Positions 1 to 64,000 of a stretch of 64,000 nt of DNA are shown piece after piece. Positions within the stretch are counted from its first letter, which is position 1. Each line of letters begins with the position of its first letter. The notes under the pieces are model-generated. The model worked only from the letters and a program-made list of their open reading frames with translations. It was not told where the DNA came from and did no database searches. The DNA is from a bacterium (lineage in GTDB: Bacteria > Patescibacteriota > Minisyncoccia > Minisyncoccales > UBA10102), in assembly GCA_030647485.1 (NCBI GenBank), contig JAUSJT010000001.1, positions 12,947-76,946 of the forward strand, given 5' to 3'. Made by a program: the position numbers and the translations under genes.

Positions 1-150
1 ATCGGAGAAGTTGACGCGAAAGGCAACTGGCAAGAATACGAGTTTGTGCCGGGCAAGCAGTATGAGAAGGTGGATTTCTTTATTGCGGCTTGCACCCCGG
101 AGCTTCGGAACGATATTATTAGATATTACATGGAGCAAAAACACTCATGA
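1..150 (+). CDS. 3' end of an unidentified CDS (5'-partial at window edge)
   Basis: Frame 1 is open from nt 1 to TGA at 148-150. The stop overlaps the next ATG (ATGA at 147). No recognisable motif. Confidence 0.4.
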   Translation: MGEVDAKGNWQEYEFVPGKQYEKVDFFIAACTPELRNDIIRYYMEQKHS

Positions 151-1001
151 AAAACCTCTTGGAGCTAGAACCCATACAAAAGTTTATTGCATCCGTAGGG
201 AAAGATGTAGAAAGGTTTTTCGGGAAAGATGACGGGTGCATTGTTTATCTTCGGCCGGACGGAGCTTTCTACGGCATAGGGCTCTATGAGTGGTTAAAGA
301 GGAAGAAAAAAAATCTCACCTTGGCTACCATGGAAGACGACGGCCAAGGGTTAGAGGAGCAAAAAGTGAAAGGACGTAAGGTACTTCTCGTTGACAATGA
401 TATTATTACGGGGAAAGGATACAAGAGATCAACGGAAGCAATCCGTATACGGAAAGACCGTCTTGGCATTCAAGAAGTGAAATTTGCAGTATTTTCAGAT
501 AGAGTGGGTCTTGCTAACTTTTCTGTGGCTGAGTATTCTTCTACGCCTGTATGGGGTTTTCGGGGTGTGGATGCCCTAGATCTTAAGATTATCAAATACC
601 TATCTCAAGACGGGAGGGCTTCATTCGCAGACATAGGCAAGGGCATTAAGCTTAGTTCTGTGGCGGTAAAAAACAGGGTAGACAAGCTTATGAGAGGGGG
701 TATTCTCAGCGTGATGGGAGAATTGAATATTAATCGTTTTTACGCAATATCGGCCTGTCTGCTTATTGAAGCAACGCCAAAGGCCGTTCAGACTCTTATT
801 GAGAAACTGGGGAAAAAACCAGAAGTGTATCATGTCGCCAGGAGGTCGGGAAGGCATAACTTGGTTGTATCTATTCTCGGGCAAGACATTGAAGGCATAG
901 AAGATTTTGTTGACAAAGAGGTGCGATTGGCACCAGGAGTGAGTAGGGTAGAGGTTGTTGTTGGCGAGCTTCCCGCGGTTCCCAAGACGTTCATACCCTA
1001 G
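147..1001 (+). CDS. Fusion protein: N-terminal type-I phosphoribosyltransferase-like domain plus C-terminal Lrp/AsnC-family regulator (HTH + RAM domain)
   Basis: PRTase-like PRPP loop KVLLVDNDIITGKGY. The second half has LDLKIIKYLSQDGRASFADIGKGIKLSSVAVKNRVDKLMRGGIL, typical of an AsnC HTH, followed by a ligand-domain-like region. Confidence 0.7.
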   Translation: MKNLLELEPIQKFIASVGKDVERFFGKDDGCIVYLRPDGAFYGIGLYEWLKRKKKNLTLATMEDDGQGLEEQKVKGRKVLLVDNDIITGKGYKRSTEAIRIRKDRLGIQEVKFAVFSDRVGLANFSVAEYSSTPVWGFRGVDALDLKIIKYLSQDGRASFADIGKGIKLSSVAVKNRVDKLMRGGILSVMGELNINRFYAISACLLIEATPKAVQTLIEKLGKKPEVYHVARRSGRHNLVVSILGQDIEGIEDFVDKEVRLAPGVSRVEVVVGELPAVPKTFIP

Positions 1002-1162
1002 GAAGGTATGTGGATAACCCCCTTATTTGAGAGCATTCTTGACAACGATGTTGGGTGGGGTAAAATGATTCATAAGAAAGGAATACAAAGTAGAAGAGAA
1101 GCAATACTTTAGAATCTAAAGCGTATAGCGAAAACTGCATTAAGAAAACTAATCACTCCCTC

Positions 1163-1191
1163 TTGACAAGCTTGCTTGGGAGGAATATAAT
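1163..1191 (+). promoter_or_regulatory. Consensus sigma70-like promoter (TTGACA-17 nt-TATAAT) upstream of greA
   Basis: TTGACA at 1163-1168, 17-nt spacer, TATAAT at 1186-1191. A weaker TTGACA(1039)-16 nt-TAAAAT(1061) lies further upstream. Confidence 0.5.
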
Positions 1192-1296
1192 AAAATCCCA
1201 ATATGAGAAATAGTCATTCACCAATTCAAACATCCTGTTTTTCTTCCCAATATTGCGTCGCTGTTTTTACTACCATTACCTTGCAGAAATTGCGAG

Positions 1297-1367
1297 GCCA
1301 GATTTGCTGATTATTGGAACCGTAAACATTCAATAGCAACAAATCTGGCTCCCACAAGCCAGATTTT
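1297..1367 (+). promoter_or_regulatory. greA leader with mutually exclusive hairpins (attenuator-like)
   Basis: GCCAGATTTG (1297-1306), CAAATCTGGC (1340-1349) and GCCAGATTTT (1358-1367). The middle segment can pair with either flank. The 3' hairpin is followed by a U/A-rich run and lies 20 nt before the greA ATG. Confidence 0.4.
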
Positions 1368-1387
1368 ATAAAACAAACACCATTTTC

Positions 1388-1858
1388 ATGACAGAAAACA
1401 AGTACTATCTCACAAAAGAAGGTCTAGAAAAGATAGAGAAGGATTACGAGTCCCTCCTTGAGTTGCGCAAGACGAAAACAACGGACGACGTTCCTTCCAT
1501 TTGGCATTCAGAGGACGTGAATCCAGAGTATCTCTCTTTCCAGGAAGACATGAACGTGCTTGAGGCGCGGCTGACGGAGTATGAAGATATTCTAAAGAAT
1601 GTGGAGCTGATAAGTTTGCCTCCAAAGGAGAAGAGAACGACTGTATGTTTAGGAGCGACGGTTACTGTTGATATGGGAGAAGAGGTGGATACGTTTACCA
1701 TAGTGGGGACGTTGGAAGCGGATCCTTCTCAAAAGAAAATTTCAGATGCATCACCGCTTGGGAAAGGACTCCTCGGGACAAAAGAAGGCGACTTCGTAAA
1801 GGTAACTGCTTTTGTAGCAAACCACGATTGCAAAATTCTTAAGGTGCGGTACGTTTAA
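1388..1858 (+). CDS. greA: Transcription elongation factor GreA
   Basis: 156 aa. N-terminal coiled-coil (YLTKEGLEKIEKDYESLLELRK) and a C-terminal globular domain with the SDASPLGKGLLG motif typical of Gre factors. Confidence 0.9.
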   Translation: MTENKYYLTKEGLEKIEKDYESLLELRKTKTTDDVPSIWHSEDVNPEYLSFQEDMNVLEARLTEYEDILKNVELISLPPKEKRTTVCLGATVTVDMGEEVDTFTIVGTLEADPSQKKISDASPLGKGLLGTKEGDFVKVTAFVANHDCKILKVRYV

Positions 1859-1861
1859 TCC

Positions 1862-3223
1862 ATGTCTATACTGCGGTATTCCCCATTCAAGCCTGGGGAC
1901 CTAAGTGTTCAAGAAAGAAAGATTCTGAAAAAACTCACTGCAGCAGCAGAGAGTATTTCTTTTCTTTATGACTCGCAAAAGAACCCCAGATACGCTGGGG
2001 CAAATTTTTATCCTTCCAATGCGACGCTAGAAGAACTTGAGAAGGCTGGAAAGAGTAACCCAGAAATTTTGAGCCCCTACACGTTTGTGAAACGAGATAC
2101 CTCAGGAGGATTGATTGCAATTCCCTATAGAGTGAGATTTCAGAAAGAATTACAAAAAGTTGCAGCATTGCTCAGGGAAGCAGCCGCTCTCACGGCAGAG
2201 AAACCCTCTAAGGCGTATCTAAAAGCAAGAGCAGATGATCTTCTCATTGATCACTACGATAGGAGCAATATTGCATGGCTGAAGACAGAAAAATCCAAGG
2301 TTGGATTTATCATAGGGCCCTTTGATAGGTATATTGATAAAATCTTCTTCCAGAAACGTGCGTATATGGCATGGCTGGGGGTGCTTGATGAAAGCACAAC
2401 CCGAGAGATGGAACGTTTTAAGACAACCCTTCTTGTAAGCGAACGCAAATATCTGTCTGGAGCAAAATGGGTGAAAGTCTCAAAAGTGAATATACGTGTT
2501 GAGGACACAATCTTGTTCTCAGGGCTGGTCGCAGACTTCCCTTTTACGGGTAACACACTCCCTTCTTCTGCGGATCTCCATTTGCACAAAAAATACGGCA
2601 GCATCTTTACCATTTTTAAACCCATTGTTCGTGAAAGATTTTCTCGATGGATTTATCCGATTTTTCAGAACTTATTCTCTCAAGAGATTCAACAACGATA
2701 TCCACGAGAAAAACTTGAAGCCATGTTTTTGCAGTCGAGCGTCATCCACCATGCATGCCATTCGCTCATGCGTTATACGGATGCAACTTCTCGTCTTGGA
2801 GGATATTTCCCCTATTTTGACGAACTTTATACCGATCTTCTCGGAATAAAAGGATGCACCACCCTCCTATTAAAGGGAGCGTTTACAAACGAAGAGATAG
2901 AGATGCTGATTCTTATAACCATCTGTCATGGTCTGTACTACTACGGGGCCCTCAAGAAGTTTCCACACCTTGAACAATTTACTCAAGGGCATGCCATTCT
3001 TTTTTACTTCCTCCTAAGTGGCAAGGCTCTCCAAAAGAGTAAAAAAAGATTTCGAATAGATTTCCATCGAGCCTTGATGGTAGTCAATCAGCTTTCCTCT
3101 ATCGTTGAATACTACATGGCGCTTGGAAAGCGCAACGAAGCCAGCGAATTCTTGAAGAAATTTCCCATTCAAAAGACCTTTAGAGATTTTAACAAGTATA
3201 TCCCTAAGGGAGAGGCAGGTTGA
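1862..3223 (+). CDS. Peptidase M49 (DPP III)/NUDT3-C-terminal-like protein with degenerate metal motif (HHACH in place of HExxH)
   Basis: 453-aa ORF. GANFYP..ATLEELE and ADDLLIDHYDRSNIAWL..GPFDRYIDK resemble the bacterial M49-like family as I recall it. Assignment made by eye only. Confidence 0.45.
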   Translation: MSILRYSPFKPGDLSVQERKILKKLTAAAESISFLYDSQKNPRYAGANFYPSNATLEELEKAGKSNPEILSPYTFVKRDTSGGLIAIPYRVRFQKELQKVAALLREAAALTAEKPSKAYLKARADDLLIDHYDRSNIAWLKTEKSKVGFIIGPFDRYIDKIFFQKRAYMAWLGVLDESTTREMERFKTTLLVSERKYLSGAKWVKVSKVNIRVEDTILFSGLVADFPFTGNTLPSSADLHLHKKYGSIFTIFKPIVRERFSRWIYPIFQNLFSQEIQQRYPREKLEAMFLQSSVIHHACHSLMRYTDATSRLGGYFPYFDELYTDLLGIKGCTTLLLKGAFTNEEIEMLILITICHGLYYYGALKKFPHLEQFTQGHAILFYFLLSGKALQKSKKRFRIDFHRALMVVNQLSSIVEYYMALGKRNEASEFLKKFPIQKTFRDFNKYIPKGEAG

Positions 3224-3308
3224 CAGGAAGAAGTATATGGTGCATAATGATGTCCCAGTCAATGTAGCTCTTTAAGTCCAAGAAACGCGGAAAAGAAGGA
3301 GGTGTATC

Positions 3309-4253
3309 ATGTTGGCAATCGTAGTCCACGGCGGAGCTAGTGCGATCACCTCCTCGCCGGAACAGAAAGAGGGGGTCAGGATAGCGGGAGATAGGGGTAT
3401 GGAAAATCTCCGTGGCGGAGGACACGCGCTCGACGCGGTGCTGGCTGGGGGTACATACCTAGAAGGAACCTCGCTTTACAATGCCGGGTCTGGGTCATTG
3501 GTCAGATTTGATCCTAGGATGGGCATCTTCCGCATCCAAATGGATGCAATGATTGCAACCTCCGGTGGATTCCAAGGCGGAGTGATAGGGGTAGAAGGGG
3601 TGAAACACCCTCTTTTGCTCGCCGCAGAGGTTCCAAAGCGGACACCTCACCTCGCGATGAGTTGGGACGAGGGTTTGGAACGGATAGCAAGAGAGACTGG
3701 TCTTGACCCACATCCAGGCCCGAGCGAGTTCGCAATCAATCGCTTCCTGCAGTCGCTGTCAGGCATGACAGAGGCAGAAATCGCCGAGATGGCACCAGAC
3801 TGGACGAGGGAGAGCATTCTCAGGCGCTTGGAAGAACTGCATGGGAGTGGCAGCAAGAATCTTCTCTCTAACGGCCAGGATTGCGATACGGTGGCAGTAC
3901 TGGGGCTCGACTCCTTTGGCGAGCTCGCAGTAGGTTCTTCTACTGGCGGCATGGGTACAATGTGGATAGGTCGGGTTGGTGATGTGATTGAACGAGGCTC
4001 TGGATGGGAAATTGGTCCCTATGCCGTAGTTGCTACAACGGGGTTGGGTGAAGCGATCAAACAGGATAGAGTAGCGCAGACGGTATACCGTCGCATCGTG
4101 GAGGAAGGACGTGATCCAGATGCGGTCTGCAAAGAGTTTGTGGCCGGGTATGACCCTTCAATACCATTGGGGGTCGTTGCCCTTACCATACAGGGCAAGA
4201 TAGGCAAAGCATCAAATCGTGACATGCCTGTCTACTCCGATGTAGAGCTGTGA
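3309..4253 (+). CDS. Isoaspartyl peptidase / L-asparaginase (Ntn-hydrolase, plant-type asparaginase family)
   Basis: Starts MLAIVVHGGA. Autoprocessing/nucleophile region DTVAVLGLDSFGELAVGSSTGGM. Strong SD (AAGGAGG) 7 nt upstream. Visibly GC-richer than its neighbours. Confidence 0.85.
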   Translation: MLAIVVHGGASAITSSPEQKEGVRIAGDRGMENLRGGGHALDAVLAGGTYLEGTSLYNAGSGSLVRFDPRMGIFRIQMDAMIATSGGFQGGVIGVEGVKHPLLLAAEVPKRTPHLAMSWDEGLERIARETGLDPHPGPSEFAINRFLQSLSGMTEAEIAEMAPDWTRESILRRLEELHGSGSKNLLSNGQDCDTVAVLGLDSFGELAVGSSTGGMGTMWIGRVGDVIERGSGWEIGPYAVVATTGLGEAIKQDRVAQTVYRRIVEEGRDPDAVCKEFVAGYDPSIPLGVVALTIQGKIGKASNRDMPVYSDVEL

Positions 4254-4260
4254 GCTCAAG

Positions 4261-4306
4261 GCCTCTGTTCTCGTCTTATGGACGAGGACAGGGGTCTCTT
4301 TTTTTT
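4261..4306 (+). terminator. Rho-independent terminator after the asparaginase-like gene, followed by TGGTATAAT extended -10 (4311-4319)
   Basis: CCTCTGTTCTCGTC / GACGAGGACAGGGG stem followed by a run of 9 T. Confidence 0.7.
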
Positions 4307-4328
4307 TGGCGTGGTATAATGCGAAAAC

Positions 4329-6050
4329 ATGAAAAACCAAGAAATCGCAAAGATTTTCACCAATCTGGCAACCTATCTGTACATGGATGATGTTCCGTTC
4401 AAGCCCCAAGCGTACGAGAGGGCTGCCATGGCTTTGGAGTCTCTTTCAACAGATATTCAAGATATCTACAAGAAAGAAGGGTTAAGGGGGTTGGAGGCAA
4501 TTACTGGCATTGGGAAAGGTATTGCTTTGCGAATTGAAGAATATGTGAAGACCGGGAAGATTGGGGATTACGAGGAATACCGAAAGAAGATTCCAGTAAA
4601 TCTAGAGGAACTCACATCGGTAGAAGGTATCGGACCCAAGATGGTGCGCGATCTCTGGAAGCTCTTAAAGATCAGGGATCTTAAGGATTTAGAGAAAGCT
4701 GCAAAAGCAGGCAAGATTCAAAGGCTCCCGAACTTTGGGGAAAAGACAGAGCAGAACATTTTAGAAAGCATTGCCTTTGTGAAGCGTTCTCATGGTAGAT
4801 GGCTTCTTGGGGGTATCTATTCCCATGTTGAAGAGCTGATTGCGCTCTTGAAGTCCTCTGGGCTGGTTAAAGAAGCGGTGGCCGCAGGGTCTGTTCGGCG
4901 CATGAGAGAAACCGTTGGGGATATGGATCTTCTGGTTACTACAAAAAAGCCAAAAGAGGTTATAGACTACTTCCTTTCTAGGGTTCCTTCAGAAAAGCTC
5001 TGGGGCAGGGGTCCTACAAAAGTTTCTTTGAGGACCAGCCAAGGATTTGATATTGACGTTCGCGTTCTGCAAGAGGACGTGTTCGGCGCAGGACTGCAGT
5101 ATTTTACGGGCTCCAAAGAGCACAACGTAAAGTTGAGGACGCATGCGGCCCAGCTCGGCTTTAAGGTTTCAGAGTACGGAGTGTTTAAGGGTAAAAAGCG
5201 CATTGCGTGCAAGACAGAAGAAGACGTATATAAAGTACTGGGTATGCCATATATTGAGCCCGAACTTAGGGAAGACCAGGGAGAGATTGAGGCAGCTTTG
5301 GGACACAAACTTCCTCGTCTTATCCCGTATGACTCTCTGAAGGGAGACCTTCAAGTACAGACTGATTGGACCGACGGAAAGAACTCTATTCTAGAAATGG
5401 CAAAAGCGGCACAAAAACACGGCTTAGAATATATTGCTATTACCGATCATACAAAGGATCTTGCCATGACAGGCGGAGCTGACGAGAAAAAGCTTTTTCG
5501 CCAAATGGCAGAGATAGATAAGGTACAGAAGAAGATCCCGGGTATTACAATTCTTAAGGGGGCCGAGGTGAATATTAGGAAAGACGGAACCCTGGATATC
5601 ACAGACGAGGTTTTATCCAGGCTTGATGTGGTGGGCGCGTCTGTGCACTCAAGCTTCAAAATGACAGAAAAAGACATGACCGAGCGCATCGTGAGAGCTA
5701 TGAGAAATCCTCATGTGGATATCCTCTTTCATCCTACGGGTAGATCCATGCCCAAAAGAGATGCGTACGATCTTGATATGGAAGTTGTTATTGATGAAGC
5801 AAAGAAAACGGATACCATCCTTGAAATCAATGCGCAGCCTAGACGTCTTGATCTCAAAGATGTCCATATCCGTAAGGTAAAAGAAGCAGGAGTAAAAATG
5901 ATCATTGATTCTGATGCGCATAGTATTGAGCACTTCAAGTTTTTAAGATACGGGATAGCTCAAGCCAGAAGGGGGTGGGCAGAGGCAAAGGACATTGTGA
6001 ATACCCAGCCTCTTGAGAAATGTCTGAAATTGTTTAAGAATAGAGGATAA
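4329..6050 (+). CDS. polX: Family X DNA polymerase with C-terminal PHP phosphoesterase domain (PolX)
   Basis: 573 aa. N-terminal HhH/8-kDa domain (IAKIFTNLATYLYMDDVPFKPQAYERAA), GDMDLLV catalytic aspartates, and PHP motifs (ITDHT, HSSF, DSDAH). Confidence 0.9.
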   Translation: MKNQEIAKIFTNLATYLYMDDVPFKPQAYERAAMALESLSTDIQDIYKKEGLRGLEAITGIGKGIALRIEEYVKTGKIGDYEEYRKKIPVNLEELTSVEGIGPKMVRDLWKLLKIRDLKDLEKAAKAGKIQRLPNFGEKTEQNILESIAFVKRSHGRWLLGGIYSHVEELIALLKSSGLVKEAVAAGSVRRMRETVGDMDLLVTTKKPKEVIDYFLSRVPSEKLWGRGPTKVSLRTSQGFDIDVRVLQEDVFGAGLQYFTGSKEHNVKLRTHAAQLGFKVSEYGVFKGKKRIACKTEEDVYKVLGMPYIEPELREDQGEIEAALGHKLPRLIPYDSLKGDLQVQTDWTDGKNSILEMAKAAQKHGLEYIAITDHTKDLAMTGGADEKKLFRQMAEIDKVQKKIPGITILKGAEVNIRKDGTLDITDEVLSRLDVVGASVHSSFKMTEKDMTERIVRAMRNPHVDILFHPTGRSMPKRDAYDLDMEVVIDEAKKTDTILEINAQPRRLDLKDVHIRKVKEAGVKMIIDSDAHSIEHFKFLRYGIAQARRGWAEAKDIVNTQPLEKCLKLFKNRG

Positions 6051-6066
6051 TGTATAACAAATCGTT

Positions 6067-6528
6067 ATGGCTAAAGAATATTCCGCGGGAGCAGTGATTT
6101 TCCGCAAGGACCCTATGGGTACGCAGTATCTACTGCTCCATTACCCCTCTGGTTCAAAAACTAAAAAAGAGTATTGGGATTTTGCCAAAGGTCACCTGGA
6201 AGCAGGGGAGACGGAACTTGTTACGGCGCTGCGCGAGGTGTTTGAGGAAACGGGCCTGCGGAACGTGCGCATTGTCCCTGACTTTCGAGAGGTTATTCAG
6301 TACTACTTTAAAGCAGAAGGAAGAACAGTATTTAAGACAGTTGTTTTTTATTTAGGAGAGACAAAAGAAAAAACCATACGCATTTCTTCCGAACACCAAG
6401 GGTTTTTATGGCTCCCTTTTAAAGAAGCGATGAAGTATTTAAAGTTTGCCAATGCAAAAAAAATCCTCACAAAGACCCATGCGTTCCTTCAAGGACAGAG
6501 TGTACGAAGCGGTAAAAACCATTCCTAA
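6067..6528 (+). CDS. NUDIX hydrolase
   Basis: Nudix box GHLEAGETELVTALREVFEETGL. Confidence 0.85.
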   Translation: MAKEYSAGAVIFRKDPMGTQYLLLHYPSGSKTKKEYWDFAKGHLEAGETELVTALREVFEETGLRNVRIVPDFREVIQYYFKAEGRTVFKTVVFYLGETKEKTIRISSEHQGFLWLPFKEAMKYLKFANAKKILTKTHAFLQGQSVRSGKNHS

Positions 6529-6766
6529 GGGAAAGGTGTTCACGTACCGGGACGTTGCGTTCTTGGCAGGTTCTCTTGGGGCGTATCGCGCAGTAGGAAC
6601 CGCGCTATCAAAAAACAGGGACCCTGAGGTTCCCTGTCATAGAGTCATTCGGTCAGACGGGAAAATAGGAGGATATAACCAAGGCAGTAAAAAGAAGGAA
6701 TCTTTACTGAAAAAAGAGGGAGTTTCTATTAGCTCTTTGCCTTCTCTACGATCTTTGCAAATATAG
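6479..6766 (+). CDS. MGMT-family protein (methylated-DNA--protein-cysteine methyltransferase, DNA-binding/active-site domain only)
   Basis: PCHRVIRSDGKIGGY active-site motif with the cysteine present. I prefer the internal start MRSFKDRVYEAV (6479) over the track start 6446, which overlaps the Nudix gene. Confidence 0.75.
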   Translation: MRSFKDRVYEAVKTIPKGKVFTYRDVAFLAGSLGAYRAVGTALSKNRDPEVPCHRVIRSDGKIGGYNQGSKKKESLLKKEGVSISSLPSLRSLQI

Positions 6767-7076
6767 CTGGGTTCTTTTGGAGAATCTCGCTAAGAATCTT
6801 GCGGTCAAGCTCAATGCTATGTTTCTTGAGTAAGGGGATAAGTTTGCTATATGAAAGGCCTTGAGCCTTGGCTGCAGCTCCAATCTTGAGTTGCCAGATA
6901 GCTCTGAATACCCCTTTCTTTGCCTTGCGGTCGCGATATGCGTATTCTTGCGCATGGCGCAGCGCATCCTTTGCGGTGCGGTATTTTGATTTTCTTCCCC
7001 AACGAAACCCCTTTGTCTGGGCTAAGGTTTTTTTTCGGCGCTTGTGCGCTATTGTTCCTCGCTTTACTCGTGCCAT
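6729..7076 (-). CDS. rplT: 50S ribosomal protein L20
   Basis: MARVKRGTIAHKRRKKTLAQTKGFRWGRKSKYR is a canonical L20 N-terminus. Confidence 0.95.
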   Translation of the reverse strand: MARVKRGTIAHKRRKKTLAQTKGFRWGRKSKYRTAKDALRHAQEYAYRDRKAKKGVFRAIWQLKIGAAAKAQGLSYSKLIPLLKKHSIELDRKILSEILQKNPAIFAKIVEKAKS

Positions 7077-7082
7077 GGGTGT

Positions 7083-7277
7083 TTACGAAACCAGTATTCT
7101 TCTTATCGCTCTTGCTTCAGAGGGGTTCAACGTAACCCATTTTCTTTTCTGGCGTATCTGTTTTGACGTTTTCTTTGCACGCGAATGGTCTTGTCCGGAT
7201 AACCTTCTCAATATCTTCCCTGTACTGGTAAGCTTGAAGCGTTTTACAATAGATTTTCTTGATTTCAGTTTGCTCAT
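7083..7277 (-). CDS. rpmI: 50S ribosomal protein L35
   Basis: 64 aa, MSKLKSRKSIVKRFKLTSTGKILRR. Sits in the conserved infC-rpmI-rplT order. Confidence 0.9.
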   Translation of the reverse strand: MSKLKSRKSIVKRFKLTSTGKILRRLSGQDHSRAKKTSKQIRQKRKWVTLNPSEARAIRRILVS

Positions 7278-7783
7278 TATGCTTTAGCTACGATCATGGA
7301 TAACCCTCGTGGTTCTCTGGTCAGTGTTTTTTCTATCTTTATTGAAAGTATGGGCTGGAGAATCTCAATGAATTTTGCCATTTTTTCTCTGGCATATCCC
7401 TCCAGGGCTTTTTCTCTCCCGTGTAGGGGAAGGGTAATGCGTATGCGGTCTCCTCGTCCCAAGAATTTCTCTGCTTGGCGTACTCTCGTTTCAATGTCGT
7501 GAGGGGATATGTTAAAGGAGAGCCGCACCTCTTTCAATTCTCCGCCTTGGCGCTTTTGGACTTTTCGGTCCTTTTTTCCTTGTTGATACAAGAACTTTCC
7601 GTAGTCTCCCAGTTTGCATATAGGGGGATCTACCTTTTCTGACACCTGGATAACGTCGAGCTTGCGTTCTTTTGCAACTAAAAGTGCATCTGCAAGCGCC
7701 ATAACCCCAAGCTGTTTTCCTGCCTCGTCAATGAGGCGGACTTGGGAGGCTTTAATTTGGGTATTGATGAATACTCTATTCAA
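7277..7783 (-). CDS. infC: Translation initiation factor IF-3 (non-ATG start, TTG at 7783-7781)
   Basis: IKASQVRLIDEAGKQLGVM N-domain and C-domain LKEVRLSFNISPHDIETR. Operon context fits. Confidence 0.9.
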   Translation of the reverse strand: MNRVFINTQIKASQVRLIDEAGKQLGVMALADALLVAKERKLDVIQVSEKVDPPICKLGDYGKFLYQQGKKDRKVQKRQGGELKEVRLSFNISPHDIETRVRQAEKFLGRGDRIRITLPLHGREKALEGYAREKMAKFIEILQPILSIKIEKTLTREPRGLSMIVAKA

Positions 7784-7820
7784 TGTGTGGTGATTTGAAA
7801 AATTTTATGTAATGAAATTT

Positions 7821-7906
7821 TCAGTTTCCCCCGTGTAGGAAAACAGCGAGCGAAGCGAGCGTTAGAAACCGTGGGTTTCTAAAAGAGGGGGGTCGGGGGA
7901 AACTGT
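7821..7906 (-). promoter_or_regulatory. Large stem-enclosed structure between the tmRNA 3' end and infC (trailer/terminator or infC-operon leader)
   Basis: 12-bp inverted repeat CAGTTTCCCCCG (7821-7832) / CGGGGGAAACTG (7895-7906). It encloses an AGAAACC-GTG-GGTTTCT hairpin and a tandem GCGAGCGA repeat. Confidence 0.35.
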
Positions 7907-7915
7907 GTGATCGTG

Positions 7916-8262
7916 TGGAGGTGGGGACGGTGAAGTCCCGTGCAGAGAGATAGAACATTATAGTCTACAGGCGTGTCCCAATTAAGAAGCGAGAAGGAGA
8001 TTAAATTGGGCGAAATTCCCCATCTCTTTGATCCATTTGTTTTGGAAACTTCTCGGATTAGGGAAGCTTCCTATCTCATTGATGACGCCCTTCTCGCGTA
8101 ATGAGAATTCGCAAGAGGACGGCTGCAGCCTTAAGCTACAGCAAGAGCCCTTTGTGGGCTGAATATGTTGGCAGTTGTATGTCTTCCAAGTTCTTTTGCG
8201 AGGACCTTGGAACCTCGGCCTGCGTAGTATGTTCGTTCTCGCTGTCAAGGCAAGTCACCCCC
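7916..8262 (-). ncRNA. ssrA: tmRNA (SsrA), about 347 nt, CCA not encoded
   Basis: 5' end is GGGGGUGACUUGCCUUGACAGCGAG and 3' end is GGGACUUCACCGUCCC-CACCUCC-A. The 7-bp acceptor stem GGGGGUG/CACCUCC includes the G3:U70 alanine identity pair. Tag ORF GCC AAC ... GCU UAA lies at 8172-8131. Immediately downstream of smpB. Confidence 0.85.
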
Positions 8263-8701
8263 GTTTTAGCTCGCGCTCGATTTCGCGGTCTGCTTCCCGC
8301 TTTTTTATCTTTTCTCGTTTGTCGTATTTCTTTTGGCCCTTTGCCAAAGCGAACTCGAGCTTAATCTTGTGTTTTTGAGTATACACCTTGAGGGGCAGCA
8401 AAGTCAAGCCTCGTTCTTTGCTCTTTCCTATTAAAGAATTGAGCTCTTTCTTGTGTACCAAGAGTTTGCGGGATCGCTCTGGGTTGTACCCTGCGGGAGC
8501 GTTCTTGGGCTGGTATGGTGGCACTTGAGACCCTACCAGAAAGAGTTCTCCCTTCTGCAGCACAACATACGAGCCCGTGAGATTCATTCGTCCCAGGCGT
8601 ATGGATTTTACTTCTTGGCCATTCAATACTAAGCCCGCCTGGAAGGTTTCCAAGACGTCATAGTCAAACTTCGCCTTTCTGTTTTCAGCTAATACTCCCA
8701 T
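8255..8701 (-). CDS. smpB: SsrA-binding protein SmpB
   Basis: 148 aa. NRKAKFDYDVLETFQAGLVLNGQEVKS and the C-terminal basic tail are typical of SmpB. Confidence 0.95.
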   Translation of the reverse strand: MGVLAENRKAKFDYDVLETFQAGLVLNGQEVKSIRLGRMNLTGSYVVLQKGELFLVGSQVPPYQPKNAPAGYNPERSRKLLVHKKELNSLIGKSKERGLTLLPLKVYTQKHKIKLEFALAKGQKKYDKREKIKKREADREIERELKRG

Positions 8702-8749
8702 AGTGTTGCAGTTTCATTCTAGATGAAAATACGTTAAACTGAAAGCGTA

Positions 8750-10486
8750 ATGATCAAGGAAGAAATTAAAAATCTCGTGCGACAAGCTTGTCTGAAGTTA
8801 GGTTTTCCCGTTGAAGAAATTGTGCTCGAACATCCAGAAAACGTGGAACACGGTGATTATTCAACAAACGTTGCTTTGGTTTTGGCAAAACAGCTCGGTA
8901 AAAAACCTCGCGAAGTAGCAGAAAACATAGCAAAAACTATAAACTACAAACTAAGAACTGTAAACTCTATAGAAAAGGTTGAGGTTGCGGGCCCCGGATT
9001 CATCAATTTTTTTCTGTCGAAAGAGTATTTCTTTGACGTTCTTTCTTCTATTCTCAAGAAGAAGGGAAAATATGGTGCAGGCTCCGAAAAGAAAAAGATC
9101 ATTGTAGAATATTCAAGTCCTAATATCGCAAAGCCCTTTGGCATCGGCCATCTTCGCTCAACCCTTATTGGCCAGGCAATCTATAATCTCTATACATTCT
9201 TAGGATATAAGACTATTGGCATTAACTACCCGGGAGACTGGGGGACTCCTCATGGGAAGATTTTGTACCAGTTGAAAGAAAAACTTTTGAAAGGGAAAAC
9301 CGAAAAAGAGAAAAAAGAAATATTAGATAAAATCACTGTCCAGGATTTAGAATCTCTATACGTAGCATTCCACCAGAACACGACTCTCCAAATGGAAGAA
9401 GGGGCACGACTCTGGTTTAAGAAGCTAGAACAAAAAGATACAGAAGCACGAAGCCTTTGGGAGAAGATGAGAGAGGTGAGTTTTAGAGAATTTGAAAGGA
9501 TTTATAGTCTTCTAAATGTGAAGATCGATCATGTTATTGGAGAAAGCTTCTTTGAAGACAAGATGGAGGTTGTGGTGGAGGACTTTAAGAAGAAGGGGCT
9601 TGCACAAGAAAGCCAGGGAGCCTTGATTGTTTCTTTCCCTAATGAAATTCTTCCTCCCGCAATGCTTTTGAAATCAGATGGAGCAACTACATACTTCACA
9701 AGAGACTTGGCGAATATGGAGTACAGAATCTCAAAGTGGAAGCCAGACGCTATTGTTATTGAAACGGGAGTAGAGCAAACCTTACATTTTCAGCAGGTAT
9801 TCCTTGCTTCAAAGCTCATTGGCTACGCAAAAGATGAAGAATTGGTCCATGCCTTTCATGGGTTGTATAGAACAAAAGAAGGAAAATTCTCCACAAGGAA
9901 GGGCCAGACCATTCATTTGGAAGATGTGTTAAGAGAAGCTATAAAAAAAGCCCATGAGATTATTGAGCAATCAGAAACTGTGCGCGGATTGAGTGAGCAG
10001 GAGAAAGCAGAAGTTGCAAAAGCAGTAGGGATCGGAGGAATCAAGTACAATGATCTTTCCCAGCATCCTTCAGGGGATATCGTGTTTGACTGGGGAAAGA
10101 TTCTGAACTTGAAAGGGAATTCAGCTCCCTACCTTCAGTACACGTATGCTAGATGCAAGAGTATCCTCCGCAAGTCCAAACTTAATCCCATTAAGTTTAA
10201 ACTTAATGGAGTTAAGTCATCCCCAGAGGAGATGGCGTTGCTTCGGCTGCTGTATCGATTTGAAGAGGTGGTGCAAGAAGCAGCAGAAAAGTTTTCTCCA
10301 AATCTCGTCTGTAATTTTGTGTTTGATCTTGCTCAACGGTATAACCTGTTTTACAACACTAATCCTGTGTTGAAGGCAGAAACCAAAGAATTAAAAGACT
10401 TTCGTTTGCTACTCACTGCCGCTGTTGCGCAGATTATTAAGAATGGTTTATCCCTTTTGGGTATTGCTGCCCCTGAAAGAATGTGA
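8750..10486 (+). CDS. argS: Arginyl-tRNA synthetase
   Basis: 578 aa. HGDYSTNVAL add-1 domain, class I HIGH-like SPNIAKPFGIGHLRS, and a C-terminal DALR anticodon-binding region. Confidence 0.95.
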   Translation: MIKEEIKNLVRQACLKLGFPVEEIVLEHPENVEHGDYSTNVALVLAKQLGKKPREVAENIAKTINYKLRTVNSIEKVEVAGPGFINFFLSKEYFFDVLSSILKKKGKYGAGSEKKKIIVEYSSPNIAKPFGIGHLRSTLIGQAIYNLYTFLGYKTIGINYPGDWGTPHGKILYQLKEKLLKGKTEKEKKEILDKITVQDLESLYVAFHQNTTLQMEEGARLWFKKLEQKDTEARSLWEKMREVSFREFERIYSLLNVKIDHVIGESFFEDKMEVVVEDFKKKGLAQESQGALIVSFPNEILPPAMLLKSDGATTYFTRDLANMEYRISKWKPDAIVIETGVEQTLHFQQVFLASKLIGYAKDEELVHAFHGLYRTKEGKFSTRKGQTIHLEDVLREAIKKAHEIIEQSETVRGLSEQEKAEVAKAVGIGGIKYNDLSQHPSGDIVFDWGKILNLKGNSAPYLQYTYARCKSILRKSKLNPIKFKLNGVKSSPEEMALLRLLYRFEEVVQEAAEKFSPNLVCNFVFDLAQRYNLFYNTNPVLKAETKELKDFRLLLTAAVAQIIKNGLSLLGIAAPERM

Positions 10487-10677
10487 TAGAATAAAAGTAT
10501 GACCAAATCACCATGCTGCTAACAAATACGTTAAAAACCTGGGCAAGCTTTGCTTCGAGTGTTGTACAGACCTGACGAGAGGATAGGTTTTATGTTTTGC
10601 CAATAATATTGAAACCTGCCCTCTCGGCAGGTTTTAAGTTGCTCTTTATAAGCCGAGAAGAAGGAGTTGTGAATACT

Positions 10678-10848
10678 ATGAATGCGGATACACAAGGGCC
10701 GACTAGCAAGGATCAAGACGAGGGGTTGACGCCTAGAGATCGTTTGGCGCTCCGATTTGAACGTATGGATAAGGAGTTAAAGAATCCGAACCTGATCCCG
10801 GATGAACGATACGCGATCGTTGCCCCATTCGTACACTGGATTGAGTAA
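10678..10848 (+). CDS. Small hypothetical protein (56 aa), GC-rich cassette
   Basis: SD GAAGGAG lies 8 nt before the ATG at 10678. Followed by GGCTATC/GATAGCC hairpin plus T-run. No recognisable motif. Confidence 0.4.
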   Translation: MNADTQGPTSKDQDEGLTPRDRLALRFERMDKELKNPNLIPDERYAIVAPFVHWIE

Positions 10849-10942
10849 GTCTTCGCCCCATAGCGTAAGGGGCTATCTATAATAGGATAGCCCTTTTTCT
10901 TTGCCGTTGAAAAAAAGAAGAAAAAATGATACTTTGTAAGAT

Positions 10943-13900
10943 ATGGAGATAAATTTTCCGAAACTTGAAGAAGAAGTTTTAGAGCGCTGGAAAAAGGAAA
11001 AAGCGTTTGAAAGATCAGTTTCTCGTAGAAAGACGGGCAAGCGTTTTGTGTTTTATGAGGGTCCTCCTACTGCAAACGGAAAACCTGGTATTCATCACGT
11101 GCTTTCTCGGGCTTTTAAGGATGTGATACTTCGCTACAAGACGATGAGGGGTTTTTTTGTTGAGAGAAGGGCTGGATGGGATACTCATGGGCTTCCCGTG
11201 GAGCTTCAAATTGAAAAGAAGCTTGGGTTAAAATCAAAGAAAGACATTGAGAAGTACGGAATTGCGCAATTCAACAAAGAGTGCAAGCAATCGGTATGGG
11301 AGTACAAGAAAGAGTGGGAAAACTTAACTGAACGCATGGGGTTTTGGATTGATCTTAAAGATCCCTACGTTACGTATGAGACTTCGTATATTGAAACTTT
11401 GTGGCGGATTATACAGAAATTCTGGCAGAAGGGTTTGTTGTACAAAGGACATAAGGTGATTTTGTATTGTTCACGATGCGGAACTTCTTTGTCTTCACAC
11501 GAGGTGGCACAGGGGTATAAGACCGTTGAAGACACTTCTATATACGTGAAGTTTAAGTTAAAGCCAGGGCAGAGGATAGGTGATTGGGCAACAGATGATT
11601 CCACCTATATCCTTTCTTGGACCACAACTCCCTGGACTTTGCCTGGCAATGTTGCCTTAGCAGTGGGAGAGAAAATCCAGTACGTTCGTGTCCAGCCCAA
11701 GGACATGAATGAAACATACATTCTTGCTAAAGATTTAGTTCGTACAGTTTTTAAGGAGTTTGATGGAGAAGAAGTTAGTTCTTTTAGTGGGAAAGACTTG
11801 ATTGATTTGTCGTATGAACAACTTTTTCCTATACTATCTCTTCGCAACGAGAAATCGCATAAAATCTATGCCGCAGATTTTGTTACAACAACAGACGGCA
11901 CCGGAGTTGTGCATACTGCGGTCATGTACGGGGAGGATGACTACAATCTTGGGGTGAAGGTTGGCCTGCCTCAGCATCACACCGTTACAGAAACTGGCGC
12001 GTTCACTCAAGAGATACCAGGAGGGCTTGCGGGGTTGCCCGTCAGAGTAAAAGAAACAGACGAAAAGATATTTGCATACCTCAAGGAGCATAATATGTTT
12101 CTTGCGACTTTAACGTATTCTCATGAGTATCCTTTCTGTTGGAGATGCTCCACTCCTCTATTGTACTACGCTAAAGACAGCTGGTTTGTGAATATGCAGA
12201 AAGTGAAGCAGGCCTTGATTGCGAATAATAAAAAGATTAATTGGGTCCCCTCTCATCTCAAAGAAGGGAGAATGGGAGAGTGGCTGCGAGAGGTGAAAGA
12301 CTGGGCGTTTTCCCGCGAGCGGTATTGGGGGACTCCATTGCCGATATGGGAATGTAAAAAGTGCGAGCACAGAGAGGTCATAGGTTCCCTTGAGGAGTTG
12401 CGAGAGAAAACCAGATCTTTGAACGTCTACTATTTGCTGCGCCATGGATACTCGGAAAAGCAGAGATTACACATTTCTTCTTCTTGGCCAGAGCCAGTGC
12501 CCATGCCCTTGCTCGCTCAAGGCGTGAAAGAAGCAGAAAAAGCAGCCCGCGCATTAAAGAAGAAAAATATTGATATCATTATCTCTTCAGATCTGCTTCG
12601 CACCAAGCAAACCGCTGAAATTGTAGGGAAAGAGCTTGGCGTTAAGGTTGTTTATGACCCGCTTATTCGAGAAGAAGACGCAGGCATATTTAATGGGAAA
12701 AACATAGAGGAAACAGGCAAGTTTTATCGGAAACCAGGAGAAACGCCCCTTGAGCACTATCTAAGACGATTTGAGATTGCTCGTCCCGAAGGAGAAAGCT
12801 GGCTTGATGTGCAGAAAAGAGCGCATCAGTTCATGAAGAATCTGGAAGAGAAGTATAGGGGCAAGTCAATCCTTATTGTAAGCCATTCTTTGGTTCTTGA
12901 ATTAATTGAGTCCACTATGCTTGGGCTTTCTCGGATTGAATTTGAAAAACGATGGATCAAGACCCATATAAAAAGTGGAGAATGGCGAAAGATCGCTTAT
13001 GCCGCTTTTCCTTACAATGAGAATATGGAAGTTGATCTTCATCGTCCTTACATTGATAATGTTGTGTTTTCATGCCCCGCATGCAAGACAGGCACTATGC
13101 AACGAGTGAAAGAGGTTGCTGACGTATGGTATGATTCTGGAGCCATGCCATTCGCTCAGGCCCACTGGCCTTTCGCGAAAAATCCGAAATCCGAAATCCG
13201 AAATCCGAAACCACCCATACTTTTTCCTGCAGACTATATCGTTGAGGGCATAGACCAGACCAGGGGATGGTTCTACACACTTCTTGCGGTTTCCACACTG
13301 CTTGGATTTAGCGCTCCATACAAAAACGTTATCTCTTTCAGCCATGTTTTGGACGAGAAGGGAGAAAAGATGTCCAAGTCCAAGGACAACGTGGTTGACC
13401 CCTGGGATATGATAAAAAAGTACGGCATTGACGCGGTGCGCTGGTACTTCTTTACCATGAACAATCCTGGGGATCCCAAACTTTTTTCTGAAAAGGATAT
13501 TCAGGAAGTTCTTCGCAAGTTCATACTCACCCTCTGGAATTCTTTTGTGTTCTTGAAAACCTATTGTCCTAAGCTTCGCTTAGGAACTCCTAAGCGAAGC
13601 TTAAGCAGCAACGTCTTAGACGAATGGATTTTATCGCGGCTTGTTGGGACAACTAAAGAAATAACGGAAAAGATGGACACGTATGACGTGACAGGAGCAG
13701 GAAGGAGTTTGGAGAGTTTTGTTATCAACGATCTTTCTCTTTGGTATATTAGGAGATCAAGGACACGATTCCAGAATCCCGAAAGTGTGAAAGATTTTAA
13801 AGAAGCATCGACAACGCTTTCTTTTGTCCTCTTGCAAACATCTAAACTTGCAGCTCCTTTTGTTCCCTTTCTTAGTGAACATATCCATGATGCTTTGCAA

Positions 13901-14494
13901 GCAAAGGGAAGCGTGCACTGGGAAGATTGGCCCTTCGACTCGCCCGCCAAAGGCGGCCTCGCTCAGGACAGGCCTAAGCAAGACAAAAAACTTGAAGCAG
14001 AAATGGCGCTAGTCCGTGATCTTGTCACGAAAGCGCTTGCAGAACGCGCAAAAGCGCAGCTCAAGGTGCGACAGCCCCTGTCCATCCTTATGATCAAGGG
14101 TAGTGGCAAGGAAATCCGAAAAGACCTTTTGACATTACTCAAAGACGAAATAAATGTGAAAGTGGTTGTGTTTGATAAAAATCTCAAGAATGAGGTTGAA
14201 TTGGATACAGCACTGACCCCCCAGCTAAAAGAAGAGGGCCAGGTACGGGAGATATTGAGAAGCATCCAGGGAATGAGAAAGGAAGCAGGATACAAGCCGC
14301 AGAATAAGATTGTTCTTTGGTATTCTGGAGATCAAGAGCTTTGCGCCCTCATTTCAAAAAACGCAGTTATTTTAAAAAAGAGCGTGGGCGCAAAAACCAT
14401 AAAACAAGGCATTCCAGAAAACGGAAAATCTGAAAAAGGAAAACAGATTTTATTCGAGGGCAAATCCCTGTGGCTTAGTATTCGCAAAATTTGA
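10943..14494 (+). CDS. ileS: Isoleucyl-tRNA synthetase (type 2-like) with an inserted histidine-phosphatase (PGAM-family) domain
   Basis: 1183 aa. HIGH region PPTANGKPGIHHVLSR, WAFSRERYWGTPLPIW, DLHRPYID, DVWYDSG, and KMSKS (13369-13383 region, protein KMSKSKDN). Insert at about aa 493-696 has RHG, SSDLLRTKQTAE, GESWLDVQKR and VSHS motifs. Confidence 0.95.
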   Translation: MEINFPKLEEEVLERWKKEKAFERSVSRRKTGKRFVFYEGPPTANGKPGIHHVLSRAFKDVILRYKTMRGFFVERRAGWDTHGLPVELQIEKKLGLKSKKDIEKYGIAQFNKECKQSVWEYKKEWENLTERMGFWIDLKDPYVTYETSYIETLWRIIQKFWQKGLLYKGHKVILYCSRCGTSLSSHEVAQGYKTVEDTSIYVKFKLKPGQRIGDWATDDSTYILSWTTTPWTLPGNVALAVGEKIQYVRVQPKDMNETYILAKDLVRTVFKEFDGEEVSSFSGKDLIDLSYEQLFPILSLRNEKSHKIYAADFVTTTDGTGVVHTAVMYGEDDYNLGVKVGLPQHHTVTETGAFTQEIPGGLAGLPVRVKETDEKIFAYLKEHNMFLATLTYSHEYPFCWRCSTPLLYYAKDSWFVNMQKVKQALIANNKKINWVPSHLKEGRMGEWLREVKDWAFSRERYWGTPLPIWECKKCEHREVIGSLEELREKTRSLNVYYLLRHGYSEKQRLHISSSWPEPVPMPLLAQGVKEAEKAARALKKKNIDIIISSDLLRTKQTAEIVGKELGVKVVYDPLIREEDAGIFNGKNIEETGKFYRKPGETPLEHYLRRFEIARPEGESWLDVQKRAHQFMKNLEEKYRGKSILIVSHSLVLELIESTMLGLSRIEFEKRWIKTHIKSGEWRKIAYAAFPYNENMEVDLHRPYIDNVVFSCPACKTGTMQRVKEVADVWYDSGAMPFAQAHWPFAKNPKSEIRNPKPPILFPADYIVEGIDQTRGWFYTLLAVSTLLGFSAPYKNVISFSHVLDEKGEKMSKSKDNVVDPWDMIKKYGIDAVRWYFFTMNNPGDPKLFSEKDIQEVLRKFILTLWNSFVFLKTYCPKLRLGTPKRSLSSNVLDEWILSRLVGTTKEITEKMDTYDVTGAGRSLESFVINDLSLWYIRRSRTRFQNPESVKDFKEASTTLSFVLLQTSKLAAPFVPFLSEHIHDALQAKGSVHWEDWPFDSPAKGGLAQDRPKQDKKLEAEMALVRDLVTKALAERAKAQLKVRQPLSILMIKGSGKEIRKDLLTLLKDEINVKVVVFDKNLKNEVELDTALTPQLKEEGQVREILRSIQGMRKEAGYKPQNKIVLWYSGDQELCALISKNAVILKKSVGAKTIKQGIPENGKSEKGKQILFEGKSLWLSIRKI
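12419..13030 (+). other. Histidine phosphatase superfamily (branch 1, PGAM-like) domain embedded in IleRS
   Basis: YYLLRHGYSE (RHG at 12440-12448), IIISSDLLRTKQTAEIV, PEGESWLDVQKRAHQF, ILIVSHSLVLE (His codon at 12884-12886). Flanked on both sides by canonical IleRS sequence in the same frame. Confidence 0.75.
13180..13207 (+). repeat. Tandem heptamer AAATCCG x4 inside ileS
   Basis: Read directly from the sequence. Encodes KNPKSEIRNPKP in a surface-loop position just after the conserved AQAHWPF. Confidence 0.9.
13568..13605 (+). repeat. 38-nt double-hairpin palindromic element (CCTAAGC type) in frame in ileS
   Basis: CCTAAGCTTCGCTTAGG-AACT-CCTAAGCGAAGCTTAAG encodes PKLRLGTPKRSLS. 34/38 identical to the element in pth (47901-47940). 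Confidence 0.85.
13929..13974 (+). repeat. TTCGACT...TCGCTCAGG element (expanded copy) in frame in ileS
   Basis: GGCCCTTCGACT-CGCCCGCCAAAGGCGGCC-TCGCTCAGGACAGGCC encodes PFDSPAKGGLAQDRP. Shares its ends with the copies at 39619 and 55170 and is followed by another CCTAAGC. Confidence 0.7.
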
Positions 14495-14565
14495 TTTTTT
14501 GAGTGATTTGTGCTACCTATAATATAGTTGAGAAAGCACATTCTTGGGTAGAGGAGGAATATCTC

Positions 14566-15012
14566 ATGGCGATTTCTGTAGGCTTTGAGGATCGCGTAGC
14601 CCGGGCTCTGGTGCAGTATGGGTTCATTACTGAGGCCCAACTGGATCAGGCGCGGAAGCAGGCAGGGGATCTCCTGGAGGCGCTGGTCTCCATGGGCTTC
14701 ATAGGCCGGGAGAGCCTCATCACTGCACTCTCTCTCCATCTGCGGGTGCCTGTGGTAGACCTGAAGCAAATGGAGGTAGATCCGGAGGCGGTGAAGCTGC
14801 TGCCGGAGAAGTACGCCCGGCAGTACAAGGTGTTGCCGGTTGGATTCGCCCCGGACGGCTCTTTGAGGGTAGTGACAAAGAGTCCAAATGACTTCCTGCT
14901 ATCGTCCCAACTCTCCTCAGCGACCGGGCGCCAGGTGCGGTTTGCCCTGGCTCTGGGCGAAGGGCTGGAGGTTCTTATCGACCGGTCCTACAGCCGCCTG
15001 GGGAGTCAATAG
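14566..15012 (+). CDS. Stand-alone T2SS/T4P ATPase N-terminal (GspE_N / MshEN-like) domain protein
   Basis: 148 aa from MAISVGF with SD GAGGAGG upstream. RVARALVQYGFITEAQLDQARKQ resembles the MshEN-type motif. A second half-repeat follows (LPEKYARQYKVLPV). No ATPase domain. Confidence 0.7.
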   Translation: MAISVGFEDRVARALVQYGFITEAQLDQARKQAGDLLEALVSMGFIGRESLITALSLHLRVPVVDLKQMEVDPEAVKLLPEKYARQYKVLPVGFAPDGSLRVVTKSPNDFLLSSQLSSATGRQVRFALALGEGLEVLIDRSYSRLGSQ

Positions 15013-15030
15013 CGAGGACTGAATCTCCTT

Positions 15031-15070
15031 AGCCCCGTGTGCGCCAAGCGCCGCACGGGGCTCTTTTTTT
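15031..15070 (+). terminator. Rho-independent terminator
   Basis: AGCCCCGTG...CACGGGGCT stem followed by CTTTTTTTC. Confidence 0.7.
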
Positions 15071-15163
15071 CAATAAGTAAGACATGGTCTTCCTATGCTC
15101 TTCCTATGCACACAAAAATGACAAAGGAAAGAACATACGATATAATGAGACACGTTAAACAAT

Positions 15164-15514
15164 ATGGAGATTCGCATTATCAAAGAGCCAATCACAAGAG
15201 AAGAGCTGAAACGTATAGCGCAGGAGCGTTACGGGGATTTAGTGAAAGCTGTTGTTGATGTAGAACAGGGTATTATGGCCGTGGGTGGAGGATTCCATGC
15301 GTACGAAGAGGTGTTGTTAATGGAACAAGAGCATTCAAAGCGTGAGCATACGTGGGGTATCAATCTGTTGCCAAATATATCGGGCGAGGGATTTCTGGAG
15401 TTTGATTCCCTTGTTAACCTCAAACCGTGGCTTGGGAATCGTTCGCGAGGTGTTGAAGCTGCAACGATCCGTGAGCAGATAAAAAAGATTGTAGAAAAGT
15501 TGATTTTGCCATGA
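15164..15514 (+). CDS. Hypothetical protein (DUF5674-like by recollection)
   Basis: 116-aa ORF. Stop overlaps the next start by 4 nt. No catalytic motif recognised. Confidence 0.55.
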   Translation: MEIRIIKEPITREELKRIAQERYGDLVKAVVDVEQGIMAVGGGFHAYEEVLLMEQEHSKREHTWGINLLPNISGEGFLEFDSLVNLKPWLGNRSRGVEAATIREQIKKIVEKLILP

Positions 15515-15849
15515 CGAGAGTTTTTTGGCACAAGGAAGCAGCGGCTGGAGCATGGGCACGTTTTTCCTTAGAAGAACAGATGGCAAACATTGGAAGCGAG
15601 ATAGGAAGAGCCACAAAGTGGCAAGACGAGAATACTTCCTTGTTCCGCGGAGCAGTAGAAAGAGCATTAGAGCTTTTTGATCTAACGCTCGATGATCCAC
15701 GGTGGAAAGGCAAGAATAATGAGATTGCCCTTGCGAAAGAAGTATTTTGTGATGCGGTATTGGGTGGCAAGGAGTACAAGGAATCGCTTCCTGCATTGGA
15801 GAAATATTTTCTTCCATTCGCTTTCGCAGCCAGGAGGCATCTGACTTGA
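15511..15849 (+). CDS. Hypothetical protein
   Basis: 112-aa ORF, translationally coupled to the upstream ORF. Confidence 0.5.
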   Translation: MTRVFWHKEAAAGAWARFSLEEQMANIGSEIGRATKWQDENTSLFRGAVERALELFDLTLDDPRWKGKNNEIALAKEVFCDAVLGGKEYKESLPALEKYFLPFAFAARRHLT

Positions 15850-15855
15850 CATTTC

Positions 15856-16332
15856 ATGGCAACGCACCAGAGAACGAAAGGCATTATACTGCAGAGAAGA
15901 GACGTTGGAGAGTATGACCGAGTGATTACGGCGTACACGCAAGACTTCGGAAAACTCAAGCTTGTTGCGATTTCTGCAAGAAAGATTACATCAAAACTTC
16001 GTGGGGGGTTAGAACCCCTTTGTCTTTCAGAGTTGGAGTTTATAGAAGGCAGGTCTCGTCTTGTGGTGACAGACGCAAAATCGTATGAGCGCTATGGCAT
16101 TATACGGGGAGATCTTGCAAGATTGCAAACTGCGTTTCAGGTTTTAGATTCCGTAGACCGCCTCGTACAAGGACAGGAAGCGGATCTTAATATATGGGAG
16201 TTGCTTTCTGAAACCCTGTCTTTTCTTAATAACTCGTTGGTTATCCCTCAAGAAGCGTTATCTCAATTCAACCCCCGCTTCTTTGCTCTTCTGGGATACG
16301 GTGGTATAACAAAGAATTATGCGACTAGGTAG
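15856..16332 (+). CDS. recO: DNA repair protein RecO (short form, OB-fold N-domain)
   Basis: TKGIILQRRDVGEYDRVITAYTQDFGKLKLVAISARK is a typical RecO N-terminus. At 158 aa it is shorter than canonical RecO. Confidence 0.7.
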   Translation: MATHQRTKGIILQRRDVGEYDRVITAYTQDFGKLKLVAISARKITSKLRGGLEPLCLSELEFIEGRSRLVVTDAKSYERYGIIRGDLARLQTAFQVLDSVDRLVQGQEADLNIWELLSETLSFLNNSLVIPQEALSQFNPRFFALLGYGGITKNYATR

Positions 16333-17980
16333 ATTTACTCTTGTTTTAGCAGCAATTGCCTTGATCCTAGCTGGTCTGGGTGTTTGGTTCTGGCAGAAAA
16401 ACACCTATTCTACCGAGAATCTCAAGCTTGAGCTTTTGGCTCCCCAATCAGCTAGCATGGGAGAAGAGATTACATATACTATACGATACAAGAATAACGG
16501 GGATGCCAGACTCGAAAACGCCATGCTTATCTTTGAATACCCTTCAGGCTCCATGCCTTCTCAGGGAACGAATGGAAGATTAACACAATCCATAGAGGAT
16601 ATTTATCCCGGTCAGGAACAGAATCTTTCTTTCAAAGCCCGTCTTTTTGGTAAAGAGGGCGAGCTCAAAGAGGCAAAAGTATTGATGCAGTATACGCCAA
16701 AGAATCTGAATGCAAAGTTTGAATCAAATACGAGCGTAACCACAGGTATCTCTCAGGTTCCCCTGAACTTTGAGCTTGATCTTCCGTCTCGCACAGAAAG
16801 CTCCCAGGGCTTTACCTTTGATCTGAATTATTTCTCTAATTCAGAGTATCCGCTTTCAGATTTGAGAATTAAAATAGAGTATCCTGAAGGGTTTAAATTC
16901 CAGAGCGCCTCGCCAGTCCCTATCGGAGAAAACGAATGGAAGGTAGGCTTGCTGAACAAGGCTTCAGGAGGAAGAATTTCGGTCAAAGGCACTTTACAGG
17001 GAGAATCCCAGGAGGTAAAGATTTTTCGCGCAATCTTAGGGTCTTGGAAAGACGGAAAGTTCACCGTGTTCAAGGAAGCAGCCAAGGGTATTGAGATAAC
17101 CAATCTTAAGCTCTTGATTTCCCAGACCGTCAACGGATCTCCCAGCTATACCGCTTCTCCTGGAGATGCGCTCCATTACGTGCTTTCTTTTAAGAACGTA
17201 GATGAGAAGAGTCTGGAGAATCTGTTTCTGATTGTGAACCTTGAGGGCCGTCCCTTTGATTTGGCAAGCGTGAAGGCAGAGCAGGGAAAGTTTAAAGAAG
17301 GGGATACCTCCATTGTGTGGGAAGCAAAGGACGTTTCAAGGTTAAGATTCTTGGGAAAGGGGGAAGAAGGGAAAGTGGAGTTTTGGGTGAACGTGAAAGA
17401 AAATTGGGAAGTGTTCAGCTCACAAGACGAGAACTTCACGCTCCGCGACAAAGTCATTCTGTCTGACACAAAAGAAGAGTTTGAATTAAAGGTGAATTCC
17501 CGTCTTGTTGTAGAGCAGAGTACTCATTATCAAGACGAGGTGTTTGGCAATGCAGGCCCTCTTCCTCCGCAGGCAGGCGCTCAAACAACTTATACTGTCA
17601 TATGGCAGGTAAAGAACGTGTACAATGATGCAGAAAACGTGACGGTGCGAGCAACACTCCCTCAGGAGGTGAGTCTGACAGGAAAGATTTTTCCTGATAA
17701 CGCGCCCCTAACTCTAGATTCTGCTTCTCGCGAGATTGTGTGGAAAGTAGGAGACGTTCCAGCTGGGACAGGAACCTTTGACCCAATAACTTCCATTGCA
17801 TTCCAGGTTGCGTTTTTGCCCACCGCTTCTCAAAAGGGGAGTGTTGCACAGATTATAGGAGAAGCGAGAGTTCAGGGAAGCGATGTGTTTTCAGAACAAA
17901 CCCTTGCAGGTTCAAGCAAGCCGCTTACTACTAACCTTCCCGACGACCCTTCGGCCCAGGGAAAGGGCATTGTCCAATGA
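16319..17980 (+). CDS. Membrane-anchored extracytoplasmic protein with DUF11-like repeat (beta-sandwich) domains
   Basis: N-terminal TM helix (FTLVLAAIALILAGLGVWFW). Repeated motifs of the form ...Y.I.YKN.GDA.LENA / YVLSFKNVDEKSLENL / YTVIWQVKNVYNDAENV. Confidence 0.65.
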   Translation: MRLGRFTLVLAAIALILAGLGVWFWQKNTYSTENLKLELLAPQSASMGEEITYTIRYKNNGDARLENAMLIFEYPSGSMPSQGTNGRLTQSIEDIYPGQEQNLSFKARLFGKEGELKEAKVLMQYTPKNLNAKFESNTSVTTGISQVPLNFELDLPSRTESSQGFTFDLNYFSNSEYPLSDLRIKIEYPEGFKFQSASPVPIGENEWKVGLLNKASGGRISVKGTLQGESQEVKIFRAILGSWKDGKFTVFKEAAKGIEITNLKLLISQTVNGSPSYTASPGDALHYVLSFKNVDEKSLENLFLIVNLEGRPFDLASVKAEQGKFKEGDTSIVWEAKDVSRLRFLGKGEEGKVEFWVNVKENWEVFSSQDENFTLRDKVILSDTKEEFELKVNSRLVVEQSTHYQDEVFGNAGPLPPQAGAQTTYTVIWQVKNVYNDAENVTVRATLPQEVSLTGKIFPDNAPLTLDSASREIVWKVGDVPAGTGTFDPITSIAFQVAFLPTASQKGSVAQIIGEARVQGSDVFSEQTLAGSSKPLTTNLPDDPSAQGKGIVQ

Positions 17981-19320
17981 AAAAAAATTCAACCGTTGCG
18001 AATACTGATTTAATGCAGAACATCACTTCGCTTGCCAAGCGCAGGGGATTTATCTTTGCGGGATCTGATATCTACGGAGGGCTTGCCAATTCTTGGGATT
18101 ACGGCCCTTTGGGCGTTGAGTTAAAAAACAACATCAAGCAGGAGTGGTGGAGGCGTTTTGTCCAACAGAGAGCCGATGTAGTTGGCATTGACGCTGCTTT
18201 GTTGATGAATCCAAAAGTTTGGGAGGCGTCAGGACACCTTGCAAGCTTTACAGATCCCCTAGTTGAGTGCAAAACATGCCATGCCAGGCTTAGGGAAGAC
18301 CAACTTATTGACCGTACCTGCCTCAACTGCAAGGGTAAGGATTTTACTCCAACTAGGCAATTTAATATGATGCTCAAGACGTATCTTGGGCCTTCGGAAG
18401 AAAGCGCAAACACCGTATATTTTCGTCCTGAAACAGCGCAGGCAATGTTCGTGAACTTTAAGAATATTCTTGATACCAATCGCCCCAAGCTTCCTTTTGG
18501 CATAGCCCAGCAAGGAAAGGCGTTTCGCAACGAGATTACTCCTGGCAACTTTGTGTTCCGCATGCGGGAATTTGAGCAAATGGAGATTGAGTACTTTGTA
18601 AAAGAACGAGAATGGGAGAAGTATTTTGAACATTGGCTAGGAGAAATGAAGCAATGGTTGAAAGACCTCGGCGTTTCAGAAAAGAAGCTTCATTATGTTG
18701 ATATCCCAGACGGAGAGCGGGCCCACTATTCAAAGAGAACAGTGGATATTGAGTATGAATATCCTTTTGGTCAAAAGGAGTTGTATGGTTTGGCATACAG
18801 GGGAGATTTTGATCTCAAGAACCACATGCAAGCGAGTGGGCAAGATTTAAGGTACACGGATACTGAAACGCAAGAGAAATTCCTTCCTCACGTCATTGAA
18901 CCAACATGGGGCGTAGACCGGTCTGTATTGGTAGCTATGCTAGAAGCTTACCATGAAGAGGACGCACCCACGGCGGAAGAGGGCGAGAGCGCCAAACGTG
19001 TTGTGATGAAATTCCCTGCATGGTTAGCTCCGGTGAAGGTTGCGATTCTCCCGCTTTCCAAAAAAGAAGAATTGAGCAAAGTTGCAAAACCAATCTTTGA
19101 AACTCTGTCAAAACAATTCGTGTGCGAGTATGATGAGACCCAAAGCATTGGCAAAAGATATCGCAGACAGGACGAGATAGGGACGCCCCTTTGCATAACA
19201 GTAGATTTTGAAACTCTGCAGGATAATGCCGTCACTATTCGAGACAGAGATACAATGAAACAGGAAAGAATACTAGTGAAAGATCTAGCAGGCGAGGCCA
19301 CAAAGCGACTCCATGTTTGA
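17977..19320 (+). CDS. glyQS: Glycyl-tRNA synthetase (class II, dimeric GlyQS type)
   Basis: LAKRRGFIFAGSDIYGGLANSWDYGPLGVELKNNIK, FRNEITPGNFVFRMREFEQMEIEYF. Confidence 0.95.
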   Translation: MKKNSTVANTDLMQNITSLAKRRGFIFAGSDIYGGLANSWDYGPLGVELKNNIKQEWWRRFVQQRADVVGIDAALLMNPKVWEASGHLASFTDPLVECKTCHARLREDQLIDRTCLNCKGKDFTPTRQFNMMLKTYLGPSEESANTVYFRPETAQAMFVNFKNILDTNRPKLPFGIAQQGKAFRNEITPGNFVFRMREFEQMEIEYFVKEREWEKYFEHWLGEMKQWLKDLGVSEKKLHYVDIPDGERAHYSKRTVDIEYEYPFGQKELYGLAYRGDFDLKNHMQASGQDLRYTDTETQEKFLPHVIEPTWGVDRSVLVAMLEAYHEEDAPTAEEGESAKRVVMKFPAWLAPVKVAILPLSKKEELSKVAKPIFETLSKQFVCEYDETQSIGKRYRRQDEIGTPLCITVDFETLQDNAVTIRDRDTMKQERILVKDLAGEATKRLHV

Positions 19321-20578
19321 AAAAACAACTCTTCCGAATGGCTTGCGTGTTATCACGGTTCCCCATAAGGGCACCAAGACCGTGACGGTTTTGGCGTTGA
19401 TTGGGACAGGATCAAAGTATGAGACAAAAAAGATAAACGGGCTTTCCCACTTCCTAGAGCACATGTTTTTTAAGGGCACAAAAGGCCGTCCTTCTCAGAT
19501 AGAGGTGACAGAGCCCATTGATGCGGTAGGGGGAGTATTCAACGCATTCACGAGCGAAGATCAAACAGGATATTATATTAAGACAGACGCTAGTCATGTG
19601 AACCTGAATCTTGATATCGTTTCTGATATTTTTCTCAATTCTTTGTTTGTAGAGCAGGAAATGGCAAAAGAGAAGACCGTGGTGATAGAGGAGATACATA
19701 TGAGGAAAGATACTCCTATGATCCATGTTTGGGATCTTTGGGGGCAGCATTTGTACGGGGATCAGCCGGCAGGATGGGATATTGCAGGTACCAAGGAGAG
19801 CGTTTTGGGTCTTTCACGCAGGGATCTCTTAGAATACGTAAGTCATCAGTATGTTGCTCCCCATACTGTGCTTGTGGTTGCAGGGAACATTAATGCAAAA
19901 GAGGTTTTCAGAAAAGCAGGGAAGCTGTTTGCCAGCATGCCCGTATCTGGATTCAAAGAGAAGCAGAGGGTGAGGGAGGTACAAAAGAAGCCCGAGGCGT
20001 TCGTTGAGTACCGAAAGACCGACCAAGTGCATATTGCTCTTGGAGTTAGGGCTTTTCCCTTGTCTCATTCTTTGAGATACGCGCAAGAGCTTATGGCGCT
20101 TTTGCTTGGAGGCATGATGAGTTCTAGGCTTTTTGTAGAAGTACGAGAGAAGCTCGGCATAGCATATTCTATCAATACCGCAAACGAAACAAATCCAGAT
20201 ACAGGATCAGTCACAACCATTGCGGGCATTAAGCAAGATTCCGTTGAGATTGCGATTAAAACCATCCTGAAAGAATATAAGAGATTAACGAAAGAGATAA
20301 TTTCTCCAAGAGAACTGCGAAAAATTAAGGATCATGCTATAGGCCAATCTGTGATTGCCTTGGAATCGTCTGACGCTAATGCTTCTTTCTACGGTATGCA
20401 AGAACTCTTGGAAAACCGTATTTCCACCCCAGAAGAGGTTTATGGTAAGATACAAGCAGTGACGGCAAGCGATATGAAGCGGCTTGCCCAGGAGATTTTT
20501 CAGAACAACCGCCTCAATCTTGTGGTTTTGGGTCCTTTCAAAAAGAAGGAAGCATTTCAAAAATTGCTTCGTCTATAA
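19313..20578 (+). CDS. M16-family zinc peptidase (insulinase-like)
   Basis: HFLEHMFFKGT inverted zinc motif (HxxEH). Confidence 0.9.
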   Translation: MFEKTTLPNGLRVITVPHKGTKTVTVLALIGTGSKYETKKINGLSHFLEHMFFKGTKGRPSQIEVTEPIDAVGGVFNAFTSEDQTGYYIKTDASHVNLNLDIVSDIFLNSLFVEQEMAKEKTVVIEEIHMRKDTPMIHVWDLWGQHLYGDQPAGWDIAGTKESVLGLSRRDLLEYVSHQYVAPHTVLVVAGNINAKEVFRKAGKLFASMPVSGFKEKQRVREVQKKPEAFVEYRKTDQVHIALGVRAFPLSHSLRYAQELMALLLGGMMSSRLFVEVREKLGIAYSINTANETNPDTGSVTTIAGIKQDSVEIAIKTILKEYKRLTKEIISPRELRKIKDHAIGQSVIALESSDANASFYGMQELLENRISTPEEVYGKIQAVTASDMKRLAQEIFQNNRLNLVVLGPFKKKEAFQKLLRL

Positions 20579-20581
20579 CCT

Positions 20582-21610
20582 ATGAATAGTGAAAAGGTAT
20601 TGGATATATCCTGGGGGACTATTGTTAAAATCAGCATCACCGCGCTCGTCGTCTACATGCTCTTTTTAACCAGGGGCATTTTTGTATGGGTGCTGTTTGG
20701 CATAATTATTTCTGTTTTATTTGACCCTATTATTGATTTTCTTCAGAAAAGAAGAATCCCGCGCGTCATTAGTACGTTTGCCTTATACCTTGCGGTCTTT
20801 GGCGTAATCGCGTTTATTATCTATTCTGCGGCTCCTGTATTTATTAATGAAATACAGAGATTCTCCCAGTTGTTCCCACGATATTTTGAAACCGTTTCCC
20901 CAATCTTTAAGGGATTGGGCGTAGCCGCGTTTTCCGACATCCAGAGTTTTATTGACGCGGCTTCAGGAGGTATTGAGAAGATAGCTTCAAATGTATTTTC
21001 CGCCCTGTTTTCCATTTTCGGGGGCATATTTGCAACATTCTTCGTGCTTTCCATTGCCATATTCCTTTCCCTGGAAGACAAGGGCATTGAGAGAGCCATT
21101 AGCGTTTTGTTCCCTAAAAAGTATGAGGCATTTGCCTTAGATCTTTGGGCCAAGTCTCAAAAAAAGGTTTCCGCGTGGTTTGCGTCTAGGTTACTCGCCT
21201 CCATATTCGTTGCGGTTGCTTCGTACATTGTTCTTATTCTTTTTAATGCAAAGTACCCGTTCTCGCTGGGGTTAATATCTGGAGTATTAAACTTTATCCC
21301 CATAGTGGGGCCGTTAATCGCAGGAGGGCTCGTTGCTATGATTGTTGCTTTAGACTCGGCGATGAAAGCGGTGTTTGTTATCCTCGCCTTTGTGTTGATC
21401 CAGCAGATTGAGAACAACATTCTTACTCCTATTCTCACCAAGAAGCTTATAGGTCTTTCTCCTGTGGTCGTTTTGATTGCCTTGGCAATAGGAGGAGAAC
21501 TGTGGGGCATGGTAGGCGCAATCCTTGCCATTCCCATTGCGGGTATTCTCTTTGAATTTCTCCGTGATTTCCTCAAGAAACGCAAAGAAGAAAAGACCGA
21601 AACGTCATAA
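20582..21610 (+). CDS. AI-2E family transporter (PerM/UPF0118)
   Basis: 342 aa, multi-TM. Conserved LNFIPIVGPLIAG and PVVVLIALAIGGELWG segments. Confidence 0.85.
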   Translation: MNSEKVLDISWGTIVKISITALVVYMLFLTRGIFVWVLFGIIISVLFDPIIDFLQKRRIPRVISTFALYLAVFGVIAFIIYSAAPVFINEIQRFSQLFPRYFETVSPIFKGLGVAAFSDIQSFIDAASGGIEKIASNVFSALFSIFGGIFATFFVLSIAIFLSLEDKGIERAISVLFPKKYEAFALDLWAKSQKKVSAWFASRLLASIFVAVASYIVLILFNAKYPFSLGLISGVLNFIPIVGPLIAGGLVAMIVALDSAMKAVFVILAFVLIQQIENNILTPILTKKLIGLSPVVVLIALAIGGELWGMVGAILAIPIAGILFEFLRDFLKKRKEEKTETS

Positions 21611-21615
21611 TTTTC

Positions 21616-21689
21616 GAACTATGTATTTTCTTTGCGCTTTACCCCACCTGCTGGCGGGGCCCTACGCGTCTGCAGAAAATACATAGTTC
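21616..21689 (+). repeat. Copy A of a 72-74-nt hairpin repeat (conserved 52-nt core, variable complementary outer arms)
   Basis: Perfect 16-bp outer stem GAACTATGTATTTTCT / AGAAAATACATAGTTC around core TTGCGCTTTACCCCACCTGCTGGCGGGGCCCTACGCGTCTGC. Ends 11 nt before the rsmI ATG. Confidence 0.85.
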
Positions 21690-21700
21690 TCAATTTCATT

Positions 21701-22372
21701 ATGGGCACATTGTATATTGTTGCTACCCCCATTGGAAATTTAGGTGATATAACCCTAAGAGCGCTAGAAACGCTCAAAGAGGTTGCTTTGATTTTGTGTG
21801 AAGATACCAGGGTGACGAAGAAGCTTTTGGTACATTACAAAATAGAAAAGCCTTTGTTAAGCTATCATCAGCATAGCAAGGAAGACAAAAGACAGGAGAT
21901 CCTTGGTTTGCTTTTACAGGGCAAGAATCTTGCATTGGTGAGCGATGCTGGAACTCCTAGTATTTCAGACCCTGGGAATGAGTTGGTGGAGTTTCTTCTG
22001 GGAAAGGAGCCAGATATGCGTATTATTCCCATACCAGGCTCCTCTGCAGTTGCAACGCTTGCGAGCGTGGCGGGCATTCCCATGGATAAGTTTGTATTCC
22101 TCGGGTATCCTCCCCACAAGAAAGGAAGAAAGAAATTTTTTGAGCAAGTCGCGGGAAATCAGTACCCTGTTATTTTTTATGAGTCTCCCCATCGTATCTT
22201 GAAGACGTTGCAGGAATTGGAAGCGTTAGGTAGTAATCTGAATGTTGTCATAGGAAGAGAACTGACAAAACAATTCGAAACAATCTATCGCGGAACTATT
22301 GCTTCTATCTTAGCAAGATTAAAGAAAGAGCAGATCAGGGGTGAGTTCTCGGTGGCAGTATGGAAAGGTTGA
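21701..22372 (+). CDS. rsmI: 16S rRNA (cytidine1402-2'-O)-methyltransferase RsmI
   Basis: MGTLYIVATPIGNLGDITLRALETLK..LILCEDTR. The track ORF start at 21632 only translates the upstream repeat. Confidence 0.9.
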   Translation: MGTLYIVATPIGNLGDITLRALETLKEVALILCEDTRVTKKLLVHYKIEKPLLSYHQHSKEDKRQEILGLLLQGKNLALVSDAGTPSISDPGNELVEFLLGKEPDMRIIPIPGSSAVATLASVAGIPMDKFVFLGYPPHKKGRKKFFEQVAGNQYPVIFYESPHRILKTLQELEALGSNLNVVIGRELTKQFETIYRGTIASILARLKKEQIRGEFSVAVWKG

Positions 22373-22434
22373 CAATCAGCCCCCTAGGATCTATAAATAT
22401 CACAGAGTCATCATTAAGAAAGAGGGAGGGTAGA

Positions 22435-22620
22435 ATGCTAACAGAAGTACAGGCCAAGCAGCTTAAGAGTTCTGGACGTCGCGTAACATGGAAGCAAAGG
22501 GGCAAGCAATACCGAGGGACGTTGGGAACAATCACATCGACTCGTGCCCTTGTTCGAGGTAAAAGCGGCACAGAAGAGTTCCAGGGATGGGTTCTCCTCA
22601 GAGACCTCTCGTCCCAGTAA
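22435..22620 (+). CDS. Small hypothetical protein (61 aa), GC-richer cassette
   Basis: SD AGGGAGGG before the ATG at 22435. Basic protein. Has its own terminator at 22652-22686. Confidence 0.4.
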   Translation: MLTEVQAKQLKSSGRRVTWKQRGKQYRGTLGTITSTRALVRGKSGTEEFQGWVLLRDLSSQ

Positions 22621-22651
22621 AATACACAAGGGTTGTTGCACAAACACTCGG

Positions 22652-22686
22652 GCTCCACTGAGAGAATCTCTTCGTGGAGCTTTTTA
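22652..22686 (+). terminator. Rho-independent terminator
   Basis: GCTCCAC...GTGGAGC stem followed by TTTTTA. Confidence 0.65.
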
Positions 22687-22721
22687 TTGGAAAAAAAGGG
22701 AAAATGTGATACAAGAACCTC

Positions 22722-24191
22722 ATGACAAAGTTTTATATCACAACAGCAATCCCATATGTTAATGCCCCTCCGCATATCGGGCATGCTTTAGAGTTTGTAC
22801 AGACCGACGTCATTGCACGGTATCATCGCGAGAAGGGCGAGGAGGTTTTACTATTGTCTGGAAGCGACGAGAATGCCCTAAAGAATGTTCAGGCGGCCGA
22901 GAAAGCCGGAGTTCCCGTTCAGCAGTTTATTGATGAGAATGCCAGGTCTTTTGTTGAGTTAGCAGAAAAACTCAATATACAGTTTGATGTATTTCAGAAG
23001 GGGAGTAGCAAAGATCATCACACGTCGTCTCAGAAGCTCTGGGAGTTGTGCCAGAAAGCAGGGGACATCTACAAAAAGTCGTATGAAGGATTGTATTGCG
23101 TTGGCTGTGAAGCGTTTTATACGCCAGACGAGCTTAATAAAAATCAAGAATGCGTTGAGCATCCAGGCAGAAAGCTTGAAAGGGTTTCAGAAGAGAATTA
23201 TTTCTTTAAGCTTTCAAAGTATCAAGACAAGCTTATCAATCTCTTGGGAAAAGACGAGTTGCGCATTGTTCCCTCAACAAGGAAGAATGAAGTAATATCT
23301 TTCTTAAAACAGCCGTTGCAGGACATTAGCATTTCGCGTTCAAATGAACGAGCAAAAAACTGGGGCGTTCCAGTTCCAGGGGATGATAGTCAGAGAATAT
23401 ACGTTTGGTTTGACGCCCTCAATATTTACCAATCCGGAATTGGGTTTGGGCTCAATGAAGAAAAATACAAGAAATGGTGGCCGGCAGATGTACATGTGAT
23501 AGGGAAGGGCATCATTCGTTTCCATGCGATATACTGGCCAGCATTTCTTTTGTCTGCAGGATTGCCTTTGCCAAAAACTCTATTTGTTCATGGATATTTA
23601 ACGGTTGGCGGGCAGAAAATGTCAAAGAGTTTAGGAAATGTAGTAGATCCATTTCCTTTGATTGAAAAATACGGAGCTGACGCCGTACGGTATTTCTTGC
23701 TGCGGGAAATTCCTTCCGCAGAAGATGGAGACTTCACCGAGGAAAAATTCGTTGAGAGATACAACGCAGATTTAGCGTCGGGTCTAGGGAATTTGGTTGC
23801 GAGAGTGCTTACCTTAAGCACGAAATTCGAAATTCGAAATTCGAAATCACCGCTTCAGCGGGATCTCGTAACGGCGGGACAAATTCAAAATTCAAATCTT
23901 CAGAAACTTCTGGAAGAAACACGAGAAAAAACAGAGAAAGCTTTGGATGATTTTCAATTTAGTTCTGCGCTTGAGGCGATATGGGAAGTTATTCATTTTT
24001 GCGACAAATACATTGAAGAAAAGAAGCCTTGGACAGAATCAGAAGGTCAGAAAAATGTTCTTGGTGATTTGTTGTGTGCCCTTCAGGAGATAGCAAATTC
24101 CTTAGCCCCATTTCTCCCGGAAACTTCAGAAAAAATCAAAGTTCAGCTTTCCGGAGGAGAAAGAGTTTCTCTTTTTCCCCGTCTTGATTAA
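22722..24191 (+). CDS. metG: Methionyl-tRNA synthetase (no C-terminal tRNA-binding appendage)
   Basis: TTAIPYVNAPPHIGHALE (HIGH) and KMSKSLGN. Zinc knuckle CVGCEAFY..ECVEHPG. Confidence 0.95.
   Translation: MTKFYITTAIPYVNAPPHIGHALEFVQTDVIARYHREKGEEVLLLSGSDENALKNVQAAEKAGVPVQQFIDENARSFVELAEKLNIQFDVFQKGSSKDHHTSSQKLWELCQKAGDIYKKSYEGLYCVGCEAFYTPDELNKNQECVEHPGRKLERVSEENYFFKLSKYQDKLINLLGKDELRIVPSTRKNEVISFLKQPLQDISISRSNERAKNWGVPVPGDDSQRIYVWFDALNIYQSGIGFGLNEEKYKKWWPADVHVIGKGIIRFHAIYWPAFLLSAGLPLPKTLFVHGYLTVGGQKMSKSLGNVVDPFPLIEKYGADAVRYFLLREIPSAEDGDFTEEKFVERYNADLASGLGNLVARVLTLSTKFEIRNSKSPLQRDLVTAGQIQNSNLQKLLEETREKTEKALDDFQFSSALEAIWEVIHFCDKYIEEKKPWTESEGQKNVLGDLLCALQEIANSLAPFLPETSEKIKVQLSGGERVSLFPRLD
23823..23843 (+). 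repeat. Tandem heptamer AAATTCG x3 (plus AAATTCA x2 at about 23881-23894) inside metG
   Basis: Read directly from the sequence. Encodes FEIRNSKSP...QIQNSNLQ in the linker of the anticodon-binding domain. Confidence 0.9.
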
Positions 24192-24346
24192 ACTTAGTCT
24201 CGCTAAGTTTCCCGCAGGAGATTCTCTTGGAGTTTTTGAGGAGCGCTTGACGGAGCTAGATTTTTGTGCCAGAATCTTTACCAAACAGAGAAAATCGAAG
24301 TAGCCTTCGATTCTCTGGAATAGCACCTACAAAAAAGGAGAAAGAC

Positions 24347-25174
24347 ATGGAACAGATCGCATATCTCGGTCCAGAAGGAACATTCGGCCATGAAGCAGTC
24401 AAAATGTGGAAACCGAAAGCAGGCCACGCTCCTTTTCCTTCGCATCTCCATATCCTTGATGCGGTGGAGAGAGGAGATGTTCCAGAGGGGATCGTCGCTG
24501 TCGAAAACAGTATTGACGGTCCCGTGACGGATGTCATGGATTACTTCATACACGACGCCAAGCAGGTTCGGGTGTGTGGGGAAGTGGTGGTTCGAGTCAG
24601 CCAGTGCCTGTTTGCAAAGCCTGGGACACGCCCAGAGGATGTCCTAATGGTGATTTCCCACCCCAAGGCATTGGGACAGTGCGGGAGGAATATCTACCGT
24701 CTGTTCCCAAATGCGCGGCAGGTGCCAGCTAACTCTACTGCTGAGGCTGTCAGCATGATGTTAGCTTCAAATGATGCGGTGGCAATCGCTGGCAAGCCTG
24801 CCATGCAATCAGGAGCGGTTATACTCCAGGAAAACTTCCAGGACGTGGAGCGCAATGACACTCGCTTCTGGGCGGTGGGGCGGAAGGTAATGAAGTCCAC
24901 GGGTAACGACAAGACGTCTCTAGTCTTTGAGACGTTCGAAAACGCACCGGGAGCTCTACTCGCGGTCTACGCCATCTTTGCTGCGCGAGGCCTGAATCTT
25001 TCAAAGATAGAGTCTCGTCCCACAAGGGAGGCCCTGGGAGCATATGTGTTCCTGGTGGACGTAGAGGCTCATCAGACAGACCCTGCCCTGCGAGATGCAC
25101 TCAGGAAAGTGCGAGCTTGCACCCCGAAACTCAAGGTGTTTGGGTCCTATCCTCGATGGCAGAACGGAGCATAG
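24347..25174 (+). CDS. pheA: Prephenate dehydratase (PDT + ACT domains)
   Basis: IAYLGPEGTFGHEA, TRFWAVG, and ACT region TSLVFETFENAPGALLAVYAIFAARGLNLSKIESRP. SD AAAGGAG upstream. GC-richer than flanks. Confidence 0.85.
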   Translation: MEQIAYLGPEGTFGHEAVKMWKPKAGHAPFPSHLHILDAVERGDVPEGIVAVENSIDGPVTDVMDYFIHDAKQVRVCGEVVVRVSQCLFAKPGTRPEDVLMVISHPKALGQCGRNIYRLFPNARQVPANSTAEAVSMMLASNDAVAIAGKPAMQSGAVILQENFQDVERNDTRFWAVGRKVMKSTGNDKTSLVFETFENAPGALLAVYAIFAARGLNLSKIESRPTREALGAYVFLVDVEAHQTDPALRDALRKVRACTPKLKVFGSYPRWQNGA

Positions 25175-25204
25175 ATAGAAGGGCCGATACTAAACGGCCC
25201 CCAG

Positions 25205-25238
25205 GGAGGATCCTCGAGAGATCCTCCTTTCCTTTTCC
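25205..25238 (+). terminator. Rho-independent terminator after pheA
   Basis: GGAGGATC-CTCGAGA-GATCCTCC followed by TTTCCTTTTCC. Confidence 0.6.
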
Positions 25239-25240
25239 TC

Positions 25241-25269
25241 TTGACACGAAAACTTCATTTTGGTAGACT
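25241..25269 (+). promoter_or_regulatory. Sigma70-like promoter (TTGACA-17 nt-TAGACT)
   Basis: TTGACA at 25241-25246 and TAGACT at 25264-25269. It would drive a roughly 255-nt leader before the ORF at 25532. Confidence 0.45.
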
Positions 25270-25531
25270 AGAAAAGTTGAATATATGAGCGCATTACAAC
25301 TCTCAACCACAATCTGGAATCTCTTGAAAGTCTTGCTGATTATCCTTCCTCCAAGGTTGGGAGATTTTCGCACAAGAATACAAGAAAGAAGCTAAAAGAC
25401 ACATCAAACTTGACTTGCGAGACCTCCCAACCAAAGGGAGGTTTCTTGTTGAGCATAGCGGAAGATAATAATATTTATTTTCTCCCGTTGCGCTTAAATG
25501 CAGATAGCACAAAACAAAAGGAGGTACATCT

Positions 25532-25714
25532 GTGCAAGAGGTACGTGAGAGAACTCCACTCGAGCGGCTTCGTATCAAAGCGAGCAACATCCGCAAGCGG
25601 CTGGCTAATCTGCCTCTTTCCGCTGATGAAAGACAGAGAGCGAGCAGCCGTCTTCTCAAGACGGAACGGATAATTGGAGAGCTCCAGCTCCCAAGACCCC
25701 CGTTTTCAGGCTAA
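25532..25714 (+). CDS. Small hypothetical protein (60 aa, GTG start), GC-richer cassette
   Basis: SD AAAGGAGG lies 7 nt before the GTG. Arg-rich helical sequence. Terminator-like hairpin (AGGGCTTTCTGG..CCAGAGAGCCCT + T-run) downstream. Confidence 0.4.
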   Translation: MQEVRERTPLERLRIKASNIRKRLANLPLSADERQRASSRLLKTERIIGELQLPRPPFSG

Positions 25715-25790
25715 TCTTCTTGAGAAGATGCCCCTAGGGCTTTCTGGTTTCCAGAGAGCCCTCTTTTTCTTTGTGCTATGATAGCGATAT

Positions 25791-26696
25791 ATGCTTGTAG
25801 ATACTCATGGACATGTTAGCTTCCAGGCATTCAAAGATGATGCGGATGTTGTGTTGAAACGCGCGCTCCAGAATAATACCTGGGTCATTATGCCAGGAAC
25901 GCAGTTTTCTACCTCTCAAAAAGCGGTAGAAATGGCAGGGCACTATCCGGAAGGAGTATATGTCGCTATAGGTCTTCATCCCATTCATTTAGCAGAGAAG
26001 CGCAGGGTTGATGTGCTGGAGGTACAGTCAGAAAATGTTCAAAAGCAAGATTGGATGGTTTTTGAGACAAAGGCGGAGGAATTTGACTATGAAAAGTACA
26101 AAACTCTTGGTCAAAGTAAAAAGGTGGTGGCAATAGGGGAATTCGGCTTGGATTACTATTACGAACCCAAGAGCAAGGCACAACGGGAAGCCCAAAGAAT
26201 GCAGCAGAAAACCACGCTAGCCCTGCAGCTTAAGTTGGCTGAAGAACTGCAGTTACCCATAATTCTCCATTGCCGCAAGGCGCATGAGGATCTCCTAGAA
26301 ATACTGCAGGCAAGAAAGCAGAAGATGAGAGGGGTTGTTCATTGCTATACCGGAGATCTTAAGCAGGCAGAACAGTTTTACAACTTGGGGTTATACTTTG
26401 GATTCAATGGATTAATCTTTAAAGATGTGCCAGCGCTTCCAAATCCAGAAGAGATCATCTCGTCAATTCCTCTTGACAGGATTGTTCTTGAAACCGATTC
26501 GCCATACTTGGTCCCGCCTTTGGCTCGCCATAGTCCCGATGGAAAGAGGGACGAAGGCGGCCCACCCGTAGAACGCAATGAGCCCTTGTTTGTAAGGTAT
26601 ATTGCAGAAGAGATTGCCCGCATCAAAAAGATAAGTGTTGAGGAAGTGGCAAAAGTAACCACTCAAAACGCCAAGACTCTTTTTGGGCTTAAGTAA
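25791..26696 (+). CDS. tatD: TatD-family metal-dependent DNase/hydrolase
   Basis: MLVDTHGHV, IGEFGLDYYY, ILHCRKAHED, HCYTGD, LETDSPYL. Confidence 0.9.
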   Translation: MLVDTHGHVSFQAFKDDADVVLKRALQNNTWVIMPGTQFSTSQKAVEMAGHYPEGVYVAIGLHPIHLAEKRRVDVLEVQSENVQKQDWMVFETKAEEFDYEKYKTLGQSKKVVAIGEFGLDYYYEPKSKAQREAQRMQQKTTLALQLKLAEELQLPIILHCRKAHEDLLEILQARKQKMRGVVHCYTGDLKQAEQFYNLGLYFGFNGLIFKDVPALPNPEEIISSIPLDRIVLETDSPYLVPPLARHSPDGKRDEGGPPVERNEPLFVRYIAEEIARIKKISVEEVAKVTTQNAKTLFGLK

Positions 26697-26739
26697 AACT
26701 TAGAGTGAAACTTAACTCGGTTAAGTTTAGTAATCTTTT

Positions 26740-26761
26740 TAGCATTGCCATGGCAATGCTA
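26740..26761. repeat. 22-nt perfect palindrome TAGCATTGCCATGGCAATGCTA
   Basis: Read directly from the sequence. The core CATTGCCATGGCA(A/G)TG recurs at 47603-47618. An AAACTTAAC-TCG-GTTAAGTTT hairpin lies at 26708-26728. Confidence 0.8.
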
Positions 26762-26845
26762 GAGAGATGGGGTATTTGGGTTGATTTATGTTATATCATT
26801 TAGAATAGACAAAAAGAGGGAGATTGGGTACAATCAGATATCCAA

Positions 26846-29254
26846 ATGGAACAGTATATCCCTGAAAAAATTGAGAAGAAATGGAGGGGAGTTTGGGAGC
26901 GGAAAAAACTCTGGAAGGTTGATATAAAGAAGGCAAAACGCCCCTACTACAATCTCATGATGTTCCCGTATCCTTCGGCTGAAGGATTGCATGTGGGGAA
27001 CGTATATGCATTCACTGGCTCTGACATCCACGGAAAGTTCCAGAGGATGCAGGGTTTTGACGTATTTGAGCCCATGGGTTTTGATGCTTTTGGCATTCAT
27101 TCTGAAAACTTTGCCATTAAAAAAGGAGTGCATCCTAAGGTGCAGACCGCAAAGAACATCAAGCATTTTACCGAACAGTTAAAGCAACTAGGTTCGCTCT
27201 TTGCGTGGGATCATGCGCTGACAACTTCAGAGCCCGAGTATTATAAATGGACCCAGTGGTTGTTTTTACAACTGTATAAAGCGGGATTAGCATACAGGGC
27301 TAAGGCCCCAGTTGACTGGTGTCCCTCATGTAAGACCGTGCTTGCAGACGAGCAGGTCATCAACGGGAAATGCGAGCGATGCTCATCTGAAGTACTCCAA
27401 AAAGAAACAGAGCAGTGGTTTTTTAAGATTACCAAGTATGCAGATAGGTTATTAAAGAATTTAGAGACGATTGACTGGTCAGAACGCACCAAAATTGCCC
27501 AGAAGAATTGGATAGGAAAATCTGAAGGTGCACAACTTAAGTTTCCAGTGAAAAATTCAAACGCAAAAATTGAAGTATTCACCACGAGACCAGACACCCT
27601 CTTTGGGGCAACTTATATGGTATTGGCTCCAGAGCATAAGTTTGTAGACGAACTCAAAGCTCAAATCGTGAATTGGGGAGAGGTGCAAGTATATAGAGAT
27701 GCGGCAAAAAAGAAAAGCGAACTAGAACGCGCAGAGTTTGCAAAAGAAAAGAGCGGAGTAGAATTGAAGGGAGTGAGGGCAATTAACCCTGCTTCGAAAG
27801 AAGAAATCCCAGTGTTTATTGCGGATTATGTATTAGCTTCGTATGGGACTGGGGTTATTATGGCAGTTCCAGCTCATGACGAACGCGATTTTGAATTTGC
27901 AAAAAAGTATGGTCTTGCGATTACCATTGTTGTATGCCCGCACTATCCAGAAAAAACGTGTCCAATTCTCGATAAGGCATACGTTGGCGAGGGCCATTTG
28001 GTTGGGTCAGGGCAGTTTGACGGCATGTCTTCTGAAAAAGCACGGCAGGAGATTACAAAGTTTGTGGGAGGGGAAAAGACCGAAAGATATCACCTTCGCG
28101 ACTGGCTTATTTCCCGCCAGCGCTATTGGGGTCCTCCAATACCAATTATCTATTGCGCAAAGTGTGGAACGGTTCCGGTGCCGGAGAAAGACCTTCCAGT
28201 AAAGCTTCCTTTTGTGAAAGAATACCGTCCCGAAGGCACAGGGAAGTCTCCCTTGGCTTCCGTATCTAGTTTTGTGAATACAAAATGCCCGCAGTGCAAA
28301 GGTAAAGCTGAAAGAGAGACTGACGTATCAGACACATTCTTGGATTCTGCGTGGTATTTCTTCAGATATCCTTCTTCTGATTACAAGAAAGGGCCCTTTG
28401 ATGAGGGTATTACCAAAAAATGGCTGCCAGTGGATATGTATATTGGAGGACAAGAGCATGCAGTGTTGCACCTGCTGTATACGAGGTTTATCACCATGGT
28501 ATTGCACGACCTCGGCTTTGCCGACTTTGAAGAGCCATTCAAGAAGTTCCGCGCGCATGGCCTCTTAACAAAAGACGGAGCTAAAATGTCTAAGTCCAAG
28601 GGCAACGTGGTAAACCCGGATGAATACTTTGTAAAGTACGGAGCAGACACGGTGCGCATGTATTTAATGTTCATTGGTCCTCTGGCCGAAGCAGGAGACT
28701 GGTCAGACAAAGGCATTGTGGGCATTTTCAGATTTTTGAACAGGGTGTGGACATTAGCGCAGGAGATGAAGAGGGAGAAACCGAAGGGGAAGGGATTGGA
28801 AACGGTGCGCCACAAAACCATCAAAAAAGTCACAGAAGATATCCAGAACCTTAGGTACAACACTGCGATTGCAGTCCTCATGGAATATCTCAATGAAATC
28901 TTGGGAAAGAAAACGGAAGCTTCCTTGGAAGATCTCGAAACGCTGCTTATTCTTTTAGCTCCCTTTGCTCCGCATGTTCCAGAGGAGCTTTGGAACCAAT
29001 TAGGGCATAAAGACAGCGTGCATAACCAGCCGTGGCCTAAGTATGATCCAAAGCTTGTCCAAGAAGAAAAAATTCGCCTCGTGGTGCAAATAAATGGCAA
29101 AGTGCGGGATATTATTGAGGTTCAAGCAGGCATTTCCGAACAAGAAGCAAAAGAATTGGCTTTAAAAAATGAAAAAATCCAAAAATGGTTGCAAGGAAAG
29201 TTGCCAAAGCGTGTAATCTTTGTACCAGAGCGATTAATCAATATAGTGGCGTAA
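26846..29254 (+). CDS. leuS: Leucyl-tRNA synthetase
   Basis: 802 aa. FPYPSAEGLHVGNVYAF (HIGH-like), KMSKSKGN, and CP1 editing-domain motifs (TTRPDTLFGATYMVLAPEH). Confidence 0.95.
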   Translation: MEQYIPEKIEKKWRGVWERKKLWKVDIKKAKRPYYNLMMFPYPSAEGLHVGNVYAFTGSDIHGKFQRMQGFDVFEPMGFDAFGIHSENFAIKKGVHPKVQTAKNIKHFTEQLKQLGSLFAWDHALTTSEPEYYKWTQWLFLQLYKAGLAYRAKAPVDWCPSCKTVLADEQVINGKCERCSSEVLQKETEQWFFKITKYADRLLKNLETIDWSERTKIAQKNWIGKSEGAQLKFPVKNSNAKIEVFTTRPDTLFGATYMVLAPEHKFVDELKAQIVNWGEVQVYRDAAKKKSELERAEFAKEKSGVELKGVRAINPASKEEIPVFIADYVLASYGTGVIMAVPAHDERDFEFAKKYGLAITIVVCPHYPEKTCPILDKAYVGEGHLVGSGQFDGMSSEKARQEITKFVGGEKTERYHLRDWLISRQRYWGPPIPIIYCAKCGTVPVPEKDLPVKLPFVKEYRPEGTGKSPLASVSSFVNTKCPQCKGKAERETDVSDTFLDSAWYFFRYPSSDYKKGPFDEGITKKWLPVDMYIGGQEHAVLHLLYTRFITMVLHDLGFADFEEPFKKFRAHGLLTKDGAKMSKSKGNVVNPDEYFVKYGADTVRMYLMFIGPLAEAGDWSDKGIVGIFRFLNRVWTLAQEMKREKPKGKGLETVRHKTIKKVTEDIQNLRYNTAIAVLMEYLNEILGKKTEASLEDLETLLILLAPFAPHVPEELWNQLGHKDSVHNQPWPKYDPKLVQEEKIRLVVQINGKVRDIIEVQAGISEQEAKELALKNEKIQKWLQGKLPKRVIFVPERLINIVA

Positions 29255-29257
29255 GCT

Positions 29258-31084
29258 ATGTGCGGCATCATTGGATACATTGGGAAGGAAAACGCGACGC
29301 CCCTTCTATTTGAGGGTCTACGCAGAGAAAGCTACCGCGGGTATGACTCCTCCGGCATTGTTGTATTTGAAGAGCAGGCAACTCATTATGTGAGAGCGGT
29401 AGGGAAGTTGGAGAAATTAGAAGAGAAGTTCGCAAACAATCCTTTCTCTGGGAATATCGGAGTAGGTCACTCGAGATGGGCGACTCATGGAAACGTTACC
29501 GAAGCAAATGCGCATCCCCATGCAGACTGCAAACAAAATATTTTTGTGGTTCATAACGGCATCATTGAAAATTATGCAGCCCTCAAAGAGAAGCTTGAAA
29601 AAAAGGGACATCGTTTTACCTCTCAAACTGACACAGAAGTCCTTCCCCATCTTATAGAGCATTTCTTCAAAGGAAACCTCGAAGAGGCGGTTCAAAAAAC
29701 TCTTCAACTTGTGAAGGGAACCTATGGGCTCGCCGTCATCGCAAAAGAAGATCCCGAAAAAATCGTAGCCGCGCGCCTTTCAAGCCCCCTGGTTATTTCA
29801 GTGAATAGCGGAGGAGGTTTTGTTGCTTCAGATCCTGCGGCCCTCCTTTCTCATTCCAATAAAATGATTTTTCTCGACGACAAAGAAATTGCCGTGGTTC
29901 AGTCAGACAACTTTAGGGTGACGGACATGTACAACAAACCCAAAGAGAAGGAAATTGTAGAGCTTGAATGGACCCTGGAAGAAGCGCAGAAAGGAGGCTA
30001 TCCCTACTTCATGCTTAAAGAAATCATTGAACAGTCAGAAAGCGTCAAAAACAGCATGAGGGGAAGAATTCTTACGGAAGAAGGAAGGGCAAAACTGGGA
30101 GGGCTCCAACAGGTAGAAAAACAGCTTCGCGATATTAAGCGTCTCAACATTATTGCCTGCGGCACCTCATATCATGCAGGATTAGTGGGGGAGTATATGC
30201 TTGAAGAATACGCAGGGATCCCAACCGATGTTGATTTCGCCTCGGAATTCCGTTACCGAAAGCCCATTATTGATAAAGAGACTGCATTTGTTTTTATCTC
30301 GCAGTCGGGAGAAACAGCCGATACCTTAGCAGCGCTCAAGGAAGTCAAAGAAAAAGGCGGACTGACACTTGGCATTGTCAATGTGGTCGGTTCTTCGATT
30401 GCAAGGGAAACCGATGCCGGGGCGTACAATCACGCGGGTCCTGAAATCGGAGTTGCTTCCACCAAAGCATTTACGTCGCAGCTTACGGTCCTTTCGCTTC
30501 TTTGTTTGTTCCTTGGCAGGCAGAGACAGATGTCTTTGGTGATGGGCCAGCGCATCGCAAAAGAACTTGCAAGAATTCCCGAACTGATTCCCCAGATTCT
30601 TTCTGGCGCCGACAACATAGAAAAACTTGCTCAAAAATATCGCGATGCCAGGAACTTTTTATACGTCGGCCGGAAATATAACTATCCCGTTGCATTGGAA
30701 GGAGCGCTTAAGCTCAAAGAGATTTCATACATTCATGCCGAAGGATACGGCGCAGGAGAAATGAAGCATGGTCCTATTGCTTTGATTGACGAAAATTTTC
30801 CAACTATTGCCCTTTGTCCTTCAGACAGCGTGTACGAAAAGATGGTTTCCAATATTCAGGAAATCAAGGCAAGAAACGGGAAGGTTATTGCTATTGCAAC
30901 AGAAGGGAATGAGGACATCCGAAAGATAGCAGACGACGTTATCTATATCCCCAAAATCTTTGAGATGCTTACCCCTATTTTAACAACGATCCCCCTTCAG
31001 CTGTTCGCATACTATATAGGAGTGTTAAAGGGTAATGACGTAGATAAGCCCCGAAACCTTGCAAAAAGCGTAACCGTAGAATAA
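29258..31084 (+). CDS. glmS: Glutamine--fructose-6-phosphate aminotransferase
   Basis: MCGIIGYIG N-terminal nucleophile, two SIS domains, and the C-terminal NLAKSVTVE. Confidence 0.95.
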   Translation: MCGIIGYIGKENATPLLFEGLRRESYRGYDSSGIVVFEEQATHYVRAVGKLEKLEEKFANNPFSGNIGVGHSRWATHGNVTEANAHPHADCKQNIFVVHNGIIENYAALKEKLEKKGHRFTSQTDTEVLPHLIEHFFKGNLEEAVQKTLQLVKGTYGLAVIAKEDPEKIVAARLSSPLVISVNSGGGFVASDPAALLSHSNKMIFLDDKEIAVVQSDNFRVTDMYNKPKEKEIVELEWTLEEAQKGGYPYFMLKEIIEQSESVKNSMRGRILTEEGRAKLGGLQQVEKQLRDIKRLNIIACGTSYHAGLVGEYMLEEYAGIPTDVDFASEFRYRKPIIDKETAFVFISQSGETADTLAALKEVKEKGGLTLGIVNVVGSSIARETDAGAYNHAGPEIGVASTKAFTSQLTVLSLLCLFLGRQRQMSLVMGQRIAKELARIPELIPQILSGADNIEKLAQKYRDARNFLYVGRKYNYPVALEGALKLKEISYIHAEGYGAGEMKHGPIALIDENFPTIALCPSDSVYEKMVSNIQEIKARNGKVIAIATEGNEDIRKIADDVIYIPKIFEMLTPILTTIPLQLFAYYIGVLKGNDVDKPRNLAKSVTVE

Positions 31085-32119
31085 ATGAAACTTTTTGAAT
31101 ATCAAGGGAAGGATTTATTTAAAAAATATGGCATTCAGGTGCCACACTCTGTTCTGCTTGATAAGCCCATGGAGGGAATTTCTTTGGGTTTTCCAGTGGT
31201 GGCAAAGTCGCAGGTGCTATCCGGCGACAGGAAAAAGAAAGGAGGAATTCGAATTATTGAGACGAAAGAACAACTTCCAGGAGAACTGAATACCCTATTC
31301 AAGACAGAAATTGATGGAGCTCTTCCGGGGCACGTGCTAGTGGAAGAAAGAATTGAGTATTTAAAAGAATGGTATGTGAGTTTTACCTATGATACAGACA
31401 AGAGATGTCCTGTAATCGCTGTTTCGGGAAAAGGAGGAATGGGCGTTGATTCTGCAACGATCGTTGAGCTCCAGTGGCTGCAGGGTCACTGGGGATTGCC
31501 CTCTTTAGATGCCCCCTTTAGGGAAGTTGCCCAGAAGTTGTTAAATCTTTTTGAGCAAGAACACGCATTGCTTGCAGAGATAAACCCACTGTTTGAATTA
31601 GATAATGGCGTTTTCATAGCAGGAGACGCAAAAGTTATTTTAGACGATAACGTCGTTGATCCTTTATTTCGTCCCTTTCTGGACTTGCCAGGAGATATCG
31701 CAATCTTAGCTTCAGGAGGAGGGGCTTCCCTTATCAATTTAGACGCATTAATCTTAGCAGGAGGAAAGCCGGCAAACTATGTTGAATATTCTGGAAACCC
31801 TCCTGCTTCTATAGTAGAAGAATTGACAGTAAAAGTTTTATCAAAGCCGGGGCTAAGAGGTTGCTGGACAGTTGGGGGAACTGCTAACTTCACCGATATT
31901 TTTGAAACTCTTTCTGGGTTTGTGCGGGGGCTTCGTAGAGTAACTCCAAAGCCAACCTATCCCATTGTGATTCGTCGAGATGGCCCACGCCAAAAGGAGG
32001 CGTTTGAGATGCTTGAGCGGATTGCGAAAGAAGAAGGATATGATTTTCATATCTTTGGTCCCGAAACCCCTATGGCAGAATCCGCAAAAATTGTAGTACA
32101 GTTAGCGTACAAGTCATGA
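31085..32119 (+). CDS. Succinyl-CoA synthetase beta-like ATP-grasp subunit (citryl-CoA synthetase / ACL small-subunit-like)
   Basis: MKLFEYQGKDLFKKYGIQVP is a typical SucC/AclB N-terminus. C-terminal CoA-ligase domain. At 344 aa it is shorter than SucC. Confidence 0.8.
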   Translation: MKLFEYQGKDLFKKYGIQVPHSVLLDKPMEGISLGFPVVAKSQVLSGDRKKKGGIRIIETKEQLPGELNTLFKTEIDGALPGHVLVEERIEYLKEWYVSFTYDTDKRCPVIAVSGKGGMGVDSATIVELQWLQGHWGLPSLDAPFREVAQKLLNLFEQEHALLAEINPLFELDNGVFIAGDAKVILDDNVVDPLFRPFLDLPGDIAILASGGGASLINLDALILAGGKPANYVEYSGNPPASIVEELTVKVLSKPGLRGCWTVGGTANFTDIFETLSGFVRGLRRVTPKPTYPIVIRRDGPRQKEAFEMLERIAKEEGYDFHIFGPETPMAESAKIVVQLAYKS

Positions 32120-33015
32120 GTATTCTTATTGATGAAAATACAAAAGTTTTGATTCAGGGAATCACAGGGAAAGAGGGGTCGAGAGCCTGCAAAGAGATGA
32201 TCTCCTATGGTACAAAAGTTCTAGCTGGAGTTACGCCGGGGAAGGAGGGCATGAACACCGAAGAAGGCGTGCCTGTGTTCAATACCGTACGAGAAGCTCT
32301 TGCACAGTTTCCAGAAATCAATACCTCGCTTATTGTGGTCCCGGCTAAATTTGCGCTTTCTGCCGTAAAAGAATCAATTGATGCGCGGGTACCCCTTATA
32401 AATATTCTTACGGAGAAAGTGCCGGTAGCAGACGTTGCGGTAATGATTGCGTTTGCAAGAGAAGTTGGAGTGCGGGTTATAGGACCGAGCTCTGTGGGGA
32501 TTATATCCCCAGGGAAAGTAAAGATTGGGAGCATTGGAAGCGGGGATATTGCGAGCAGAATTTTTATTCCAGGACAGGTTGGAGTAATTTCTAAAAGCGG
32601 AGGTATGACCGCAGAACTCTCAAGAATTCTAACCGATGCAGGAGTTGGGCAAAGCACGGTGCTTGGAATTGGAGGAGACTTGCTTTGCGGTTCTGATTTT
32701 GTGGACATCGCCAAGCTTTTTGAACAAGATAGACAAACTAAAGCCGTCGTGATATTTGGAGAAGTGGGGGGAACATATGAGGAGAAACTTGCCGATGCGA
32801 TAACACAGCGGCAAATAACAAAACCAGTTATCGCGCTTATAGCAGGAAGATTCGCAGAAACCTTGCCACAGGATACCGTATTGGGCCATGCGGGTGCCAT
32901 TGTAAGTAAGGGAAGAGGATCTGCCGCTTCAAAGATTAAGGCGTTGAAAGAAGCTGGAGCCTTAATCGCCCAAACTCCAGAAGATATTCCGAATTTAGTA
33001 AAGCAAGTAGTATGA
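32116..33015 (+). CDS. Succinyl-CoA synthetase alpha-like subunit (CoA-binding + phosphohistidine loop)
   Basis: VLIQGITGKEGSRACKEM and GHAGAIVSKGRGSAASKIKAL (catalytic His loop). Confidence 0.85.
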   Translation: MSILIDENTKVLIQGITGKEGSRACKEMISYGTKVLAGVTPGKEGMNTEEGVPVFNTVREALAQFPEINTSLIVVPAKFALSAVKESIDARVPLINILTEKVPVADVAVMIAFAREVGVRVIGPSSVGIISPGKVKIGSIGSGDIASRIFIPGQVGVISKSGGMTAELSRILTDAGVGQSTVLGIGGDLLCGSDFVDIAKLFEQDRQTKAVVIFGEVGGTYEEKLADAITQRQITKPVIALIAGRFAETLPQDTVLGHAGAIVSKGRGSAASKIKALKEAGALIAQTPEDIPNLVKQVV

Positions 33016-33728
33016 AATTTAAAACAAAGATAAGCGAGACAAAGGACGGAAAACATCTCGTACGCGGGCATGATCTGATTGACCTTATCAAAACCCGCAC
33101 GTTTGTTGAAGTGATTTTTCTGTTGCTAAGGGGAGTCTTGCCTAACGAAAAAGAAAAGGTATTGTTCGATGTGATGCTGGTAGCTTCTGTAGAGAATGGC
33201 ATTGAGGCTCCTTCTGTATATGTTCCTCGTATTGTGGCGGCAAGTGGGAACAACGCCCACGTTGCTTTGGCTGCAGGCATGCTTTCCATTGGGGAGAAGC
33301 ATGGCGGAGCGGCAGAAGAGGCAGCTCAATTCTTCAAAGACCATGAGGATGAAAAAGCTGTAGATATTATAGAAGAACATAGGAATGATATTATCCCTGG
33401 CTTTGGCCATAAGATATATAAGGAAGAAGATCCTCGAGCGAAAGCACTATACGAAAAAGCAAAAGAGTTGGATTTTTCTTGCAGATATTTTGACTTGGCA
33501 TACCAGATTGGAAAAGAATTAGCTAGCAAGAAAGGCAAGGAGCTGCCTTTAAATATTGATGGAGCTATTGCATGCATTATGCTAGAACTTGGATTTGATG
33601 TAAAACTTGGCAAGTCCCTCTTTCTTATTTCCAGAATCGTAGGAATGTCTGCTCATGTATTAGAGGAAATGAATCAGAACAACAGCTACTACCGCCTTGA
33701 AGAAGGAGATGTTACCTATGAAAAATAA
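33012..33728 (+). CDS. Short citrate-synthase-like protein (citryl-CoA lyase-like)
   Basis: GFGHKIYKEEDPRAKAL citrate-synthase signature. Only 238 aa, corresponding to the citrate-synthase C-terminal region. Translationally coupled to the two upstream genes. Confidence 0.75.
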   Translation: MKFKTKISETKDGKHLVRGHDLIDLIKTRTFVEVIFLLLRGVLPNEKEKVLFDVMLVASVENGIEAPSVYVPRIVAASGNNAHVALAAGMLSIGEKHGGAAEEAAQFFKDHEDEKAVDIIEEHRNDIIPGFGHKIYKEEDPRAKALYEKAKELDFSCRYFDLAYQIGKELASKKGKELPLNIDGAIACIMLELGFDVKLGKSLFLISRIVGMSAHVLEEMNQNNSYYRLEEGDVTYEK

Positions 33729-34665
33729 GAATGTTGTGGTGATTGGAGGGGGGACTGGAACCTATACCGTGCTTTCTGGCCTAAAAAAATATCCAGTGAA
33801 TTTAACTGCCATTGTTTCTATGGCAGACGATGGCGGTTCTACAAAACTATTGAGGGAGGAATTCGGCATCTTGCCACCGGGTTCCGTTCGCCCCGCATTA
33901 ATTGCGCTTTCCAACGCCCCCCAAACGTTAGCCGAGCTTTTTAATTTCAGATTTCATAGGGGAAGTCTGAACGGGCACAACTTTGGAAATCTTTTCATTA
34001 CCGCGTTGACAGAGCATTTCGGAAGTTTTGAAAAGGCCCTTGAAGAAGCGGGAAAGATTCTCAAGATTCAGGGGCAAGTGATTCCTTCAACCCTTCAGCG
34101 AGTCCGTCTCGTTGCGGAGCTTGAAAATGGTAAGATTGTTCAGGGAGAAACAAATGTTGATGTCCCCAAGCACGATGGAACCCTGCGTATTAAAAAAATA
34201 TGGCTACAGCCTCCAGGAAAAGCAAATCCAAGGGCAGTTCGAGCATTAAAAGAAGCGCATCTTATAGTCGTAGGACCAGGAGATGTGTTTTCGAGTATTC
34301 TCCCCAATTTTTTAGTACAAGGGATGAAGGGATCTTTTCAAAGAAGTAAGGCAAAGAAAGTATACGTATGTAATATTATGACAAAGTTTGGAGAGACTAC
34401 GCATTTTCGCGCAGAAAGCTTTCTTAATACGATGGAGAAATATATTGGGGAGGGAGTTTTCGACTACATAATCTTGAATACCAAGAAGCCCCCTGTAGAA
34501 CGCGTGAAGAAATATGAAAAGGAAAAAGCAGAATTTGTTGAAGGGAACCCTAAAGAATTTAAAGGGAGAGATTTTACGATTATACGAAAGGATTTTCTGC
34601 GTAAAACAGGGTTTATTCGCCACGACCCAGATAAATTAGCAAAAGCATTAATCTCGATTTTTTAG
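33718..34665 (+). CDS. YvcK/CofD-family protein (gluconeogenesis factor / 2-phospho-L-lactate transferase-like)
   Basis: NVVVIGGGTGTYTVLSGLK, SMADDGGSTKLLR, GPGDVFSSILPNFLV. SD GAAGGAG before the ATG at 33718. Confidence 0.85.
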   Translation: MKNKNVVVIGGGTGTYTVLSGLKKYPVNLTAIVSMADDGGSTKLLREEFGILPPGSVRPALIALSNAPQTLAELFNFRFHRGSLNGHNFGNLFITALTEHFGSFEKALEEAGKILKIQGQVIPSTLQRVRLVAELENGKIVQGETNVDVPKHDGTLRIKKIWLQPPGKANPRAVRALKEAHLIVVGPGDVFSSILPNFLVQGMKGSFQRSKAKKVYVCNIMTKFGETTHFRAESFLNTMEKYIGEGVFDYIILNTKKPPVERVKKYEKEKAEFVEGNPKEFKGRDFTIIRKDFLRKTGFIRHDPDKLAKALISIF

Positions 34666-34669
34666 CAAT

Positions 34670-35878
34670 ATGCAAGCTGTAATCATTGCGGCAGGGGAAT
34701 CATCTCGATTCTGGCCCCTCAATAGAGAACACAAATCTCAAATCCGGCTTTTGGGCAGACCTATTATCTATTGGACAATAAAAGGATTAGCCGAAAGAGG
34801 CATTAAAGATATTATTGTGGTGTGCAGCAAGGACTCTACAATGCCCGCCATGCTTAAAGCAGAAAATAATCTTGGGATAAAACTTTCTTTTGCGATCCAA
34901 GAAGAACGCCAGGGAACTGGAAATGCCTTGTGGCAGGCAAAAGATTTCATCACAGAGCCCTTCTTTGTCGTGTGGCCTAGCAAGGTAACTTCAGGAGATT
35001 TGGTGCAGAAGATTCTTGAAAAACAAAAACAGGAGAGCGCAGAGATTGTACTGGTGGGGACAAAAACCTCTACCCCTTGGGATTATGGGGTAGCAAGAAT
35101 GGAGGGGGAGAATGTGAAAGAGATTGTAGAAAATCCAAAACCAGGGGAAGAGCCCTCTAACATTAAAATTATTGGATTCTATTTTCTGCAGCCAGACTTC
35201 TTTTCGTATTATGAAAAACTTCCTCGGCATCACGAAGCAGACCTTATTGATGCTTTGAATCTTTATCTTAAGGAGAAACGAGCTTCTTTGGTATCTATGG
35301 AAAAGGATATGCCCGCACTCAAATACCCATGGGAGTTATTCGGGATTTTGGATCTTCTTTTGCATCTTCAAAGCGGAAAGCAGATGATTGCGTCTTCTGC
35401 AAAGATAGGAGAAGGTACGGTGATAGAGGGGTCAGTGTATATTGGAGAGGATTGCGTGATTGGTCCCTACAATGTACTGCGAGGACCATTGAATCTTGAA
35501 CGAGGAGTAAAAACAAGAGCGTTCTGCGAAATAAAACATTCTGTTGCGCAAGAGGGAACGCATTTCCATTCAGGATATATTGGAGACTCTATTATAGGGA
35601 AAGATTGCCGTTTCGGCGCCGGGGTTATTACTGCGAATCGAAGATTAGATAGGGGAACGATTAACGCGGCCGTGAAAGAAAAGAAGGTAGATACCGGCCT
35701 TACTTCTTTGGGGGCAGTCATTGGAAACGAAGCTCAATTTGGCATTCATTCAGGAACCATGCCAGGAGTTTTTATTGGATCTCAATGCGTTATAGGTCCT
35801 GGAACTCTTGTGTTCAAGAATATGCAAGATCGCGCCCGCCTTTTTACAAAGTTCCAGAACGAGAGTTTAAACGGGTGA
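34670..35878 (+). CDS. Sugar-phosphate nucleotidyltransferase with C-terminal left-handed beta-helix (archaeal GlmU-like)
   Basis: MQAVIIAAGESSRFWPL nucleotidyltransferase motif and hexapeptide repeats in the C-terminal third. Near glmS. Confidence 0.8.
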   Translation: MQAVIIAAGESSRFWPLNREHKSQIRLLGRPIIYWTIKGLAERGIKDIIVVCSKDSTMPAMLKAENNLGIKLSFAIQEERQGTGNALWQAKDFITEPFFVVWPSKVTSGDLVQKILEKQKQESAEIVLVGTKTSTPWDYGVARMEGENVKEIVENPKPGEEPSNIKIIGFYFLQPDFFSYYEKLPRHHEADLIDALNLYLKEKRASLVSMEKDMPALKYPWELFGILDLLLHLQSGKQMIASSAKIGEGTVIEGSVYIGEDCVIGPYNVLRGPLNLERGVKTRAFCEIKHSVAQEGTHFHSGYIGDSIIGKDCRFGAGVITANRRLDRGTINAAVKEKKVDTGLTSLGAVIGNEAQFGIHSGTMPGVFIGSQCVIGPGTLVFKNMQDRARLFTKFQNESLNG

Positions 35879-36863
35879 TATTTGGGTTCAATAGCGAGGC
35901 AAGGGTTTCCTTTTTTTCTTCTGTTACTTTCATTGTTACTATGCCTTGTCCTGGTTGGCCGTAGTAAATAGTAGCTCCTAGGGGGAGTAATAATACCAAG
36001 GCAACCGCAGCTAAGTCCTCTTCACCCTGCACAAATATATGTTTTGTCCGTCCTAACAGCGCCAGCTTGAGTGATTTCGTCAGCGAACGCGAAATACTCC
36101 CTGGTCTGTTTTTTGTTATGATTTCGGGATGGATGGAATTAATAATAGGAGAGTGAGTGCTGACACGATTTATCTTTTTGTCATATATGCCCAGTTTATA
36201 TGGTAGATTATGTAAAAGAAAGAACTCAAGGGTGGCGTCGCCAACCAAGAACGCATTGCGGGCTATACTGCTGACTAGCGTTTTCTTTACTGCCCCCTGG
36301 GGTTTTGCAAGGAATTGAAGTTGAGATTGTGTAAGTAGTAGAGTCTTTTTCAGTAGAAGTTCATACACCTTACCCCTGCGATTGACAGAACCTGCTCGTA
36401 TATCTTGTGAATGGATAGGATGGCCAAGCTTGTTTAAGTAATAGCCGCATACGTGAATTGGCAGTGGTGGAAGTTTGTGTTCAATTCGTGCGCGGTTGAT
36501 GCGCTTGCTACCTGGAATCGTTTCTTTCGTAACGCAGAGAGCTTCAATGGATGAATTTTTCAGAGTTGGGCCGTAGACGTTCTGCAGAGGAATAATGGCG
36601 CAAGAGATCCTGCGTTTTTTGCAGAATGTGACAACGGCTTTTGATCGAATTTCGTAGCTTTCACACAGTTCGGCCAAAGGCTTTCTTTGAATAAGTTTTG
36701 GCGTTGTGATGCCGATCTGCAGGTGTGTGGCTAAATTTGCTGCAAAAAGGATAAATTGTTCGTGGCCCTTATGAAAATGGTCGAACGTTCCTCCGAGTCC
36801 AACTACTCGATACTGAGTGCTTGTCATAAAAAGATTATACACTGAATTACATTGCCTTGACAC
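35844..36863 (-). CDS. Fusion of archaeal-type phosphopantetheine adenylyltransferase (cytidylyltransferase fold) and DUF359 GTP-dependent dephospho-CoA kinase
   Basis: N-terminal half GLGGTFDHFHKGHEQFI. C-terminal half VGDATLEF..YDKKINR..NRPGSIS..VQGEEDLAAVALVLLLPLGATIYYGQPGQGIV, matching the DUF359 pattern. Confidence 0.7.
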   Translation of the reverse strand: MSRQCNSVYNLFMTSTQYRVVGLGGTFDHFHKGHEQFILFAANLATHLQIGITTPKLIQRKPLAELCESYEIRSKAVVTFCKKRRISCAIIPLQNVYGPTLKNSSIEALCVTKETIPGSKRINRARIEHKLPPLPIHVCGYYLNKLGHPIHSQDIRAGSVNRRGKVYELLLKKTLLLTQSQLQFLAKPQGAVKKTLVSSIARNAFLVGDATLEFFLLHNLPYKLGIYDKKINRVSTHSPIINSIHPEIITKNRPGSISRSLTKSLKLALLGRTKHIFVQGEEDLAAVALVLLLPLGATIYYGQPGQGIVTMKVTEEKKETLASLLNPNITRLNSRSGTL

Positions 36864-36925
36864 ATACCGTTCATCTTGAATGGTCGGTTTGTTTTTAAGG
36901 GAGAATTACGATAGAATAGCAACAT

Positions 36926-37516
36926 ATGAAGGTTGTAGATATTCCCAGGGTTAGCGTTTTAGAAGCATTGAGTATTGCGGCAAAGGCACTCTCTCAAGGT
37001 AAGGTGCTTGTATGCCCTACAGATACTATCTATGGATTAATAGGAGACGCAACAAACGCAAAAGCGGTTGAGAAGATCTTTTGCATAAAACGCAGAAAAA
37101 AAGAAAAACCCCTTGGTATCTTTGTAAAAGACCTTGCCATGGCAAAGAAATTCGCCAAGATAACGAGAAAACAGGAGGCATTTTTAAAGAAAGCTTGGCC
37201 GGGAAAGGTGACGGCAGTGCTCCAAGTAAAAAAGAAGTTTCCTGAAGGGGTTGGAACACAAAAAACTATTGGTATAAGGGTGCCAAAGTATTCTTTTCTA
37301 GATCTCCTTTTTGAAAAGTTCCACCATGCTCTAGCGCAAACTTCGGTAAATATATCAGACACCCCACCCATAAAAAGGGTGAAAGATATGGTGAAGGTGT
37401 TTGGTAGACGAAAGTGGAAGCCAGACTTAATTTTTGATGCAGGAATACTTTCTTCTTCACGTCCCTCAAAAGTTATTGACATGACAATGGAGAAGAGAAA
37501 AATTCTACGAAAATGA
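36926..37516 (+). CDS. tsaC: L-threonylcarbamoyladenylate synthase (TsaC/YrdC family)
   Basis: VLVCPTDTIYGLIGDATNAKAVEKIFCIKRRKKEKPL. Confidence 0.85.
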   Translation: MKVVDIPRVSVLEALSIAAKALSQGKVLVCPTDTIYGLIGDATNAKAVEKIFCIKRRKKEKPLGIFVKDLAMAKKFAKITRKQEAFLKKAWPGKVTAVLQVKKKFPEGVGTQKTIGIRVPKYSFLDLLFEKFHHALAQTSVNISDTPPIKRVKDMVKVFGRRKWKPDLIFDAGILSSSRPSKVIDMTMEKRKILRK

Positions 37517-38841
37517 AAACACCACTACAAGCATCAGACCCCAAGGTGTATGAGCTTATAGAAGCAGAGCTTCAGCGCAGGAAAAAGGGCCTGGAAATGA
37601 TTCCTTCCGAGAACCATACATCTCCTGCGGTTCTTGAGGCTCTAGGATCCATACTTACCGATAAATATTCTGAAGGATATCCTAGTAGGAGATACTACGG
37701 AGGGAATGAGTTTATAGACAAAGTAGAAAACCTTGCCATAGAACGGGCCAAGCAGGCATTTGGAGTGCCGTATGCCAATGTACAGCCGTATTCTGGATCT
37801 CCAGCAAATTTAGCGGTTCACGTCGCAGTATGCAAGCCAGGGGATGTGGTTATGGGGTTAGACCTAACTCACGGCGGGCATTTAACACATGGGTCTAAGG
37901 TAAGCGTTACGGGGCAGTACTACAAAAGCGTGCAGTATCATGTTACTCCCGAAGGGCGTATTGATATTGAAGAGGTAAGAAGGCTGGCAACAGAACACAA
38001 TCCAAGATTACTATGGGTTGGGTATACCGCATATCCTCGTGAATTCCCGTTTGAAGAATTCTCAAAAATAGCAGATGGGGTTGGAGCGTATCTTGCAGCC
38101 GACATCTCGCATATCGCAGGGTTGGTGTTAGGAGGAAGCCATGCAAGCCCAGTTCCTTTTGCGCATATCGTTACCACAACAACGCACAAGACCCTTCGGG
38201 GTCCACGAGGTGCTATTGTCATGGTAACAGAAAAAGGATTGAAGAAAAATCCTGAACTTGGAGAGAAAATAGACAAAGCGATATTCCCTGGTTTGCAGGG
38301 GGGGCCGCACAACCACCAAACCGCTGCAATCGCAGTAGCTCTTGCTGAAGCTATGAAGCCTGAGTTCAAGGATTATGCGTATCAGGTAGTGAGTAATGCA
38401 AAGGCGTTGGCCCAAGGACTTATGGAGAACGGCTTAAAGTTGGTATCTAACGGGACAGACACTCATCTCATGCTTATTGATTTAACTCCCTATGGAAAAG
38501 GAATGGGAGTGTTTGCAGAGAAAGCATTGGATCTTGCAGGCATAACACTCAACAAGAACACCATACCAGGGGATCCTTCTTCTCCTTTTTATCCAAGCGG
38601 CATACGGCTCGGCACGCCAGCCATTACAACCCGGGGCATGAAAGAAAAAGAAATGGACATGGTGGCTAGCTGGATAATCCAGGTTATAGGAGAAATCAAA
38701 GCGTATCAGCTTCCAGAATCAAAAGATGAACGCAAGCCATACATTGCTTCTTTTGAGAAAGACATGGCAAAGAACCCTGCTGTTCTAAAGGTAAGGGGTG
38801 AAATAGAGAAACTGTGTGAGGGTTTTCCCCTGCCTTACTGA
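37513..38841 (+). CDS. glyA: Serine hydroxymethyltransferase
   Basis: LEMIPSENHTSPAVLEA and TTTTHKTLRGPRG (PLP lysine). Confidence 0.95.
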   Translation: MKTPLQASDPKVYELIEAELQRRKKGLEMIPSENHTSPAVLEALGSILTDKYSEGYPSRRYYGGNEFIDKVENLAIERAKQAFGVPYANVQPYSGSPANLAVHVAVCKPGDVVMGLDLTHGGHLTHGSKVSVTGQYYKSVQYHVTPEGRIDIEEVRRLATEHNPRLLWVGYTAYPREFPFEEFSKIADGVGAYLAADISHIAGLVLGGSHASPVPFAHIVTTTTHKTLRGPRGAIVMVTEKGLKKNPELGEKIDKAIFPGLQGGPHNHQTAAIAVALAEAMKPEFKDYAYQVVSNAKALAQGLMENGLKLVSNGTDTHLMLIDLTPYGKGMGVFAEKALDLAGITLNKNTIPGDPSSPFYPSGIRLGTPAITTRGMKEKEMDMVASWIIQVIGEIKAYQLPESKDERKPYIASFEKDMAKNPAVLKVRGEIEKLCEGFPLPY

Positions 38842-38849
38842 CATGCTAC

Positions 38850-38921
38850 GACTATTTAATTTTCTTTGCGCTTTACCCCACTGCGGTGGGGCCCTACGCG
38901 TCTTCAGAAAATCAAATAGTC
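38850..38921 (+). repeat. Copy B of the 72-74-nt hairpin repeat
   Basis: Arms GACTATTTAATTTTCT / AGAAAATCAAATAGTC (15 of 16 bp). Core is identical to copy C. Ends 13 nt before the folD ATG. Confidence 0.85.
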
Positions 38922-38934
38922 TTCGCATACTTTT

Positions 38935-39792
38935 ATGAAGATTTTAGATGGGGCAAAATTAGCAGACAGAATTTTGAAGGATCTCAAAAAAAAGAAGCGG
39001 AGCAAGGATCTCTCTCTTGCGGTGGTTCAGGTTGGAAACAACCAGGCTTCTCTAAAGTATATTGCAGAAAAGGAAAAAGTGGCAAAGGACCTTGGCATTG
39101 GATTTCGTCTGATGCTGTATCCTTCAACGGTTTCCCAAGCGACACTGATGAAAGCGGTAGGGAAGATAGGGAAAGATAAAAAGATATCTGGCATGATTGT
39201 GCAACTTCCTTTGCCAAAGCACCTTGATACACAGCCCATTCTGGACGCGATTCCCCAGTATAAAGATGTTGATGTGCTTTCTTCTTTGTCCTTTGCGGAA
39301 TTTGTCTTTGGAACTTTTCCCGTATTGCCTCCGACCGTTGCAGCAATTTCTCTGCTCCTCAAGCAAGTAAAAAAGAAACTTGAAGGGACGCAGGTCGCCG
39401 TGGTGGGGGCAGGACGGTTGGTTGGGTTACCTGTTTCTTTGTGGCTGGCGCAGCAGGGGGCTATTGTTTCTTTGATACAAAAGGGGACAAGAAACGCCTC
39501 TCAGTTTATTAAAAAAGCAGATATTGTGATTTCTGGAGTTGGGAAGGCCGGGTTGATAATAGGTTCAATGATAAAAAGAGGGGCCGTAGTTATTGATGCC
39601 GGCACTTCGGTGGAATCTGGCCCTTCGACTTCGCTCAGGGTCAAGAAAATACATGGTGATGTGGATTTCAAAAGCGTTTCAAAGAAAGCAGGGTATCTTT
39701 CTCCTGTTCCCGGAGGCGTGGGGCCCTTAACCGTCGTCTGTCTTTTTCAGAATCTTTTTGAGTTGACAAGCAGGCGAGATCGTGCTATATAA
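38935..39792 (+). CDS. folD: Bifunctional methylenetetrahydrofolate dehydrogenase/cyclohydrolase
   Basis: MKILDGAKLA, VVGAGRLVGLPV, SPVPGGVGPLTV. Confidence 0.95.
   Translation: MKILDGAKLADRILKDLKKKKRSKDLSLAVVQVGNNQASLKYIAEKEKVAKDLGIGFRLMLYPSTVSQATLMKAVGKIGKDKKISGMIVQLPLPKHLDTQPILDAIPQYKDVDVLSSLSFAEFVFGTFPVLPPTVAAISLLLKQVKKKLEGTQVAVVGAGRLVGLPVSLWLAQQGAIVSLIQKGTRNASQFIKKADIVISGVGKAGLIIGSMIKRGAVVIDAGTSVESGPSTSLRVKKIHGDVDFKSVSKKAGYLSPVPGGVGPLTVVCLFQNLFELTSRRDRAI
39619..39643 (+). repeat. TTCGACTTCGCTCAGG element in frame in folD
   Basis: GGCCCTTCGACTTCGCTCAGGGTCA encodes GPSTSLRV, an extra loop relative to E. coli FolD (recalled alignment RLENGKVVGDV). Confidence 0.75.
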
Positions 39793-39875
39793 AGACTATG
39801 CGTGGCAATCTCGCTGCGTAAGCACTTAGCAGGGCCCGCTAGAAAGCGACGCCCAAAAAAGAAGGAGGACTTGCG

Positions 39876-40535
39876 ATGGAAACGGCAACCCTTAAGCAGG
39901 CAGGAAAGGTGTTGGAGTTGATTGCACAGAGCGAAAGGTCGGGTGAGTGGATACAGAACCACCTGATTGGTTCTGGAGCCCTTTCAGATCTTTTGGCTGT
40001 GGATAATCTGGCTGGAATAAGTCGGGATGCCCGTCGGCGTGTCCTTGGACTTTCGGCACTCAACCCGTCGCTCTTGGAAGAGATTGGTATTGTCACCATC
40101 CCGGCGACGGTCGAGGCATTCGTGGCACGCGAGAAATTCGTAGTTGGCAGTGCCAAAGCGAAGATTTCCTGGATCGGCAGTAACTTCGAGGCGTGGTTTC
40201 TCGGTAGGACCGAAGAACCGTCCGTTGAGACGACGCTTTGCTATGCGAAGCTCGTAAAATCCTCGGTTGACGGTCCGATCCTTGTAGAACTCGGCGACAA
40301 GGCCGAAACCGCGCTCGCCCAGATTTGGGCGCTCATGGATCTTCAGCCGAACGGCGAGGAAGGTGTGTTGCTCATCAATGGGTGGGCCAACATCTTCTAT
40401 GCCCTGGATGCAAACGGCGAGCTCCGCGCGGTGCACGTCTACTGGCTCGAGGGTGGCTGGCTCGTGCATGCGGGTCCGGTCTCGAGCCCGTACAGGTGGT
40501 CTGGTGAGCACCGGGTGTTCTCCCGCAATTCCTAA
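39876..40535 (+). CDS. DGR target (variable) protein, C-terminal VR. The N-terminal ~180 aa have no recognised domain and no signal peptide
   Basis: 219 aa, GC-rich, SD GAAGGAGG upstream. The last 37 codons are the VR (ELRAVHVYWLEGGWLVHAGPVSSPYRWSGEHRVFSRN). Confidence 0.85.
   Translation: METATLKQAGKVLELIAQSERSGEWIQNHLIGSGALSDLLAVDNLAGISRDARRRVLGLSALNPSLLEEIGIVTIPATVEAFVAREKFVVGSAKAKISWIGSNFEAWFLGRTEEPSVETTLCYAKLVKSSVDGPILVELGDKAETALAQIWALMDLQPNGEEGVLLINGWANIFYALDANGELRAVHVYWLEGGWLVHAGPVSSPYRWSGEHRVFSRNS
40419..40528 (+). repeat. DGR variable repeat (VR)
   Basis: 110-nt gapless match to 40798-40907 with 18 mismatches, all opposite a TR adenine. Confidence 0.9.
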
Positions 40536-40540
40536 AACTT

Positions 40541-40555
40541 GGGATCCTAGATCCC
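40541..40555 (+). promoter_or_regulatory. Short hairpin GGGATC-CTA-GATCCC 5 nt after the target stop (candidate DGR homing hairpin)
   Basis: Read directly from the sequence. Present downstream of the VR but absent downstream of the TR. Confidence 0.4.
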
Positions 40556-40564
40556 TAAACAAGT

Positions 40565-40603
40565 GCCCCGTGTTGGTTTACCAACACGGGGCGTTTTCTT
40601 TTC
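40565..40603 (+). terminator. Rho-independent terminator of the DGR target gene
   Basis: 12-bp stem GCCCCGTGTTGG / CCAACACGGGGC, loop TTTA, then GTTTTCTTTTCG. Confidence 0.8.
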
Positions 40604-40797
40604 GTACAATATTTGATACGATAAAATGGATTCATAAGAACGGAACGGTTACGGCTTTTCCGACGTGGATTCAGAATGCGTTGCATTCTACAAAAATACA
40701 GGAATTGGTACTGGGAGCTAGGGAGTTTTGAGACTCCGAATACGATTCAATCCTGAGAGTATTCAAAGGATGGTGGCAGAGATGGCTTCTGGTATGA

Positions 40798-40907
40798 GAG
40801 CTCCGCGCGGTGAACGTCAACTGGAACGAGGATGGCTGGAACGTGAATGCGAATCCGGTCACGAACCCGAACAGGTGGAATGATGAGAACCGGGTGTTCT
40901 CCCGAAA
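40798..40907 (+). repeat. DGR template repeat (TR)
   Basis: Non-coding copy of the VR. In the VR frame it reads ELRAVNVNWNEDGWNVNANPVTNPNRWNDENRVFSRN (AAC-rich). 18 of its 30 adenines differ in the VR. Followed by hairpin CTCCCGCT...AGCGGGAG + TTTTATTTT (about 40918-40950). Confidence 0.9.
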
Positions 40908-40927
40908 CTGCTGTATTCTCCCGCTCT

Positions 40928-41266
40928 TTATATAGCGGGAGTTTTATTTTCAAATCCTTTTCTCCATCCGCCAAGCATCCTCCCTATTTCATTTAAGTGT
41001 TCAGAAAGAGCGATATATTTTTTGCTATCTAACGCTTTTATTTCCCACGCAACCTGCAGAAAGAACTTGAGCACGTCAAGCTTAAGAAGCCCTCGTTTAA
41101 TATGCGGCAGTTTCTCTTGTTTTGAGAGATAGCTCGCGATGACTATGCTTTCTAATACTTCAACAAAGAAAGAATCAATTTTTTCTCCCAACGTGTACAG
41201 TGAGGTTTTCGGAAAATGTGGAAGGTATGCCTGCCAAAGTTTGTATGTTGCAACTAATTTTTGCAA
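40928..41266 (-). CDS. avd: Avd-like accessory protein (four-helix-bundle / 23S rRNA-intervening-sequence protein family), TTG start
   Basis: 112 aa. FPKTSLYTLGEKIDSFFVEVLESIVIA ... LSEHLNEIGRMLGGWRK is typical of this family. Lies between TR and RT but on the opposite strand. Confidence 0.7.
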   Translation of the reverse strand: MQKLVATYKLWQAYLPHFPKTSLYTLGEKIDSFFVEVLESIVIASYLSKQEKLPHIKRGLLKLDVLKFFLQVAWEIKALDSKKYIALSEHLNEIGRMLGGWRKGFENKTPAI

Positions 41267-41282
41267 AACAGATAAACCCGTT

Positions 41283-41292
41283 GGGGGGGGGG
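41283..41292. repeat. G10 homopolymer tract in the 46-nt avd-RT divergent spacer
   Basis: ttGGGGGGGGGGct read directly from the sequence, 21 nt upstream of the RT ATG. Confidence 0.9.
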
Positions 41293-41312
41293 CTTACCTG
41301 CAAAGAGTTTGT

Positions 41313-42308
41313 ATGAAAATTCAGTTGAGACATACGTTTGAAGATATTATCAGCATGGAAAACCTTTTGGAGGCATGGAAAGAGTTTGTAAAAGGCAAAA
41401 GAGGGAAGAAGGATGTGCAGGAGTTCTCTTTGCGCCTAATAGATAACATTCTATCTCTCCGCAGAGATCTTGCCAATGGCACATATAAGCATGGAGGATA
41501 TAGGGCATTTAACATTTCAGACCCCAAGCCAAGAAGTATCCATAAAGCAACTGTTCGAGATAGATTATTGCATCACGCCATCTATCGCATCCTCTACTCA
41601 TTCTTTGATAAAACTTTCATTTCGGATTCTTTTTCTTGCAGGAAAGATAAAGGAACGCACAGAGCATTGAATAGATTTCGGGGATTTGCGTATAAGGTAA
41701 GTCAAAACAATATAAGAACCTGCTGGGTGCTTAAATGCGACATCAGGAGATTCTTTGATAATATTGACCACAAAATTTTAATACAAGTTCTTGAAACATA
41801 TATTCCCGACAAAAACATTATGTGGCTTTTGAAAAACGTGATAGATAGTTTCTCAAAAAATACGCTTGGCATTGGTCTTCCACTTGGGAATTTAACCTCG
41901 CAACTGTTCGTGAATATTTATATGAACGAGTTTGATCAGTTTGTAAAATACAAACTCAAAGAAAAATATTATCTTCGTTATGCAGATGATTTCGTTCTTC
42001 TTTCAGAGAGCCGAAATTCACTAAAACAGCAAGTTGAACCAGTGCGCAATTTTTTATACGAGAAACTCGGCCTTGAGCTACATCCTCAAAAGCTCTTTAT
42101 TAAAACCTTTGCTTCTGGGGTTGATTTTCTCGGCTGGGTACATTTCTTTGGTCATCGGACGTTGCGAACCACCACAAGGAGGCGTATGATGAAAAAACTT
42201 GAGGCAAGCCAAAATCCTCAGACACTTAGTTCTTATTTAGGGCTTTTGTGCTATGGAAACACACGTAAACTCCAGAGAGAAGTTCTAAAACAATACTTTT
42301 GTGAATAG
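41313..42308 (+). CDS. DGR reverse transcriptase
   Basis: 331 aa from MKIQLRH. GLPLGNLTSQLFVNIY (GNLTSQ at 41886-41903), YLRYADDFVLL (YADD at 41979-41990), no maturase/En domains. The track start at 41139 overlaps avd antisense and was rejected. Confidence 0.9.
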   Translation: MKIQLRHTFEDIISMENLLEAWKEFVKGKRGKKDVQEFSLRLIDNILSLRRDLANGTYKHGGYRAFNISDPKPRSIHKATVRDRLLHHAIYRILYSFFDKTFISDSFSCRKDKGTHRALNRFRGFAYKVSQNNIRTCWVLKCDIRRFFDNIDHKILIQVLETYIPDKNIMWLLKNVIDSFSKNTLGIGLPLGNLTSQLFVNIYMNEFDQFVKYKLKEKYYLRYADDFVLLSESRNSLKQQVEPVRNFLYEKLGLELHPQKLFIKTFASGVDFLGWVHFFGHRTLRTTTRRRMMKKLEASQNPQTLSSYLGLLCYGNTRKLQREVLKQYFCE

Positions 42309-42774
42309 CGTCATTATTTTTTTCGCAACATATGCAGGGTACCTACTTATGGGAGGACTGCTGGTCTTTTTGCTAAAGGGCTGGAAAGAGCGCATTGTTT
42401 TGGCATTGCAGATGATTATAGCGGCAACCTTGTCTCGAGGGATTATTACAGAAGTTATACGTTTATTCTGGTATCGCACCAGGCCGTTTGTAGAGCAGAA
42501 CTTTGTTCCATTGATTCCGCATGCTGATTCTGCCTCGTTTCCTTCAGGGCACGCCACATTTCTCTTTGCCATAGGAACGGTGTTATATGCATATAACAAA
42601 AAAGCAGGAGTGGTGTTCCTGCTGGGCAGTGCTGCTATTGTTATAGCGAGAGCATTAGCCGGAGTCCATTGGCCTTCTGATATTATCTGGGGAGCTTTGA
42701 TAGGAGTTGTCTGTGGATTGGTAGTGTCAAAGTTTGCTATAATCTATAATAGGTTTAAACAGCATGCAAATTGA
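42301..42774 (+). CDS. PAP2-family phosphatase (undecaprenyl-diphosphatase-like)
   Basis: SFPSGHATFLF and GVHWPSDIIWG motifs. GTG start overlaps the RT stop. An alternative start lies at 42349. Confidence 0.8.
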   Translation: MNSVIIFFATYAGYLLMGGLLVFLLKGWKERIVLALQMIIAATLSRGIITEVIRLFWYRTRPFVEQNFVPLIPHADSASFPSGHATFLFAIGTVLYAYNKKAGVVFLLGSAAIVIARALAGVHWPSDIIWGALIGVVCGLVVSKFAIIYNRFKQHAN

Positions 42775-43177
42775 TATTGATACAATTGTAAAACTCGTAG
42801 TGTCTATTGCGGTAGGCGTTTTGATTGGCTGGGAGCGGGAAAGAAGCAAGAGGCCTGCTGGCTTGAGGACTCATGTGTTGGTTTCTCTTGGGGCGTGCTT
42901 ATTTACCATAGCCGCGTTGGAAGTAGTAGGCACACAAGCGGATGCTCTCTCACGGGTTATTCAGGGTATTGCCACTGGAGTAGGTTTTCTTGGAGCTGGG
43001 ATTATCTTCCATGACAAAGAGAAAACCATTGGCTTGACTACTGCTGCGGAAATATGGAGCTTGGCTGCCATTGGTACATTGGCAGGGTTGGGTAGCTATG
43101 CCTTAGCCATTATTGCGGCAGTGCTTATTTTGGTTGTACTTGTTCCTTTCAAGTGGCTGGAGAGAAAAGAATTGTAG
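42764..43177 (+). CDS. MgtC/SapB-family membrane protein
   Basis: 137 aa. GWERERSKRPAGLRTHVLVSLGA is the typical MgtC N-domain motif. Confidence 0.8.
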   Translation: MQIDIDTIVKLVVSIAVGVLIGWERERSKRPAGLRTHVLVSLGACLFTIAALEVVGTQADALSRVIQGIATGVGFLGAGIIFHDKEKTIGLTTAAEIWSLAAIGTLAGLGSYALAIIAAVLILVVLVPFKWLERKEL

Positions 43178-43266
43178 TGGAACGTAAGAACGTAACATTT
43201 GCTTCGCAAATTGTACGTTCAACGTTCCAACAGCGTTTAAATTTTCTTTGAAAATTTATTACGCTG

Positions 43267-43349
43267 TGCCTGGGGTGGGAGTCGAACCCACACGAGCTTG
43301 CGCTCAAAGGTTTTTGAGACCTTCGCGTAAACCATTCCGCCACCCAGGC
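43267..43349 (-). tRNA. tRNA-Leu (anticodon CAA), CCA not encoded
   Basis: Acceptor GCCTGGG/CCCAGGC, anticodon arm AAGGT-CTCAAAA-ACCTT, long variable arm GAGC-GCAA-GCTC, T arm GTGGG-TTCGACT-CCCAC. Confidence 0.9.
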
Positions 43350-43463
43350 CCCTGTCCGCCGAAGGCGGACAAGAGGTCCCGTAAACGGGACTTCTTTACT
43401 CTACTTAAGTTTTTCTTGTTTGTACACTCCCATACTATTATATTAGTTGTGGGGGTGAACTTG

Positions 43464-45527
43464 CTATTTTGAGTTTTCGCACTCCTTATTTGAGCACTTT
43501 ACCACATCTTTTCCTGTTTCTACGAGAAGAGATTCGCATACTTTGCAAGGTTCTCCCGTTGGTTTTTGCCACAATGCAAACGTGCATGCAGGGTATGTGT
43601 TGCACCCGTAGAATGTTCTTCTTGTTTTGGTGAGTTTACGTACGATTTCTCCTTTCTTGTCCCGCTGCGCGGGATCTGGCGAAGCCAGACACACAGGGCA
43701 GGGAATGCCAAGGCCTGTCTTTTCTTTCTGCATATTCTCTGTATATCTGCATTTGGGAAACGTGGAGCAAGCGTAGAACTTTCCAAACCTTCCCATGCGA
43801 ACGATAAGGGGAGAGGAGCATGTGGGGCAGGTTTTATCCGTGGTTTCTGTGATGATGTCTTTTTTTAAAACCTCTTCGTATTTCTTTGCGAGGTTTTCTT
43901 CAAAAGGCACGTAGAATTCTCTCATGGTAGGAACCCACTCTTTTTCTCCTTGGGCTATCTTATCTAACTTTTCTTCCATGTCCGCGGTAAAGGCGATATC
44001 AACGATTTGTGGAAAATGCTGTACCAGCACATCGTTGACCGTGAATCCAAGATCCGTTGGTTTAAATCTTCTTTGTTCGTCTTTTTCAATGTATCCGCGA
44101 TCTTGAATAGTAGAGAGAGTGGGGGCATAGGTGGAAGGTCTTCCAATGCCGTGTTCTTCCAATGCTTTTACCAGCGAGGCTTCTGTGAAGCGCGCAGGAG
44201 GCTGGGTAAAATGCTGGAAGGGATTTAGGGTTATGAGACTTGCCACATCATCTTTTTGAAGCTCTGGAAGTTCTTTCTCCTCAAACTTCATAGGATATAC
44301 TTTTAAGAACCCGTCAAACTTTAGTGTTTGTCCCGTGGAAGCGAAAACAGCATCTTTTGCCGAAATTTCAGCCTTGGTAAGGTCAAGAATTGCCTGGCTC
44401 ATTTGCGACGCCATAAAGCGTCTCCACACGAGGTCGTAGAGCTTGAAGCTGCGGGGGTCCAGTTTCTTTTGAACCTTCAGAGATTCTGGGGATTCTGCAG
44501 GGTACGTTGGCCGTATTGCCTCGTGCGCTTCTTGGGCGCCTTTTGACCTTCCTTTGAATATCCTCGGAGACCCTGGCCAATAATTCTCCCCATACGTGTT
44601 TGTAATATATGTGTGTGCGGCTTGAAGGGAGAATTCAGAAAGGTTGACAGAGTCTGTGCGGTGGTAGGTGATAAATCCCGTTTCATACAGGTGTTGGGCA
44701 ACAGACATGGTTGTCCTTGCGGTAAAACGCAGTTTCTTTGATGCTTCCTGTTGCAAGGTCGATGTCATAAACGGAGGAAGGGGATTATGCCGTGTTTCCC
44801 GTTTCTCTACTTTTTCTACCAGGTATTCTGCTTCCTGCAGGTCCTTCATCAAGTCGTCAGCTTCTTTCTGTGTCTTGATGGTGAGCTTGGAAATGACCTC
44901 ATCACCATTTTTAATAAGTATTGCCTGGAATTCTTTCTTGCCCTTTTCCAAGACAGCTTCTATGCTCCAGTATTCTTGTGGTTTGAATGCTTGGATTTCC
45001 CGTTCGCGGTCTGCAACAAGGCGTACTGCTACTGATTGTACGCGTCCTGCAGACAGCCCTCGCGCGATCTTTTTCCAAAGAAAAGGGGAGAGTTTATATC
45101 CCACCAGCCTATCTAAGATTCGTCGCGCTTGCTGGGCGTTCACCCTGTTCATGTCTATGGCTCTTGGGTGTTTTAACGCGTCAACAATTGCTTCCTTTGT
45201 TATCTCGTGGAATACGATGCGTTTTGGGTCTTTGAGACCGAGCACCTCTGCAATGTGCCAGGCAATAGCTTCTCCTTCTCGGTCCTCGTCGGTTGCAAGA
45301 ATGGTTTCTTCTGCTTTCTTTGCCAGTTTTTTCAGGCTGGTCACCGTCTTTCTTGCCTTTGTGGGGATGACGTAGGAAGGAGTAAAGTCATGCTCAACAT
45401 CAATGCCTATGTTTCCTTTGGGAAGATCGCGAATATGTCCCAAAGAAGATTGGACTTCATATTCTTTCCCAAGAAACTTTTTTAATGTGAGAGCCTTTGT
45501 GGGGCTTTCAACCACAATAAACTTCAT
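43464..45527 (-). CDS. topA: DNA topoisomerase I
   Basis: MKFIVVESPTKA (Toprim), ITYHRTDS active-site tyrosine region, and C-terminal Cys4 zinc fingers. Confidence 0.95.
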   Translation of the reverse strand: MKFIVVESPTKALTLKKFLGKEYEVQSSLGHIRDLPKGNIGIDVEHDFTPSYVIPTKARKTVTSLKKLAKKAEETILATDEDREGEAIAWHIAEVLGLKDPKRIVFHEITKEAIVDALKHPRAIDMNRVNAQQARRILDRLVGYKLSPFLWKKIARGLSAGRVQSVAVRLVADREREIQAFKPQEYWSIEAVLEKGKKEFQAILIKNGDEVISKLTIKTQKEADDLMKDLQEAEYLVEKVEKRETRHNPLPPFMTSTLQQEASKKLRFTARTTMSVAQHLYETGFITYHRTDSVNLSEFSLQAAHTYITNTYGENYWPGSPRIFKGRSKGAQEAHEAIRPTYPAESPESLKVQKKLDPRSFKLYDLVWRRFMASQMSQAILDLTKAEISAKDAVFASTGQTLKFDGFLKVYPMKFEEKELPELQKDDVASLITLNPFQHFTQPPARFTEASLVKALEEHGIGRPSTYAPTLSTIQDRGYIEKDEQRRFKPTDLGFTVNDVLVQHFPQIVDIAFTADMEEKLDKIAQGEKEWVPTMREFYVPFEENLAKKYEEVLKKDIITETTDKTCPTCSSPLIVRMGRFGKFYACSTFPKCRYTENMQKEKTGLGIPCPVCLASPDPAQRDKKGEIVRKLTKTRRTFYGCNTYPACTFALWQKPTGEPCKVCESLLVETGKDVVKCSNKECENSK

Positions 45528-45540
45528 GCTTTTTACTGTA

Positions 45541-47499
45541 TCACGATTTTAGTTTTTCCACCGCCTCGCTTAACATCTGACAATAAAGATTGAGACCGAC
45601 TGCGTTCACGTTTCCCGATTGTTCTTTCCCAAGAATGTTTCCTGCACCCCGTATCTCCATATCCCTCAACGCAATGCGATATCCAGACCCCAGAGCTCCA
45701 GCTTCGCTTAGGGCGTCAAGACGCAGTTTTACCTTGCCTTCTAGTTTTGCTCCGTGCAGAAAATATGCGAAAGACTCGGTGTGCGATCTCCCGACCCGCC
45801 CCCGTATCTGGTAGGCCTGGGAAAGCCCGAGTTTTGTTGCGTCTTCTACAACCAAAGTGTTTACGTTGGGAAGATCTAGGCCGTTCTCAATAATAGTGGT
45901 TGCGACCAGCACATCATACGTTCTATCTTTAAAGTCGTCCATGACGCGTATGAGTTCTCGTTCTCGTAATCTTCCATGTACTATGCCAATGCGTGCGCTG
46001 GGAACGAGTCGCTCTAGATGTTTTTTGACTAATGCAATGGTCCCAATGCGGTTATGCAGGTAATATATCTGTCCTTTACGTGCAAGCTCTTTTTCTATGG
46101 CTTCCCGTATAATCTTTTCGTTTCTCTTCTGCACTACTATGCGTACAGGAAATCTTCCCTCGGGAGGAGTTTGTATGATGCTGATGTTCTTCAAGGAAGC
46201 TAGAGACATATACAGGGTGCGGGGGATCGGAGTGGCAGATAAAGAGAGAACGTCCAGAGAGGTTTTTAATTCCCTAAGTTTTTCTTTCTGTTTTACCCCG
46301 AATCGCTGTTCGTCGTCTATAACCAGCAGGCCAAGATTCTTGAACTGTACGTCAGAAGAAAAAAGGCGATGGGTGGATACTATGAGATCTGCTTTTCCCG
46401 TGTGTATTTTTTCTAGAGCTATATGTTGCTCTTTTTGTGTTTGGAGACGAGAGAGAAAGACAACTTGCAAGGGTAGGTTTTTTAACCTCGCAGAGAAATT
46501 CTGGAAATGCTGGTATGCGAGAATGGTGGTGGGGGCCAAGAGCGCTGCCTGATACCCTTGTTCTACTGCGCGAACCATGGTTCTTAGGGCAACCTCGGTT
46601 TTCCCGAATCCAACGTCTCCGCACAAGAGCCTGTCCATGGGCTCTGTGCGCTCCAAGTCCTTATTAATTTCTTGGAGAGCCTGTATTTGATCTGGAGTTT
46701 CTTCGTACTGGAATGATGAGGCAACGTGTTCTGAAAGCAGGCTCGGTTCTTGGTAGGGAAGGCGCGAAGTGACTTCTCGCTGCGCGTATAGGTCCAAGAG
46801 CTGCTGGGCAAGTTTCTCTACTTCTTCTTTTATCTTCCGTTTTGTTTTTGACCAGAAAGGAGAGCCCAGCCTAGAGATGTGCGGCTCTCCAAAACCAACG
46901 TACCTGGATAATTTCCGTTCTAGTCCCACGGGAACAAAGAGTTTGTCTTGCCCCAGATATTCTAATGTATAGTAGAGATGTTCTGGCATGAGTTCTTGCA
47001 TGCCCGTATACTGCGCAACCCCGTGGTCTAGGTGCACAAGGTATTCCCCTTCCTTGAGGTTTTTAATGTCAGAAAATAATTTTTGGGATTTGAGACGTTT
47101 CTTTAAAATATTCTTTACTACTTCTTCGTCTGCGTTTTTCTCTAACCGTTCTATACTTTCTATCTTGTTCCCAAGGAATTCTATGCGTATGGCGTTCGAT
47201 GAATTAATGGGGAACACCTCAACGTGTCCTCCAAGATGTACGAATTCTCCGGGATCCCGTACCTCAAAAACTTTCTCATATCCCAATTCGTCTAGTTTTC
47301 TTAAAAGTTCGGATAAGGAGTGTTCCTGGTTTTTTTCTAACAAGAGCGTGTTTTCTTGAAAGAATACCTGGGTTTGCCGCGCCTCTACTATTTTTGCGAA
47401 GTTTTCTTCAAACCAAACGTTGCCCTTTTCCAGAAAATATGGGGTTATACCAACTATCAATACTCTTTCAATTGTTTTTGATGGATGTGCTATTGGCAT
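45541..47499 (-). CDS. mfd: Transcription-repair coupling factor Mfd, compact form (652 aa)
   Basis: FQYEETPDQIQALQEINKDLERTEPMDRLLCGDVGFGKTEVA, DEQRFG, and a CarD-like EGEYLVHLDHGVAQY. Appears to lack the long N- and C-terminal extensions of E. coli Mfd. Confidence 0.85.
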   Translation of the reverse strand: MPIAHPSKTIERVLIVGITPYFLEKGNVWFEENFAKIVEARQTQVFFQENTLLLEKNQEHSLSELLRKLDELGYEKVFEVRDPGEFVHLGGHVEVFPINSSNAIRIEFLGNKIESIERLEKNADEEVVKNILKKRLKSQKLFSDIKNLKEGEYLVHLDHGVAQYTGMQELMPEHLYYTLEYLGQDKLFVPVGLERKLSRYVGFGEPHISRLGSPFWSKTKRKIKEEVEKLAQQLLDLYAQREVTSRLPYQEPSLLSEHVASSFQYEETPDQIQALQEINKDLERTEPMDRLLCGDVGFGKTEVALRTMVRAVEQGYQAALLAPTTILAYQHFQNFSARLKNLPLQVVFLSRLQTQKEQHIALEKIHTGKADLIVSTHRLFSSDVQFKNLGLLVIDDEQRFGVKQKEKLRELKTSLDVLSLSATPIPRTLYMSLASLKNISIIQTPPEGRFPVRIVVQKRNEKIIREAIEKELARKGQIYYLHNRIGTIALVKKHLERLVPSARIGIVHGRLRERELIRVMDDFKDRTYDVLVATTIIENGLDLPNVNTLVVEDATKLGLSQAYQIRGRVGRSHTESFAYFLHGAKLEGKVKLRLDALSEAGALGSGYRIALRDMEIRGAGNILGKEQSGNVNAVGLNLYCQMLSEAVEKLKS

Positions 47500-47618
47500 C
47501 CGTACTCTTGTATAACAAAAACCCCCATATTTTCATAGAGGGCGTCTTGTTTCAATATGCATCAAGATTCTGCTGCAGCAAGAATTTGAGTTATCTCTTT
47601 ATCATTGCCATGGCAGTG

Positions 47619-48173
47619 TTAAGAAGATAGTTTTGCAAGCGCTTGAATTGCGTTTTGCAAAGCAGATTGCAAAAGAGGGAGCTCTGATTTTTGAAAGGGC
47701 CTTAGTACAAACTCCTCAACATTTGCTGGTTTTCCCCTTTCTGGCTGAATGCCTATCCGTATTCTTATAAAGTCCTTTGTTCCAAGAGACTGAATAATGG
47801 AGCCTACGCCTTTGTGCCCCGCAGATCCCGATCCCTTTGAGACTTTTACTTTCCCAAGCGGTATGTCAATGTCATCATGGATTACCACGAGTTCTTGTCT
47901 GCCTAAGCTTAGCTTAGGAGTACCTAAGCTAAGCTTAGGCAGAAGCGCCTTTACGGCTTTGCCGGAGTTGTTCATAAACGTCTGGGGTTTCACTAGTACT
48001 ACCTTGGCGAGACCAAGGATCCCCTCGGAGATGAGAGATGAATGTTTTTTGGAAAGTTTGAAAGGTGGAAACTCATTGGCTTTTGCAAACTCATCCAACG
48101 CCATAAACCCCATATTATGTGGGGTATTATCATATTCTTTTCCCGGATTTCCGAGTCCTACAATTAGAAACAT
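47619..48173 (-). CDS. pth: Peptidyl-tRNA hydrolase
   Basis: MFLIVGLGNPGKEYDNTPHNMGF and GSGSAGHKGVGSI. I prefer the ATG at 48173. The track start (TTG, 48182) adds MNY. Confidence 0.9.
   Translation of the reverse strand: MFLIVGLGNPGKEYDNTPHNMGFMALDEFAKANEFPPFKLSKKHSSLISEGILGLAKVVLVKPQTFMNNSGKAVKALLPKLSLGTPKLSLGRQELVVIHDDIDIPLGKVKVSKGSGSAGHKGVGSIIQSLGTKDFIRIRIGIQPERGKPANVEEFVLRPFQKSELPLLQSALQNAIQALAKLSS
47901..47940 (-). repeat. 40-nt double-hairpin palindromic element (CCTAAGC type) in frame in pth
   Basis: GCCTAAGCTTAGCTTAGG-AGTA-CCTAAGCTAAGCTTAGGC is a perfect palindrome apart from the central 4 nt. It encodes PKLSLGTPKLSLG in a loop that is variable in Pth. Confidence 0.9.
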
Positions 48174-48180
48174 ATAGTTC

Positions 48181-48252
48181 AAACTCTATCTTTTCTTTGC
48201 GCTTTACCCCACTGCGGTGGGGCCCTACGCGTCTTCAGAAAAGCCAGAGTTT
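48181..48252 (+). repeat. Copy C of the 72-74-nt hairpin repeat
   Basis: Arms AAACTCTATCTTTTCT / AGAAAAGCCAGAGTTT (14 of 16 bp). Core is identical to copy B. Lies in the divergent pth/lepB spacer, in the same orientation as lepB. Confidence 0.85.
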
Positions 48253-48308
48253 TCACTATTATATCATTTATCTTGCAAAAAGATGAAATTCTGGTATACT
48301 GGCAAAGT

Positions 48309-48854
48309 ATGAGAGGCGTTATTTCCTTTATATGGGAGTTAGCAAAGATAGGGGTTGTAGCCGCGCTTATCGTGGTTCCCCTACGAATGTACGTATTCCA
48401 GCCCTTTTTAGTAAAAGGAGATTCCATGGTTCCCAATTTCCATAACGGAGATTACCTTATCGTAGACGAGCTGTCGTATAAGTTCCGCAGCCCGGAACGT
48501 ACAGATGTCATTGTCCTAAAGTTTCCGTACGATCCCTCCCAGCGCTTTATCAAAAGAATAGTTGGGCTGCCGGGGGAAACCATTGAAATCAAAGACGGAA
48601 AGGTGGTGATATACCATGCTAGCTCACAGGAAGCGTTTGTGCTTGACGAAGCAGAATATCTTGGGGCGTTGCGAACTCCAGGATCTGTGAAGGTTCAATT
48701 GAAAGAGGGCGAATACTTTGTGCTGGGGGATAATAGGGAATTTTCTTCCGATTCTCGGTCCTGGGGCCCGCTTAACACCCAATATATTGTAGGAAGAATG
48801 CTCTGGAAGGTGTTTTCTTTAGATGCGCTTGGAGAATTAGTCAATCCACAATAA
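48309..48854 (+). CDS. lepB: Signal peptidase I
   Basis: VKGDSMVPN (catalytic Ser), RIVGLPGETIE, GDNREFSSDSRSWG. An alternative TTG start lies at 48273. Confidence 0.85.
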   Translation: MRGVISFIWELAKIGVVAALIVVPLRMYVFQPFLVKGDSMVPNFHNGDYLIVDELSYKFRSPERTDVIVLKFPYDPSQRFIKRIVGLPGETIEIKDGKVVIYHASSQEAFVLDEAEYLGALRTPGSVKVQLKEGEYFVLGDNREFSSDSRSWGPLNTQYIVGRMLWKVFSLDALGELVNPQ

Positions 48855-48857
48855 TCT

Positions 48858-50168
48858 ATGGCAAAAAAATCGAGATTGCAGGCTCCTCAAGGCATGCACG
48901 ACGTGCTTGGAGAAGACCAGCCCTATTTTAAAAGAATTTGGGACGCAGTGAATGAAATAGCCCATTTTTATGCGTTCTCAAAAATAGACACCCCTATAGC
49001 GGAGTATTCAGAACTCTATGAAAAGGGTACGGGGCTCACCACGGATATCGTAGAAAAGCAGATGTATGCCTTTAAAACCAAGGGGGGAGACGCGCTTGCC
49101 CTGCGGCCCGAGTTTACTCCGGGCATTGTACGGGCATTCATTCAGCACGGCATGTTTTCTTGGCCCCAGCCAGTAAAACTGTATACCTACGGACCCTTGT
49201 TCCGCTACGAGCATCCGCAAGCTGGCAGATACCGCCAATTCAACCAGTTTGACTTTGAGGTGTTTGGAGAACAAGCAGCCGCCATTGACGCCCAGGTAAT
49301 CCAAATCTTCTACACCATTCTTAAGGAATTGAAGTTTGGGCATTTGGTGGTTGAAGTGAACAGCATTGGCGACTACCAGTGTAGGCCCTATTACAAGAAA
49401 GTTTTGGTGAACTTTCTGCGCCCTAGGCAATATTCTTTGTGCGCGGACTGCAGGAGAAGAATAAAAGAAAATCCCTTGCGCGTCTTGGACTGCAAAGAAG
49501 AGAAGTGCCAGCGGGTAAAGTCCCAGGCGCCCCAAGTGATTGATCACTTATGCGAAGAATGCAAGACTCATTTCAAGTCTCTTTTGGAGTTTTTGGACGA
49601 GGCAGATCTGCCCTATCACTTAGATCCCTATCTTGTGCGGGGGCTGGACTATTATACCAAGACCGTGTTTGAGATTTTTTCTGAGGGTTCAATTCAGCAG
49701 GATCAAGAGGGGTCTCAGACGGTGCAACGGAGCGCGCTTGTTGGAGGGGGAAGGTATGACGCCTTAGTAAGATTAATGGGAGGGAAGGACATTCCAGCAG
49801 TTGGAGCTGCTGCCGGAGTAGAACGCATTATTGCGTTAATGAAAGAAAAACAGCTTCCCGCAGCAGAGGAACCGGCTCCCAAGGTTTTTCTTGCGCAATT
49901 GGGAGATCTTCCAAAGAAGAAATCTTTAAAGCTCTTGGAGGAATTAAGAAAAGCGAAGATTAACATCGCAGAGGCCTTGGGCAGAGATTCTTTACGGACC
50001 CAATTAGCCAGGGCAGATAAGCTTGAAGTAGCGTATACTCTTATACTTGGCCAGAGAGAAGTGCTGGACAATACCATTGTCATTCGCAAAATGGATACTG
50101 GGGAGCAGGAAACCGTGAAAATGGAGAAGGTGGTGGAGGCGTTGAAACAACGCCTTAGAAAATCCTAA
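48858..50168 (+). CDS. hisS: Histidyl-tRNA synthetase
   Basis: GMHDVLGEDQPYF, LRPEFTPGIVRAF, FRYEHPQAGRYRQFNQ, GGGRYD. Confidence 0.95.
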   Translation: MAKKSRLQAPQGMHDVLGEDQPYFKRIWDAVNEIAHFYAFSKIDTPIAEYSELYEKGTGLTTDIVEKQMYAFKTKGGDALALRPEFTPGIVRAFIQHGMFSWPQPVKLYTYGPLFRYEHPQAGRYRQFNQFDFEVFGEQAAAIDAQVIQIFYTILKELKFGHLVVEVNSIGDYQCRPYYKKVLVNFLRPRQYSLCADCRRRIKENPLRVLDCKEEKCQRVKSQAPQVIDHLCEECKTHFKSLLEFLDEADLPYHLDPYLVRGLDYYTKTVFEIFSEGSIQQDQEGSQTVQRSALVGGGRYDALVRLMGGKDIPAVGAAAGVERIIALMKEKQLPAAEEPAPKVFLAQLGDLPKKKSLKLLEELRKAKINIAEALGRDSLRTQLARADKLEVAYTLILGQREVLDNTIVIRKMDTGEQETVKMEKVVEALKQRLRKS

Positions 50169-50250
50169 TTTACGAATGTATCCGAATGCCCCGAATAATA
50201 AGTAGTATTTGTAGATTAGGATACGATTCGTAGATTCGGATTATACTCTT

Positions 50251-50571
50251 ATGGATTGCCTTTTTTGCAAAATTGTGAGAAAAGAGATTCCAGCTGACAT
50301 TGTCTTGGAAGATGAGAGGTTTCTCGTATTTCACGATATTCAGCCAAAGGCTCCCTTACACCTCCTGATTATTCCCAAGAAGCATATTCATTCCGTAGAC
50401 CACGTTGAGATTGAAGATAAGGAATTAATGGGTGAATTAATATTAACAAGCCAAAAGGTCGCGAGGATGCATAACTTGAAAGGGTACAAGCTGCAGATAA
50501 ACGTAGGCAGGGAAGGGGGGCAGGTTGTAGACCATATCCATCTCCATCTTCTGGCCGATATTGCGAAATAA
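50251..50571 (+). CDS. HIT-family (histidine triad) nucleotide hydrolase
   Basis: MDCLFCKIV and the HIHLHLL triad. Confidence 0.9.
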   Translation: MDCLFCKIVRKEIPADIVLEDERFLVFHDIQPKAPLHLLIIPKKHIHSVDHVEIEDKELMGELILTSQKVARMHNLKGYKLQINVGREGGQVVDHIHLHLLADIAK

Positions 50572-50577
50572 CAAACT

Positions 50578-50823
50578 ATGAACACGAAGTTTGAAATAAG
50601 AAAAAATGAACGAGAGACAAATCAGTCTCTCATCCGACGTTTCACGAAACGCTTGAAAGAGAGCGGCATTTTAAAAGGCGCCAAGCAGCGCATGTTTAAG
50701 AGGCGCGAGAAATCAAAGGAACTAATGCGTGCTATCACTTTGCGGAGGATTGTAAAGAATAAAGAGCTTGAAAAACAAAAGAAGCTAGGGAAAGAACCAG
50801 CATCTCGAAGAGGAAGAACTTAG
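50578..50823 (+). CDS. rpsU: 30S ribosomal protein S21 (extended C-terminus)
   Basis: ETNQSLIRRFTKRLKESGILKGAKQRMFKRREKSKE resembles the S21 core. Confidence 0.7.
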   Translation: MNTKFEIRKNERETNQSLIRRFTKRLKESGILKGAKQRMFKRREKSKELMRAITLRRIVKNKELEKQKKLGKEPASRRGRT

Positions 50824-50828
50824 TTTAC

Positions 50829-51332
50829 ATGTTTTCACGCCAAAGCATCCAAGAAGATTTAAAGCAGTCAATGCTCAAGAAAAATGAGCTCCGCACAGGA
50901 ACGTTGCGTATGCTTTTGGCTGCGGTTTCAAATAAGGAAAAAGAAAAGAGGTATAAGATGAGTAAGGCAGAGCCCAATCTTTCAGAGCAGGAACTTCAAG
51001 CAAAGAGCGAGCTTTCTCTTCAAGAAGTTCAAGATGCGGTATCTTCAGAGGTAAAAAAGAGGAGGGAAGCTGCCGAGGGTTTTGAGAAAGGAGGGAGAAA
51101 AGAGCAGGCAGAAAAAGAGAGACAAGAAATGGAGATATTGCTTCCATACCTTCCAACGCAATTGTCAGAAGATGAGATACGGCAGCTTGTGAAAGACGTG
51201 ATTGCGAAGGTCAGAGCTGCTGGCCCGCAGGATTTTGGAAAAGTTATGGGAGTATTGGCTCCGCAAACCAGGGGCAAAGCCGACGGGAATCTTGTTAGCA
51301 AAATTGTGAAAGAACTATTGACGTTACAGTAG
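50829..51332 (+). CDS. GatB/YqeY domain protein
   Basis: IQEDLKQSMLKKNELRTGTLRMLLAAV and the C-terminal GKADGNLVSKIVKELL. Confidence 0.85.
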   Translation: MFSRQSIQEDLKQSMLKKNELRTGTLRMLLAAVSNKEKEKRYKMSKAEPNLSEQELQAKSELSLQEVQDAVSSEVKKRREAAEGFEKGGRKEQAEKERQEMEILLPYLPTQLSEDEIRQLVKDVIAKVRAAGPQDFGKVMGVLAPQTRGKADGNLVSKIVKELLTLQ

Positions 51333-51340
51333 GGGGGGGG
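51332..51340. repeat. G9 homopolymer tract starting in the YqeY stop codon, about 50 nt upstream of the surface-protein gene
   Basis: taGGGGGGGGGta read directly from the sequence. Confidence 0.9.
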
Positions 51341-51389
51341 TACGATGAAATTAGTCGAGTTTTGAATAATATTTTATCATTTCTATAGT

Positions 51390-53456
51390 ATGAGTTTCAA
51401 AAAATTAGTTTTCGTTATTGCGTTTCTCGGAATTTTAGCCGGAGGATTTTTCGCAAACGCGCAACCAGCGCAGGCTGCTACTGTTGAGGAGCTTATGGCC
51501 CTGATCGCTCAATTAAAGGCGCAGATCCTTCAACTTCAGCAGCAGCTTACAACAACTCAAGGCCAGCCAGCGGCTTGGTGCCATACTTTCAACTCCAACC
51601 TGCGTTTTGGAGACAATGGAAGCGAGGTGGTTGCTCTCCAAACCGCTCTTGCAAAGGATGGCGCTTCTCAATGGGAGTTTAAAGGATATGACGGTATCTT
51701 TGATGAAATGACAGCTTCGGTTGTGGTTGGGTTTCAGCAGAAATACGCGAGCGAGATTCTTACTCCTTTTGGCTTAAAGTTTGGCACAGGGTTTGTGGGA
51801 AAAGGCACAAGAGCAAAACTCAATGCTTTATACGGATGTTCAGCATCTGCGGTTCAGCCTGTAACTTCACCTGTTACGGTGATTCCTCCAACGATTGTGA
51901 CCCAGACTAGCCCTGTGCTTACTTTGGGGACAATTATTACCCAGGGTTCTGCTATACAGGTTCCATTAACCTGGACGAATGTTCAAGGGGCCATGAAATA
52001 TAATGTGTATAATAAACATTCTCAAAACGAAGCATATGGCGCAGCAATAGCTGGAGTTGGAGGATTGAGCTATACCGCAACCGCACTCGCCACTCAAGAT
52101 AACTATTTCCAGATTCAAGCTTGCAGTTCTATCACTTGCTATCCCTCTAACGAGGTATTCGTTCAGCAGGCCCTAGGCGTAACCCAACCTTCCATCACCG
52201 TTCTTTCTCCCAACGGAGGAGAACAGTGGGCAGTTGGGAATACTTATGATGTAACTTGGAATAATTATTCCTTGCCAAGCACTTGCAATGTCAGCGTTAC
52301 GCTTTTTAACCCTTCAAATAATGGTTCTGCTTATGGCGGGAATAATACTCCCATTCCCGCTTCCTTGGGAAAATATTCTTTTTACGTATCATCAGTTATT
52401 CCCATTGGGGATAATTACAAAATCCAGGTAATAGGCGACAAGAATTGTTCTGGCACAATGGACCAAAGTGATAATTATTTCAGCATTGTTTCGGCAATAA
52501 CCCCTGTATCGTATTCCGCGCCAGAAATGGTGTATCCGGCAAATGGACAAGTTCTGAATTATGGGTATCCTCATGGCTACATGTTTAAGGTGAAGCCAAT
52601 TGTGGGGGCAACGGCCTATCGCTATCAATTCTTTCAGAACGGTTCATCGGTGCATGATAATCTTAATAGTCTAAGTTCAAATGGAGAGTTTGCGGTCTGG
52701 CCCAGCGAATCTTCTTATTCAAAATTTCAAGAGGGGAATGTATCTGTTTGGATTCGCGCCTTAGTCAACGGCCAATGGACTGAAACAAGAACAATCACAA
52801 TAATCCTTGGAAGATCAGACCTCTATCCTACGCCAATTACAACTCCGAACACTACAGGAGTCATTAAGACTGGCGATCAAGTTTTCTTTGATAGCGGAGT
52901 TGGCAACAAGGGGCCCGTCACAACGGGCATATTTAACATTAAATGGTTTGTTGACGACGTACAGACTGGCTACGGTTCTCATTCCGGGGTTTCTGGCAGT
53001 TCAACAACGATGGAGGGCAATTCGCAGTTTACCTGGACTGCTATTGAGGGTGTCCATACTATAAAGTTTGTAGTGGATGCAGATAATCACGTGAACGAAT
53101 CCGATGAAACGAAGAATACGGCTTCAACAACGGTTACGGTATCTCCAGTAGTAGCGTCTCCATCCATCACTGTTCTTTCTCCGAATGGGGGAGAAAAGCT
53201 TGTAGCTGGGCAGATATATGATATTGCTTGGAAGTTCTCGGGCTCTACCGATAAGATTGTTCAAATTGAGCTTGGGCTTCCAGATTCGGACGGGCCTATT
53301 CTTACAAATGTCGCGGTAAGTCTTCAAAGACATTCTTGGATAGTGCCCTTAGGCATTGCTTCGCGAGATGATTACAGAATTATTATCAGAGAGCCAGCTC
53401 CAACATATACACTTTTAGATAACAGTGATAACTATTTCAGCATTGTTTCTCCTTAA
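51390..53456 (+). CDS. Secreted cell-surface protein: signal peptide, peptidoglycan-binding domain, Ig-like/CARDB-like modules
   Basis: N-terminal signal (FVIAFLGILAGGFFANAQPAQA). PG_binding_1-like LRFGDNGSEVVALQTALAKDG. Duplicated module PSITVLSPNGGE(Q/K) at about 52188 and about 53167. Confidence 0.8.
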   Translation: MSFKKLVFVIAFLGILAGGFFANAQPAQAATVEELMALIAQLKAQILQLQQQLTTTQGQPAAWCHTFNSNLRFGDNGSEVVALQTALAKDGASQWEFKGYDGIFDEMTASVVVGFQQKYASEILTPFGLKFGTGFVGKGTRAKLNALYGCSASAVQPVTSPVTVIPPTIVTQTSPVLTLGTIITQGSAIQVPLTWTNVQGAMKYNVYNKHSQNEAYGAAIAGVGGLSYTATALATQDNYFQIQACSSITCYPSNEVFVQQALGVTQPSITVLSPNGGEQWAVGNTYDVTWNNYSLPSTCNVSVTLFNPSNNGSAYGGNNTPIPASLGKYSFYVSSVIPIGDNYKIQVIGDKNCSGTMDQSDNYFSIVSAITPVSYSAPEMVYPANGQVLNYGYPHGYMFKVKPIVGATAYRYQFFQNGSSVHDNLNSLSSNGEFAVWPSESSYSKFQEGNVSVWIRALVNGQWTETRTITIILGRSDLYPTPITTPNTTGVIKTGDQVFFDSGVGNKGPVTTGIFNIKWFVDDVQTGYGSHSGVSGSSTTMEGNSQFTWTAIEGVHTIKFVVDADNHVNESDETKNTASTTVTVSPVVASPSITVLSPNGGEKLVAGQIYDIAWKFSGSTDKIVQIELGLPDSDGPILTNVAVSLQRHSWIVPLGIASRDDYRIIIREPAPTYTLLDNSDNYFSIVSP

Positions 53457-53459
53457 TTT

Positions 53460-54437
53460 CTATTTGAGTTCGGGTTGGAAAAAGGAATTTAAGCGGATCA
53501 CGCGGGGAACAACCTGCGTGATTTGTTTTTCTTTCACCGTGACTTCGAGAAGCAACCCCCGCATGGTTTCTGGGGAGAATCCTTGGTCAAAGACAAGGTT
53601 TCCCAAACTCCAGGTAATCCAGCCGTTTTTGTATTGTTCAACGGGCTGAACCACGTGAGGATGGTGCCCTATAACAATATCGGCGCCAGCATCAATCGCG
53701 CTCTTTGCAATGAGTACTTGTGTCTTATTCGGCTGCGTTTGGTATTCTTCTCCAAAATGCACAGAAACAACAAGAATATCTGATTGTTGTTTCGCCGCTC
53801 GTATGCCTTCTTGAAATTTGGGAAGAGTTCCTTCGTCTACCCAAGCTATGCCAGGAGTGTTTTCTGTTGCTTGCCACAGGGGAGAACCAAGATTGGTATA
53901 CCCAAGAAACCCTATCTTTGTCCCCCTCACTTCTTTTATAACAGGAGAATAAACTCTTTCTTTATCTGCGCCTCCTCCAACATAAGCGATTTCTGCTTCT
54001 TTGAGGCGTGCCAGAGAGTCCAGAAATGCTTCTGGCCCATAATCTAAACTATGATTATTCGCAACAGAAACAACATCAAATCCAGCAAACATAAGCCCTT
54101 CAATTGCTTTGGGGTCTGCGCGGAAAGAGTATATGCTTCCAAGGTTTTGTCCTTTGTTGGAGATGACGCTTTCTAGATTTCCAAAAACAAGATCTGCTTT
54201 TTGCAAGGTGTCTGCAATGCGTAGGAACGGCCACCTCCAATCGTTATGTTGTCTGATGTAAAACTCTACGCCGCGGTCTAGCATAATGTCCCCCGCGAAT
54301 AACAAGGTTATTGCATCTCCCTCTGGGTCCAGAGGAACAAGGGACGCCTGAAATTTGCCGTGCCAGAACATAAGTGATCCCGCAAAAAGGATGCTGTATA
54401 CGGTTATTGCAGCAGTAAATAGGACGAGGCGTTCCAT
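53460..54437 (-). CDS. CapA-family (PGA_cap) metallophosphatase-like protein
   Basis: LLFAGDIMLDRGV, GNLESV, SVANNHSLDYG, HFGEEY, IIGHHPHVVQP. N-terminal TM helix. Confidence 0.85.
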   Translation of the reverse strand: MERLVLFTAAITVYSILFAGSLMFWHGKFQASLVPLDPEGDAITLLFAGDIMLDRGVEFYIRQHNDWRWPFLRIADTLQKADLVFGNLESVISNKGQNLGSIYSFRADPKAIEGLMFAGFDVVSVANNHSLDYGPEAFLDSLARLKEAEIAYVGGGADKERVYSPVIKEVRGTKIGFLGYTNLGSPLWQATENTPGIAWVDEGTLPKFQEGIRAAKQQSDILVVSVHFGEEYQTQPNKTQVLIAKSAIDAGADIVIGHHPHVVQPVEQYKNGWITWSLGNLVFDQGFSPETMRGLLLEVTVKEKQITQVVPRVIRLNSFFQPELK

Positions 54438-54464
54438 CGGCTTTAGCTTACGGAAATTCAGGAG

Positions 54465-54700
54465 AAAAGAAAAGGCCCCCTGCTTTCAGCAAGCGGGGGC
54501 TCCTTTGCGGGTTGAATGTGTGGATGTGTCATCTTCCCATGTGATGCGGAGAAGCAGACACCCTTTTCGGAAACAGCATGAGGCTACTTTGGCTCGATTC
54601 TGGCCGGATCGCCGCCCCACACGCGAAGCGTTTTATCTGGCTGACGATGGCGCGTTCTTCTGGTGTTGCTCGTCCCAAGTGGTCCTCCTCAAAAGATCAA
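54465..54700 (-). other. GC-rich intergenic island: candidate ncRNA/leader or a 49-aa ORF (54678-54529, TTG start after GAGGAGG) ending in an intrinsic terminator
   Basis: On the minus strand, GAGCCCCCGCTTGCTGAAAGCAGGGGGC followed by CTTTTCTTTTCT (about 54500-54462) sits just upstream of the capA ATG. The GC-rich body has several possible helices. No match to an RNA family that I could recognise. Confidence 0.3.
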
Positions 54701-54770
54701 ATTACTTTACCTTATTTTTTTCAAAGGAGATTGTCAAGCGGGCTTGCAGAAGATAGAATAAAGCATTGCT

Positions 54771-55172
54771 ATGATTGAGATAAAGAATCTAAGTGGAGGC
54801 CTGCAGTACGTGAACACCCTGAAAAAAATAGGGAAAACAATCCTGGGCAAAGAACGCAAGGGCCACCTTGACCTTTCTGTTGTGTTTCTTAAGGAACCTA
54901 AAATGCAAGAGCTCAATAGGGTGTATCGGGGCAAGGATAAACCAACGAATGTGCTGTCTTTTGCGCAAGAAGAGCTGGGTTTGGGAGAGCTTGTGTTGTG
55001 CCCGGCTGTCATTAGGAAAGATGCTAGAAAATATGGTATAACGTTTAAAGCGGAGTTAACTAGAATTTTTATCCATGGGCTTTTGCATCTTGTTGGGTAT
55101 GATCATGAGAAAGACGCAGATTTCAAAAAGATGTCTCAAAAAGAAGAGAAGTATCTTTCATTAGTTTCATGA
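54771..55172 (+). CDS. ybeY: rRNA maturation endoribonuclease YbeY
   Basis: HGLLHLVGYDHE zinc motif. Confidence 0.9.
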   Translation: MIEIKNLSGGLQYVNTLKKIGKTILGKERKGHLDLSVVFLKEPKMQELNRVYRGKDKPTNVLSFAQEELGLGELVLCPAVIRKDARKYGITFKAELTRIFIHGLLHLVGYDHEKDADFKKMSQKEEKYLSLVS

Positions 55173-55196
55173 CCCATTCGACTTCGCTCAGGGTCA
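55170..55196 (+). repeat. TTCGACTTCGCTCAGG element, intergenic copy (ybeY stop to ftsA)
   Basis: TGACCCATTCGACTTCGCTCAGGGTCA with terminal inverted repeat TGACCC/GGGTCA. Shares a 20-nt core with 39619-39643. Confidence 0.8.
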
Positions 55197-55215
55197 TGGT
55201 GAATATTACTGAACC

Positions 55216-56421
55216 ATGAAGCCACATACTATAGCGGCGCTAGACATTGGAACCCACTCTATCAAAATGATGGTTGCTAAAGTCCTTGAAGATTCAGGGG
55301 ACGTTGAGGTGTTGGGATTAGCCGAGCAGCGTTCAGCCGGAGTTAGAAAGGGGGCCGTTGTGAACCCCGAGGAAACCACCAAGCAGATTCTTTTTGTAAA
55401 GCAGAAAATAGAGCAGATGAGTGGTTCTCGCGTGAAAGAGGTTAGCGTCACCCTTGGAGGGAGTCATTTGTTTGTTGCCTCTTCGCACGGCATTGTTGCG
55501 GTTTCCCGGGCTGACGGCAACATTTCCCAGGAAGACGTAGATCGGGTATTGAGCGCGGCGCAAGCCTTTTCTTTGCGCTCCAACACTGAAATATTGGATA
55601 TATTCCCCCAGCAATTTATTGTAGACGGCGTAGCCGGAATCAAAGAGCCCATAGGCATGCGTGGTATACGTTTGGAAGCGGACGTTCTTGCCATATGTTG
55701 CTTTACCCCGTACCTCAAAAATCTCACCCAGGCGGTGCTTGCCGCAGACCTTGAAATAATAGATACCGTGCCCTCTCCCTTGGCAGCTGCCGCAACAGTA
55801 TTGACTCTGCAGGACAGGGAGTTGGGAGTTGCGCTTGTAGATATTGGAGCTGGAACCTGCGGCCTTGCCGTATATTCCGAAGGAGACCTTATCCATACTG
55901 CGGTGTTTCCCATTGGGTCAGACAATATTACCAACGACATTGCTATTGGGGTTAGGTGCGATCATGATGTAGCCGAGCTCATCAAAACCGAGTTTGGTTC
56001 TTGCATGGGATCTCGGGGAAAGAAAACGGAAAAAGTACAGAGGCCAGACGGGGAAACCGTGAGTTTTTCTATGTCATTTGTCACCCATATTATTGAAGCT
56101 CGGGTGAAAGAGATTCTGCAGCTCGTGAGCAAGGAACTCAAGAAGATAGGCAAACAGGGATTGCTTCCAGCAGGCCTTGTGTTTGTGGGAGGAGGGGCGA
56201 AGCTCCCTCGATTGGTGGATTTTGCAAAAAAGGAGCTTAAACTTCCTTCGCGCATGGGCGTTCCCCACGGAGTGCTCGTGTCTGAAGCAAAGCCAGAACT
56301 TCTTTCAGTCATGGGGTTGATCGTTTCCTCTGCGGATTCTGGAGGAGGAGCGCCTAGTGGTATATTTGCATCAGGATTTTGGAATAAAGTGAGAAGGGTG
56401 TTCAAAACATTCATTCCTTAG
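55216..56421 (+). CDS. ftsA: Cell division protein FtsA
   Basis: IAALDIGTHSIKMMVA and VDIGAGTCGLAVY are actin-fold phosphate motifs. Located upstream of ftsZ. Confidence 0.9.
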   Translation: MKPHTIAALDIGTHSIKMMVAKVLEDSGDVEVLGLAEQRSAGVRKGAVVNPEETTKQILFVKQKIEQMSGSRVKEVSVTLGGSHLFVASSHGIVAVSRADGNISQEDVDRVLSAAQAFSLRSNTEILDIFPQQFIVDGVAGIKEPIGMRGIRLEADVLAICCFTPYLKNLTQAVLAADLEIIDTVPSPLAAAATVLTLQDRELGVALVDIGAGTCGLAVYSEGDLIHTAVFPIGSDNITNDIAIGVRCDHDVAELIKTEFGSCMGSRGKKTEKVQRPDGETVSFSMSFVTHIIEARVKEILQLVSKELKKIGKQGLLPAGLVFVGGGAKLPRLVDFAKKELKLPSRMGVPHGVLVSEAKPELLSVMGLIVSSADSGGGAPSGIFASGFWNKVRRVFKTFIP

Positions 56422-56433
56422 TAGTATTGAAGT

Positions 56434-57369
56434 ATGAATTCCAAAACAGTCATTAAGGTTATAGGCATAGGGGGAGGGGGAGGAAACGCCATTGATCGCA
56501 TGGTGACCTGCAAGATAAAGGGTATTGAGCTTATTGCCGCCAACACCGACGCGCAGGATTTAAAGAAAATCAAGGCCCACAAGAAAATACGCATTGGGAA
56601 AGAAAGCACAAGAGGGCTGGGAGCTGGCATGAGCCCGGAGCTTGGAAGAAAGGCGGCCCTGGAAAGCAAGGAAGAATTGAGCCTCGCTCTCAAGGGAGCC
56701 GATATGGTATTTTTGGCCGCAGGACTTGGAGGGGGAACCGGAGGAGGAGCTATTCCCGTGATTGCAGACATTGCGCGCAGCCAGAAAGCCCTGACTGTTG
56801 CAGTGGTGACAAAGCCATTTTCTTTTGAGGGTGCCTGGAGAATGAGGCTGGCCGAGCGCGCGTTGCAAGAGCTTCAGGGAAAGGTAGATACGCTTTTAGT
56901 TATTTCTAACGACCAAATCGTAAAATCCACCAACGAAGAAACTTCTGTGCTTTCCGCGTTCTGGCAAGCAGACGAGATATTGCGCCAGGCAGTGCAGGGC
57001 ATAGCAGACCTTATTACGGTTCCTGGCATTATTAACGTGGATTTTGCAGACGTAAAGAACATCATGAAGTCAGCCGGGCAGGCGGTATTCGGGGTAGGAA
57101 AGGCAAAAGGGGAGAACCGTATTGAAAACGCGCTGAATGCAGCTTTGCATTCCCCTTTGCTAAATATGTCTATTAAAGGAGCTCACGGGGCGCTCTTCAA
57201 TATTGCAGGAGGAAACGACTTGAGTTTGTCTGAAGTGAATGAAGCCGCCCAGAAGATAAAAGAACAGTTGGATTCTTCTGCCGCCATTATCTTTGGAGCG
57301 GTGTATGACAGGAGCTTGAAGAAAGGCGAGGTTAAGATTACGGTTATCGCGACCGGGTTTGACAAGTAG
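56434..57369 (+). CDS. ftsZ: Cell division protein FtsZ (short, 311 aa, little C-terminal linker)
   Basis: IKVIGIGGGGGNAI and GLGGGTGGGAIPVIA tubulin signature. Confidence 0.95.
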   Translation: MNSKTVIKVIGIGGGGGNAIDRMVTCKIKGIELIAANTDAQDLKKIKAHKKIRIGKESTRGLGAGMSPELGRKAALESKEELSLALKGADMVFLAAGLGGGTGGGAIPVIADIARSQKALTVAVVTKPFSFEGAWRMRLAERALQELQGKVDTLLVISNDQIVKSTNEETSVLSAFWQADEILRQAVQGIADLITVPGIINVDFADVKNIMKSAGQAVFGVGKAKGENRIENALNAALHSPLLNMSIKGAHGALFNIAGGNDLSLSEVNEAAQKIKEQLDSSAAIIFGAVYDRSLKKGEVKITVIATGFDK

Positions 57370-57463
57370 GAGAAAATATAGTATATAGTTTCTTGAACGC
57401 GGTAAATCTTATGCCGTGTAGTACATTTTAGTCCGCCTTGAGCGGGAAAGGGAGGAACAGCTC

Positions 57464-57928
57464 ATGACGACTCATGAGATAGTCGTGCCCGTAGAAGATA
57501 AGTGGTTTGACCTTGAGATTGATAACGACAAGAATCCATTGGCTATTGTTCTTTCTGCTGGACACAGCGCCTATAACTGGGAGTATCTCGGGCCCGAGTT
57601 AAGGGGAAGACAGACGTACCAAGTGAAGCTTGTTCGTCTGGGCTATGTCTGCAATGTGGAGAGGGCGAGGCGAAAGGCCAATGCACTCGGCTACCGTCTC
57701 GTTGGGGGCCATGCGCGAGAGCCCTTTAAGGCCAAGTTCCCCAATAACGACAGAAAGGGTCCCGTGATCTTTGGCGCTTCTGAGTGGAAGGATTCGTACG
57801 ACGAAGTGGTCGTGGCCTCTCTTGATGGCTTCGAGGGCGGGTGGAACGAAAGCTTCAGCGTGTCTGGCGGTTACTTCGGCAAAGCCTGTCGTTGGTTAGT
57901 CGTCAGCAAGCAACTCTCAAACATTTGA
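57464..57928 (+). CDS. Hypothetical protein, GC-rich cassette. The C-terminus is weakly similar to the DGR target scaffold
   Basis: SD GGGAGG upstream. ...LDGFEGGWNESFSVSGGYFGKACRWLVVSK compared with ...YWLEGGWLVHAGPVSSPYRWSGEHRVFSRN. Confidence 0.6.
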   Translation: MTTHEIVVPVEDKWFDLEIDNDKNPLAIVLSAGHSAYNWEYLGPELRGRQTYQVKLVRLGYVCNVERARRKANALGYRLVGGHAREPFKAKFPNNDRKGPVIFGASEWKDSYDEVVVASLDGFEGGWNESFSVSGGYFGKACRWLVVSKQLSNI

Positions 57929-57969
57929 AAGCTTGAGAGTTCGGACTCCCAATACCTCGGCGCCTTTGA

Positions 57970-58013
57970 CCCTCGGCTTCGCATGTTTGCAAGCCGAGGG
58001 CGTTTTCTTTTTC
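57970..58013 (+). terminator. Rho-independent terminator
   Basis: 10-bp stem CCCTCGGCTT / AAGCCGAGGG followed by CGTTTTCTTTTTC. Confidence 0.8.
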
Positions 58014-58048
58014 AGCCCGGGAATATAAAATGAAAGTGGGATGTGATA

Positions 58049-58088
58049 TATACATCAAACCATTGCTGCAGCAACAAATTGATGTATA
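58049..58088 (+). promoter_or_regulatory. Hairpin/operator-like repeat, copy 1 (upstream of the PaaX-like gene)
   Basis: 10-bp stem TATACATCAA / TTGATGTATA. The loop contains the 12-bp palindrome TTGCTGCAGCAA. 23 nt are identical to copy 2. Confidence 0.5.
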
Positions 58089-58097
58089 CTAAAGACA

Positions 58098-58646
58098 ATG
58101 GCGCGAAAGGGGGAAATTATTAAGGATATTCTTTCATGGCTTGTAGTCGGGGGTATGGTTGCTATTGCTGCGACTTCACCTTATTTTTTGTATAATATTT
58201 TGCAATCGTTTTATAAAAGGAAGCAATACAATAAACAAAGCGTAGCAAATACCTTTTATCGCCTGCGCAAAGAAGGTTTAATTGTCTTTCGGGAACGCAA
58301 CAATCAACTTTACATTTCTCTCTCCGAGGGAGGAAAGACAAAAGCAGGGAAATTCCAGATTAACAGTTTGAATATTCAAAGACCGAAAAAATGGGATGGA
58401 AAATGGCGGATTATCATTTTTGATATCAGTGATCGTCATAAAGTTAAACGAGAAGCGCTTCGAGGATTTTTGAAACGACTTCAGTTTTACAAGCTTCAAG
58501 AAAGCGTATGGATTCATCCATTCGATTGCAGAGCAGAAACTGAACTTTTAAAGGATTTTTTTGGATTTACATCTAAAGAAATTCAACTGATTGTCGCCGA
58601 ACAAATAGAAAATCCGGATTTTTTGCGCACTAAATTCAAGATTTGA
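58098..58646 (+). CDS. PaaX-like (C-terminal domain) putative regulator with N-terminal hydrophobic helix
   Basis: WDGKWRIIIFDISDRHKVKREALRGFLKRLQFYKLQESVWIHP matches the PaaX_C pattern as I recall it. wHTH-like YRLRKEGLIV. Confidence 0.6.
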   Translation: MARKGEIIKDILSWLVVGGMVAIAATSPYFLYNILQSFYKRKQYNKQSVANTFYRLRKEGLIVFRERNNQLYISLSEGGKTKAGKFQINSLNIQRPKKWDGKWRIIIFDISDRHKVKREALRGFLKRLQFYKLQESVWIHPFDCRAETELLKDFFGFTSKEIQLIVAEQIENPDFLRTKFKI

Positions 58647-58649
58647 TTT

Positions 58650-58683
58650 ACATCAAACCATTGCTGCAGCATATTATTGATGT
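58650..58683 (+). promoter_or_regulatory. Hairpin/operator-like repeat, copy 2 (between the PaaX-like gene and comEC)
   Basis: Stem ACATCAA / TTGATGT. The loop ACCATTGCTGCAGCATATTA starts 4 nt after the stop codon. Confidence 0.5.
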
Positions 58684-58717
58684 GGGCTAGGGAGGGCATC
58701 AATGTTATACTAGACGC

Positions 58718-60055
58718 ATGAATTTTTCCTTGTCTCCCTCGCGCATTGTCTTGTTGTTTTGCCTGGCGTACATTGCCGGCGTTTTTGTTTTTTCTGTGGT
58801 TTGGGGGAAAGACGCGTCTAATGCATTTTTTGAAACATACGGCAAAGAAGCGGTGTTTGAGGGAAGGGTCGTGAAAGACCCCGATATTAAAGAAAAGAAT
58901 GTTCAGCTTGTGGTGCGCCCCCGGGGGGTAAAAGCAGAAAACGTGCTGGTGACCACAGAGCGTTTTTCAGAATACCAGTACGGTGATGTAGTGAGAATTG
59001 TAGGCATGTTAGATAAACCTCCTGTGTTTGATGATTTTGATTATGGCAAGTACCTTGAGGTAAAAGGAATCTATGCGTTGATGAGCTATCCTGAAATAGA
59101 GATTGTAGAAAGGGAAGAATATCCCAATATTCTTTCTCTTGTATACAGCAAGATTATAACCGTGAAACACAGGTTGAGAGAAGTTCTATTTCAACAACTT
59201 TCTCCTCCAGAAAGCATTATTCTGGGGGCTATGGTATTGGGGGATCAAAGCAGGTTAACGCAGGACATGAAAGATGCGCTTAATAAGACAGGGTTGCGCC
59301 ATATTATCGCAATTTCCGGGCAGCACGTGGTTATCTTAGTTGCTATGTTAATGTCCTTTCTTTTGGGAGTGGGGCTTTGGAGAAAGCAGGCGATACTGCT
59401 CTGTGCAATTCTTATTGCCGTATTCATCATTCTTTCTGGAGCAGAGGCGTCTGCAGTAAGGGCGGGAATTATGGGTAGCATATTGTTCCTGGGACAATAC
59501 ATGGGAAGATCACAGGATTCTTTGCGCCTTCTCGTGTTTGCCGCAACTCTTATGCTTGTGCAGAATCCACTGCTATTGCTGTATGATGTGGGGTTTCAGC
59601 TTTCTTGCCTTGCGGTTTTTGGCATTATTGTATCGTTTGGTTTCTTCAAGAAGGTTTTAGAGAAGGTTCCTGAAACATTTGGCATACGGGATATGGTGGC
59701 TATGAACTTTTCAGCCCAGGTATTTACGCTCCCCATTCTCATATACAACTTTGGGTATGTTTCCGTGGCAGGGATTTTGACAAATATTCTTGTGTTGCCT
59801 GTTATCCCCTTGCTTATTGGTTTGGGCTTCGTGTTTCTTATAGCAGGAGCAGTGGTTTCTTTCTTGGGAGTTATTCTCTCTTTTCCTGTGTTTTTTCTTC
59901 TTGCCTACTTTAATTTTATCATGGAGTTTTTTGGGAAACTTCCTTTCTCACAGCTTGTACTAGAGAATGTTTCTCCTGTGTGGCTTCTTGTCTTGTATGT
60001 TCCCTTGTTCTTTCTCTTGCGCAAGTTCAAGTCAGAGCAGGAATTTTTATTCTAA
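58718..60055 (+). CDS. comEC: ComEC/Rec2-family DNA internalisation channel (no metallo-beta-lactamase domain)
   Basis: 445 aa, multi-TM. GLRHIIAISGQHV competence-domain motif. Confidence 0.85.
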   Translation: MNFSLSPSRIVLLFCLAYIAGVFVFSVVWGKDASNAFFETYGKEAVFEGRVVKDPDIKEKNVQLVVRPRGVKAENVLVTTERFSEYQYGDVVRIVGMLDKPPVFDDFDYGKYLEVKGIYALMSYPEIEIVEREEYPNILSLVYSKIITVKHRLREVLFQQLSPPESIILGAMVLGDQSRLTQDMKDALNKTGLRHIIAISGQHVVILVAMLMSFLLGVGLWRKQAILLCAILIAVFIILSGAEASAVRAGIMGSILFLGQYMGRSQDSLRLLVFAATLMLVQNPLLLLYDVGFQLSCLAVFGIIVSFGFFKKVLEKVPETFGIRDMVAMNFSAQVFTLPILIYNFGYVSVAGILTNILVLPVIPLLIGLGFVFLIAGAVVSFLGVILSFPVFFLLAYFNFIMEFFGKLPFSQLVLENVSPVWLLVLYVPLFFLLRKFKSEQEFLF

Positions 60056-60086
60056 CCCAGAAATCATGGTATTATAATGTATACGT

Positions 60087-61412
60087 ATGGTAAGGAGAAC
60101 TCAAAAAGCGTGGGTGGTTGCGGTGGATATGGGATACGGGCACCAGAGGGCTGCTTCTGCCCTGCGGTCTTTTGCGTTCAAAAAGCGCATTGTGAATGTT
60201 GATTCGTACCCAGGTATTCCTGCGTTAGACAAGCTTCTTTGGAAGGAAATACGGACGCTCTATGAAATTGTATCGCGTTTTAAGAAGGTTCCTGTCATAG
60301 GAGACCTTGTGTTTTCGCTTTTTATTGACCAGTTCCAGGAAATCAAAGAGTTTTATCCCAAAACCCAGGGCATAGAGCCTCCCACGATGCAGTTGCGCCA
60401 GATATACCGATTGCTCCAAGAGAGAAACTGGGGCAAGCATTTTATATCTCTGCTGAATAAAAATCCCATACCCTTGGTCACTACGTTTTCTGTCATTGCG
60501 TTTATGGCAGAGCATTGGGGATACAAGGGACCTATTCTGCTTGTGGAGACAGATTCAGACGTGGCAAGGTCGTGGGCTCCTTTGCGCCCTGCAAAAAGTA
60601 AGATTGTGTATTGCGCCCCTACGGAACGGGTGGTAGAGCGCTTGAAATCCTATGGCGTGCCCTCGGCAAAGATATTTTTGACTGGATTTCCTTTGCCAGA
60701 ACGCTTGCTGGGCAAAGGATTACTAAAGGCAAAACAGAATCTTGGTTATCGCCTTTCCAGACTGGATCCAGAGCGCGCGTATCTTTCAAAGTATGCTGAT
60801 GTGGTGAAACGATATTTAGGAGCAGTTCCTCCTTTGCTCAAAAAGCCTGCCCCGTGCAGGCTGACCTTTGCGGTGGGAGGAGCCGGAGCTTATAAGGAAT
60901 TGGGGTCAGAAATTCTTGAAGGCATAGGTCCTCTGTTTGAACGCAAGGAATTTGAGCTTAATCTTGTTGCGGGAACGAGAAAGGAAGTAGCAGAATACTG
61001 GAAAAGAAATATAGAAGAGAGAGGTCTCACAAAGTTTTTGGGCAAAAGCATGCGTATCGTGTACGCCATGACCAAGCAGAAGGCATTTGAACAGTTTGAA
61101 GAAACGCTAGAGAAGACCGATATTCTCTGGACCAAGCCCTCGGAGCTTTCTTTCTACGCAGGCCTTGGCATTCCTATTCTCATAGCTCCTCCCATTGGAT
61201 CCCAGGAGGTTCAGAACAGAAAGTGGCTGCTGTATGTTGGCGCAGGGCTTGATCAGCTTTCTCCTGTTATATGCCATCAGTGGCTGGCCGATTTCGTGCG
61301 TAAGGGAATTTTTGCGGAAGCTGCCATGCAAGGATTCATTGAAATTGAGAAAGAAGGAGCCAAGAATATTGGTGCCATGATCGCGCAAGCGTTGAATAAT
61401 CATAAGCAATGA
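60087..61412 (+). CDS. Hypothetical protein, possibly GT-B-fold glycosyltransferase-like
   Basis: VVAVDMGYGHQRAASAL resembles the N-terminal G-x-GH motif of MGDG-synthase/UgtP-type enzymes. Weak assignment made by eye. Confidence 0.45.
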   Translation: MVRRTQKAWVVAVDMGYGHQRAASALRSFAFKKRIVNVDSYPGIPALDKLLWKEIRTLYEIVSRFKKVPVIGDLVFSLFIDQFQEIKEFYPKTQGIEPPTMQLRQIYRLLQERNWGKHFISLLNKNPIPLVTTFSVIAFMAEHWGYKGPILLVETDSDVARSWAPLRPAKSKIVYCAPTERVVERLKSYGVPSAKIFLTGFPLPERLLGKGLLKAKQNLGYRLSRLDPERAYLSKYADVVKRYLGAVPPLLKKPAPCRLTFAVGGAGAYKELGSEILEGIGPLFERKEFELNLVAGTRKEVAEYWKRNIEERGLTKFLGKSMRIVYAMTKQKAFEQFEETLEKTDILWTKPSELSFYAGLGIPILIAPPIGSQEVQNRKWLLYVGAGLDQLSPVICHQWLADFVRKGIFAEAAMQGFIEIEKEGAKNIGAMIAQALNNHKQ

Positions 61413-62410
61413 GCAAGAAGACCCGGTACGCTCTTTGGGGCTTTGCATCCTTTTTCTTAGCTTTTTTCTTGTTCTTGTTCGTAGGGGAAGCGCCGCGGGC
61501 ACAACGCATGACTTGGGGCGTGAACTTTTCCCAAAAGCACGCTATTAATCTTGGGTTAGATTGGAAAGAAACATACCTTGCGTTGTTAGATGACCTTGGA
61601 GCAAAATACCTGAAGATAGCGGTTCATTGGGATTTTATTGAAGGAGAGGGGCCTGGCCTGTTTTTTGATGATGTGGATTGGCAGGTGAGAGAAGCGGAGA
61701 AAAGGAACGCAAAGATTCTTTTTGCCATAGGTATGAAGACTCCGCGGTGGCCAGAGTGCCATATCCCCCAATGGGTAAAAGAACTGGGAAAGAAAGATCA
61801 CGAAATTGCGATGCTGGCAATGCTTGAGGGAATCGTGTCTCGATACAAAGATTCTGAAGCTGTGTGGGGCTGGCAAGTGGAAAACGAACCTTTCTTTCCT
61901 TTTGGGGAATGCGCTTTTGCCCATGGAGACTTCTTGAAAAAAGAAGTGAATCTAGTACGCTCATTAGATACCAGGCATCCCGTGGTTGTTTCAGAAAGCG
62001 GAGAGGGATCGTTCTGGACTGGAGCTGCAACGCATGGAGACGTTGTGGGGGTAACCTTATACCAAAAGGCATGGGTGAGTCAGTTGGGTATTTCTGTTGA
62101 TTACCCCTTGCCCCCAGTCTTTTACTGGAGAAAGGCGCAGTTCATCAGCACATTCTTTAAGAAGAACGTCATAGGAGTAGAGTTGCAGGCAGAGCCGTGG
62201 GGACCTTCCTTGCTGTATGACTTGTCCTTGGAAGAACAAGAGAAGACCATGAACCCTGAATTATTTAGAGAGAACATAGAATTTGCAAAGCGTACGGGCT
62301 TAGCCACCTTTTACCTGTGGGGAGGAGAGTGGTGGTACTGGATGAAAGAGAAGCAGGGGCGCCCCGCAATGTGGGAAGAAGTAAGAAAGATATTCGTAGA
62401 AAATCTATGA
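61409..62410 (+). CDS. Membrane-anchored TIM-barrel glycoside-hydrolase-like protein
   Basis: N-terminal TM helix. WGWQVENEPF (NEP catalytic-acid motif of clan GH-A). Confidence 0.55.
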   Translation: MSKKTRYALWGFASFFLAFFLFLFVGEAPRAQRMTWGVNFSQKHAINLGLDWKETYLALLDDLGAKYLKIAVHWDFIEGEGPGLFFDDVDWQVREAEKRNAKILFAIGMKTPRWPECHIPQWVKELGKKDHEIAMLAMLEGIVSRYKDSEAVWGWQVENEPFFPFGECAFAHGDFLKKEVNLVRSLDTRHPVVVSESGEGSFWTGAATHGDVVGVTLYQKAWVSQLGISVDYPLPPVFYWRKAQFISTFFKKNVIGVELQAEPWGPSLLYDLSLEEQEKTMNPELFRENIEFAKRTGLATFYLWGGEWWYWMKEKQGRPAMWEEVRKIFVENL

Positions 62411-63003
62411 GGGTGCCATTACTTGAGAAAATATTGAATTACGGAGGGAGGGTTTGGTGGGCGCCGCTTATCACAAAAGAATTTAAACCCTTCATTTATA
62501 CGGGAGACCGTGTGCTTGATATAGGGGCAGGGGGCGGATGGATAGGAGAGAATGTCAGTAAATCCCGGAGCGCAAGCGTTACATTGCTTGACGTTTCCGA
62601 TATGAATCGGACAAGTTTTCCTTTGCGCCTGTATGACGGTAAGCATATGCCTTTTTCTGATTCTTTCTTCGATGTTTCCCTGCTCGTGTTTGTTCTCCAC
62701 CATTGTGAAGATCAGATCCAGGTCTTGCGAGAAGCCATTAGGGTAAGCGGGAAACGGATTATCATCTTTGAAGATACGTTCCGCAATCCGTTTGAAAAAT
62801 TTCTCTGTGGACTCAACGATTGGATTGCAAACTCCCCGTTCTTTCTTGCTGATCCCCTTAAGATGAATATGCCCTTTCATTACAGGCGCGTCACAGAATG
62901 GGAAGATATTTTCAAGAAGTTTTCTCTCAAGATGACGTTCAAAAAAGAAACCAAGCATTTTATTACACGCCACGTATTATTTATTCTTGAAAAACAAGCA
63001 TGA
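62407..63003 (+). CDS. Class I SAM-dependent methyltransferase
   Basis: VLDIGAGGGWIG motif I. ATG at 62407 overlaps the upstream stop (ATGA). Confidence 0.8.
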   Translation: MRVPLLEKILNYGGRVWWAPLITKEFKPFIYTGDRVLDIGAGGGWIGENVSKSRSASVTLLDVSDMNRTSFPLRLYDGKHMPFSDSFFDVSLLVFVLHHCEDQIQVLREAIRVSGKRIIIFEDTFRNPFEKFLCGLNDWIANSPFFLADPLKMNMPFHYRRVTEWEDIFKKFSLKMTFKKETKHFITRHVLFILEKQA

Positions 63004-63734
63004 TAAGCATTGTCATACCTACGCTTAATGAGGAAGAATATCTTCCTAAGTTATTGGAATCTATCCATAGCCAGAAGTTCAAAGACATGGAGATTATTGT
63101 TGCAGATGCAGGTTCCAAAGACAGGACAGTGCAGATTGCAAAGGCGCACGGGTGCAAGGTTACTCCAGGCGGGCTGCCCGGTAAGGGAAGAAACGAGGGG
63201 GCCAAGGTGGCAAAAGGAGATGTGCTGTTTTTTGTAGATTCCGATGCGTTGCTGCCCCCGCATTTTGTGGAGCGCTTCTTGCGCGAGTTCGACAGGAGAA
63301 AGCTTGACGTTGCAGGGTGCGCCATGAAACTCCCGGGCAAGAAAAAAATATACCGAGTTTTTGAAAAGCTGTATACTTTGTACTTCAAGGCAACAGAACG
63401 GTTCTACCCTCACGCAACGAACTGCATTGTTATAAAGCGCGCGCTCCATGAAAAGATAGGAGGGTTTGACGAAACTATGAAATTAGGGGAAGATCTCTTT
63501 TACGTGAGGGCTGCCGCAAAGGAGGGAAAATTCGGATTTATTCCCTCTCTGTATTTTTATGCTTCTCCCAGGCGCGCAGAAGAGGACATGAAGAAAATCA
63601 TAACGCAATATTTCTTGGCAGAAATGTATATGACTTTTATTGGTCCCATTAGGACGGATTTATTCAAATATCGTTTTGACCACCTCGCTAATAAGAAAAA
63701 GGGGAAATCTCATGAAAAAAAGGATTTATCTTGA
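63000..63734 (+). CDS. Family 2 glycosyltransferase
   Basis: ISIVIPTLNEEEYLPKLLESI and the DAGSKDRT..FVDSD (DxD) motifs. Confidence 0.85.
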   Translation: MISIVIPTLNEEEYLPKLLESIHSQKFKDMEIIVADAGSKDRTVQIAKAHGCKVTPGGLPGKGRNEGAKVAKGDVLFFVDSDALLPPHFVERFLREFDRRKLDVAGCAMKLPGKKKIYRVFEKLYTLYFKATERFYPHATNCIVIKRALHEKIGGFDETMKLGEDLFYVRAAAKEGKFGFIPSLYFYASPRRAEEDMKKIITQYFLAEMYMTFIGPIRTDLFKYRFDHLANKKKGKSHEKKDLS

Positions 63735-64000
63735 TTACGCATCATCTACGCCCATTGACCGCAAGGTGTTAGCGGCAATGATGCCGTATTTTAAGAACGC
63801 GTTTGGAAACGCATCCTCGGCGCATTCTTTTGGGCAGTTTGCACGAGTGGCAATAGAAGAGGCGCGAGGGATTGTCTCATCTTTTCTGAATGCGCGGCCA
63901 CAGGAGATTGTCTTCACCTCAGGAGCAACCGAAGCGAATAACCTTGCTATTCAAGGTTTGGTGCGGGCTTTGGCAGGGAGTAAGAAAAAAGAGAGGGTTC
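63712..64000 (+). CDS. Cysteine desulfurase (NifS/IscS family), 3'-partial at window edge
   Basis: MKKRIYLDYASSTPIDRKVLAAMMPYFKNAFGNASSAHSFG..FTSGATEANNLAI. Confidence 0.85.
   Translation, partial: MKKRIYLDYASSTPIDRKVLAAMMPYFKNAFGNASSAHSFGQFARVAIEEARGIVSSFLNARPQEIVFTSGATEANNLAIQGLVRALAGSKKKERV

Follow-up and report, generated by a model that had tools for sequence, protein, structure and literature searches.

Few protein architectures are as strongly conserved as the cores of class I aminoacyl-tRNA synthetases, and the recognised insertions in them (CP1 editing, CP2 and CP3) all serve, to our knowledge, tRNA handling. The ileS gene described here raises the question of why an isoleucyl-tRNA synthetase (IleRS) carries a phosphatase inside this core, where the domain came from and what it might do there. 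The gene occupies positions 10943..14494 of a 64,000-nucleotide stretch of patescibacterial DNA (the window), on the forward strand like all features below. A preliminary description of this DNA, made from the sequence, had reported an apparently intact histidine phosphatase embedded in a continuous IleRS reading frame. The frame is indeed continuous: a single uninterrupted ORF of 1183 aa encodes a type-2 IleRS, nested phosphatase included.

The host can be recognised from the protein on both sides of the insert. TIGR00392 (ileS) matches the whole protein with 847.1 bits (cut-off 621.4) in two stretches that flank the insert. The AF2 model of the full-length IleRS (pLDDT 90.3, pTM 0.83) most closely resembles two PDB entries, 8c8v (IleRS2 of Priestia (P.) megaterium, TMt 0.82) and 1ile (IleRS of Thermus (T.) thermophilus, TMt 0.91). 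Assignment to IleRS2 follows from DUF5915, which spans aa 1026-1182, and from a structure closer to 8c8v (Foldseek E=1e-89) than to the IleRS1 structure 8c9e (E=1e-54). The CP1 editing domain is present, and its WTTTPWT (aa 226-232), H324 and D333, which we take from T. thermophilus IleRS to be the editing residues, are invariant in an 80-sequence alignment. The class I HIGH motif has the non-canonical GXHH form GIHH (aa 49-52, sequence NGKPGIHHVLSR, 11087..11098), whose H51 and H52 are likewise invariant across the 80 sequences; this signature variant of IleRS2 has been documented and is functional (PMC10485003). The CP3 zinc knuckle is built from C471 and C474 (12353..12364), just N-terminal of the insert, and from C711 and C714 (13073..13084), C-terminal of it. 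Both CxxC pairs are invariant, and CP3 with its zinc motif has been described for T. thermophilus IleRS (PMC7191050). The KMSKS motif and the anticodon-binding region follow normally, as had been claimed: KMSKS lies at aa 809-813 (13367..13381), with K809, M810, S811 and K812 invariant and the motif present in 34/35 fused loci, and Anticodon_1 (Pfam) covers aa 893-1048, downstream of the insert and in normal order. The mupirocin-resistance enzymes MupA and MupB were rejected as identities (819 and 817 bits vs. the NCBIfam exception cut-off of 1900). Judged by these motifs and domains, the host is a canonical type-2 IleRS in which GXHH/KMSKS, the CP1 editing site, and the anticodon-binding and type-2 C-terminal domains are intact, and isoleucine-specific aminoacylation is predicted for it.

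The inserted His_Phos_1, PhoE-like domain occupies aa 494-689 (12422..13009), with boundaries taken from alignment with an unfused relative (P0128, 80% identical). The preliminary description had placed it at residues 493-696; nucleotides 12419-13030 correspond exactly to that range, but the domain is about 7 residues shorter at its C-terminal end. The segment AFPYNENME is IleRS sequence outside the insert, and its counterpart in unfused relatives is ALPHDENGE. The domain sits in a surface loop that separates the two CxxC pairs of the CP3 zinc knuckle. In relatives lacking the insert, the site spans 9-11 residues, which agrees with the short linker expected there and rules out that the segment is a normal IleRS subdomain; the site itself, however, belongs to the zinc-knuckle subdomain and is not just a linker. 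The proposed profile check returned a strong match to Pfam His_Phos_1 (PF00300; aa 497-670, E=2.4e-33, 115.9 bits, gathering threshold 21.7), which cuts the tRNA-synt_1 (Rossmann-fold) match in two, and the insert searched alone reached E=1e-34. What was inserted corresponds end to end to an entire stand-alone protein of related genomes, with a near-zero linker at both ends.

The motifs quoted earlier (LLRHGYSE, SSDLLRTKQTAE, IREEDAGIFNGK, GESWLDVQKR and ILIVSHS) are all found in the translation, and the Arg/His/His set is retained. In the RHG motif (12440..12448), R500 and H501, the latter the predicted phospho-acceptor nucleophile, align with R10 and H11 of PhoE and are present in 115/115 fused homologues, against 113/115 for G502. 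The second phosphate-binding Arg, R553 (12599..12601), lies within SSDLLRTKQTAE, aligns with the Arg in PhoE TSTSGRALETAE and is kept in 115/115, as is the second catalytic His, H648 in ILIVSHS (12884..12886), which aligns with the His in PhoE LIVTHG. The predicted general acid/base E577 (12671..12673) aligns with the Glu in PhoE LREIHLG; of the 115 sequences, 99 have E at this position and 16 have D. Mean insert identity is just 47%, yet the catalytic positions are kept, and these residues appear to be under purifying selection. The insert has a pLDDT of 86-97 inside the full-length AF2 model and of 93.9 when modelled alone, and it is predicted to be an independently folding domain. We infer its catalytic competence from sequence and predicted fold. 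At the level of sequence, a complete branch-1 histidine phosphatase, in frame and embedded in the class I core of a canonical IleRS, is confirmed.

Which phosphatase this might be can be narrowed to a family. Profile score, catalytic core and predicted alpha/beta fold place the insert among the branch-1 histidine phosphatases (PF00300). In Foldseek the domain model reached TM 0.75-0.79 with probability 1.00 to GpgP, PspA, CobC and dPGM, and profile matches to structures of PhoE, PspA, CobC, GpgP and dPGM had E-values of 3e-26 to 3e-20; the fold search gave no discrimination among dPGM, CobC, PspA, GpmB and SixA. These nearest relatives (PhoE, PspA, CobC, GpgP and dPGM) are all small-molecule enzymes, and the insert keeps the cap region typical of such enzymes. 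Several specific identities were tried against curated models (NF038349, TIGR01258 and others for the mutases) and rejected: dPGM (dPGM_arch 67-70 bits vs. 225, pgm_1 32.9 vs. 81.7), CobC, alpha-ribazole phosphatase (TIGR03162; 78-82 bits vs. cut-off 162.9), PspA, metal-independent phosphoserine phosphatase (NF045917; 72-76 bits vs. cut-off 350), and GpmB, whose score falls under the curated cut-off. Around the second catalytic His, mutases as a rule have HGN, whereas the insert reads SHS and its family SHE/SHQ. Because the insert scores below every NCBIfam equivalog cut-off, a substrate is not transferable from its PhoE-type relatives. The superfamily also contains protein phosphatases, and the domain might, like SixA, PGAM5 or Sts-1, act on a phosphoprotein, with IleRS itself or a different translation factor as its target. 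Such a regulatory role is very unlikely, since the match to SixA, phosphohistidine phosphatase (TIGR00249), is weak (32.5 bits vs. 74.5, N-terminal 70 residues only) and reflects superfamily relatedness only, so that SixA was rejected, the best matches are small-molecule enzymes, and the conserved neighbourhood shows no evident kinase partner.

An unusual architecture in a metagenomic contig could also be an artefact or a degenerate insertion: the contig may be chimeric, or the insert an intein-like mobile element or a structural spacer without activity. Beyond prior caution, what points that way is one related contig, L001 (57.7 kb; P0013, 536 aa), visibly fragmented in ileS and carrying an inverted duplicate where the contig ends. 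It was rejected as a split gene, and its fragmentation is most likely an assembly or frameshift problem. Against this stands that 114 of the 120 closest protein clusters and about 144 of the top 150 representatives at 50% identity have the insert with the same junctions, in data from many studies and many assemblers; because the insert recurs in independent assemblies, which run to hundreds, chimeric assembly and chance are excluded. The catalytic residues are invariant, which argues against an inactive spacer. The junctions (TRSL/NVYY and AYAAF/PYNE) are without splice residues: the N-junction has no C/S/T nucleophile, the C-junction has no HN before C/S/T, and no Pfam match to an intein or Hint family was found in the insert. 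An intein or mobile element was rejected on these junction residues and on the orthology of the insert to a cellular gene. Taken as a whole, an artefact or degenerate insertion is exceedingly improbable. The insert is common to well over a hundred lineages and widespread in Paceibacteria/Parcubacteria, so that the survey suggested for Patescibacteria finds it not peculiar to this genome. Fused proteins are already in nr and UniRef, often named just 'class I tRNA ligase family protein'. A full-text literature search that included IleRS phylogenomic papers, with thin coverage of subscription journals, returned no mention of a phosphatase within IleRS, in line with the earlier remark that such a module in a class I synthetase core was not known to have been described.

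The origin of the insert can be read from gene order. Other Paceibacteria have a stand-alone orthologue of ~195 aa between argS and ileS, 45-52% identical over its full length, and in fused genomes the argS-ileS slot is without a phosphatase gene; the insert is this relocated operon neighbour gene, taken in whole. A survey of the best 80 loci in GTDB species genomes, all from Patescibacteria-type MAGs except L016 and L070, found the domain inside ileS in 34 loci and the phosphatase gene directly upstream of ileS in 27. At 15 further loci ileS lies in the same locus as the phosphatase. In most of these 15 the phosphatase gene is upstream, one or two ORFs before ileS (ORF maps checked, n=4); L035 and L038 are fused and have a second copy besides, and in L039 ileS is on the opposite strand. 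Four of the best 80 loci are without ileS, and in three of them the contig ends just past the phosphatase gene. In six loci the reading frames of the stand-alone gene and ileS share 1-3 nt at the ileS start.

In the window, argS (arginyl-tRNA synthetase; 8750..10486, a 578-aa ORF) opens the conserved argS-(phosphatase)-ileS cluster, and most related loci likewise have an argS homologue upstream of ileS. The spacer between the two genes (10487..10942) is the slot of the stand-alone phosphatase gene in related genomes. Within it lie a short conserved ORF (10597-10848) and a hairpin resembling a terminator, and it matches the equivalent spacer of L002 at ~80% of positions. No phosphatase remnant or second copy was found in it by tblastn with the insert (up to E=10), and no Rfam family or Pfam match either. 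At the Rfam gathering threshold, no T-box or other known leader RNA precedes ileS; over the whole window, Rfam gave a single tRNA only. The two positions of the phosphatase are mutually exclusive: argS and ileS are a median of 32 nt apart in fused loci, against 561 nt or more where the gene stands alone.

The direction and number of fusion events were read from the host. The phosphatase-domain tree (185 columns) has fused and free forms interleaved and is too noisy to polarise events; hence a bootstrapped tree of the IleRS core (884 columns) was used, both trees being neighbour-joining only. This tree places the stand-alone state at its root, supports the main fused clade with a bootstrap value of 65%, and recovered monophyly of all fused forms in 0/200 replicates. 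Fusion thus looks derived, and it probably happened more than once. Seven proteins have two phosphatase copies, and the full catalytic set is found in 14/15 aligned copies, the exception being copy 1 of P0383, whose RHG motif falls outside the aligned segment. Copies occupy at least three sites in IleRS: CP3, between WFDSG and DQxRGWF, and after KMSKS. Conversely, at least three close lineages (P0125/7/8, P0130/P0133 and P0150) have cleanly lost the insert with IleRS cores 71-80% identical, and no His_Phos gene lies within 10 kb on either side in the three insert-free neighbourhoods inspected. Because of these clean losses in close relatives, the domain is not required for IleRS function.

Both gains and losses bear on whether the phosphatase does anything for its host. 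Candidate roles put forward earlier were action on a nucleotide by-product or on a tRNA end, and a regulatory or moonlighting part. It may be a passenger or moonlighting protein, that is, a housekeeping small-molecule phosphatase or mutase (e.g., of the phosphoserine, 3-PGA or sugar-phosphate type) captured from the upstream position into a permissive loop, with fusion amounting to co-expression only. This explanation is possible, though we lean away from it. Its nearest sequence and structure relatives are metabolic enzymes of the PhoE, PspA, CobC, GpgP and dPGM kind, the clean losses leave IleRS unchanged, and CP3 is variable and peripheral. The argS-ileS-recO-proS region is strongly syntenic across related genomes, so the adjacency of argS, ileS and phosphatase could be inherited and not functional. 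In interrupted clusters the stand-alone gene stays with argS in 9 loci and with ileS in 8; since argS is retained as often as ileS, neighbourhood alone does not tie the phosphatase to ileS. A passenger, however, is not expected to be captured repeatedly, as the lack of monophyly among fused lineages suggests, nor to be added as second copies with the catalytic set at two further IleRS sites; plain gene duplication would have met a need for more enzyme. Moreover, no fusion to the other neighbour, ArgRS, or to any other partner was seen among the best hits, and the start-codon overlaps suggest translational coupling and stoichiometric co-translation with IleRS.

We favour, with a probability of roughly 0.55, that the phosphatase is an autonomous phosphomonoesterase tethered to IleRS by selection. 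Selected tethering would make it an accessory partner of IleRS and not an accidental passenger, one that is conditionally dispensable. In the ancestry of this genome, the stand-alone gene left its tightly packed argS-phosphatase-ileS slot and was inserted whole, almost linker-free, into ileS at the CP3 zinc-knuckle loop. Catalysis would proceed via a phospho-His501 intermediate, with R500, R553 and H648 holding the phosphate and E577 acting as acid/base. The substrate would most probably be a small phosphorylated metabolite or nucleotide. The phosphatase would do its work anchored at CP3, on the periphery of the catalytic body, and aminoacylation would proceed as in other IleRS2 enzymes. We know of no step in IleRS chemistry that needs a phosphomonoesterase.

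The position of the insert invites a more specific role at the tRNA end. It lies ~25 residues past the CP2-3 linker, which in yeast IleRS lines the tRNA A76/reveromycin pocket, and the repeated accretion of domains with the catalytic set round the catalytic body fits a benefit from proximity. Tethered beside the pocket for the tRNA CCA end, the domain might free A76 of a 2'/3'-phosphate or pyrophosphate that blocks it, or hydrolyse a phosphorylated nucleotide or adenylate-mimicking inhibitor competing at the synthetic site. Toxic RelA/SpoT-homologue enzymes pyrophosphorylate tRNA 3' ends. This repair reaction is nonetheless unlikely: the cap region typical of small-molecule enzymes is retained, we know of no branch-1 histidine phosphatase that acts on RNA 3' ends, nothing explains a specificity for tRNA-Ile, and the domain is dispensable in close relatives. 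Somewhat less doubtful, but still speculative, is the broader idea of a dedicated aminoacyl-tRNA synthetase (aaRS) accessory activity, in which the phosphatase, tethered or bound beside the synthetic site, clears phosphorylated species that block isoleucylation. Candidates for such a species are tRNA whose 3' end carries a phosphate or pyrophosphate, a phosphorylated nucleotide and an inhibitor that mimics the adenylate.

Selected tethering, the reading preferred here, can be compared with known systems on both sides of the fusion. As a whole, the host resembles IleRS2 (P. megaterium 8c8v and T. thermophilus 1ile, TMt 0.82-0.91) and shares the Rossmann/HUP core, the CP1 editing, CP2, CP3 zinc-knuckle, anticodon-binding and type-2 C-terminal domains; unlike any solved or described IleRS, it holds a catalytic domain within CP3. 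The insert shares fold, a size of ~200 aa and the catalytic set with PhoE of Geobacillus stearothermophilus (1h2e/1ebb), PspA (4ij5), CobC (6nru), GpgP/Rv2419c (4pz9) and the small dPGM 1fzt. PhoE-type enzymes are free-standing or homodimeric and metabolic, whereas the domain in the window is nested in IleRS and the orthologue in relatives is operon-coupled to it. Precedent comes from the bifunctional RNase H/acid phosphatase (NF005567, PRK07238) of the Mycobacterium tuberculosis Rv2228c type, in which a nucleic-acid enzyme is joined to a CobC/PhoE-like His_Phos_1 domain. NF005567 is the second-best NCBIfam match of the insert (E=1e-22; 81 bits vs. cut-off 326), but there the fusion is end to end and to an unrelated partner, whereas the domain described here is nested. 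Another curated IleRS with an extra catalytic domain, ileS_w_GNAT (NF040702), differs in the domain added (a GNAT N-acetyltransferase) and in the IleRS lineage, and the window protein scores 324 bits against its cut-off of 1999. In human IARS1, CP3 is the docking surface for the UNE-L domain of LARS1 (PMC13439101), so that the same peripheral subdomain attaches a protein module in both enzymes; the human attachment is non-covalent, vertebrate-specific and to a non-catalytic partner, whereas the insert is covalent and predicted to be catalytic. CP3 has been described as a peripheral, structurally variable subdomain (PMC7191050), and by analogy it appears to tolerate add-ons.

A second, unrelated catalytic domain in CP3 is unexpected, and it is conserved across a major group of the ultra-small Patescibacteria. 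It was recruited from an operon neighbour, probably more than once and sometimes in two copies. The accessory activity, if real, would add a new class of repair or protection to the hydrolytic editing known in aaRS. Many essential IleRS genes of this type carry the label 'class I tRNA ligase family protein', and metabolic reconstructions could as a result appear to lack IleRS. Since fused, split and deleted states are found in close relatives, these genomes offer a natural experiment on what an aaRS gains from a tethered phosphatase.

The window's isoleucyl-tRNA synthetase (IleRS) gene, ileS (10943–14494, forward strand), is a single, unbroken ORF of 1183 aa in the ORF listing, in keeping with the continuous reading frame claimed in the preliminary description. 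Its product scores 847 bits with NCBIfam TIGR00392 (isoleucine-tRNA ligase; cut-off 621), and Pfam finds tRNA-synt_1 in two stretches (E = 2e-115), DUF5915 at aa 1026–1182 and, at aa 893–1048, Anticodon_1, the anticodon-binding region said to follow the insert. Nested within it is a histidine-phosphatase domain (His_Phos_1, PF00300, aa 497–670; E = 2.4e-33, 115.9 bits, far over the cut-off of 21.7), and the phosphatase motifs quoted earlier were all found in the ORF translation. The insert had been placed at residues 493–696, which map exactly to nt 12419–13030; when the protein is aligned globally with P0128, an 80% identical relative that lacks the insert, its extent narrows to one 196-residue gap at aa 494–689 (nt 12422–13009). 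The segment AFPYNENME, formerly counted in the insert, belongs to IleRS, because unfused relatives carry ALPHDENGE there. The full-length AF2 model (pLDDT 90.3, pTM 0.83; ten-residue blocks of the insert at 86–97 pLDDT) superposes on the IleRS2 of P. megaterium (8c8v, TMt 0.82) and on T. thermophilus IleRS (1ile, TMt 0.91). The host is therefore an ordinary type-2 IleRS to which one further domain, folding independently, has been added.

The insert is flanked by C471/C474 on its N-terminal side and by FSCPACKTG with C711/C714 on its C-terminal side, all four cysteines being invariant among 80 homologues. The host segment here is CP3, the stretch between the CP2-3 linker (WxxSRxRYWG) and the Rossmann fold's second half; in published IleRS structures it is a peripheral subdomain of variable structure, with a zinc motif in the T. 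thermophilus enzyme (PMC7191050; PMC7955072). The CP2-3 linker forms part of the wall of the pocket that takes the tRNA 3' end (PMC7955072), and human IARS1 uses CP3 to dock a LARS1 domain (PMC13439101). In the window's IleRS, the HIGH motif of class I synthetases reads GIHH (11087–11098, aa 49–52), of the non-canonical GXHH form tied to mupirocin hyper-resistance in IleRS2 (PMC10485003). Among related loci, GXHH occurs in 30/35 fused versus 23/37 stand-alone-type IleRS, the remainder having HYGH or HIGH apart from two fused sequences with a gap at the motif. The second class I signature motif takes an unusual form, EMHKS instead of KMSKS, in 15 of the 37 stand-alone-type loci; this clade (L003, L004, L017, L034, L037, L043, L050 and others), with the phosphatase gene upstream, also has PWLDAG where others have VWFDSG.

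The catalytic Arg/His/His set, described earlier as apparently retained, is conserved across 115 fused sequences, although the insert averages 47% identity to the window protein versus 60% for the IleRS core. R500, H501, R553 and H648 are kept in all 115, E618 in 114, G502 in 113 and T557 in 111; position 577 is E in 99 and D in 16. In alignment with PhoE, they match its catalytic Arg/His, Arg, Glu and His, and PhoE also leads the family-profile ranking (PhoE 3e-26, PspA 3.5e-24, CobC 2.5e-22, small S. pombe dPGM 3e-20). A domain-only model (pLDDT 93.9) superposes equally well, at TM 0.75–0.79, on GpgP/Rv2419c-type hydrolases, PspA, CobC and dPGMs, and the insert falls under the cut-off of every NCBIfam equivalog. 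The insert is therefore a putative branch-1 enzyme of generic character, belonging with those that act on small molecules. It is predicted to be an active phosphomonoesterase acting via phospho-H501, most likely on a small molecule.

The fused form is widespread. Among the 120 top-ranking clusters at 90% identity from a full-protein search, 114 have PF00300 in the same position; they are labelled Wildermuth-, Yanofsky-, Wolfe-, Nealson-, Pacebacteria, Minisyncoccia and Parcubacteria. A junction-spanning query against 1.84 billion 50%-identity representatives gave 207 matches at E<=1e-30; the insert is present in 145 of the best 150, about 144 of which are joined to IleRS sequence and 67 full-length. 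This recurrence across clusters and representatives therefore excludes chimeric assembly. One fused fragment, P0007 (537 aa, 1.6-kb contig), is labelled 'Nanoarchaeota archaeon' in NCBI, reflecting either a binning error or transfer to DPANN archaea; L016 (Humimicrobiaceae) and L070 (Elusimicrobia) likewise carry non-Patescibacteria labels. At locus L001 (6001–8752), ileS is broken into 175-aa and 536-aa pieces, with a second His_Phos_1 piece and a tRNA-synt_1 piece on the opposite strand at the contig end, which looks like an inverted-duplicate assembly artefact. The window's IleRS sequence is already in NCBI nr, identical, as 'MAG: class I tRNA ligase family protein [bacterium]'. Many fused proteins (P0121 and others) bear only 'class I tRNA ligase family protein' rather than isoleucine-tRNA ligase, and fused fragments are named 'histidine phosphatase family protein'; insert-free relatives are named correctly. 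As the preliminary description had supposed, no account of a phosphatase in IleRS was found in a full-text literature search of incomplete coverage, so that a prior description may exist, and none turned up when some recent IleRS phylogenomic and structural papers were text-searched.

Many stand-alone proteins of 195–205 aa, 45–52% identical to the insert along their entire length, were returned by the junction-spanning search. Two of their genes, on long contigs, sit directly 5' of an ileS that lacks the insert, giving the order argS-phosphatase-ileS. The inserted segment corresponds to the stand-alone protein from residue 2 (xNxYYxLRHG) to the C-terminus (IKTGExRKL), almost linker-free. With the family alignment as query, 489 relatives were confirmed in GTDB species genomes, and the best 80 were classified; except for L016 and L070, these are Patescibacteria-type MAGs by their record labels. 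The domain is inside ileS at the CP3 site in 34 of the 80, and a separate phosphatase gene lies directly 5' of ileS in 27. Another 15 have ileS elsewhere in the locus, mostly with the phosphatase upstream and 1–2 ORFs between (ORF maps checked for four); they include L035 and L038, fused with a second copy, and L039, with ileS on the opposite strand. No ileS is visible in the last 4, and in three of these the contig stops right after the phosphatase gene. Between argS and ileS, fused loci have a median gap of 32 nt (<=101 nt in 19/25) and stand-alone loci one of at least 561 nt (median 682, about the size of the phosphatase gene). The fused and separate-gene positions are mutually exclusive. 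At six loci the stand-alone gene runs 1–3 nt into the start codon of ileS. The insert is orthologous to the neighbouring gene and originates from a relocated operon neighbour. The window's own argS-ileS spacer (10487–10942) is unusually long for a fused locus, at 456 nt. It shares about 80% of its positions with the corresponding spacer of the insert-free locus L002, and it holds an 83-aa ORF without a Pfam match (10597–10848), a conserved hairpin CCTGCCCTCTCGGCAGG and, just 5' of ileS, a terminator-like stem followed by a T-run.

Accretion and loss have both occurred repeatedly. On an IleRS core tree (72 loci, 884 columns), from which event polarity was read, the root is stand-alone by Fitch parsimony and the state changes four times. 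NJ bootstrapping supports the main fused clade, whose 32 taxa include the window, at 65%; a clade uniting all fused forms appears in 0/200 replicates, and the fused loci L058, L068 and L083 never fall within the main clade. Seven proteins of 1270–1470 aa, among them L035 (2145–6248) and L038 (5504–9607), carry two phosphatase domains, with the full catalytic set in 14 of 15 aligned copies (the RHG motif of P0383 copy 1 lies outside the aligned segment). Both copies are within CP3, between RYWG.P and WFDSG, in P0315, P0352, P0368 and P0383; in L035 and L038, whose two copies are 42% identical, the second one is placed between WFDSG and DQxRGWF, and in P0259 and P0340 it follows KMSKS. Conversely, six clusters among the window's closest relatives (IleRS cores 71–80% identical) lack the insert and branch among fused forms within a clade of 11 tips. 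In the insert-free loci examined (L002, L086, L087), gene order otherwise matches the window, and no His_Phos gene was found within 10 kb on either side.

Other features of the window were also recorded. Aminoacyl-tRNA synthetase genes are unusually dense at 8750–29254, with five in about 20 kb (ArgRS, IleRS, a class II ProRS-like gene at 17977–19320, MetRS at 22722–24191 and LeuRS at 26846–29254), and their order is kept in relatives. Just after ileS, a 169-aa ORF with an MshEN domain (14503–15012; E = 6e-17) has a GC content of 0.59–0.61 versus about 0.42 around it; it is missing from the otherwise syntenic L087, where a DUF5674 gene directly follows ileS, and looks like a recently acquired fragment. 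Three adjacent genes at 31085–33728 (ATP-grasp_2 with Citrate_bind; CoA_binding with Ligase_CoA; a citrate synthase C-terminal domain) look like ATP-citrate lyase or citryl-CoA synthetase/lyase in split form, a set unexpected for a Patescibacteria genome of reduced metabolism. A reverse transcriptase (RVT_1) gene lies at 41139–42308; in L003 (3313–4819), an RVT_1 gene follows a bAvd gene, as is typical of diversity-generating retroelements.

The physical association of phosphatase and IleRS was probably selected rather than accidental, because capture was recurrent and at several IleRS sites, stand-alone genes can extend into the start of ileS, and no fusions to ArgRS or other partners were found among the best matches of the junction-spanning search. 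Four points speak against selection: the insert is dispensable in close relatives; where the cluster is broken, the stand-alone gene remains beside argS (9 loci) no less often than beside ileS (8 loci); the strong synteny of the whole region means that adjacency could reflect descent; and no IleRS step is known to require a phosphatase. A pure passenger is the less likely reading, though a substantial one. Repair of tRNA ends or nucleotides and a role as a protein phosphatase jointly take up the small remaining probability. The synthetase and the phosphatase fold are both known; their arrangement is nested, recurrent and operon-derived, and it appears not to have been characterised before. In the reading we prefer, at a probability of roughly 0.55, the phosphatase would serve as an accessory partner of IleRS, acting on a predicted small substrate.

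What the first reader, a model, noticed from the sequence alone, without database searches (positions are those of the whole stretch)
13568..13605. A 38-40-nt double-hairpin palindromic element inserted in frame into two essential genes (ileS and pth)
ileS carries CCTAAGCTTCGCTTAGG-AACT-CCTAAGCGAAGCTTAAG. On its coding strand, pth (47901-47940) carries CCTAAGCTTAGCTTAGG-TACT-CCTAAGCTAAGCTTAGG. By my count 34 of 38 positions are identical, and two of the four differences are compensatory within the palindrome (C..G versus A..T). Both copies are in frame and encode near-identical peptides (PKLRLGTPKRSLS and PKLSLGTPKLSLG) in loop regions that vary between orthologues. The CCTAAGC seed occurs again at 13972. 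Related AAACTTAG/CTAAGTTT-type hairpins sit in intergenic DNA (about 24192-24212, 26708-26728). This behaviour parallels the Rickettsia palindromic elements, which are selfish palindromes tolerated inside ORFs, but it occurs here in an unrelated, very small genome.
Basis: seen in the sequence. Interest (0 to 1): 0.6.

Follow-up and report, generated by a model that had tools for sequence, protein, structure and literature searches.

The report
In-frame palindromic REP-type repeats in Parcubacteria
Two essential genes of this tiny-genome bacterium carry copies of one roughly 40-base perfect palindrome that is translated as a harmless protein loop; relatives place it in the REP/REPIN class of repeats, which a dedicated tyrosine transposase is thought to spread, here sitting mostly inside genes rather than between them.

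Summary
Window 13568-13605 (ileS) and 47902-47939 (pth) share a 38-nt palindrome, 34/38 identical. The two loop differences are compensatory.

It is a DNA-level repeat family. One other Parcubacteria MAG (JAQBTT01) holds 14 identical copies, 10 of them inside intact housekeeping genes. Two of those sit at the same ileS and pth codons as in the window. Only one reading frame is stop-free, the same on both strands, and every genic copy uses it.

Across genomes the sequence changes while the palindrome is kept: 13 of 21 pairs show double-sided changes, and the peptide differs. The predicted fold is one long hairpin, not two small ones.

In JAQBTT01 the same 17-nt units flank a Y1/HUH transposase gene. 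Its best structural match is the E. coli REP-associated tyrosine transposase (4er8). In three other genomes the homologous gene is flanked by that genome's own unit variant.

The element is therefore best read as a compact REP doublet (REPIN) of a RAYT-type system. Intragenic REP dimers are already described in other phyla. New here are the lineage (CPR), the missing GTAG/CGTC tag, the 21-nt phasing and the mostly genic location.

Mobility was not shown. No RAYT gene lies within the window itself.

The parts
13568..13605 (+). Compact palindromic doublet (two 17-nt units, 4-nt spacer AACT) in frame in ileS. It encodes PKLRLGTPKRSLS. The palindrome is slightly decayed: one C.A mismatch near the end.
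   Evidence: The same codon position is occupied in JAQBTT ileS (L010), L020 and L021.
47898..47943 (-). Compact palindromic doublet in frame in pth. The core is 47902-47939 and the palindrome extends to TCTG...CAGA. It encodes (L)PKLSLGTPKLSLG(R).
   Evidence: The same site is occupied in JAQBTT pth (L001) and in L019, L022-L025 with co-varying sequences.
10943..14494 (+). Host gene ileS (1183 aa). The element lies in the variable loop at the start of the anticodon-binding domain.
   Evidence: Pfam; alignment to 1ile; orthologue alignment
47619..48173 (-). Host gene pth (184 aa, identical to protein P0001). The element forms a low-confidence coil loop, residues 78-93, between helix 67-77 and strand 94-105.
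10178..10219 (+). In-frame 42-nt doublet of a second 21-nt hairpin family (AAACTTAA-N5-TTAAGTTT) inside argS. It encodes KLNPIKFKLNGVKS. It is possibly the same kind of element; relatedness to the first family is not shown.
24190..24210 (+). Singlet of the second hairpin family, overlapping the stop codon of metG.
26708..26728 (+). Singlet of the second hairpin family, just after tatD.

Best explanation
The element is a compact REP doublet (REPIN-type): two 17-nt stem-loop units in inverted orientation with a 4-nt spacer, usually extended by TG...CA to 42 nt (14 codons). It belongs to a repeat family of a Parcubacteria (CPR) lineage that is associated with a vertically inherited, RAYT-like Y1/HUH tyrosine transposase. 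By analogy with characterised RAYTs (inferred), that enzyme recognises the hairpin on single-stranded DNA and copies or moves it. Because 17+4 = 21 nt, both units fall in the same frame. That frame is the only stop-free one and is identical on both strands. Copies that land in phase in a tolerant surface loop therefore survive and are translated as a flexible Pro/Gly-rich loop (PKLSLG-x-PKLSLG). The ileS and pth copies are old insertions shared with related genomes. They have evolved in place while staying palindromic and tracking each genome's own unit variant. That implies either selection on the hairpin (transposase recognition) or hairpin-templated and inter-copy correction. SHOWN: the repeat family; the frame property; orthologous sites; covariation; loop location; the transposase gene flanked by the same units in relatives. 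INFERRED: transposase-mediated mobility; translation; the homogenising mechanism; presence of the transposase in the window's own genome.
For: The family exists. There are 14 identical doublets in MAG JAQBTT01 and 4 more metagenome loci. All genic copies lie in the single open frame. Ten of the 14 JAQBTT copies are inside intact genes: pth, ileS, rnhB, uvrC, tsaD x2, cca, a Mur ligase, dprA and one unknown. The site is the same in window and JAQBTT for ileS and pth. L009/L015 share a Mur-ligase site and L006/L016 share a tsaD site. Palindromy is kept while sequence and peptide change: the variants are GCTTAGC, GCTTCGC, GCTCGGC, GCGAGGC, AAATCTCGTTT, AGACTTGGTCT and AAACTCGGTTT. For the long hairpin, 91.7% of cells are paired, 13/21 pairs change on both sides, and 0/500 shuffles reach this. 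The 'loop' columns 14-16/35-37 are paired in 80/81 cells. Transposase: L011:4228-4947 matches Y1_Tnp PF01797 (E 2.3e-8, above the cut-off). Its only NCBIfam hit is REP-associated tyrosine transposase. The HUH histidines and two tyrosines are invariant. The best fold match is 4er8_A, the E. coli RAYT bound to a REP hairpin (E 4.4e-6, TMt 0.70). The gene is flanked by the same units. In L026, L027 and L028 the homologous gene is flanked by that genome's own variant, and the L026 and L027 variants match in-gene copies seen in L022, L025 and L023. Synteny is conserved: DUF3276, RAYT, ComF-like, DprA, ComM. Loop location. Literature: REPIN definition and compensatory changes (PMC3116915); single-copy vertical RAYTs (PMC5581495); intragenic REP dimers (PMC3733652).
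Against: No RAYT gene lies in the 64-kb window: 64 of the 65 candidate ORFs were scanned and no transposase family was hit. The window has only two copies and no singlets. The units lack the GTAG or CGTC tag that defines described REP superfamilies. The NCBIfam score (26 bits) is far below the equivalog cut-off (80), and a profile search of PDB sequences found nothing. No clean empty site was found, so the inserted length and the absence of a target duplication are inferred from flanks only. The compact in-gene form lacks the TTATCC(A/C)CA spacer seen next to units near the transposase gene, so it may not itself be a substrate. The covariation counts include 14 non-independent copies from one genome. 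L022/L026 and L025/L027 are matched by variant only, not shown to be the same genomes.
Confidence: 0.72

Rival explanations
1. The palindrome is a host-functional nucleic-acid signal and the transposase relative is domesticated. The signal could be an mRNA hairpin that serves as an RNase III or ribosome-pausing site, or a DNA site for a binding protein. Selection on that function, not selfish spread, would keep the palindrome at conserved sites.
For: Orthologous sites are kept over deep divergence with perfect or near-perfect pairing. Predicted mRNA stems are 17-22 bp. The intergenic form has a spacer equal to the DnaA-box consensus TTATCCACA, or one mismatch from it, in four genomes, even where the hairpin sequence differs. 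The RAYT-like gene is syntenic and strongly conserved (58-85% identity over the top 120 hits). The literature argues that RAYTs are co-opted (PMC5581495).
Against: Host genes are functionally unrelated. Close relatives lack the element at some sites: PGA_cap in the window versus L025, tsaD site 1 in L016, and most IleS orthologues. Decayed copies persist (L025 pth, window ileS). No function was tested. This reading does not exclude transposase-mediated origin.
Confidence: 0.15
2. The repeat is an RPE-like or MITE-like element moved by an unrelated (for example DDE) transposase, or is no longer mobile. On this reading the nearby Y1 gene is a coincidence.
For: In-frame insertion into housekeeping genes resembles RPEs (PMC10969869). 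Most copies end in TG...CA (columns 5-6/45-46). The compact form lacks the spacer motif found near the Y1 gene.
Against: No direct target-site duplication flanks any copy. The element is 38-42 nt, against 105-150 bp for RPEs. In four genomes the Y1 gene is flanked by that genome's own unit variant, which is hard to explain by coincidence. No other transposase family was hit in the window ORFs scanned.
Confidence: 0.08
3. Palindromy is maintained purely by mutation bias: intra-strand template switching at quasi-palindromes and gene conversion between copies. On this reading there is no selection and no transposase activity after an ancient spread.
For: Compensated changes occur in all four half-stems at once (L019, L023). 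Palindromy sometimes extends into variable flanks: column 4/47 is paired in 16/27 copies with four pair types. Within-genome uniformity is seen at old sites (JAQBTT ileS and pth are identical to the other 12 copies).
Against: This explains maintenance, not how one 38-nt sequence entered at least 10 unrelated genes. The two loop-flip types (TAA..TTA x9, TTA..TAA x4) coexist in one genome. It is compatible with, rather than opposed to, the main explanation.
Confidence: 0.05

Closest known systems
REP / REPIN repeats with RAYT (REP-associated tyrosine transposase), as in E. coli and Pseudomonas
   Same: The unit is a short stem-loop. Inverted doublets fold into one long hairpin. Compensatory changes occur across the hairpin. 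A single Y1/HUH transposase gene is flanked by the same units. That gene is syntenic and conserved like a housekeeping gene. Unit sequence is genome-specific.
   Different: There is no GTAG or CGTC tag. The spacer is only 4 nt and the total only 38-42 nt. Most copies are inside genes and in frame (10 of 14). Copy number is low (tens). The intergenic form has a DnaA-box-like spacer. The host is a CPR bacterium. The transposase is about 238 aa and scores below the NCBIfam RAYT cut-off.
Intragenic GTAG/CGTC REPs (Di Nocera et al. 2013, PMC3733652), found in Opitutus terrae, Rickettsia conorii, Thauera and Xanthomonas
   Same: REP dimers lie inside ORFs and encode short peptides. Hosts include DNA-repair genes, DNA ligase and tRNA synthetases. 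The site is shared between related species (recB in Xanthomonas).
   Different: Those REPs carry GTAG or CGTC tags and are a minority of mostly extragenic families. Here genic copies are the majority and the dimer is phased at 21 nt.
Rickettsia palindromic elements (RPE)
   Same: Palindromic repeats are inserted in frame into unrelated housekeeping genes and are tolerated in surface loops.
   Different: RPEs are 105-150 bp, fall into ten families, are restricted to Rickettsia, and have no dedicated transposase identified. The present element is about 40 nt and has a candidate transposase.

Membership tests
REP/REPIN-RAYT | Short palindromic unit that forms a stem-loop | tested here: met
   The 17-nt unit has a 7-bp stem and a 3-nt loop. 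98.4% of cells are paired across 27 copies.
REP/REPIN-RAYT | Inverted doublet that folds into one long hairpin (REPIN), with compensatory changes | tested here: met
   The MFE structure is a single 17-22 bp hairpin. 13/21 pairs change on both sides, and the loop columns pair in 80/81 cells.
REP/REPIN-RAYT | Repetitive and dispersed in the genome | tested here: met
   MAG JAQBTT01 has 14 doublets on 11 contigs plus at least 7 singlets. The 64-kb window has only 2 doublets.
REP/REPIN-RAYT | Y1/HUH transposase gene flanked by the same units | tested here: met
   Seen in L011, L026, L027 and L028, each with that genome's own unit variant. No such gene lies within the window itself. The rest of the window's genome could not be searched.
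REP/REPIN-RAYT | The transposase belongs to the RAYT clade | tested here: inconclusive
   Pfam Y1_Tnp scores 34.6 bits, above the cut-off of 23. NCBIfam REP_Tyr_transpos is the only hit but scores 26 bits against a cut-off of 80. The best fold hit is 4er8_A, the E. coli RAYT. The PDB sequence profile search found no hit.
REP/REPIN-RAYT | Conserved GTAG (or CGTC) tetranucleotide at the foot of the hairpin | tested here: not met
   Neither motif nor its complement occurs in the units or their immediate flanks. A different conserved motif, TTATCC(A/C)CA, adjoins intergenic units.
REP/REPIN-RAYT | Extragenic location | tested here: not met
   10 of 14 JAQBTT copies and both window copies lie inside intact ORFs.
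REP/REPIN-RAYT | Transposase is single-copy and vertically inherited | tested here: inconclusive
   The neighbours are the same in three genomes, and homologues are 58-85% identical at about 238 aa. Copy number per genome was not countable.
Rickettsia palindromic elements | Length about 105-150 bp and membership of RPE-1 to RPE-10 | tested here: not met
   The element is 38-42 nt. RPE sizes are from PMC3184786 and PMC10969869. No sequence comparison with RPE consensus sequences was run.
Rickettsia palindromic elements | In-frame insertion into unrelated protein-coding genes | tested here: met
MITE (derived from a DDE insertion sequence) | Terminal inverted repeats plus a direct target-site duplication | tested here: not met
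   The flanks are inverted (TG...CA), not direct. No duplication is seen in 27 copies.
Translational bypass or spliced intervening sequence | The insert is skipped or removed, so its frame and stop codons do not matter | tested here: not met
   Every genic copy sits in the one stop-free frame. The spaced form, which is closed in all six frames, is found only between genes. No direct RNA or protein data were available.

The most novel reading that the evidence does not exclude
In ultra-small CPR genomes with almost no intergenic space, a REPIN-RAYT pair may have moved into coding space. On this reading the repeat evolved a 21-nt phase and a single stop-free frame shared by both strands, so that it can live inside essential genes as a translated loop. 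It is inherited vertically at fixed sites. A RAYT-dependent (or hairpin-templated) conversion process keeps it matched to each genome's master sequence. The DnaA-box-like spacer of the intergenic form would hint at a link to replication control.
Probability: 0.3. Interest if true: 0.75.

Novelty: new variant of a known kind. Interest (0 to 1): 0.52.

Why it matters
REPINs are regarded as almost exclusively extragenic, and their long-term persistence is explained by the availability of non-coding space. A lineage in which most copies sit in frame inside essential genes would extend that picture. Here those genes include aminoacyl-tRNA synthetases, Pth, TsaD, UvrC, RNase HII and DprA. The copies stay at orthologous codons across genomes while they co-vary with the units that flank a RAYT-like gene. 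It would also give a tractable case for asking how palindromes are kept perfect. Practically, these 13-14-residue inserts explain odd loop insertions in CPR housekeeping proteins, and they are useful markers for lineage typing and MAG binning.

Tried and rejected

(2) The exact IleS protein is not on record.

(3) Viral contigs hold neither the exact nor the generalised pattern, so there is no sign of a phage vector.

(4) Rfam finds only a tRNA in the window, so the element is not a described RNA family.

(5) No transposase or RAYT family was hit in the 64 of 65 window ORFs scanned.

(6) The search for a clean empty site failed. All insertion sites lie in variable loops, and the PGA_cap presence/absence pair (window versus L025) differs by 10 codons without sharp edges. 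The inserted length of 42 nt and the lack of a target duplication therefore remain inferences.

(7) The 'double hairpin' model was rejected. The loop nucleotides always pair across the two halves, and the MFE structure is one long stem.

(8) A protein-level motif was rejected. The peptides differ (PKLSLG/PKLSLG, PKLRLG/PKRSLS, PKLGLG/PKPSLG, PKSRLG/PKRDLG, PRLGLG/PRPSLG) exactly as the reverse complement predicts.

(9) An assembly artefact was rejected. The pth locus was recovered 100% identical from a separately produced assembly of run SRR13727527, and the family occurs in NCBI, JGI, ENA and Logan data.

(10) A profile of the transposase against PDB sequences gave nothing. Fold comparison was needed.
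Full report
OBSERVATION. The ileS copy is at 13568-13605. The pth copy is at 47902-47939, one base off at each end. On the coding strands they are 34/38 identical. Two of the four differences (positions 10 and 29) face each other in the full palindrome. The repeat finder lists the pair as its longest inverted match (41 nt, 90%). The 17-nt half-site occurs 9 times against 0.53 expected. Both lie in intact ORFs. One is IleS, 1183 aa (Pfam). The other is Pth, 184 aa and identical to a database protein annotated aminoacyl-tRNA hydrolase. The encoded peptides are PKLRLGTPKRSLS and PKLSLGTPKLSLG.

The window comes from a Parcubacteria-type CPR bacterium. The nearest Pth relatives are named Wildermuthbacteria, Parcubacteria or Patescibacteria. 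The same pth locus was recovered 100% identical from a separately produced assembly of run SRR13727527.

IT IS A DNA REPEAT FAMILY. A scan of 185,579 species-representative genomes for the full pattern found one other genome, MAG JAQBTT01 'casp150-mb.125'. It has 14 copies on 11 contigs, all CCTAAGC-TWA-GCTTAGG-AGCT-CCTAAGC-TWA-GCTTAGG. The metagenome scan added four loci. The element has stop codons in two frames. The third frame is open and, because the sequence is its own reverse complement, is the same on both strands. Every copy that lies in a long ORF uses that frame.

Ten of the 14 JAQBTT copies interrupt intact genes: pth, ileS, RNase HII, UvrC, TsaD (twice), CCA-adding enzyme, a Mur ligase, DprA and one unknown. 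Four are at gene boundaries or between genes, and one of these supplies a stop codon.

The JAQBTT ileS and pth copies sit at the same codon positions as the window's copies. L015 shares its Mur-ligase site with JAQBTT, and L016 shares tsaD site 2 with JAQBTT. Presence is not universal. Most IleS orthologues lack the element, and more distant Pth orthologues have a 3-residue loop. L016 lacks the first tsaD copy. The window's PGA_cap gene (53460-54437) lacks a copy that its close relative L025 carries.

THE PALINDROME, NOT THE PEPTIDE, IS CONSERVED. Pth orthologues carry different peptides at the site: PKSRLGAPKRDLG, PRLGLGAPRPSLG, PKRGLGFPKPRLG and PKRSLGNPKLRL. Their DNA shows that the second arm is, or nearly is, the reverse complement of the first. 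Examples are CCTAAATCTCGTTTAGG/CCTAAACGAGATTTAGG (L019), CCTAGACTTGGTCTAGG/CCTAGACCAAGTCTAGG (L023), and GCGAGGC/GCCTCGC (L022).

On an alignment of 27 copies the long-hairpin model has 91.7% of cells paired. Thirteen of 21 pairs have changes on both sides, and no shuffle of 500 reaches these values. The three 'loop' columns of each small hairpin pair with each other in 80 of 81 cells, with three or four pair types each. The small-hairpin model is also satisfied but cannot explain those columns. The minimum-energy fold is one stem of 17-22 bp.

The flanking TG...CA is paired in about three quarters of copies, giving a 42-nt unit of 14 codons. The caveat is that 14 rows come from one genome, so the counts overstate independent events. 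The between-genome variants are the informative part.

Copies within a genome resemble each other. All 14 in JAQBTT are alike. Both copies in L025 share TAAACTCGGTTTA. L015 and L016 share TCG/CGA. This holds even at sites that are older than the split between genomes, which calls for some homogenising process.

WHERE THE INSERTS SIT. In Pth the element adds 7 residues to the loop before the ELVVIHDD strand, relative to 7y52. In an AlphaFold model (pLDDT 91.5) residues 78-93 are coil, and the block 81-90 has the lowest confidence, 53. In IleS the element occupies the variable loop at the start of the anticodon-binding domain and is not longer than the loop of T. thermophilus 1ile.

THE TRANSPOSASE LINK. 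While listing stray half-elements I found a cluster on JAQBTT contig 3 (locus L011). A 239-aa ORF (L011:4228-4947) is preceded by an inverted doublet of the units and followed by a singlet. Three tandem singlets lie upstream.

The ORF matches Pfam Y1_Tnp above the cut-off. Its only NCBIfam match is 'REP-associated tyrosine transposase', below that model's cut-off. In 23 homologues the HUH histidines (H93, H95) and Tyr149 and Tyr153 are invariant. The 54-residue spacing from H95 to Tyr149 equals that from H61 to Tyr115 in the E. coli enzyme (PMC3479197). A sequence profile finds nothing in the PDB. The predicted structure (pLDDT 82.9), however, has the E. coli RAYT-REP complex 4er8_A as its best match, ahead of the ISDra2 and IS608 transposases.

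The protein has thousands of homologues. The top 120 are 58-85% identical, about 238 aa, and named Parcubacteria lineages where a name exists. In three genomes it lies in the same neighbourhood: DUF3276/PurA-like, transposase, ComF-like, DprA, ComM.

Its flanks carry that genome's own unit variant. L026 has GCGAGGC/GCCTCGC, the variant in L022 pth. L027 has AAACTCGGTTT, as in L025, and AGACTTGGTCT, as in L023. L028 has a different palindrome, ACTTGCCCTCGGCAAGT, which also occurs as a doublet inside a giant ORF.

These are the hallmarks of REP/REPIN-RAYT systems as defined in the literature: inverted REP doublets that form hairpins with compensatory changes (PMC3116915), and single-copy, vertically inherited RAYTs (PMC5581495).

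TWO FORMS. Next to the transposase gene and in other intergenic places the units are separated by TTATCC(A/C)CA. This form has stops in all six frames. The in-gene form has a 4-nt spacer, so that 17+4 = 21 nt keeps both units in the open frame. That simple arithmetic explains why only the compact form is found in genes. The spacer motif equals the textbook DnaA-box consensus (my knowledge). I could not test whether that is meaningful.

MECHANISM. Shown: a dispersed repeat family; an ORF-compatible design; orthologous persistence; palindrome-preserving evolution; loop location; and physical association of the units with a RAYT-like gene in four relatives.

Inferred: that the enzyme mobilises the units as single-stranded hairpins, as shown in vitro for E. 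coli TnpA-REP; that the copies are translated (supported by the exclusive use of the open frame); and that palindromy and within-genome uniformity result from selection for recognition and/or hairpin-templated and inter-copy correction.

Not established: a RAYT gene in the window's own genome (none in the window); the exact inserted length; and any current mobility.

COMPARISON WITH THE KNOWN. The closer family, however, is REP/REPIN. Di Nocera et al. 2013 already reported REPs inside genes in several phyla. These were often dimers encoding 20-30 residues, in DNA-repair genes, DNA ligase and tRNA synthetases, sometimes at the same site in related species. The same authors equated R. conorii RPE-4/6 with CGTC-tagged REPs. 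The kind is therefore known.

What differs here:
- the host lineage: no paper in the library joins RAYT/REPIN with CPR terms;
- the absence of GTAG/CGTC tags;
- the very compact, phased doublet;
- the predominance of genic copies;
- a divergent, longer transposase in a competence-gene neighbourhood.

VERDICT. It is a new variant of a known kind, of moderate interest.

Noticed in passing
window 39876-42308: A diversity-generating retroelement. The variable repeat is at 40419-40533 (3' end of ORF 39876-40535), the template repeat at 40798-40912, and a reverse transcriptase (RVT_1, E 7e-26) at 41139-42308. Eighteen of 20 mismatches are adenines in the template copy.
   Followed up: partly
window 12431-12952 (IleS residues 497-670): IleS carries an inserted histidine-phosphatase domain (His_Phos_1, E 2.4e-33). 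It is absent from the 991-aa JAQBTT orthologue, but another relative (P0226) lists the same domain combination.
   Followed up: no
window 10178-10219, 24190-24210, 26708-26728; L017:352-372: A second 21-nt hairpin family, AAACTTAR-N5-YTAAGTTT (4 matches against 0.12 expected). It includes an in-frame doublet inside argS (KLNPIKFKLNGVKS; hairpin -16.3 kcal/mol, z -6.8) and singlets at the 3' ends of metG, tatD and a ligA-like gene. The ArgRS loop is not longer than in E. coli 4oby. A relative (P0362) has a similar peptide.
   Followed up: partly
L011:2940-4190, L002:6989, L026:16, L027:8879, L028:9574, 10754 and 14888: Intergenic units are joined by TTATCCACA, TTATCCCCA, TTATTCACA or TTTTCCACA. 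These are the DnaA-box consensus or one mismatch from it. The motif is present even in the genome whose hairpin sequence is different. In the window the motif is at chance frequency.
   Followed up: partly
window 21606-21690, 38840-38925, 48171-48255: A structured intergenic repeat in three copies. The core is TTTTCTTTGCGCTTTACCCCACTGCGGTGGGGCCCTACGCGTCTTCAGAAAA, and the outer arms co-vary between copies. It lies upstream of rsmI, folD and lepB-like genes. There is no Rfam match.
   Followed up: no
window 13178-13213 (ileS) and 23821-23843 (metG): In-frame heptanucleotide tandem repeats: (AAATCCG)x4 giving NPKSEIRNPK, and (CGAAATT)x3. Similar 7-residue periodic peptides (SEIRNPK, NSKFQIP, SKFEIRN) fill variable loops of IleS, ArgRS and TsaD in many related genomes.
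   Followed up: no
window 26733-26768 and 47593-47628: A 36-nt palindrome-containing repeat (ATCTTTTTAGCATTGCCATGGCAATGCTAGAGAGAT, 86% between copies) lies downstream of tatD and of pth (D17/I4).
   Followed up: no
L004:550-587: In JAQBTT one element copy provides the TAA stop codon of the transketolase N-terminal subunit gene and fills the gap to the C-terminal subunit gene.
   Followed up: yes
L011:3104-3615: The NYN-domain gene next to the transposase locus has an in-frame TAG early in the reading frame. It may be a pseudogene or have a later start.
   Followed up: no

Follow-up and report, generated by a model that had tools for sequence, protein, structure and literature searches.

A GTAG-tagged palindromic repeat of Parcubacteria, probably a REP/RPE-like mobile element, in intergenic spacers and in frame within conserved genes

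The window, by which we mean the whole 64,000-nt stretch of DNA analysed here, carries three copies of a hairpin element (A, B and C), which lie 9–17 kb apart among housekeeping genes, i.e. ~3 per 64 kb (Table 1). Genes flanking the copies were named with Pfam. Copies A and B occupy nearly the entire spacer between co-directional genes, and copy C immediately adjoins the pth start codon (48173-48171, minus strand). The sequence agreed with a preliminary description of this DNA, which had placed three hairpins at 21616-21689, 38850-38921 and 48181-48252 and whose gaps to the starts of rsmI, folD and lepB were correct. Its length for the element, 72–74 nt, was too short: the full element measures ~96–100 nt in the window, with an outer stem, P0, beyond a conserved 2×2 loop. 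Similarly, the statement that the element always lies upstream of a plus-strand gene held within this window but not elsewhere, where copies were also found inside ORFs. Each half of the core had exactly three matches in the window, all on the plus strand, and none in any of 100 shuffled windows, even when three mismatches were allowed. A covariance-model scan of the whole 64-kb window with filters off revealed no fourth copy.

Table 1. Coordinates and structural parts of the hairpin element and of neighbouring features in the window. P0 to P4 and the two loops at the foot of the table describe the family as folded on the window minus strand.
Feature	Position	Strand	Details
Copy A, full element	21602..21699	-	Covariance-model match, 102.7 bits
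Copy A, P1 arms	21616-21625 and 21680-21689	+	
Copy A, core	21626-21679	+	
Copy A, TC/TC loop	21614-21615 and 21690-21691	+	
Copy A, apex hairpin	21642-21659	+	
Copy A, REP-like apex	21642..21665	-	GTAG-G-CCCCGCC-AGCA-GGTGGGG: 7-bp GC-rich hairpin, 4-nt loop
Copy A, flanking AI-2E transporter gene	21608-21610		Stop codon
Copy A, flanking rsmI-type methylase gene	21701		ATG
Copy B, full element	38836..38931	-	79.3 bits
Copy B, P0	38843-38846 and 38925-38928		ATGC with GCAT
Copy B, P1 arms	38850-38859 and 38912-38921		
Copy B, core	38860-38911		
Copy B, REP-like apex module	38876-38897		
Copy B, flanking SHMT gene	38839-38841		Stop codon
Copy B, flanking folD	38935		ATG
Copy C, full element	48167..48262	-	93.2 bits; divergent spacer
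Copy C, P0	48174-48178 and 48255-48259		ATAGT with ACTAT
Copy C, P1 arms	48181-48190 and 48243-48252		
Copy C, core	48191-48242		
Copy C, REP-like apex module	48207-48228		
Copy C, flanking pth		-	Peptidyl-tRNA hydrolase
Copy C, flanking lepB	48309	+	Signal peptidase; ATG
Predicted extended -10 box of pth	48258..48266	-	TGaTATAAT, right of copy C; read from sequence
lepB promoter-like site	48273..48300	+	TTGCAA-16-TATACT, TG before -10; promoter scan; conserved in L028, L030 and L032
Ordinary intrinsic terminator	40565-40602		Elsewhere in window
P0			Outer stem, 4–6 bp, in most copies; sequence specific to each site
GA/GA tandem mismatch			Between P0 and P1
P1			~10 bp, variable
P2			UUUUC/GAAAA; followed by an asymmetric loop
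P3			(C)GCG(U) with GCGC(G); includes an invariant U·G pair
AGG/AAA loop			Invariant, between P3 and P4
P4			Apical GC-rich hairpin, GTAG at its 5' foot

MAGs of Parcubacteria (CPR) and metagenomes from groundwater yielded 23 further non-redundant copies, which brought the total to 26 at ~17 independent genomic sites. In an exact-pattern scan of species-representative genomes, the core occurred in MAGs of Nealsonbacteria, Paceibacterota and the ‘Parcubacteria group’. Two other hits were due to chance, and one fell on a contig assigned to a Methanosarcinales archaeon, probably a CPR contig placed in the wrong bin. Scanning metagenome contigs gave another 19 loci, most of them from groundwater. 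Because the extra copies were collected by exact-pattern search, part of the apparent conservation of the core is due to ascertainment. No copies were found in viral contigs, and a protein-database search with the concatenated peptides encoded by the element gave only two PrmC hits (E ~0.1). An Rfam search of the window and 20 loci at the gathering threshold returned only tRNAs and the L10 leader, and an E-value scan of copy A gave chance-level hits only, which is in line with the earlier remark that no known RNA family matched. Inspection by eye for hammerhead, twister and k-turn motifs was also negative; CUGAAGA in copies B and C recalls a hammerhead box, but GAAA is missing after stem II and no ribozyme was among the Rfam hits. 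In the literature searched, no element of this kind was found described for CPR bacteria, and this palindromic repeat family of Parcubacteria has apparently not been described before.

On the window minus strand, the family unit (~80–100 bp) folds as one long imperfect hairpin, P0–P4, in which P0 frequently takes in a stop or start codon and P0, P1 and P2 together form a helix of ~22 bp. A covariance model was built from 14 copies, and all 26 were then realigned to it. Over the 26 copies, standard pairs filled 92.8% of cells, compared with 35–56% when the 3' partners were slid by 1–3 columns, and 19 of 32 pairs had changes on both sides. The covariation score was 0.511 (against 0.05–0.11 with the slid partners and 0.164 after shuffling), a value that carries some bias toward the structure as the alignment was fitted to the model; the slid controls and independent minimum-free-energy folds concur with it. 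The arm pairing and covariation that had been noticed in the three window copies were thus borne out on 26, and with them the view of a structured, covarying, multi-copy hairpin. At orthologous sites, flanks were 57–64% identical and the core 89–100%, and the outer stems were only 45–55% identical yet paired.

All 26 copies fold more stably on the minus strand, which is the reverse complement of the orientation used in the preliminary description; the summed minimum free energy was -1323 kcal/mol for this strand and -1052 kcal/mol for the other. G·U pairs outnumbered A·C mismatches by 99 to 11 on the minus strand (47 to 11 once the two invariant pairs are left out), and the relation was reversed on the plus strand. 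Since copies are related by descent, events in P1 and P2 were also grouped by lineage, which left ~13–15 independent G·U events, among them events in PrmC copies, where the mRNA corresponds to the other strand, against 2–3 A·C events. Also, the loops are purine-rich on the minus strand (GA/GA, AGG/AAA) and become pyrimidine mismatches on the plus strand. The plus strand, initially taken as the functional one, is disfavoured by these observations, and we conclude from the comparison of copies that pairing is selected in a single-stranded form of the minus strand. Mutation bias was considered as the origin of the asymmetry between G·U and A·C and rejected: the leading strand usually shows a C-to-T bias and, given the replication-associated skew of the window, whose plus strand is G- and T-rich, such a bias would give an asymmetry of the opposite sign. 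Selection for a cruciform was rejected because a cruciform favours neither strand, whereas the pairing signal is strand-specific.

At every locus that could be judged, the plus orientation of the element coincided with the strand on which most genes lie and GC skew is positive; of the genes of the window, 52 are on the plus strand and 10 on the minus strand. MutY in L022 and pth beside copy C run the opposite way, and at both sites the element keeps its chromosomal orientation, so that it tracks the presumed replication strand and not transcription. With replication direction read from skew, orientation was locked to the presumed leading strand at ~11 independent sites, two of which have an opposed local gene. 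The skew suggests that the well-folding GTAG strand is the lagging-strand sequence, i.e. the leading-strand template.

Copies were found in frame in four different ORFs, coding for PrmC, a MutY-like glycosylase, a ComF-like protein and DprA, and in either orientation relative to the gene. In prmC (L009, L010, L012, L018 and L027), the copy lies between the N-terminal domain and the SAM-binding motif and corresponds to a clean 29-aa insert relative to Thermotoga HemK (1sg9); the five PrmC orthologues with the insert are 55–82% identical. PrmC of L012 is only 55% identical to that of L010, and the first half of its insert is in a different frame. Similarly, the copies in the MutY-like gene (L003/L022 and L008), which is on the other strand so that its mRNA carries the well-folding orientation, are in frame but use two different frames (L003 versus L008). 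These differences in frame show that the nucleotide sequence and structure, not the peptide, are conserved. The two remaining cases are L017, with an in-frame copy in a ComF-like phosphoribosyltransferase, and L025, with one in the linker that joins the DNA_processg_A and winged-helix domains of DprA. The core did not differ between PrmC hosts that share only 55% identity, which argues for purifying selection, gene conversion or repeated homing rather than a decaying fossil.

Most PrmC homologues have a linker of 17–25 residues at this position; some carry the element and some degenerate versions of it. Just the 3' arm is left in PrmC of L034 and L035, an in-frame partial deletion. In other lineages, different inserts occupy the same linker, and that of L037 is another palindrome of ~100 nt, which shares a CCCTAC..TCTGCA module. 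The PrmC linker is an insertion hot spot for several insert families across lineages, and the presence there of several palindromes with distant or no relationship to one another has the look of selfish insertion that is tolerated. The preliminary description had suggested, among other roles, an element that targets palindromes. A model of this type, with P0 as the pre-existing target, was not supported by the unfilled PrmC linker of L036, which has no palindrome at the site (a weak test, as the homologue is distant), or by the copy in L008, which has no P0.

Intergenic copies could be followed at two orthologous spacers. The glyA-folD spacer, filled in the window, holds a degenerate element in L028 (50 bits; FolD 77% identical) and a different, 16-bp palindrome in L030 (FolD 79% identical). 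In L032 it is empty (16 nt), though the same genome has a copy between pth and lepB. The latter spacer is filled in the window and in L032 (L020/L032 is the orthologue of copy C), and the element is absent from it in L028 and L030. Comparison of these orthologous sequences showed that the element is gained, degraded and lost.

The pth-lepB spacer also offers a view of the local promoters. An extended -10 box for pth can be read right of copy C, although the promoter consensus scan, which requires both hexamers, does not list it. L032 has a homologous TGcTATACT, also right of the element, and in L028, without the element, 6 nt separate the -10 from the pth ATG. The pth mRNA should thus carry nearly all of copy C as its 5' leader in the well-folding orientation, and we infer that insertion of copy C may have given a hairpin leader of ~90 nt to a pth mRNA that had been leaderless or nearly so. 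The promoter-like site of lepB is located downstream of copy C, and therefore copy C is probably outside the lepB mRNA. A 12-mer, AGGGCCCCGCCC, is present in the pth-lepB spacer of L028/L030 in the opposite orientation.

Several features of the intergenic copies could point to a function in RNA. At most intergenic sites a stable hairpin stands right behind a stop codon, as an intrinsic terminator or attenuator of the upstream gene would. Such a role is hardly credible: neither strand has a T-run, scans around the three copies found no terminator-like site, canonical terminators of this genome have a different form (the one listed in Table 1 is an example), copy C has no co-directional upstream gene, and other copies lie inside ORFs. 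The earlier exclusion of a terminator was thus upheld. More can be said for a cis-acting mRNA element, i.e. an RNase III-type processing site, a 3'-end stabiliser or a protein-binding leader, which would separate or couple cistrons and may yield near-leaderless downstream mRNAs. Most intergenic copies begin 0–7 nt past a stop codon and end 5–25 nt before a start codon that lacks a Shine-Dalgarno sequence; the long helix of P0, P1 and P2, with the stop or start codon often included in P0, would suit such a site, as would the position of copy C in the pth leader, and effects of REPs on mRNA stability are known (PMC3733652). We nevertheless consider this function unlikely, since cleavage would destroy the mRNAs of the four genes with in-frame copies, the transcribed orientation varies by site whereas the chromosomal orientation is constant, the G·U-compatible pairing and purine-rich loops are on the mRNA-antisense strand at most sites, prmC included, and close relatives lack the element at the same spacers. 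Among the roles first proposed, an RNase III site or protein-binding leader accordingly lost ground, because copies are in frame in four ORFs in both orientations and pairing is mostly mRNA-antisense, and a miniature mobile element is favoured.

The antisense pairing itself might be explained by a small RNA gene of the window minus strand with a transcript of its own, antisense to flanking operons and with a conserved protein-binding core. In keeping with it, this strand folds better and shows traits typical of structured RNA, namely the G·U pairs, the GA/GA mismatch and the AGG/AAA loop, copy C would be transcribed in this orientation from the pth promoter, and a weak promoter-like site of the minus strand lies right of copy A (21738-21709). 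That site, however, occurs at chance rate (1.0 expected) and is not repeated at copy B or at the copies in ORFs; no promoter or terminator flanking the element on the minus strand is conserved across copies, coding sequence stands at the required promoter position in prmC, comF and dprA, and Rfam had no match. We regard a small RNA gene as very improbable. A host-beneficial DNA signal linked to replication, for example a hairpin of the template strand used for priming or restart, fork pausing or chromosome organisation, would account for the orientation at ~11 independent sites, for the selection of one DNA strand for pairing whatever the direction of transcription, and for the core and pairing kept in prmC across hosts only 55% identical. 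Such a signal is difficult to reconcile with the empty, degenerate or partly deleted orthologous sites of close relatives, with uneven spacing and copies in protein linkers, or with the several unrelated or distant palindromes at the same PrmC linker in other lineages, and it seems quite improbable to us.

The apex of the hairpin resembles the repetitive extragenic palindromes. REPs have been defined by GT[AG]G located 0–2 nt 5' of a hairpin with a stem of 7–20 bp and a loop of 2–5 nt (PMC6006769), the basal stem being given elsewhere as 5–13 paired bases (PMC3733652). On the minus strand, all 26 copies have GCGTAG-G-[CCCC...GGGG] with GTAG 1–2 nt 5' of the hairpin, and P4 has a stem of 7–9 bp, which contains a G·T pair in 12 copies, and a loop of 3–5 nt; tag, stem and loop are all within the REP definition. 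Like GTAG REPs, the element is dispersed, multi-copy and strand-asymmetric, its presence varies between relatives, and it is found mostly just 3' of genes, with some in-frame copies in repair and recombination genes. REPs lie mainly downstream of ORFs, and intragenic in-frame REPs have been documented, many of them in repair genes (PMC6006769, PMC3733652). Unlike GTAG REPs, it is one hairpin of ~100 nt, in which 30+30 nt of additional conserved, covarying stems and loops surround the apex, and no REP doublets (BIME/REPIN) were present in any locus. In addition, an orientation locked to the replication strand is unreported for REPs in the literature covered, and its hosts are CPR bacteria, which are absent from those REP surveys. 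GTAG REPs are mobilised by RAYT/TnpA-REP transposases of the HUH-Y1 type, and a RAYT gene is usually flanked by REPs.

Rickettsia palindromic elements (RPEs) offer a second close parallel. Their hallmark is the in-frame insertion of palindromes of 100–150 bp into unrelated genes (PMC10969869), and the element described here, at ~100 bp, is likewise palindromic and found both between genes and in frame in unrelated conserved genes, where it occupies linkers or presumed surface loops. As with RPEs, orthologous insertions are common to species and decay in some lineages, and no transposase is known; none dedicated to RPEs or to CGTC-type REPs has been reported (PMC3733652). The host phylum differs from that of RPEs, and, judged by their description, the element is distinct from them. 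RPEs are reported to have a conserved peptide and a CGTC tag; here the peptide varies, as different frames are used, and CGTC occurs in some copies only and away from the foot of the hairpin. Neither strand-specific pairing nor a replication-linked orientation has been described for RPEs in the literature covered.

Other classes of palindromic DNA share some features with the element. Similarly to attC sites, which are recognised as a folded single strand by structure and not by sequence, the element is an imperfect palindrome just after ORFs; the recombining attC strand is antisense to cassette ORFs and, in sedentary chromosomal integrons, this bottom strand is on the leading-strand template, a placement that limits folding, stabilises arrays and is thought to restrain excision (PMC5371416). 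Unlike attC, the element lacks the RYYYAAC/GTTRRRY pair and has just GAAC...GTTC and then mismatched TC/TC; neither a cassette array nor an integrase or attI lies in the vicinity, and copies stand beside housekeeping genes and, in some cases, within ORFs. A short, non-coding, dispersed element with terminal inverted repeats (the P1 arms) also recalls MITEs, from which it differs in that the centre is the most conserved part and the ends are the most variable (the 45–55% identity at orthologous sites given above), and in that ~20 of 26 copies are flanked by near-constant TC...TC (GA/GA on the other strand) instead of site-specific direct repeats. IS200/IS605 elements move as ssDNA, with hairpins as the feature recognised, and their orientation is linked to replication, but their active strand is on the lagging-strand template, whereas the folding strand of the element is on the leading-strand template. 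Membership of the retrons, DGRs, attC sites or IS200/IS605 elements was rejected, as a defining feature was missing in each case. Relative to the REP/RPE kind, what is new is the architecture, the host group, the replication-locked orientation and the strand-specific pairing signal.

These data lead us to favour, as the probable explanation, a non-autonomous, REP/RPE-like family of mobile palindromes of Parcubacteria that acts as a single-stranded DNA hairpin. The in-frame and intergenic copies described above show that it is tolerated in intergenic spacers and in flexible protein linkers, where it is read through in frame. Its active form would be the ssDNA hairpin of the GTAG strand, on which a strand-specific enzyme may act in trans; a RAYT/HUH-Y1-type transposase is the obvious candidate. 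No RAYT or transposase was detected below E=0.05 in 345 kb by tblastn with IS608 TnpA and E. coli RAYT, a weak test. Surviving copies would have the GTAG strand on the leading-strand template, where it should seldom be single-stranded, and so they would be stable, in parallel with the attC sites of sedentary integrons. Effects on neighbouring genes, such as the copy C leader of the pth mRNA, would be by-products. Because the folding strand is opposite to the active strand of IS200/IS605, the analogy with those elements requires such a survivorship argument. Four further observations count against this explanation or its simplest form: no variable target-site duplication was seen, just the constant TC...TC; the copy number, ~3 per 64 kb, is low beside that of most REP families; a single hairpin of ~100 nt is not a simple REP of 20–40 bp or a doublet; and the core is unchanged between distant PrmC hosts, as noted above, although ascertainment accounts for part of this.

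We give little credence to a further possibility, in which the element is more than selfish DNA and either spreads as folded lagging-strand ssDNA (maybe cDNA of a sense transcript) incorporated into the nascent lagging strand, or in which the host has adopted it as a replication signal of the leading-strand template. If true, either ssDNA version would explain the replication-locked orientation, the pairing on the strand antisense to most host genes and the core kept identical in prmC across 55%-identical hosts.

The family described here is best seen as a mobile-element family, not a gene leader, and its link to the replication strand together with strand-specific pairing provides a testable handle on REP- or RPE-like movement. 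CPR/Patescibacteria are absent from the surveys of REPs, RPEs and MITEs in the literature covered, and this family extends palindromic repeats to very small genomes, in which they are present even within such conserved proteins as PrmC, MutY, ComF and DprA. For protein evolution, the in-frame copies supply new peptide segments to conserved proteins. In annotation, the elements cause spurious N-terminal extensions and otherwise unexplained inserts of 25–30 aa.

The linker that separates PRPETE from DLxxGSG in the CPR PrmC protein is an insertion hot spot. In other lineages, the same linker holds at least four other insert types, 20–45 aa in length, which were found in PrmC homologues P0126, P0130, P0132, P0135–P0137, P0164, P0165, P0180, P0204 and others. 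The DNA of such inserts was seen in two loci, L037 and L038. In L037, the inserted DNA forms a ~100-nt palindrome and contains a CCCTAC..TCTGCA module resembling that of the element, and the L038 insert also folds into a long hairpin. Besides, in the PrmC genes of loci L034 and L035 the element is reduced to its 3' arm, AGAAAG-AGCAGTGC-TC-GCGCT, which codes for RKSSARA; both are once-filled sites that were partly deleted in-frame.

Spacers orthologous to those occupied by the element in the window were examined in relatives. In L030, the glyA-folD spacer, which is the site of copy B in the window, has a different, perfect 16-bp palindrome (CTTGCCCTCGGCAAG...). This palindrome occurs again 7 kb away, and the L030 genome therefore has another palindromic repeat family. 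The pth-lepB spacer lacks the element in relatives L028 and L030, and a GC-rich hairpin is present instead. The L030 hairpin has a 12-mer, AGGGCCCCGCCC, in common with the element but in reversed orientation, and the L028 hairpin has GGGGCCCTGCCC, which is similar to AGGGCCCCGCCC but not identical. These hairpins could be a remnant of the element, a relative of it or a chance occurrence. Further selfish elements were observed in syntenic regions of relatives, where we found GlmS with an intein bearing a LAGLIDADG domain, as well as small free-standing GIY-YIG ORFs.

Other palindromes were also detected in the window. A second family consists of perfect CCTAAGC..GCTTAGG doublets located within ORFs. 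One of them lies in a variable loop of pth and codes for LPKLSLGTPKLSLGR, a segment that is not the same in the Pth proteins of L028, L030 and L032. In addition, short palindromes are found repeatedly around CATTGCCATGGCAATG and CATTGCTGCAGCAA, and they may represent operator-like sites or a further repeat family. Three further long intergenic hairpins, each site-specific, had z-scores of −3 to −6 and matched the covariance model of the element weakly, as generic hairpins.

Coordinates of features in the window and in related loci
Feature	Locus	Position	Details
PrmC gene, 3' arm only	L034	726-1499	
PrmC gene, 3' arm only	L035	1501-2376	
CTTGCCCTCGGCAAG... palindrome	L030	9944-9979, 17054-17093	L031 same
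pth-lepB 12-mer	L030	17382-17393	
pth-lepB hairpin	L028	about 18620-18650	
Selfish elements	L032	1-2090	
Selfish elements	L028/L029	7596-7880, 11852-12190	
CCTAAGC..GCTTAGG palindromes (listed jointly)	window	47898-47943, 13570-13603	one in pth, other inside 1183-aa ORF 10943-14494
CATTGCCATGGCAATG/CATTGCTGCAGCAA palindromes	window	26733-26768, 37112-37167, 47592-47629; further 58049-58088, 58650-58683, 47562-47589	
Long intergenic hairpins	window	10570-10632, 43178-43232, 50161-50243	
Intrinsic terminator	window	40565-40602	canonical; GCCCCGTGTTGG-TTTA-CCAACACGGGGC, then GTTTTCTTTT
tRNA-Leu(CAA) gene	window	43266-43349	- strand
Artefactual ORFs	window	21632-22372, 38886-39179	

The presence of a canonical intrinsic terminator, very unlike the element in form, indicates that ordinary terminators are in use in this genome. 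The tRNA-Leu(CAA) gene was the sole Rfam or ARAGORN match within the window. The preliminary description regarded the ORFs running through the element as spurious, and both proved to be artefacts. All frames of the element core are without a stop codon on the window + strand, so that gene callers can add N-terminal extensions to genes of the rsmI type. Finally, contig L008 (CAZFPU010000242.1) is labeled as a bin of an uncultured Methanosarcinales archaeon. This contig was probably mis-binned, because it carries the CPR element within a MutY-like gene, an orthologue of the gene in loci L003 and L022.
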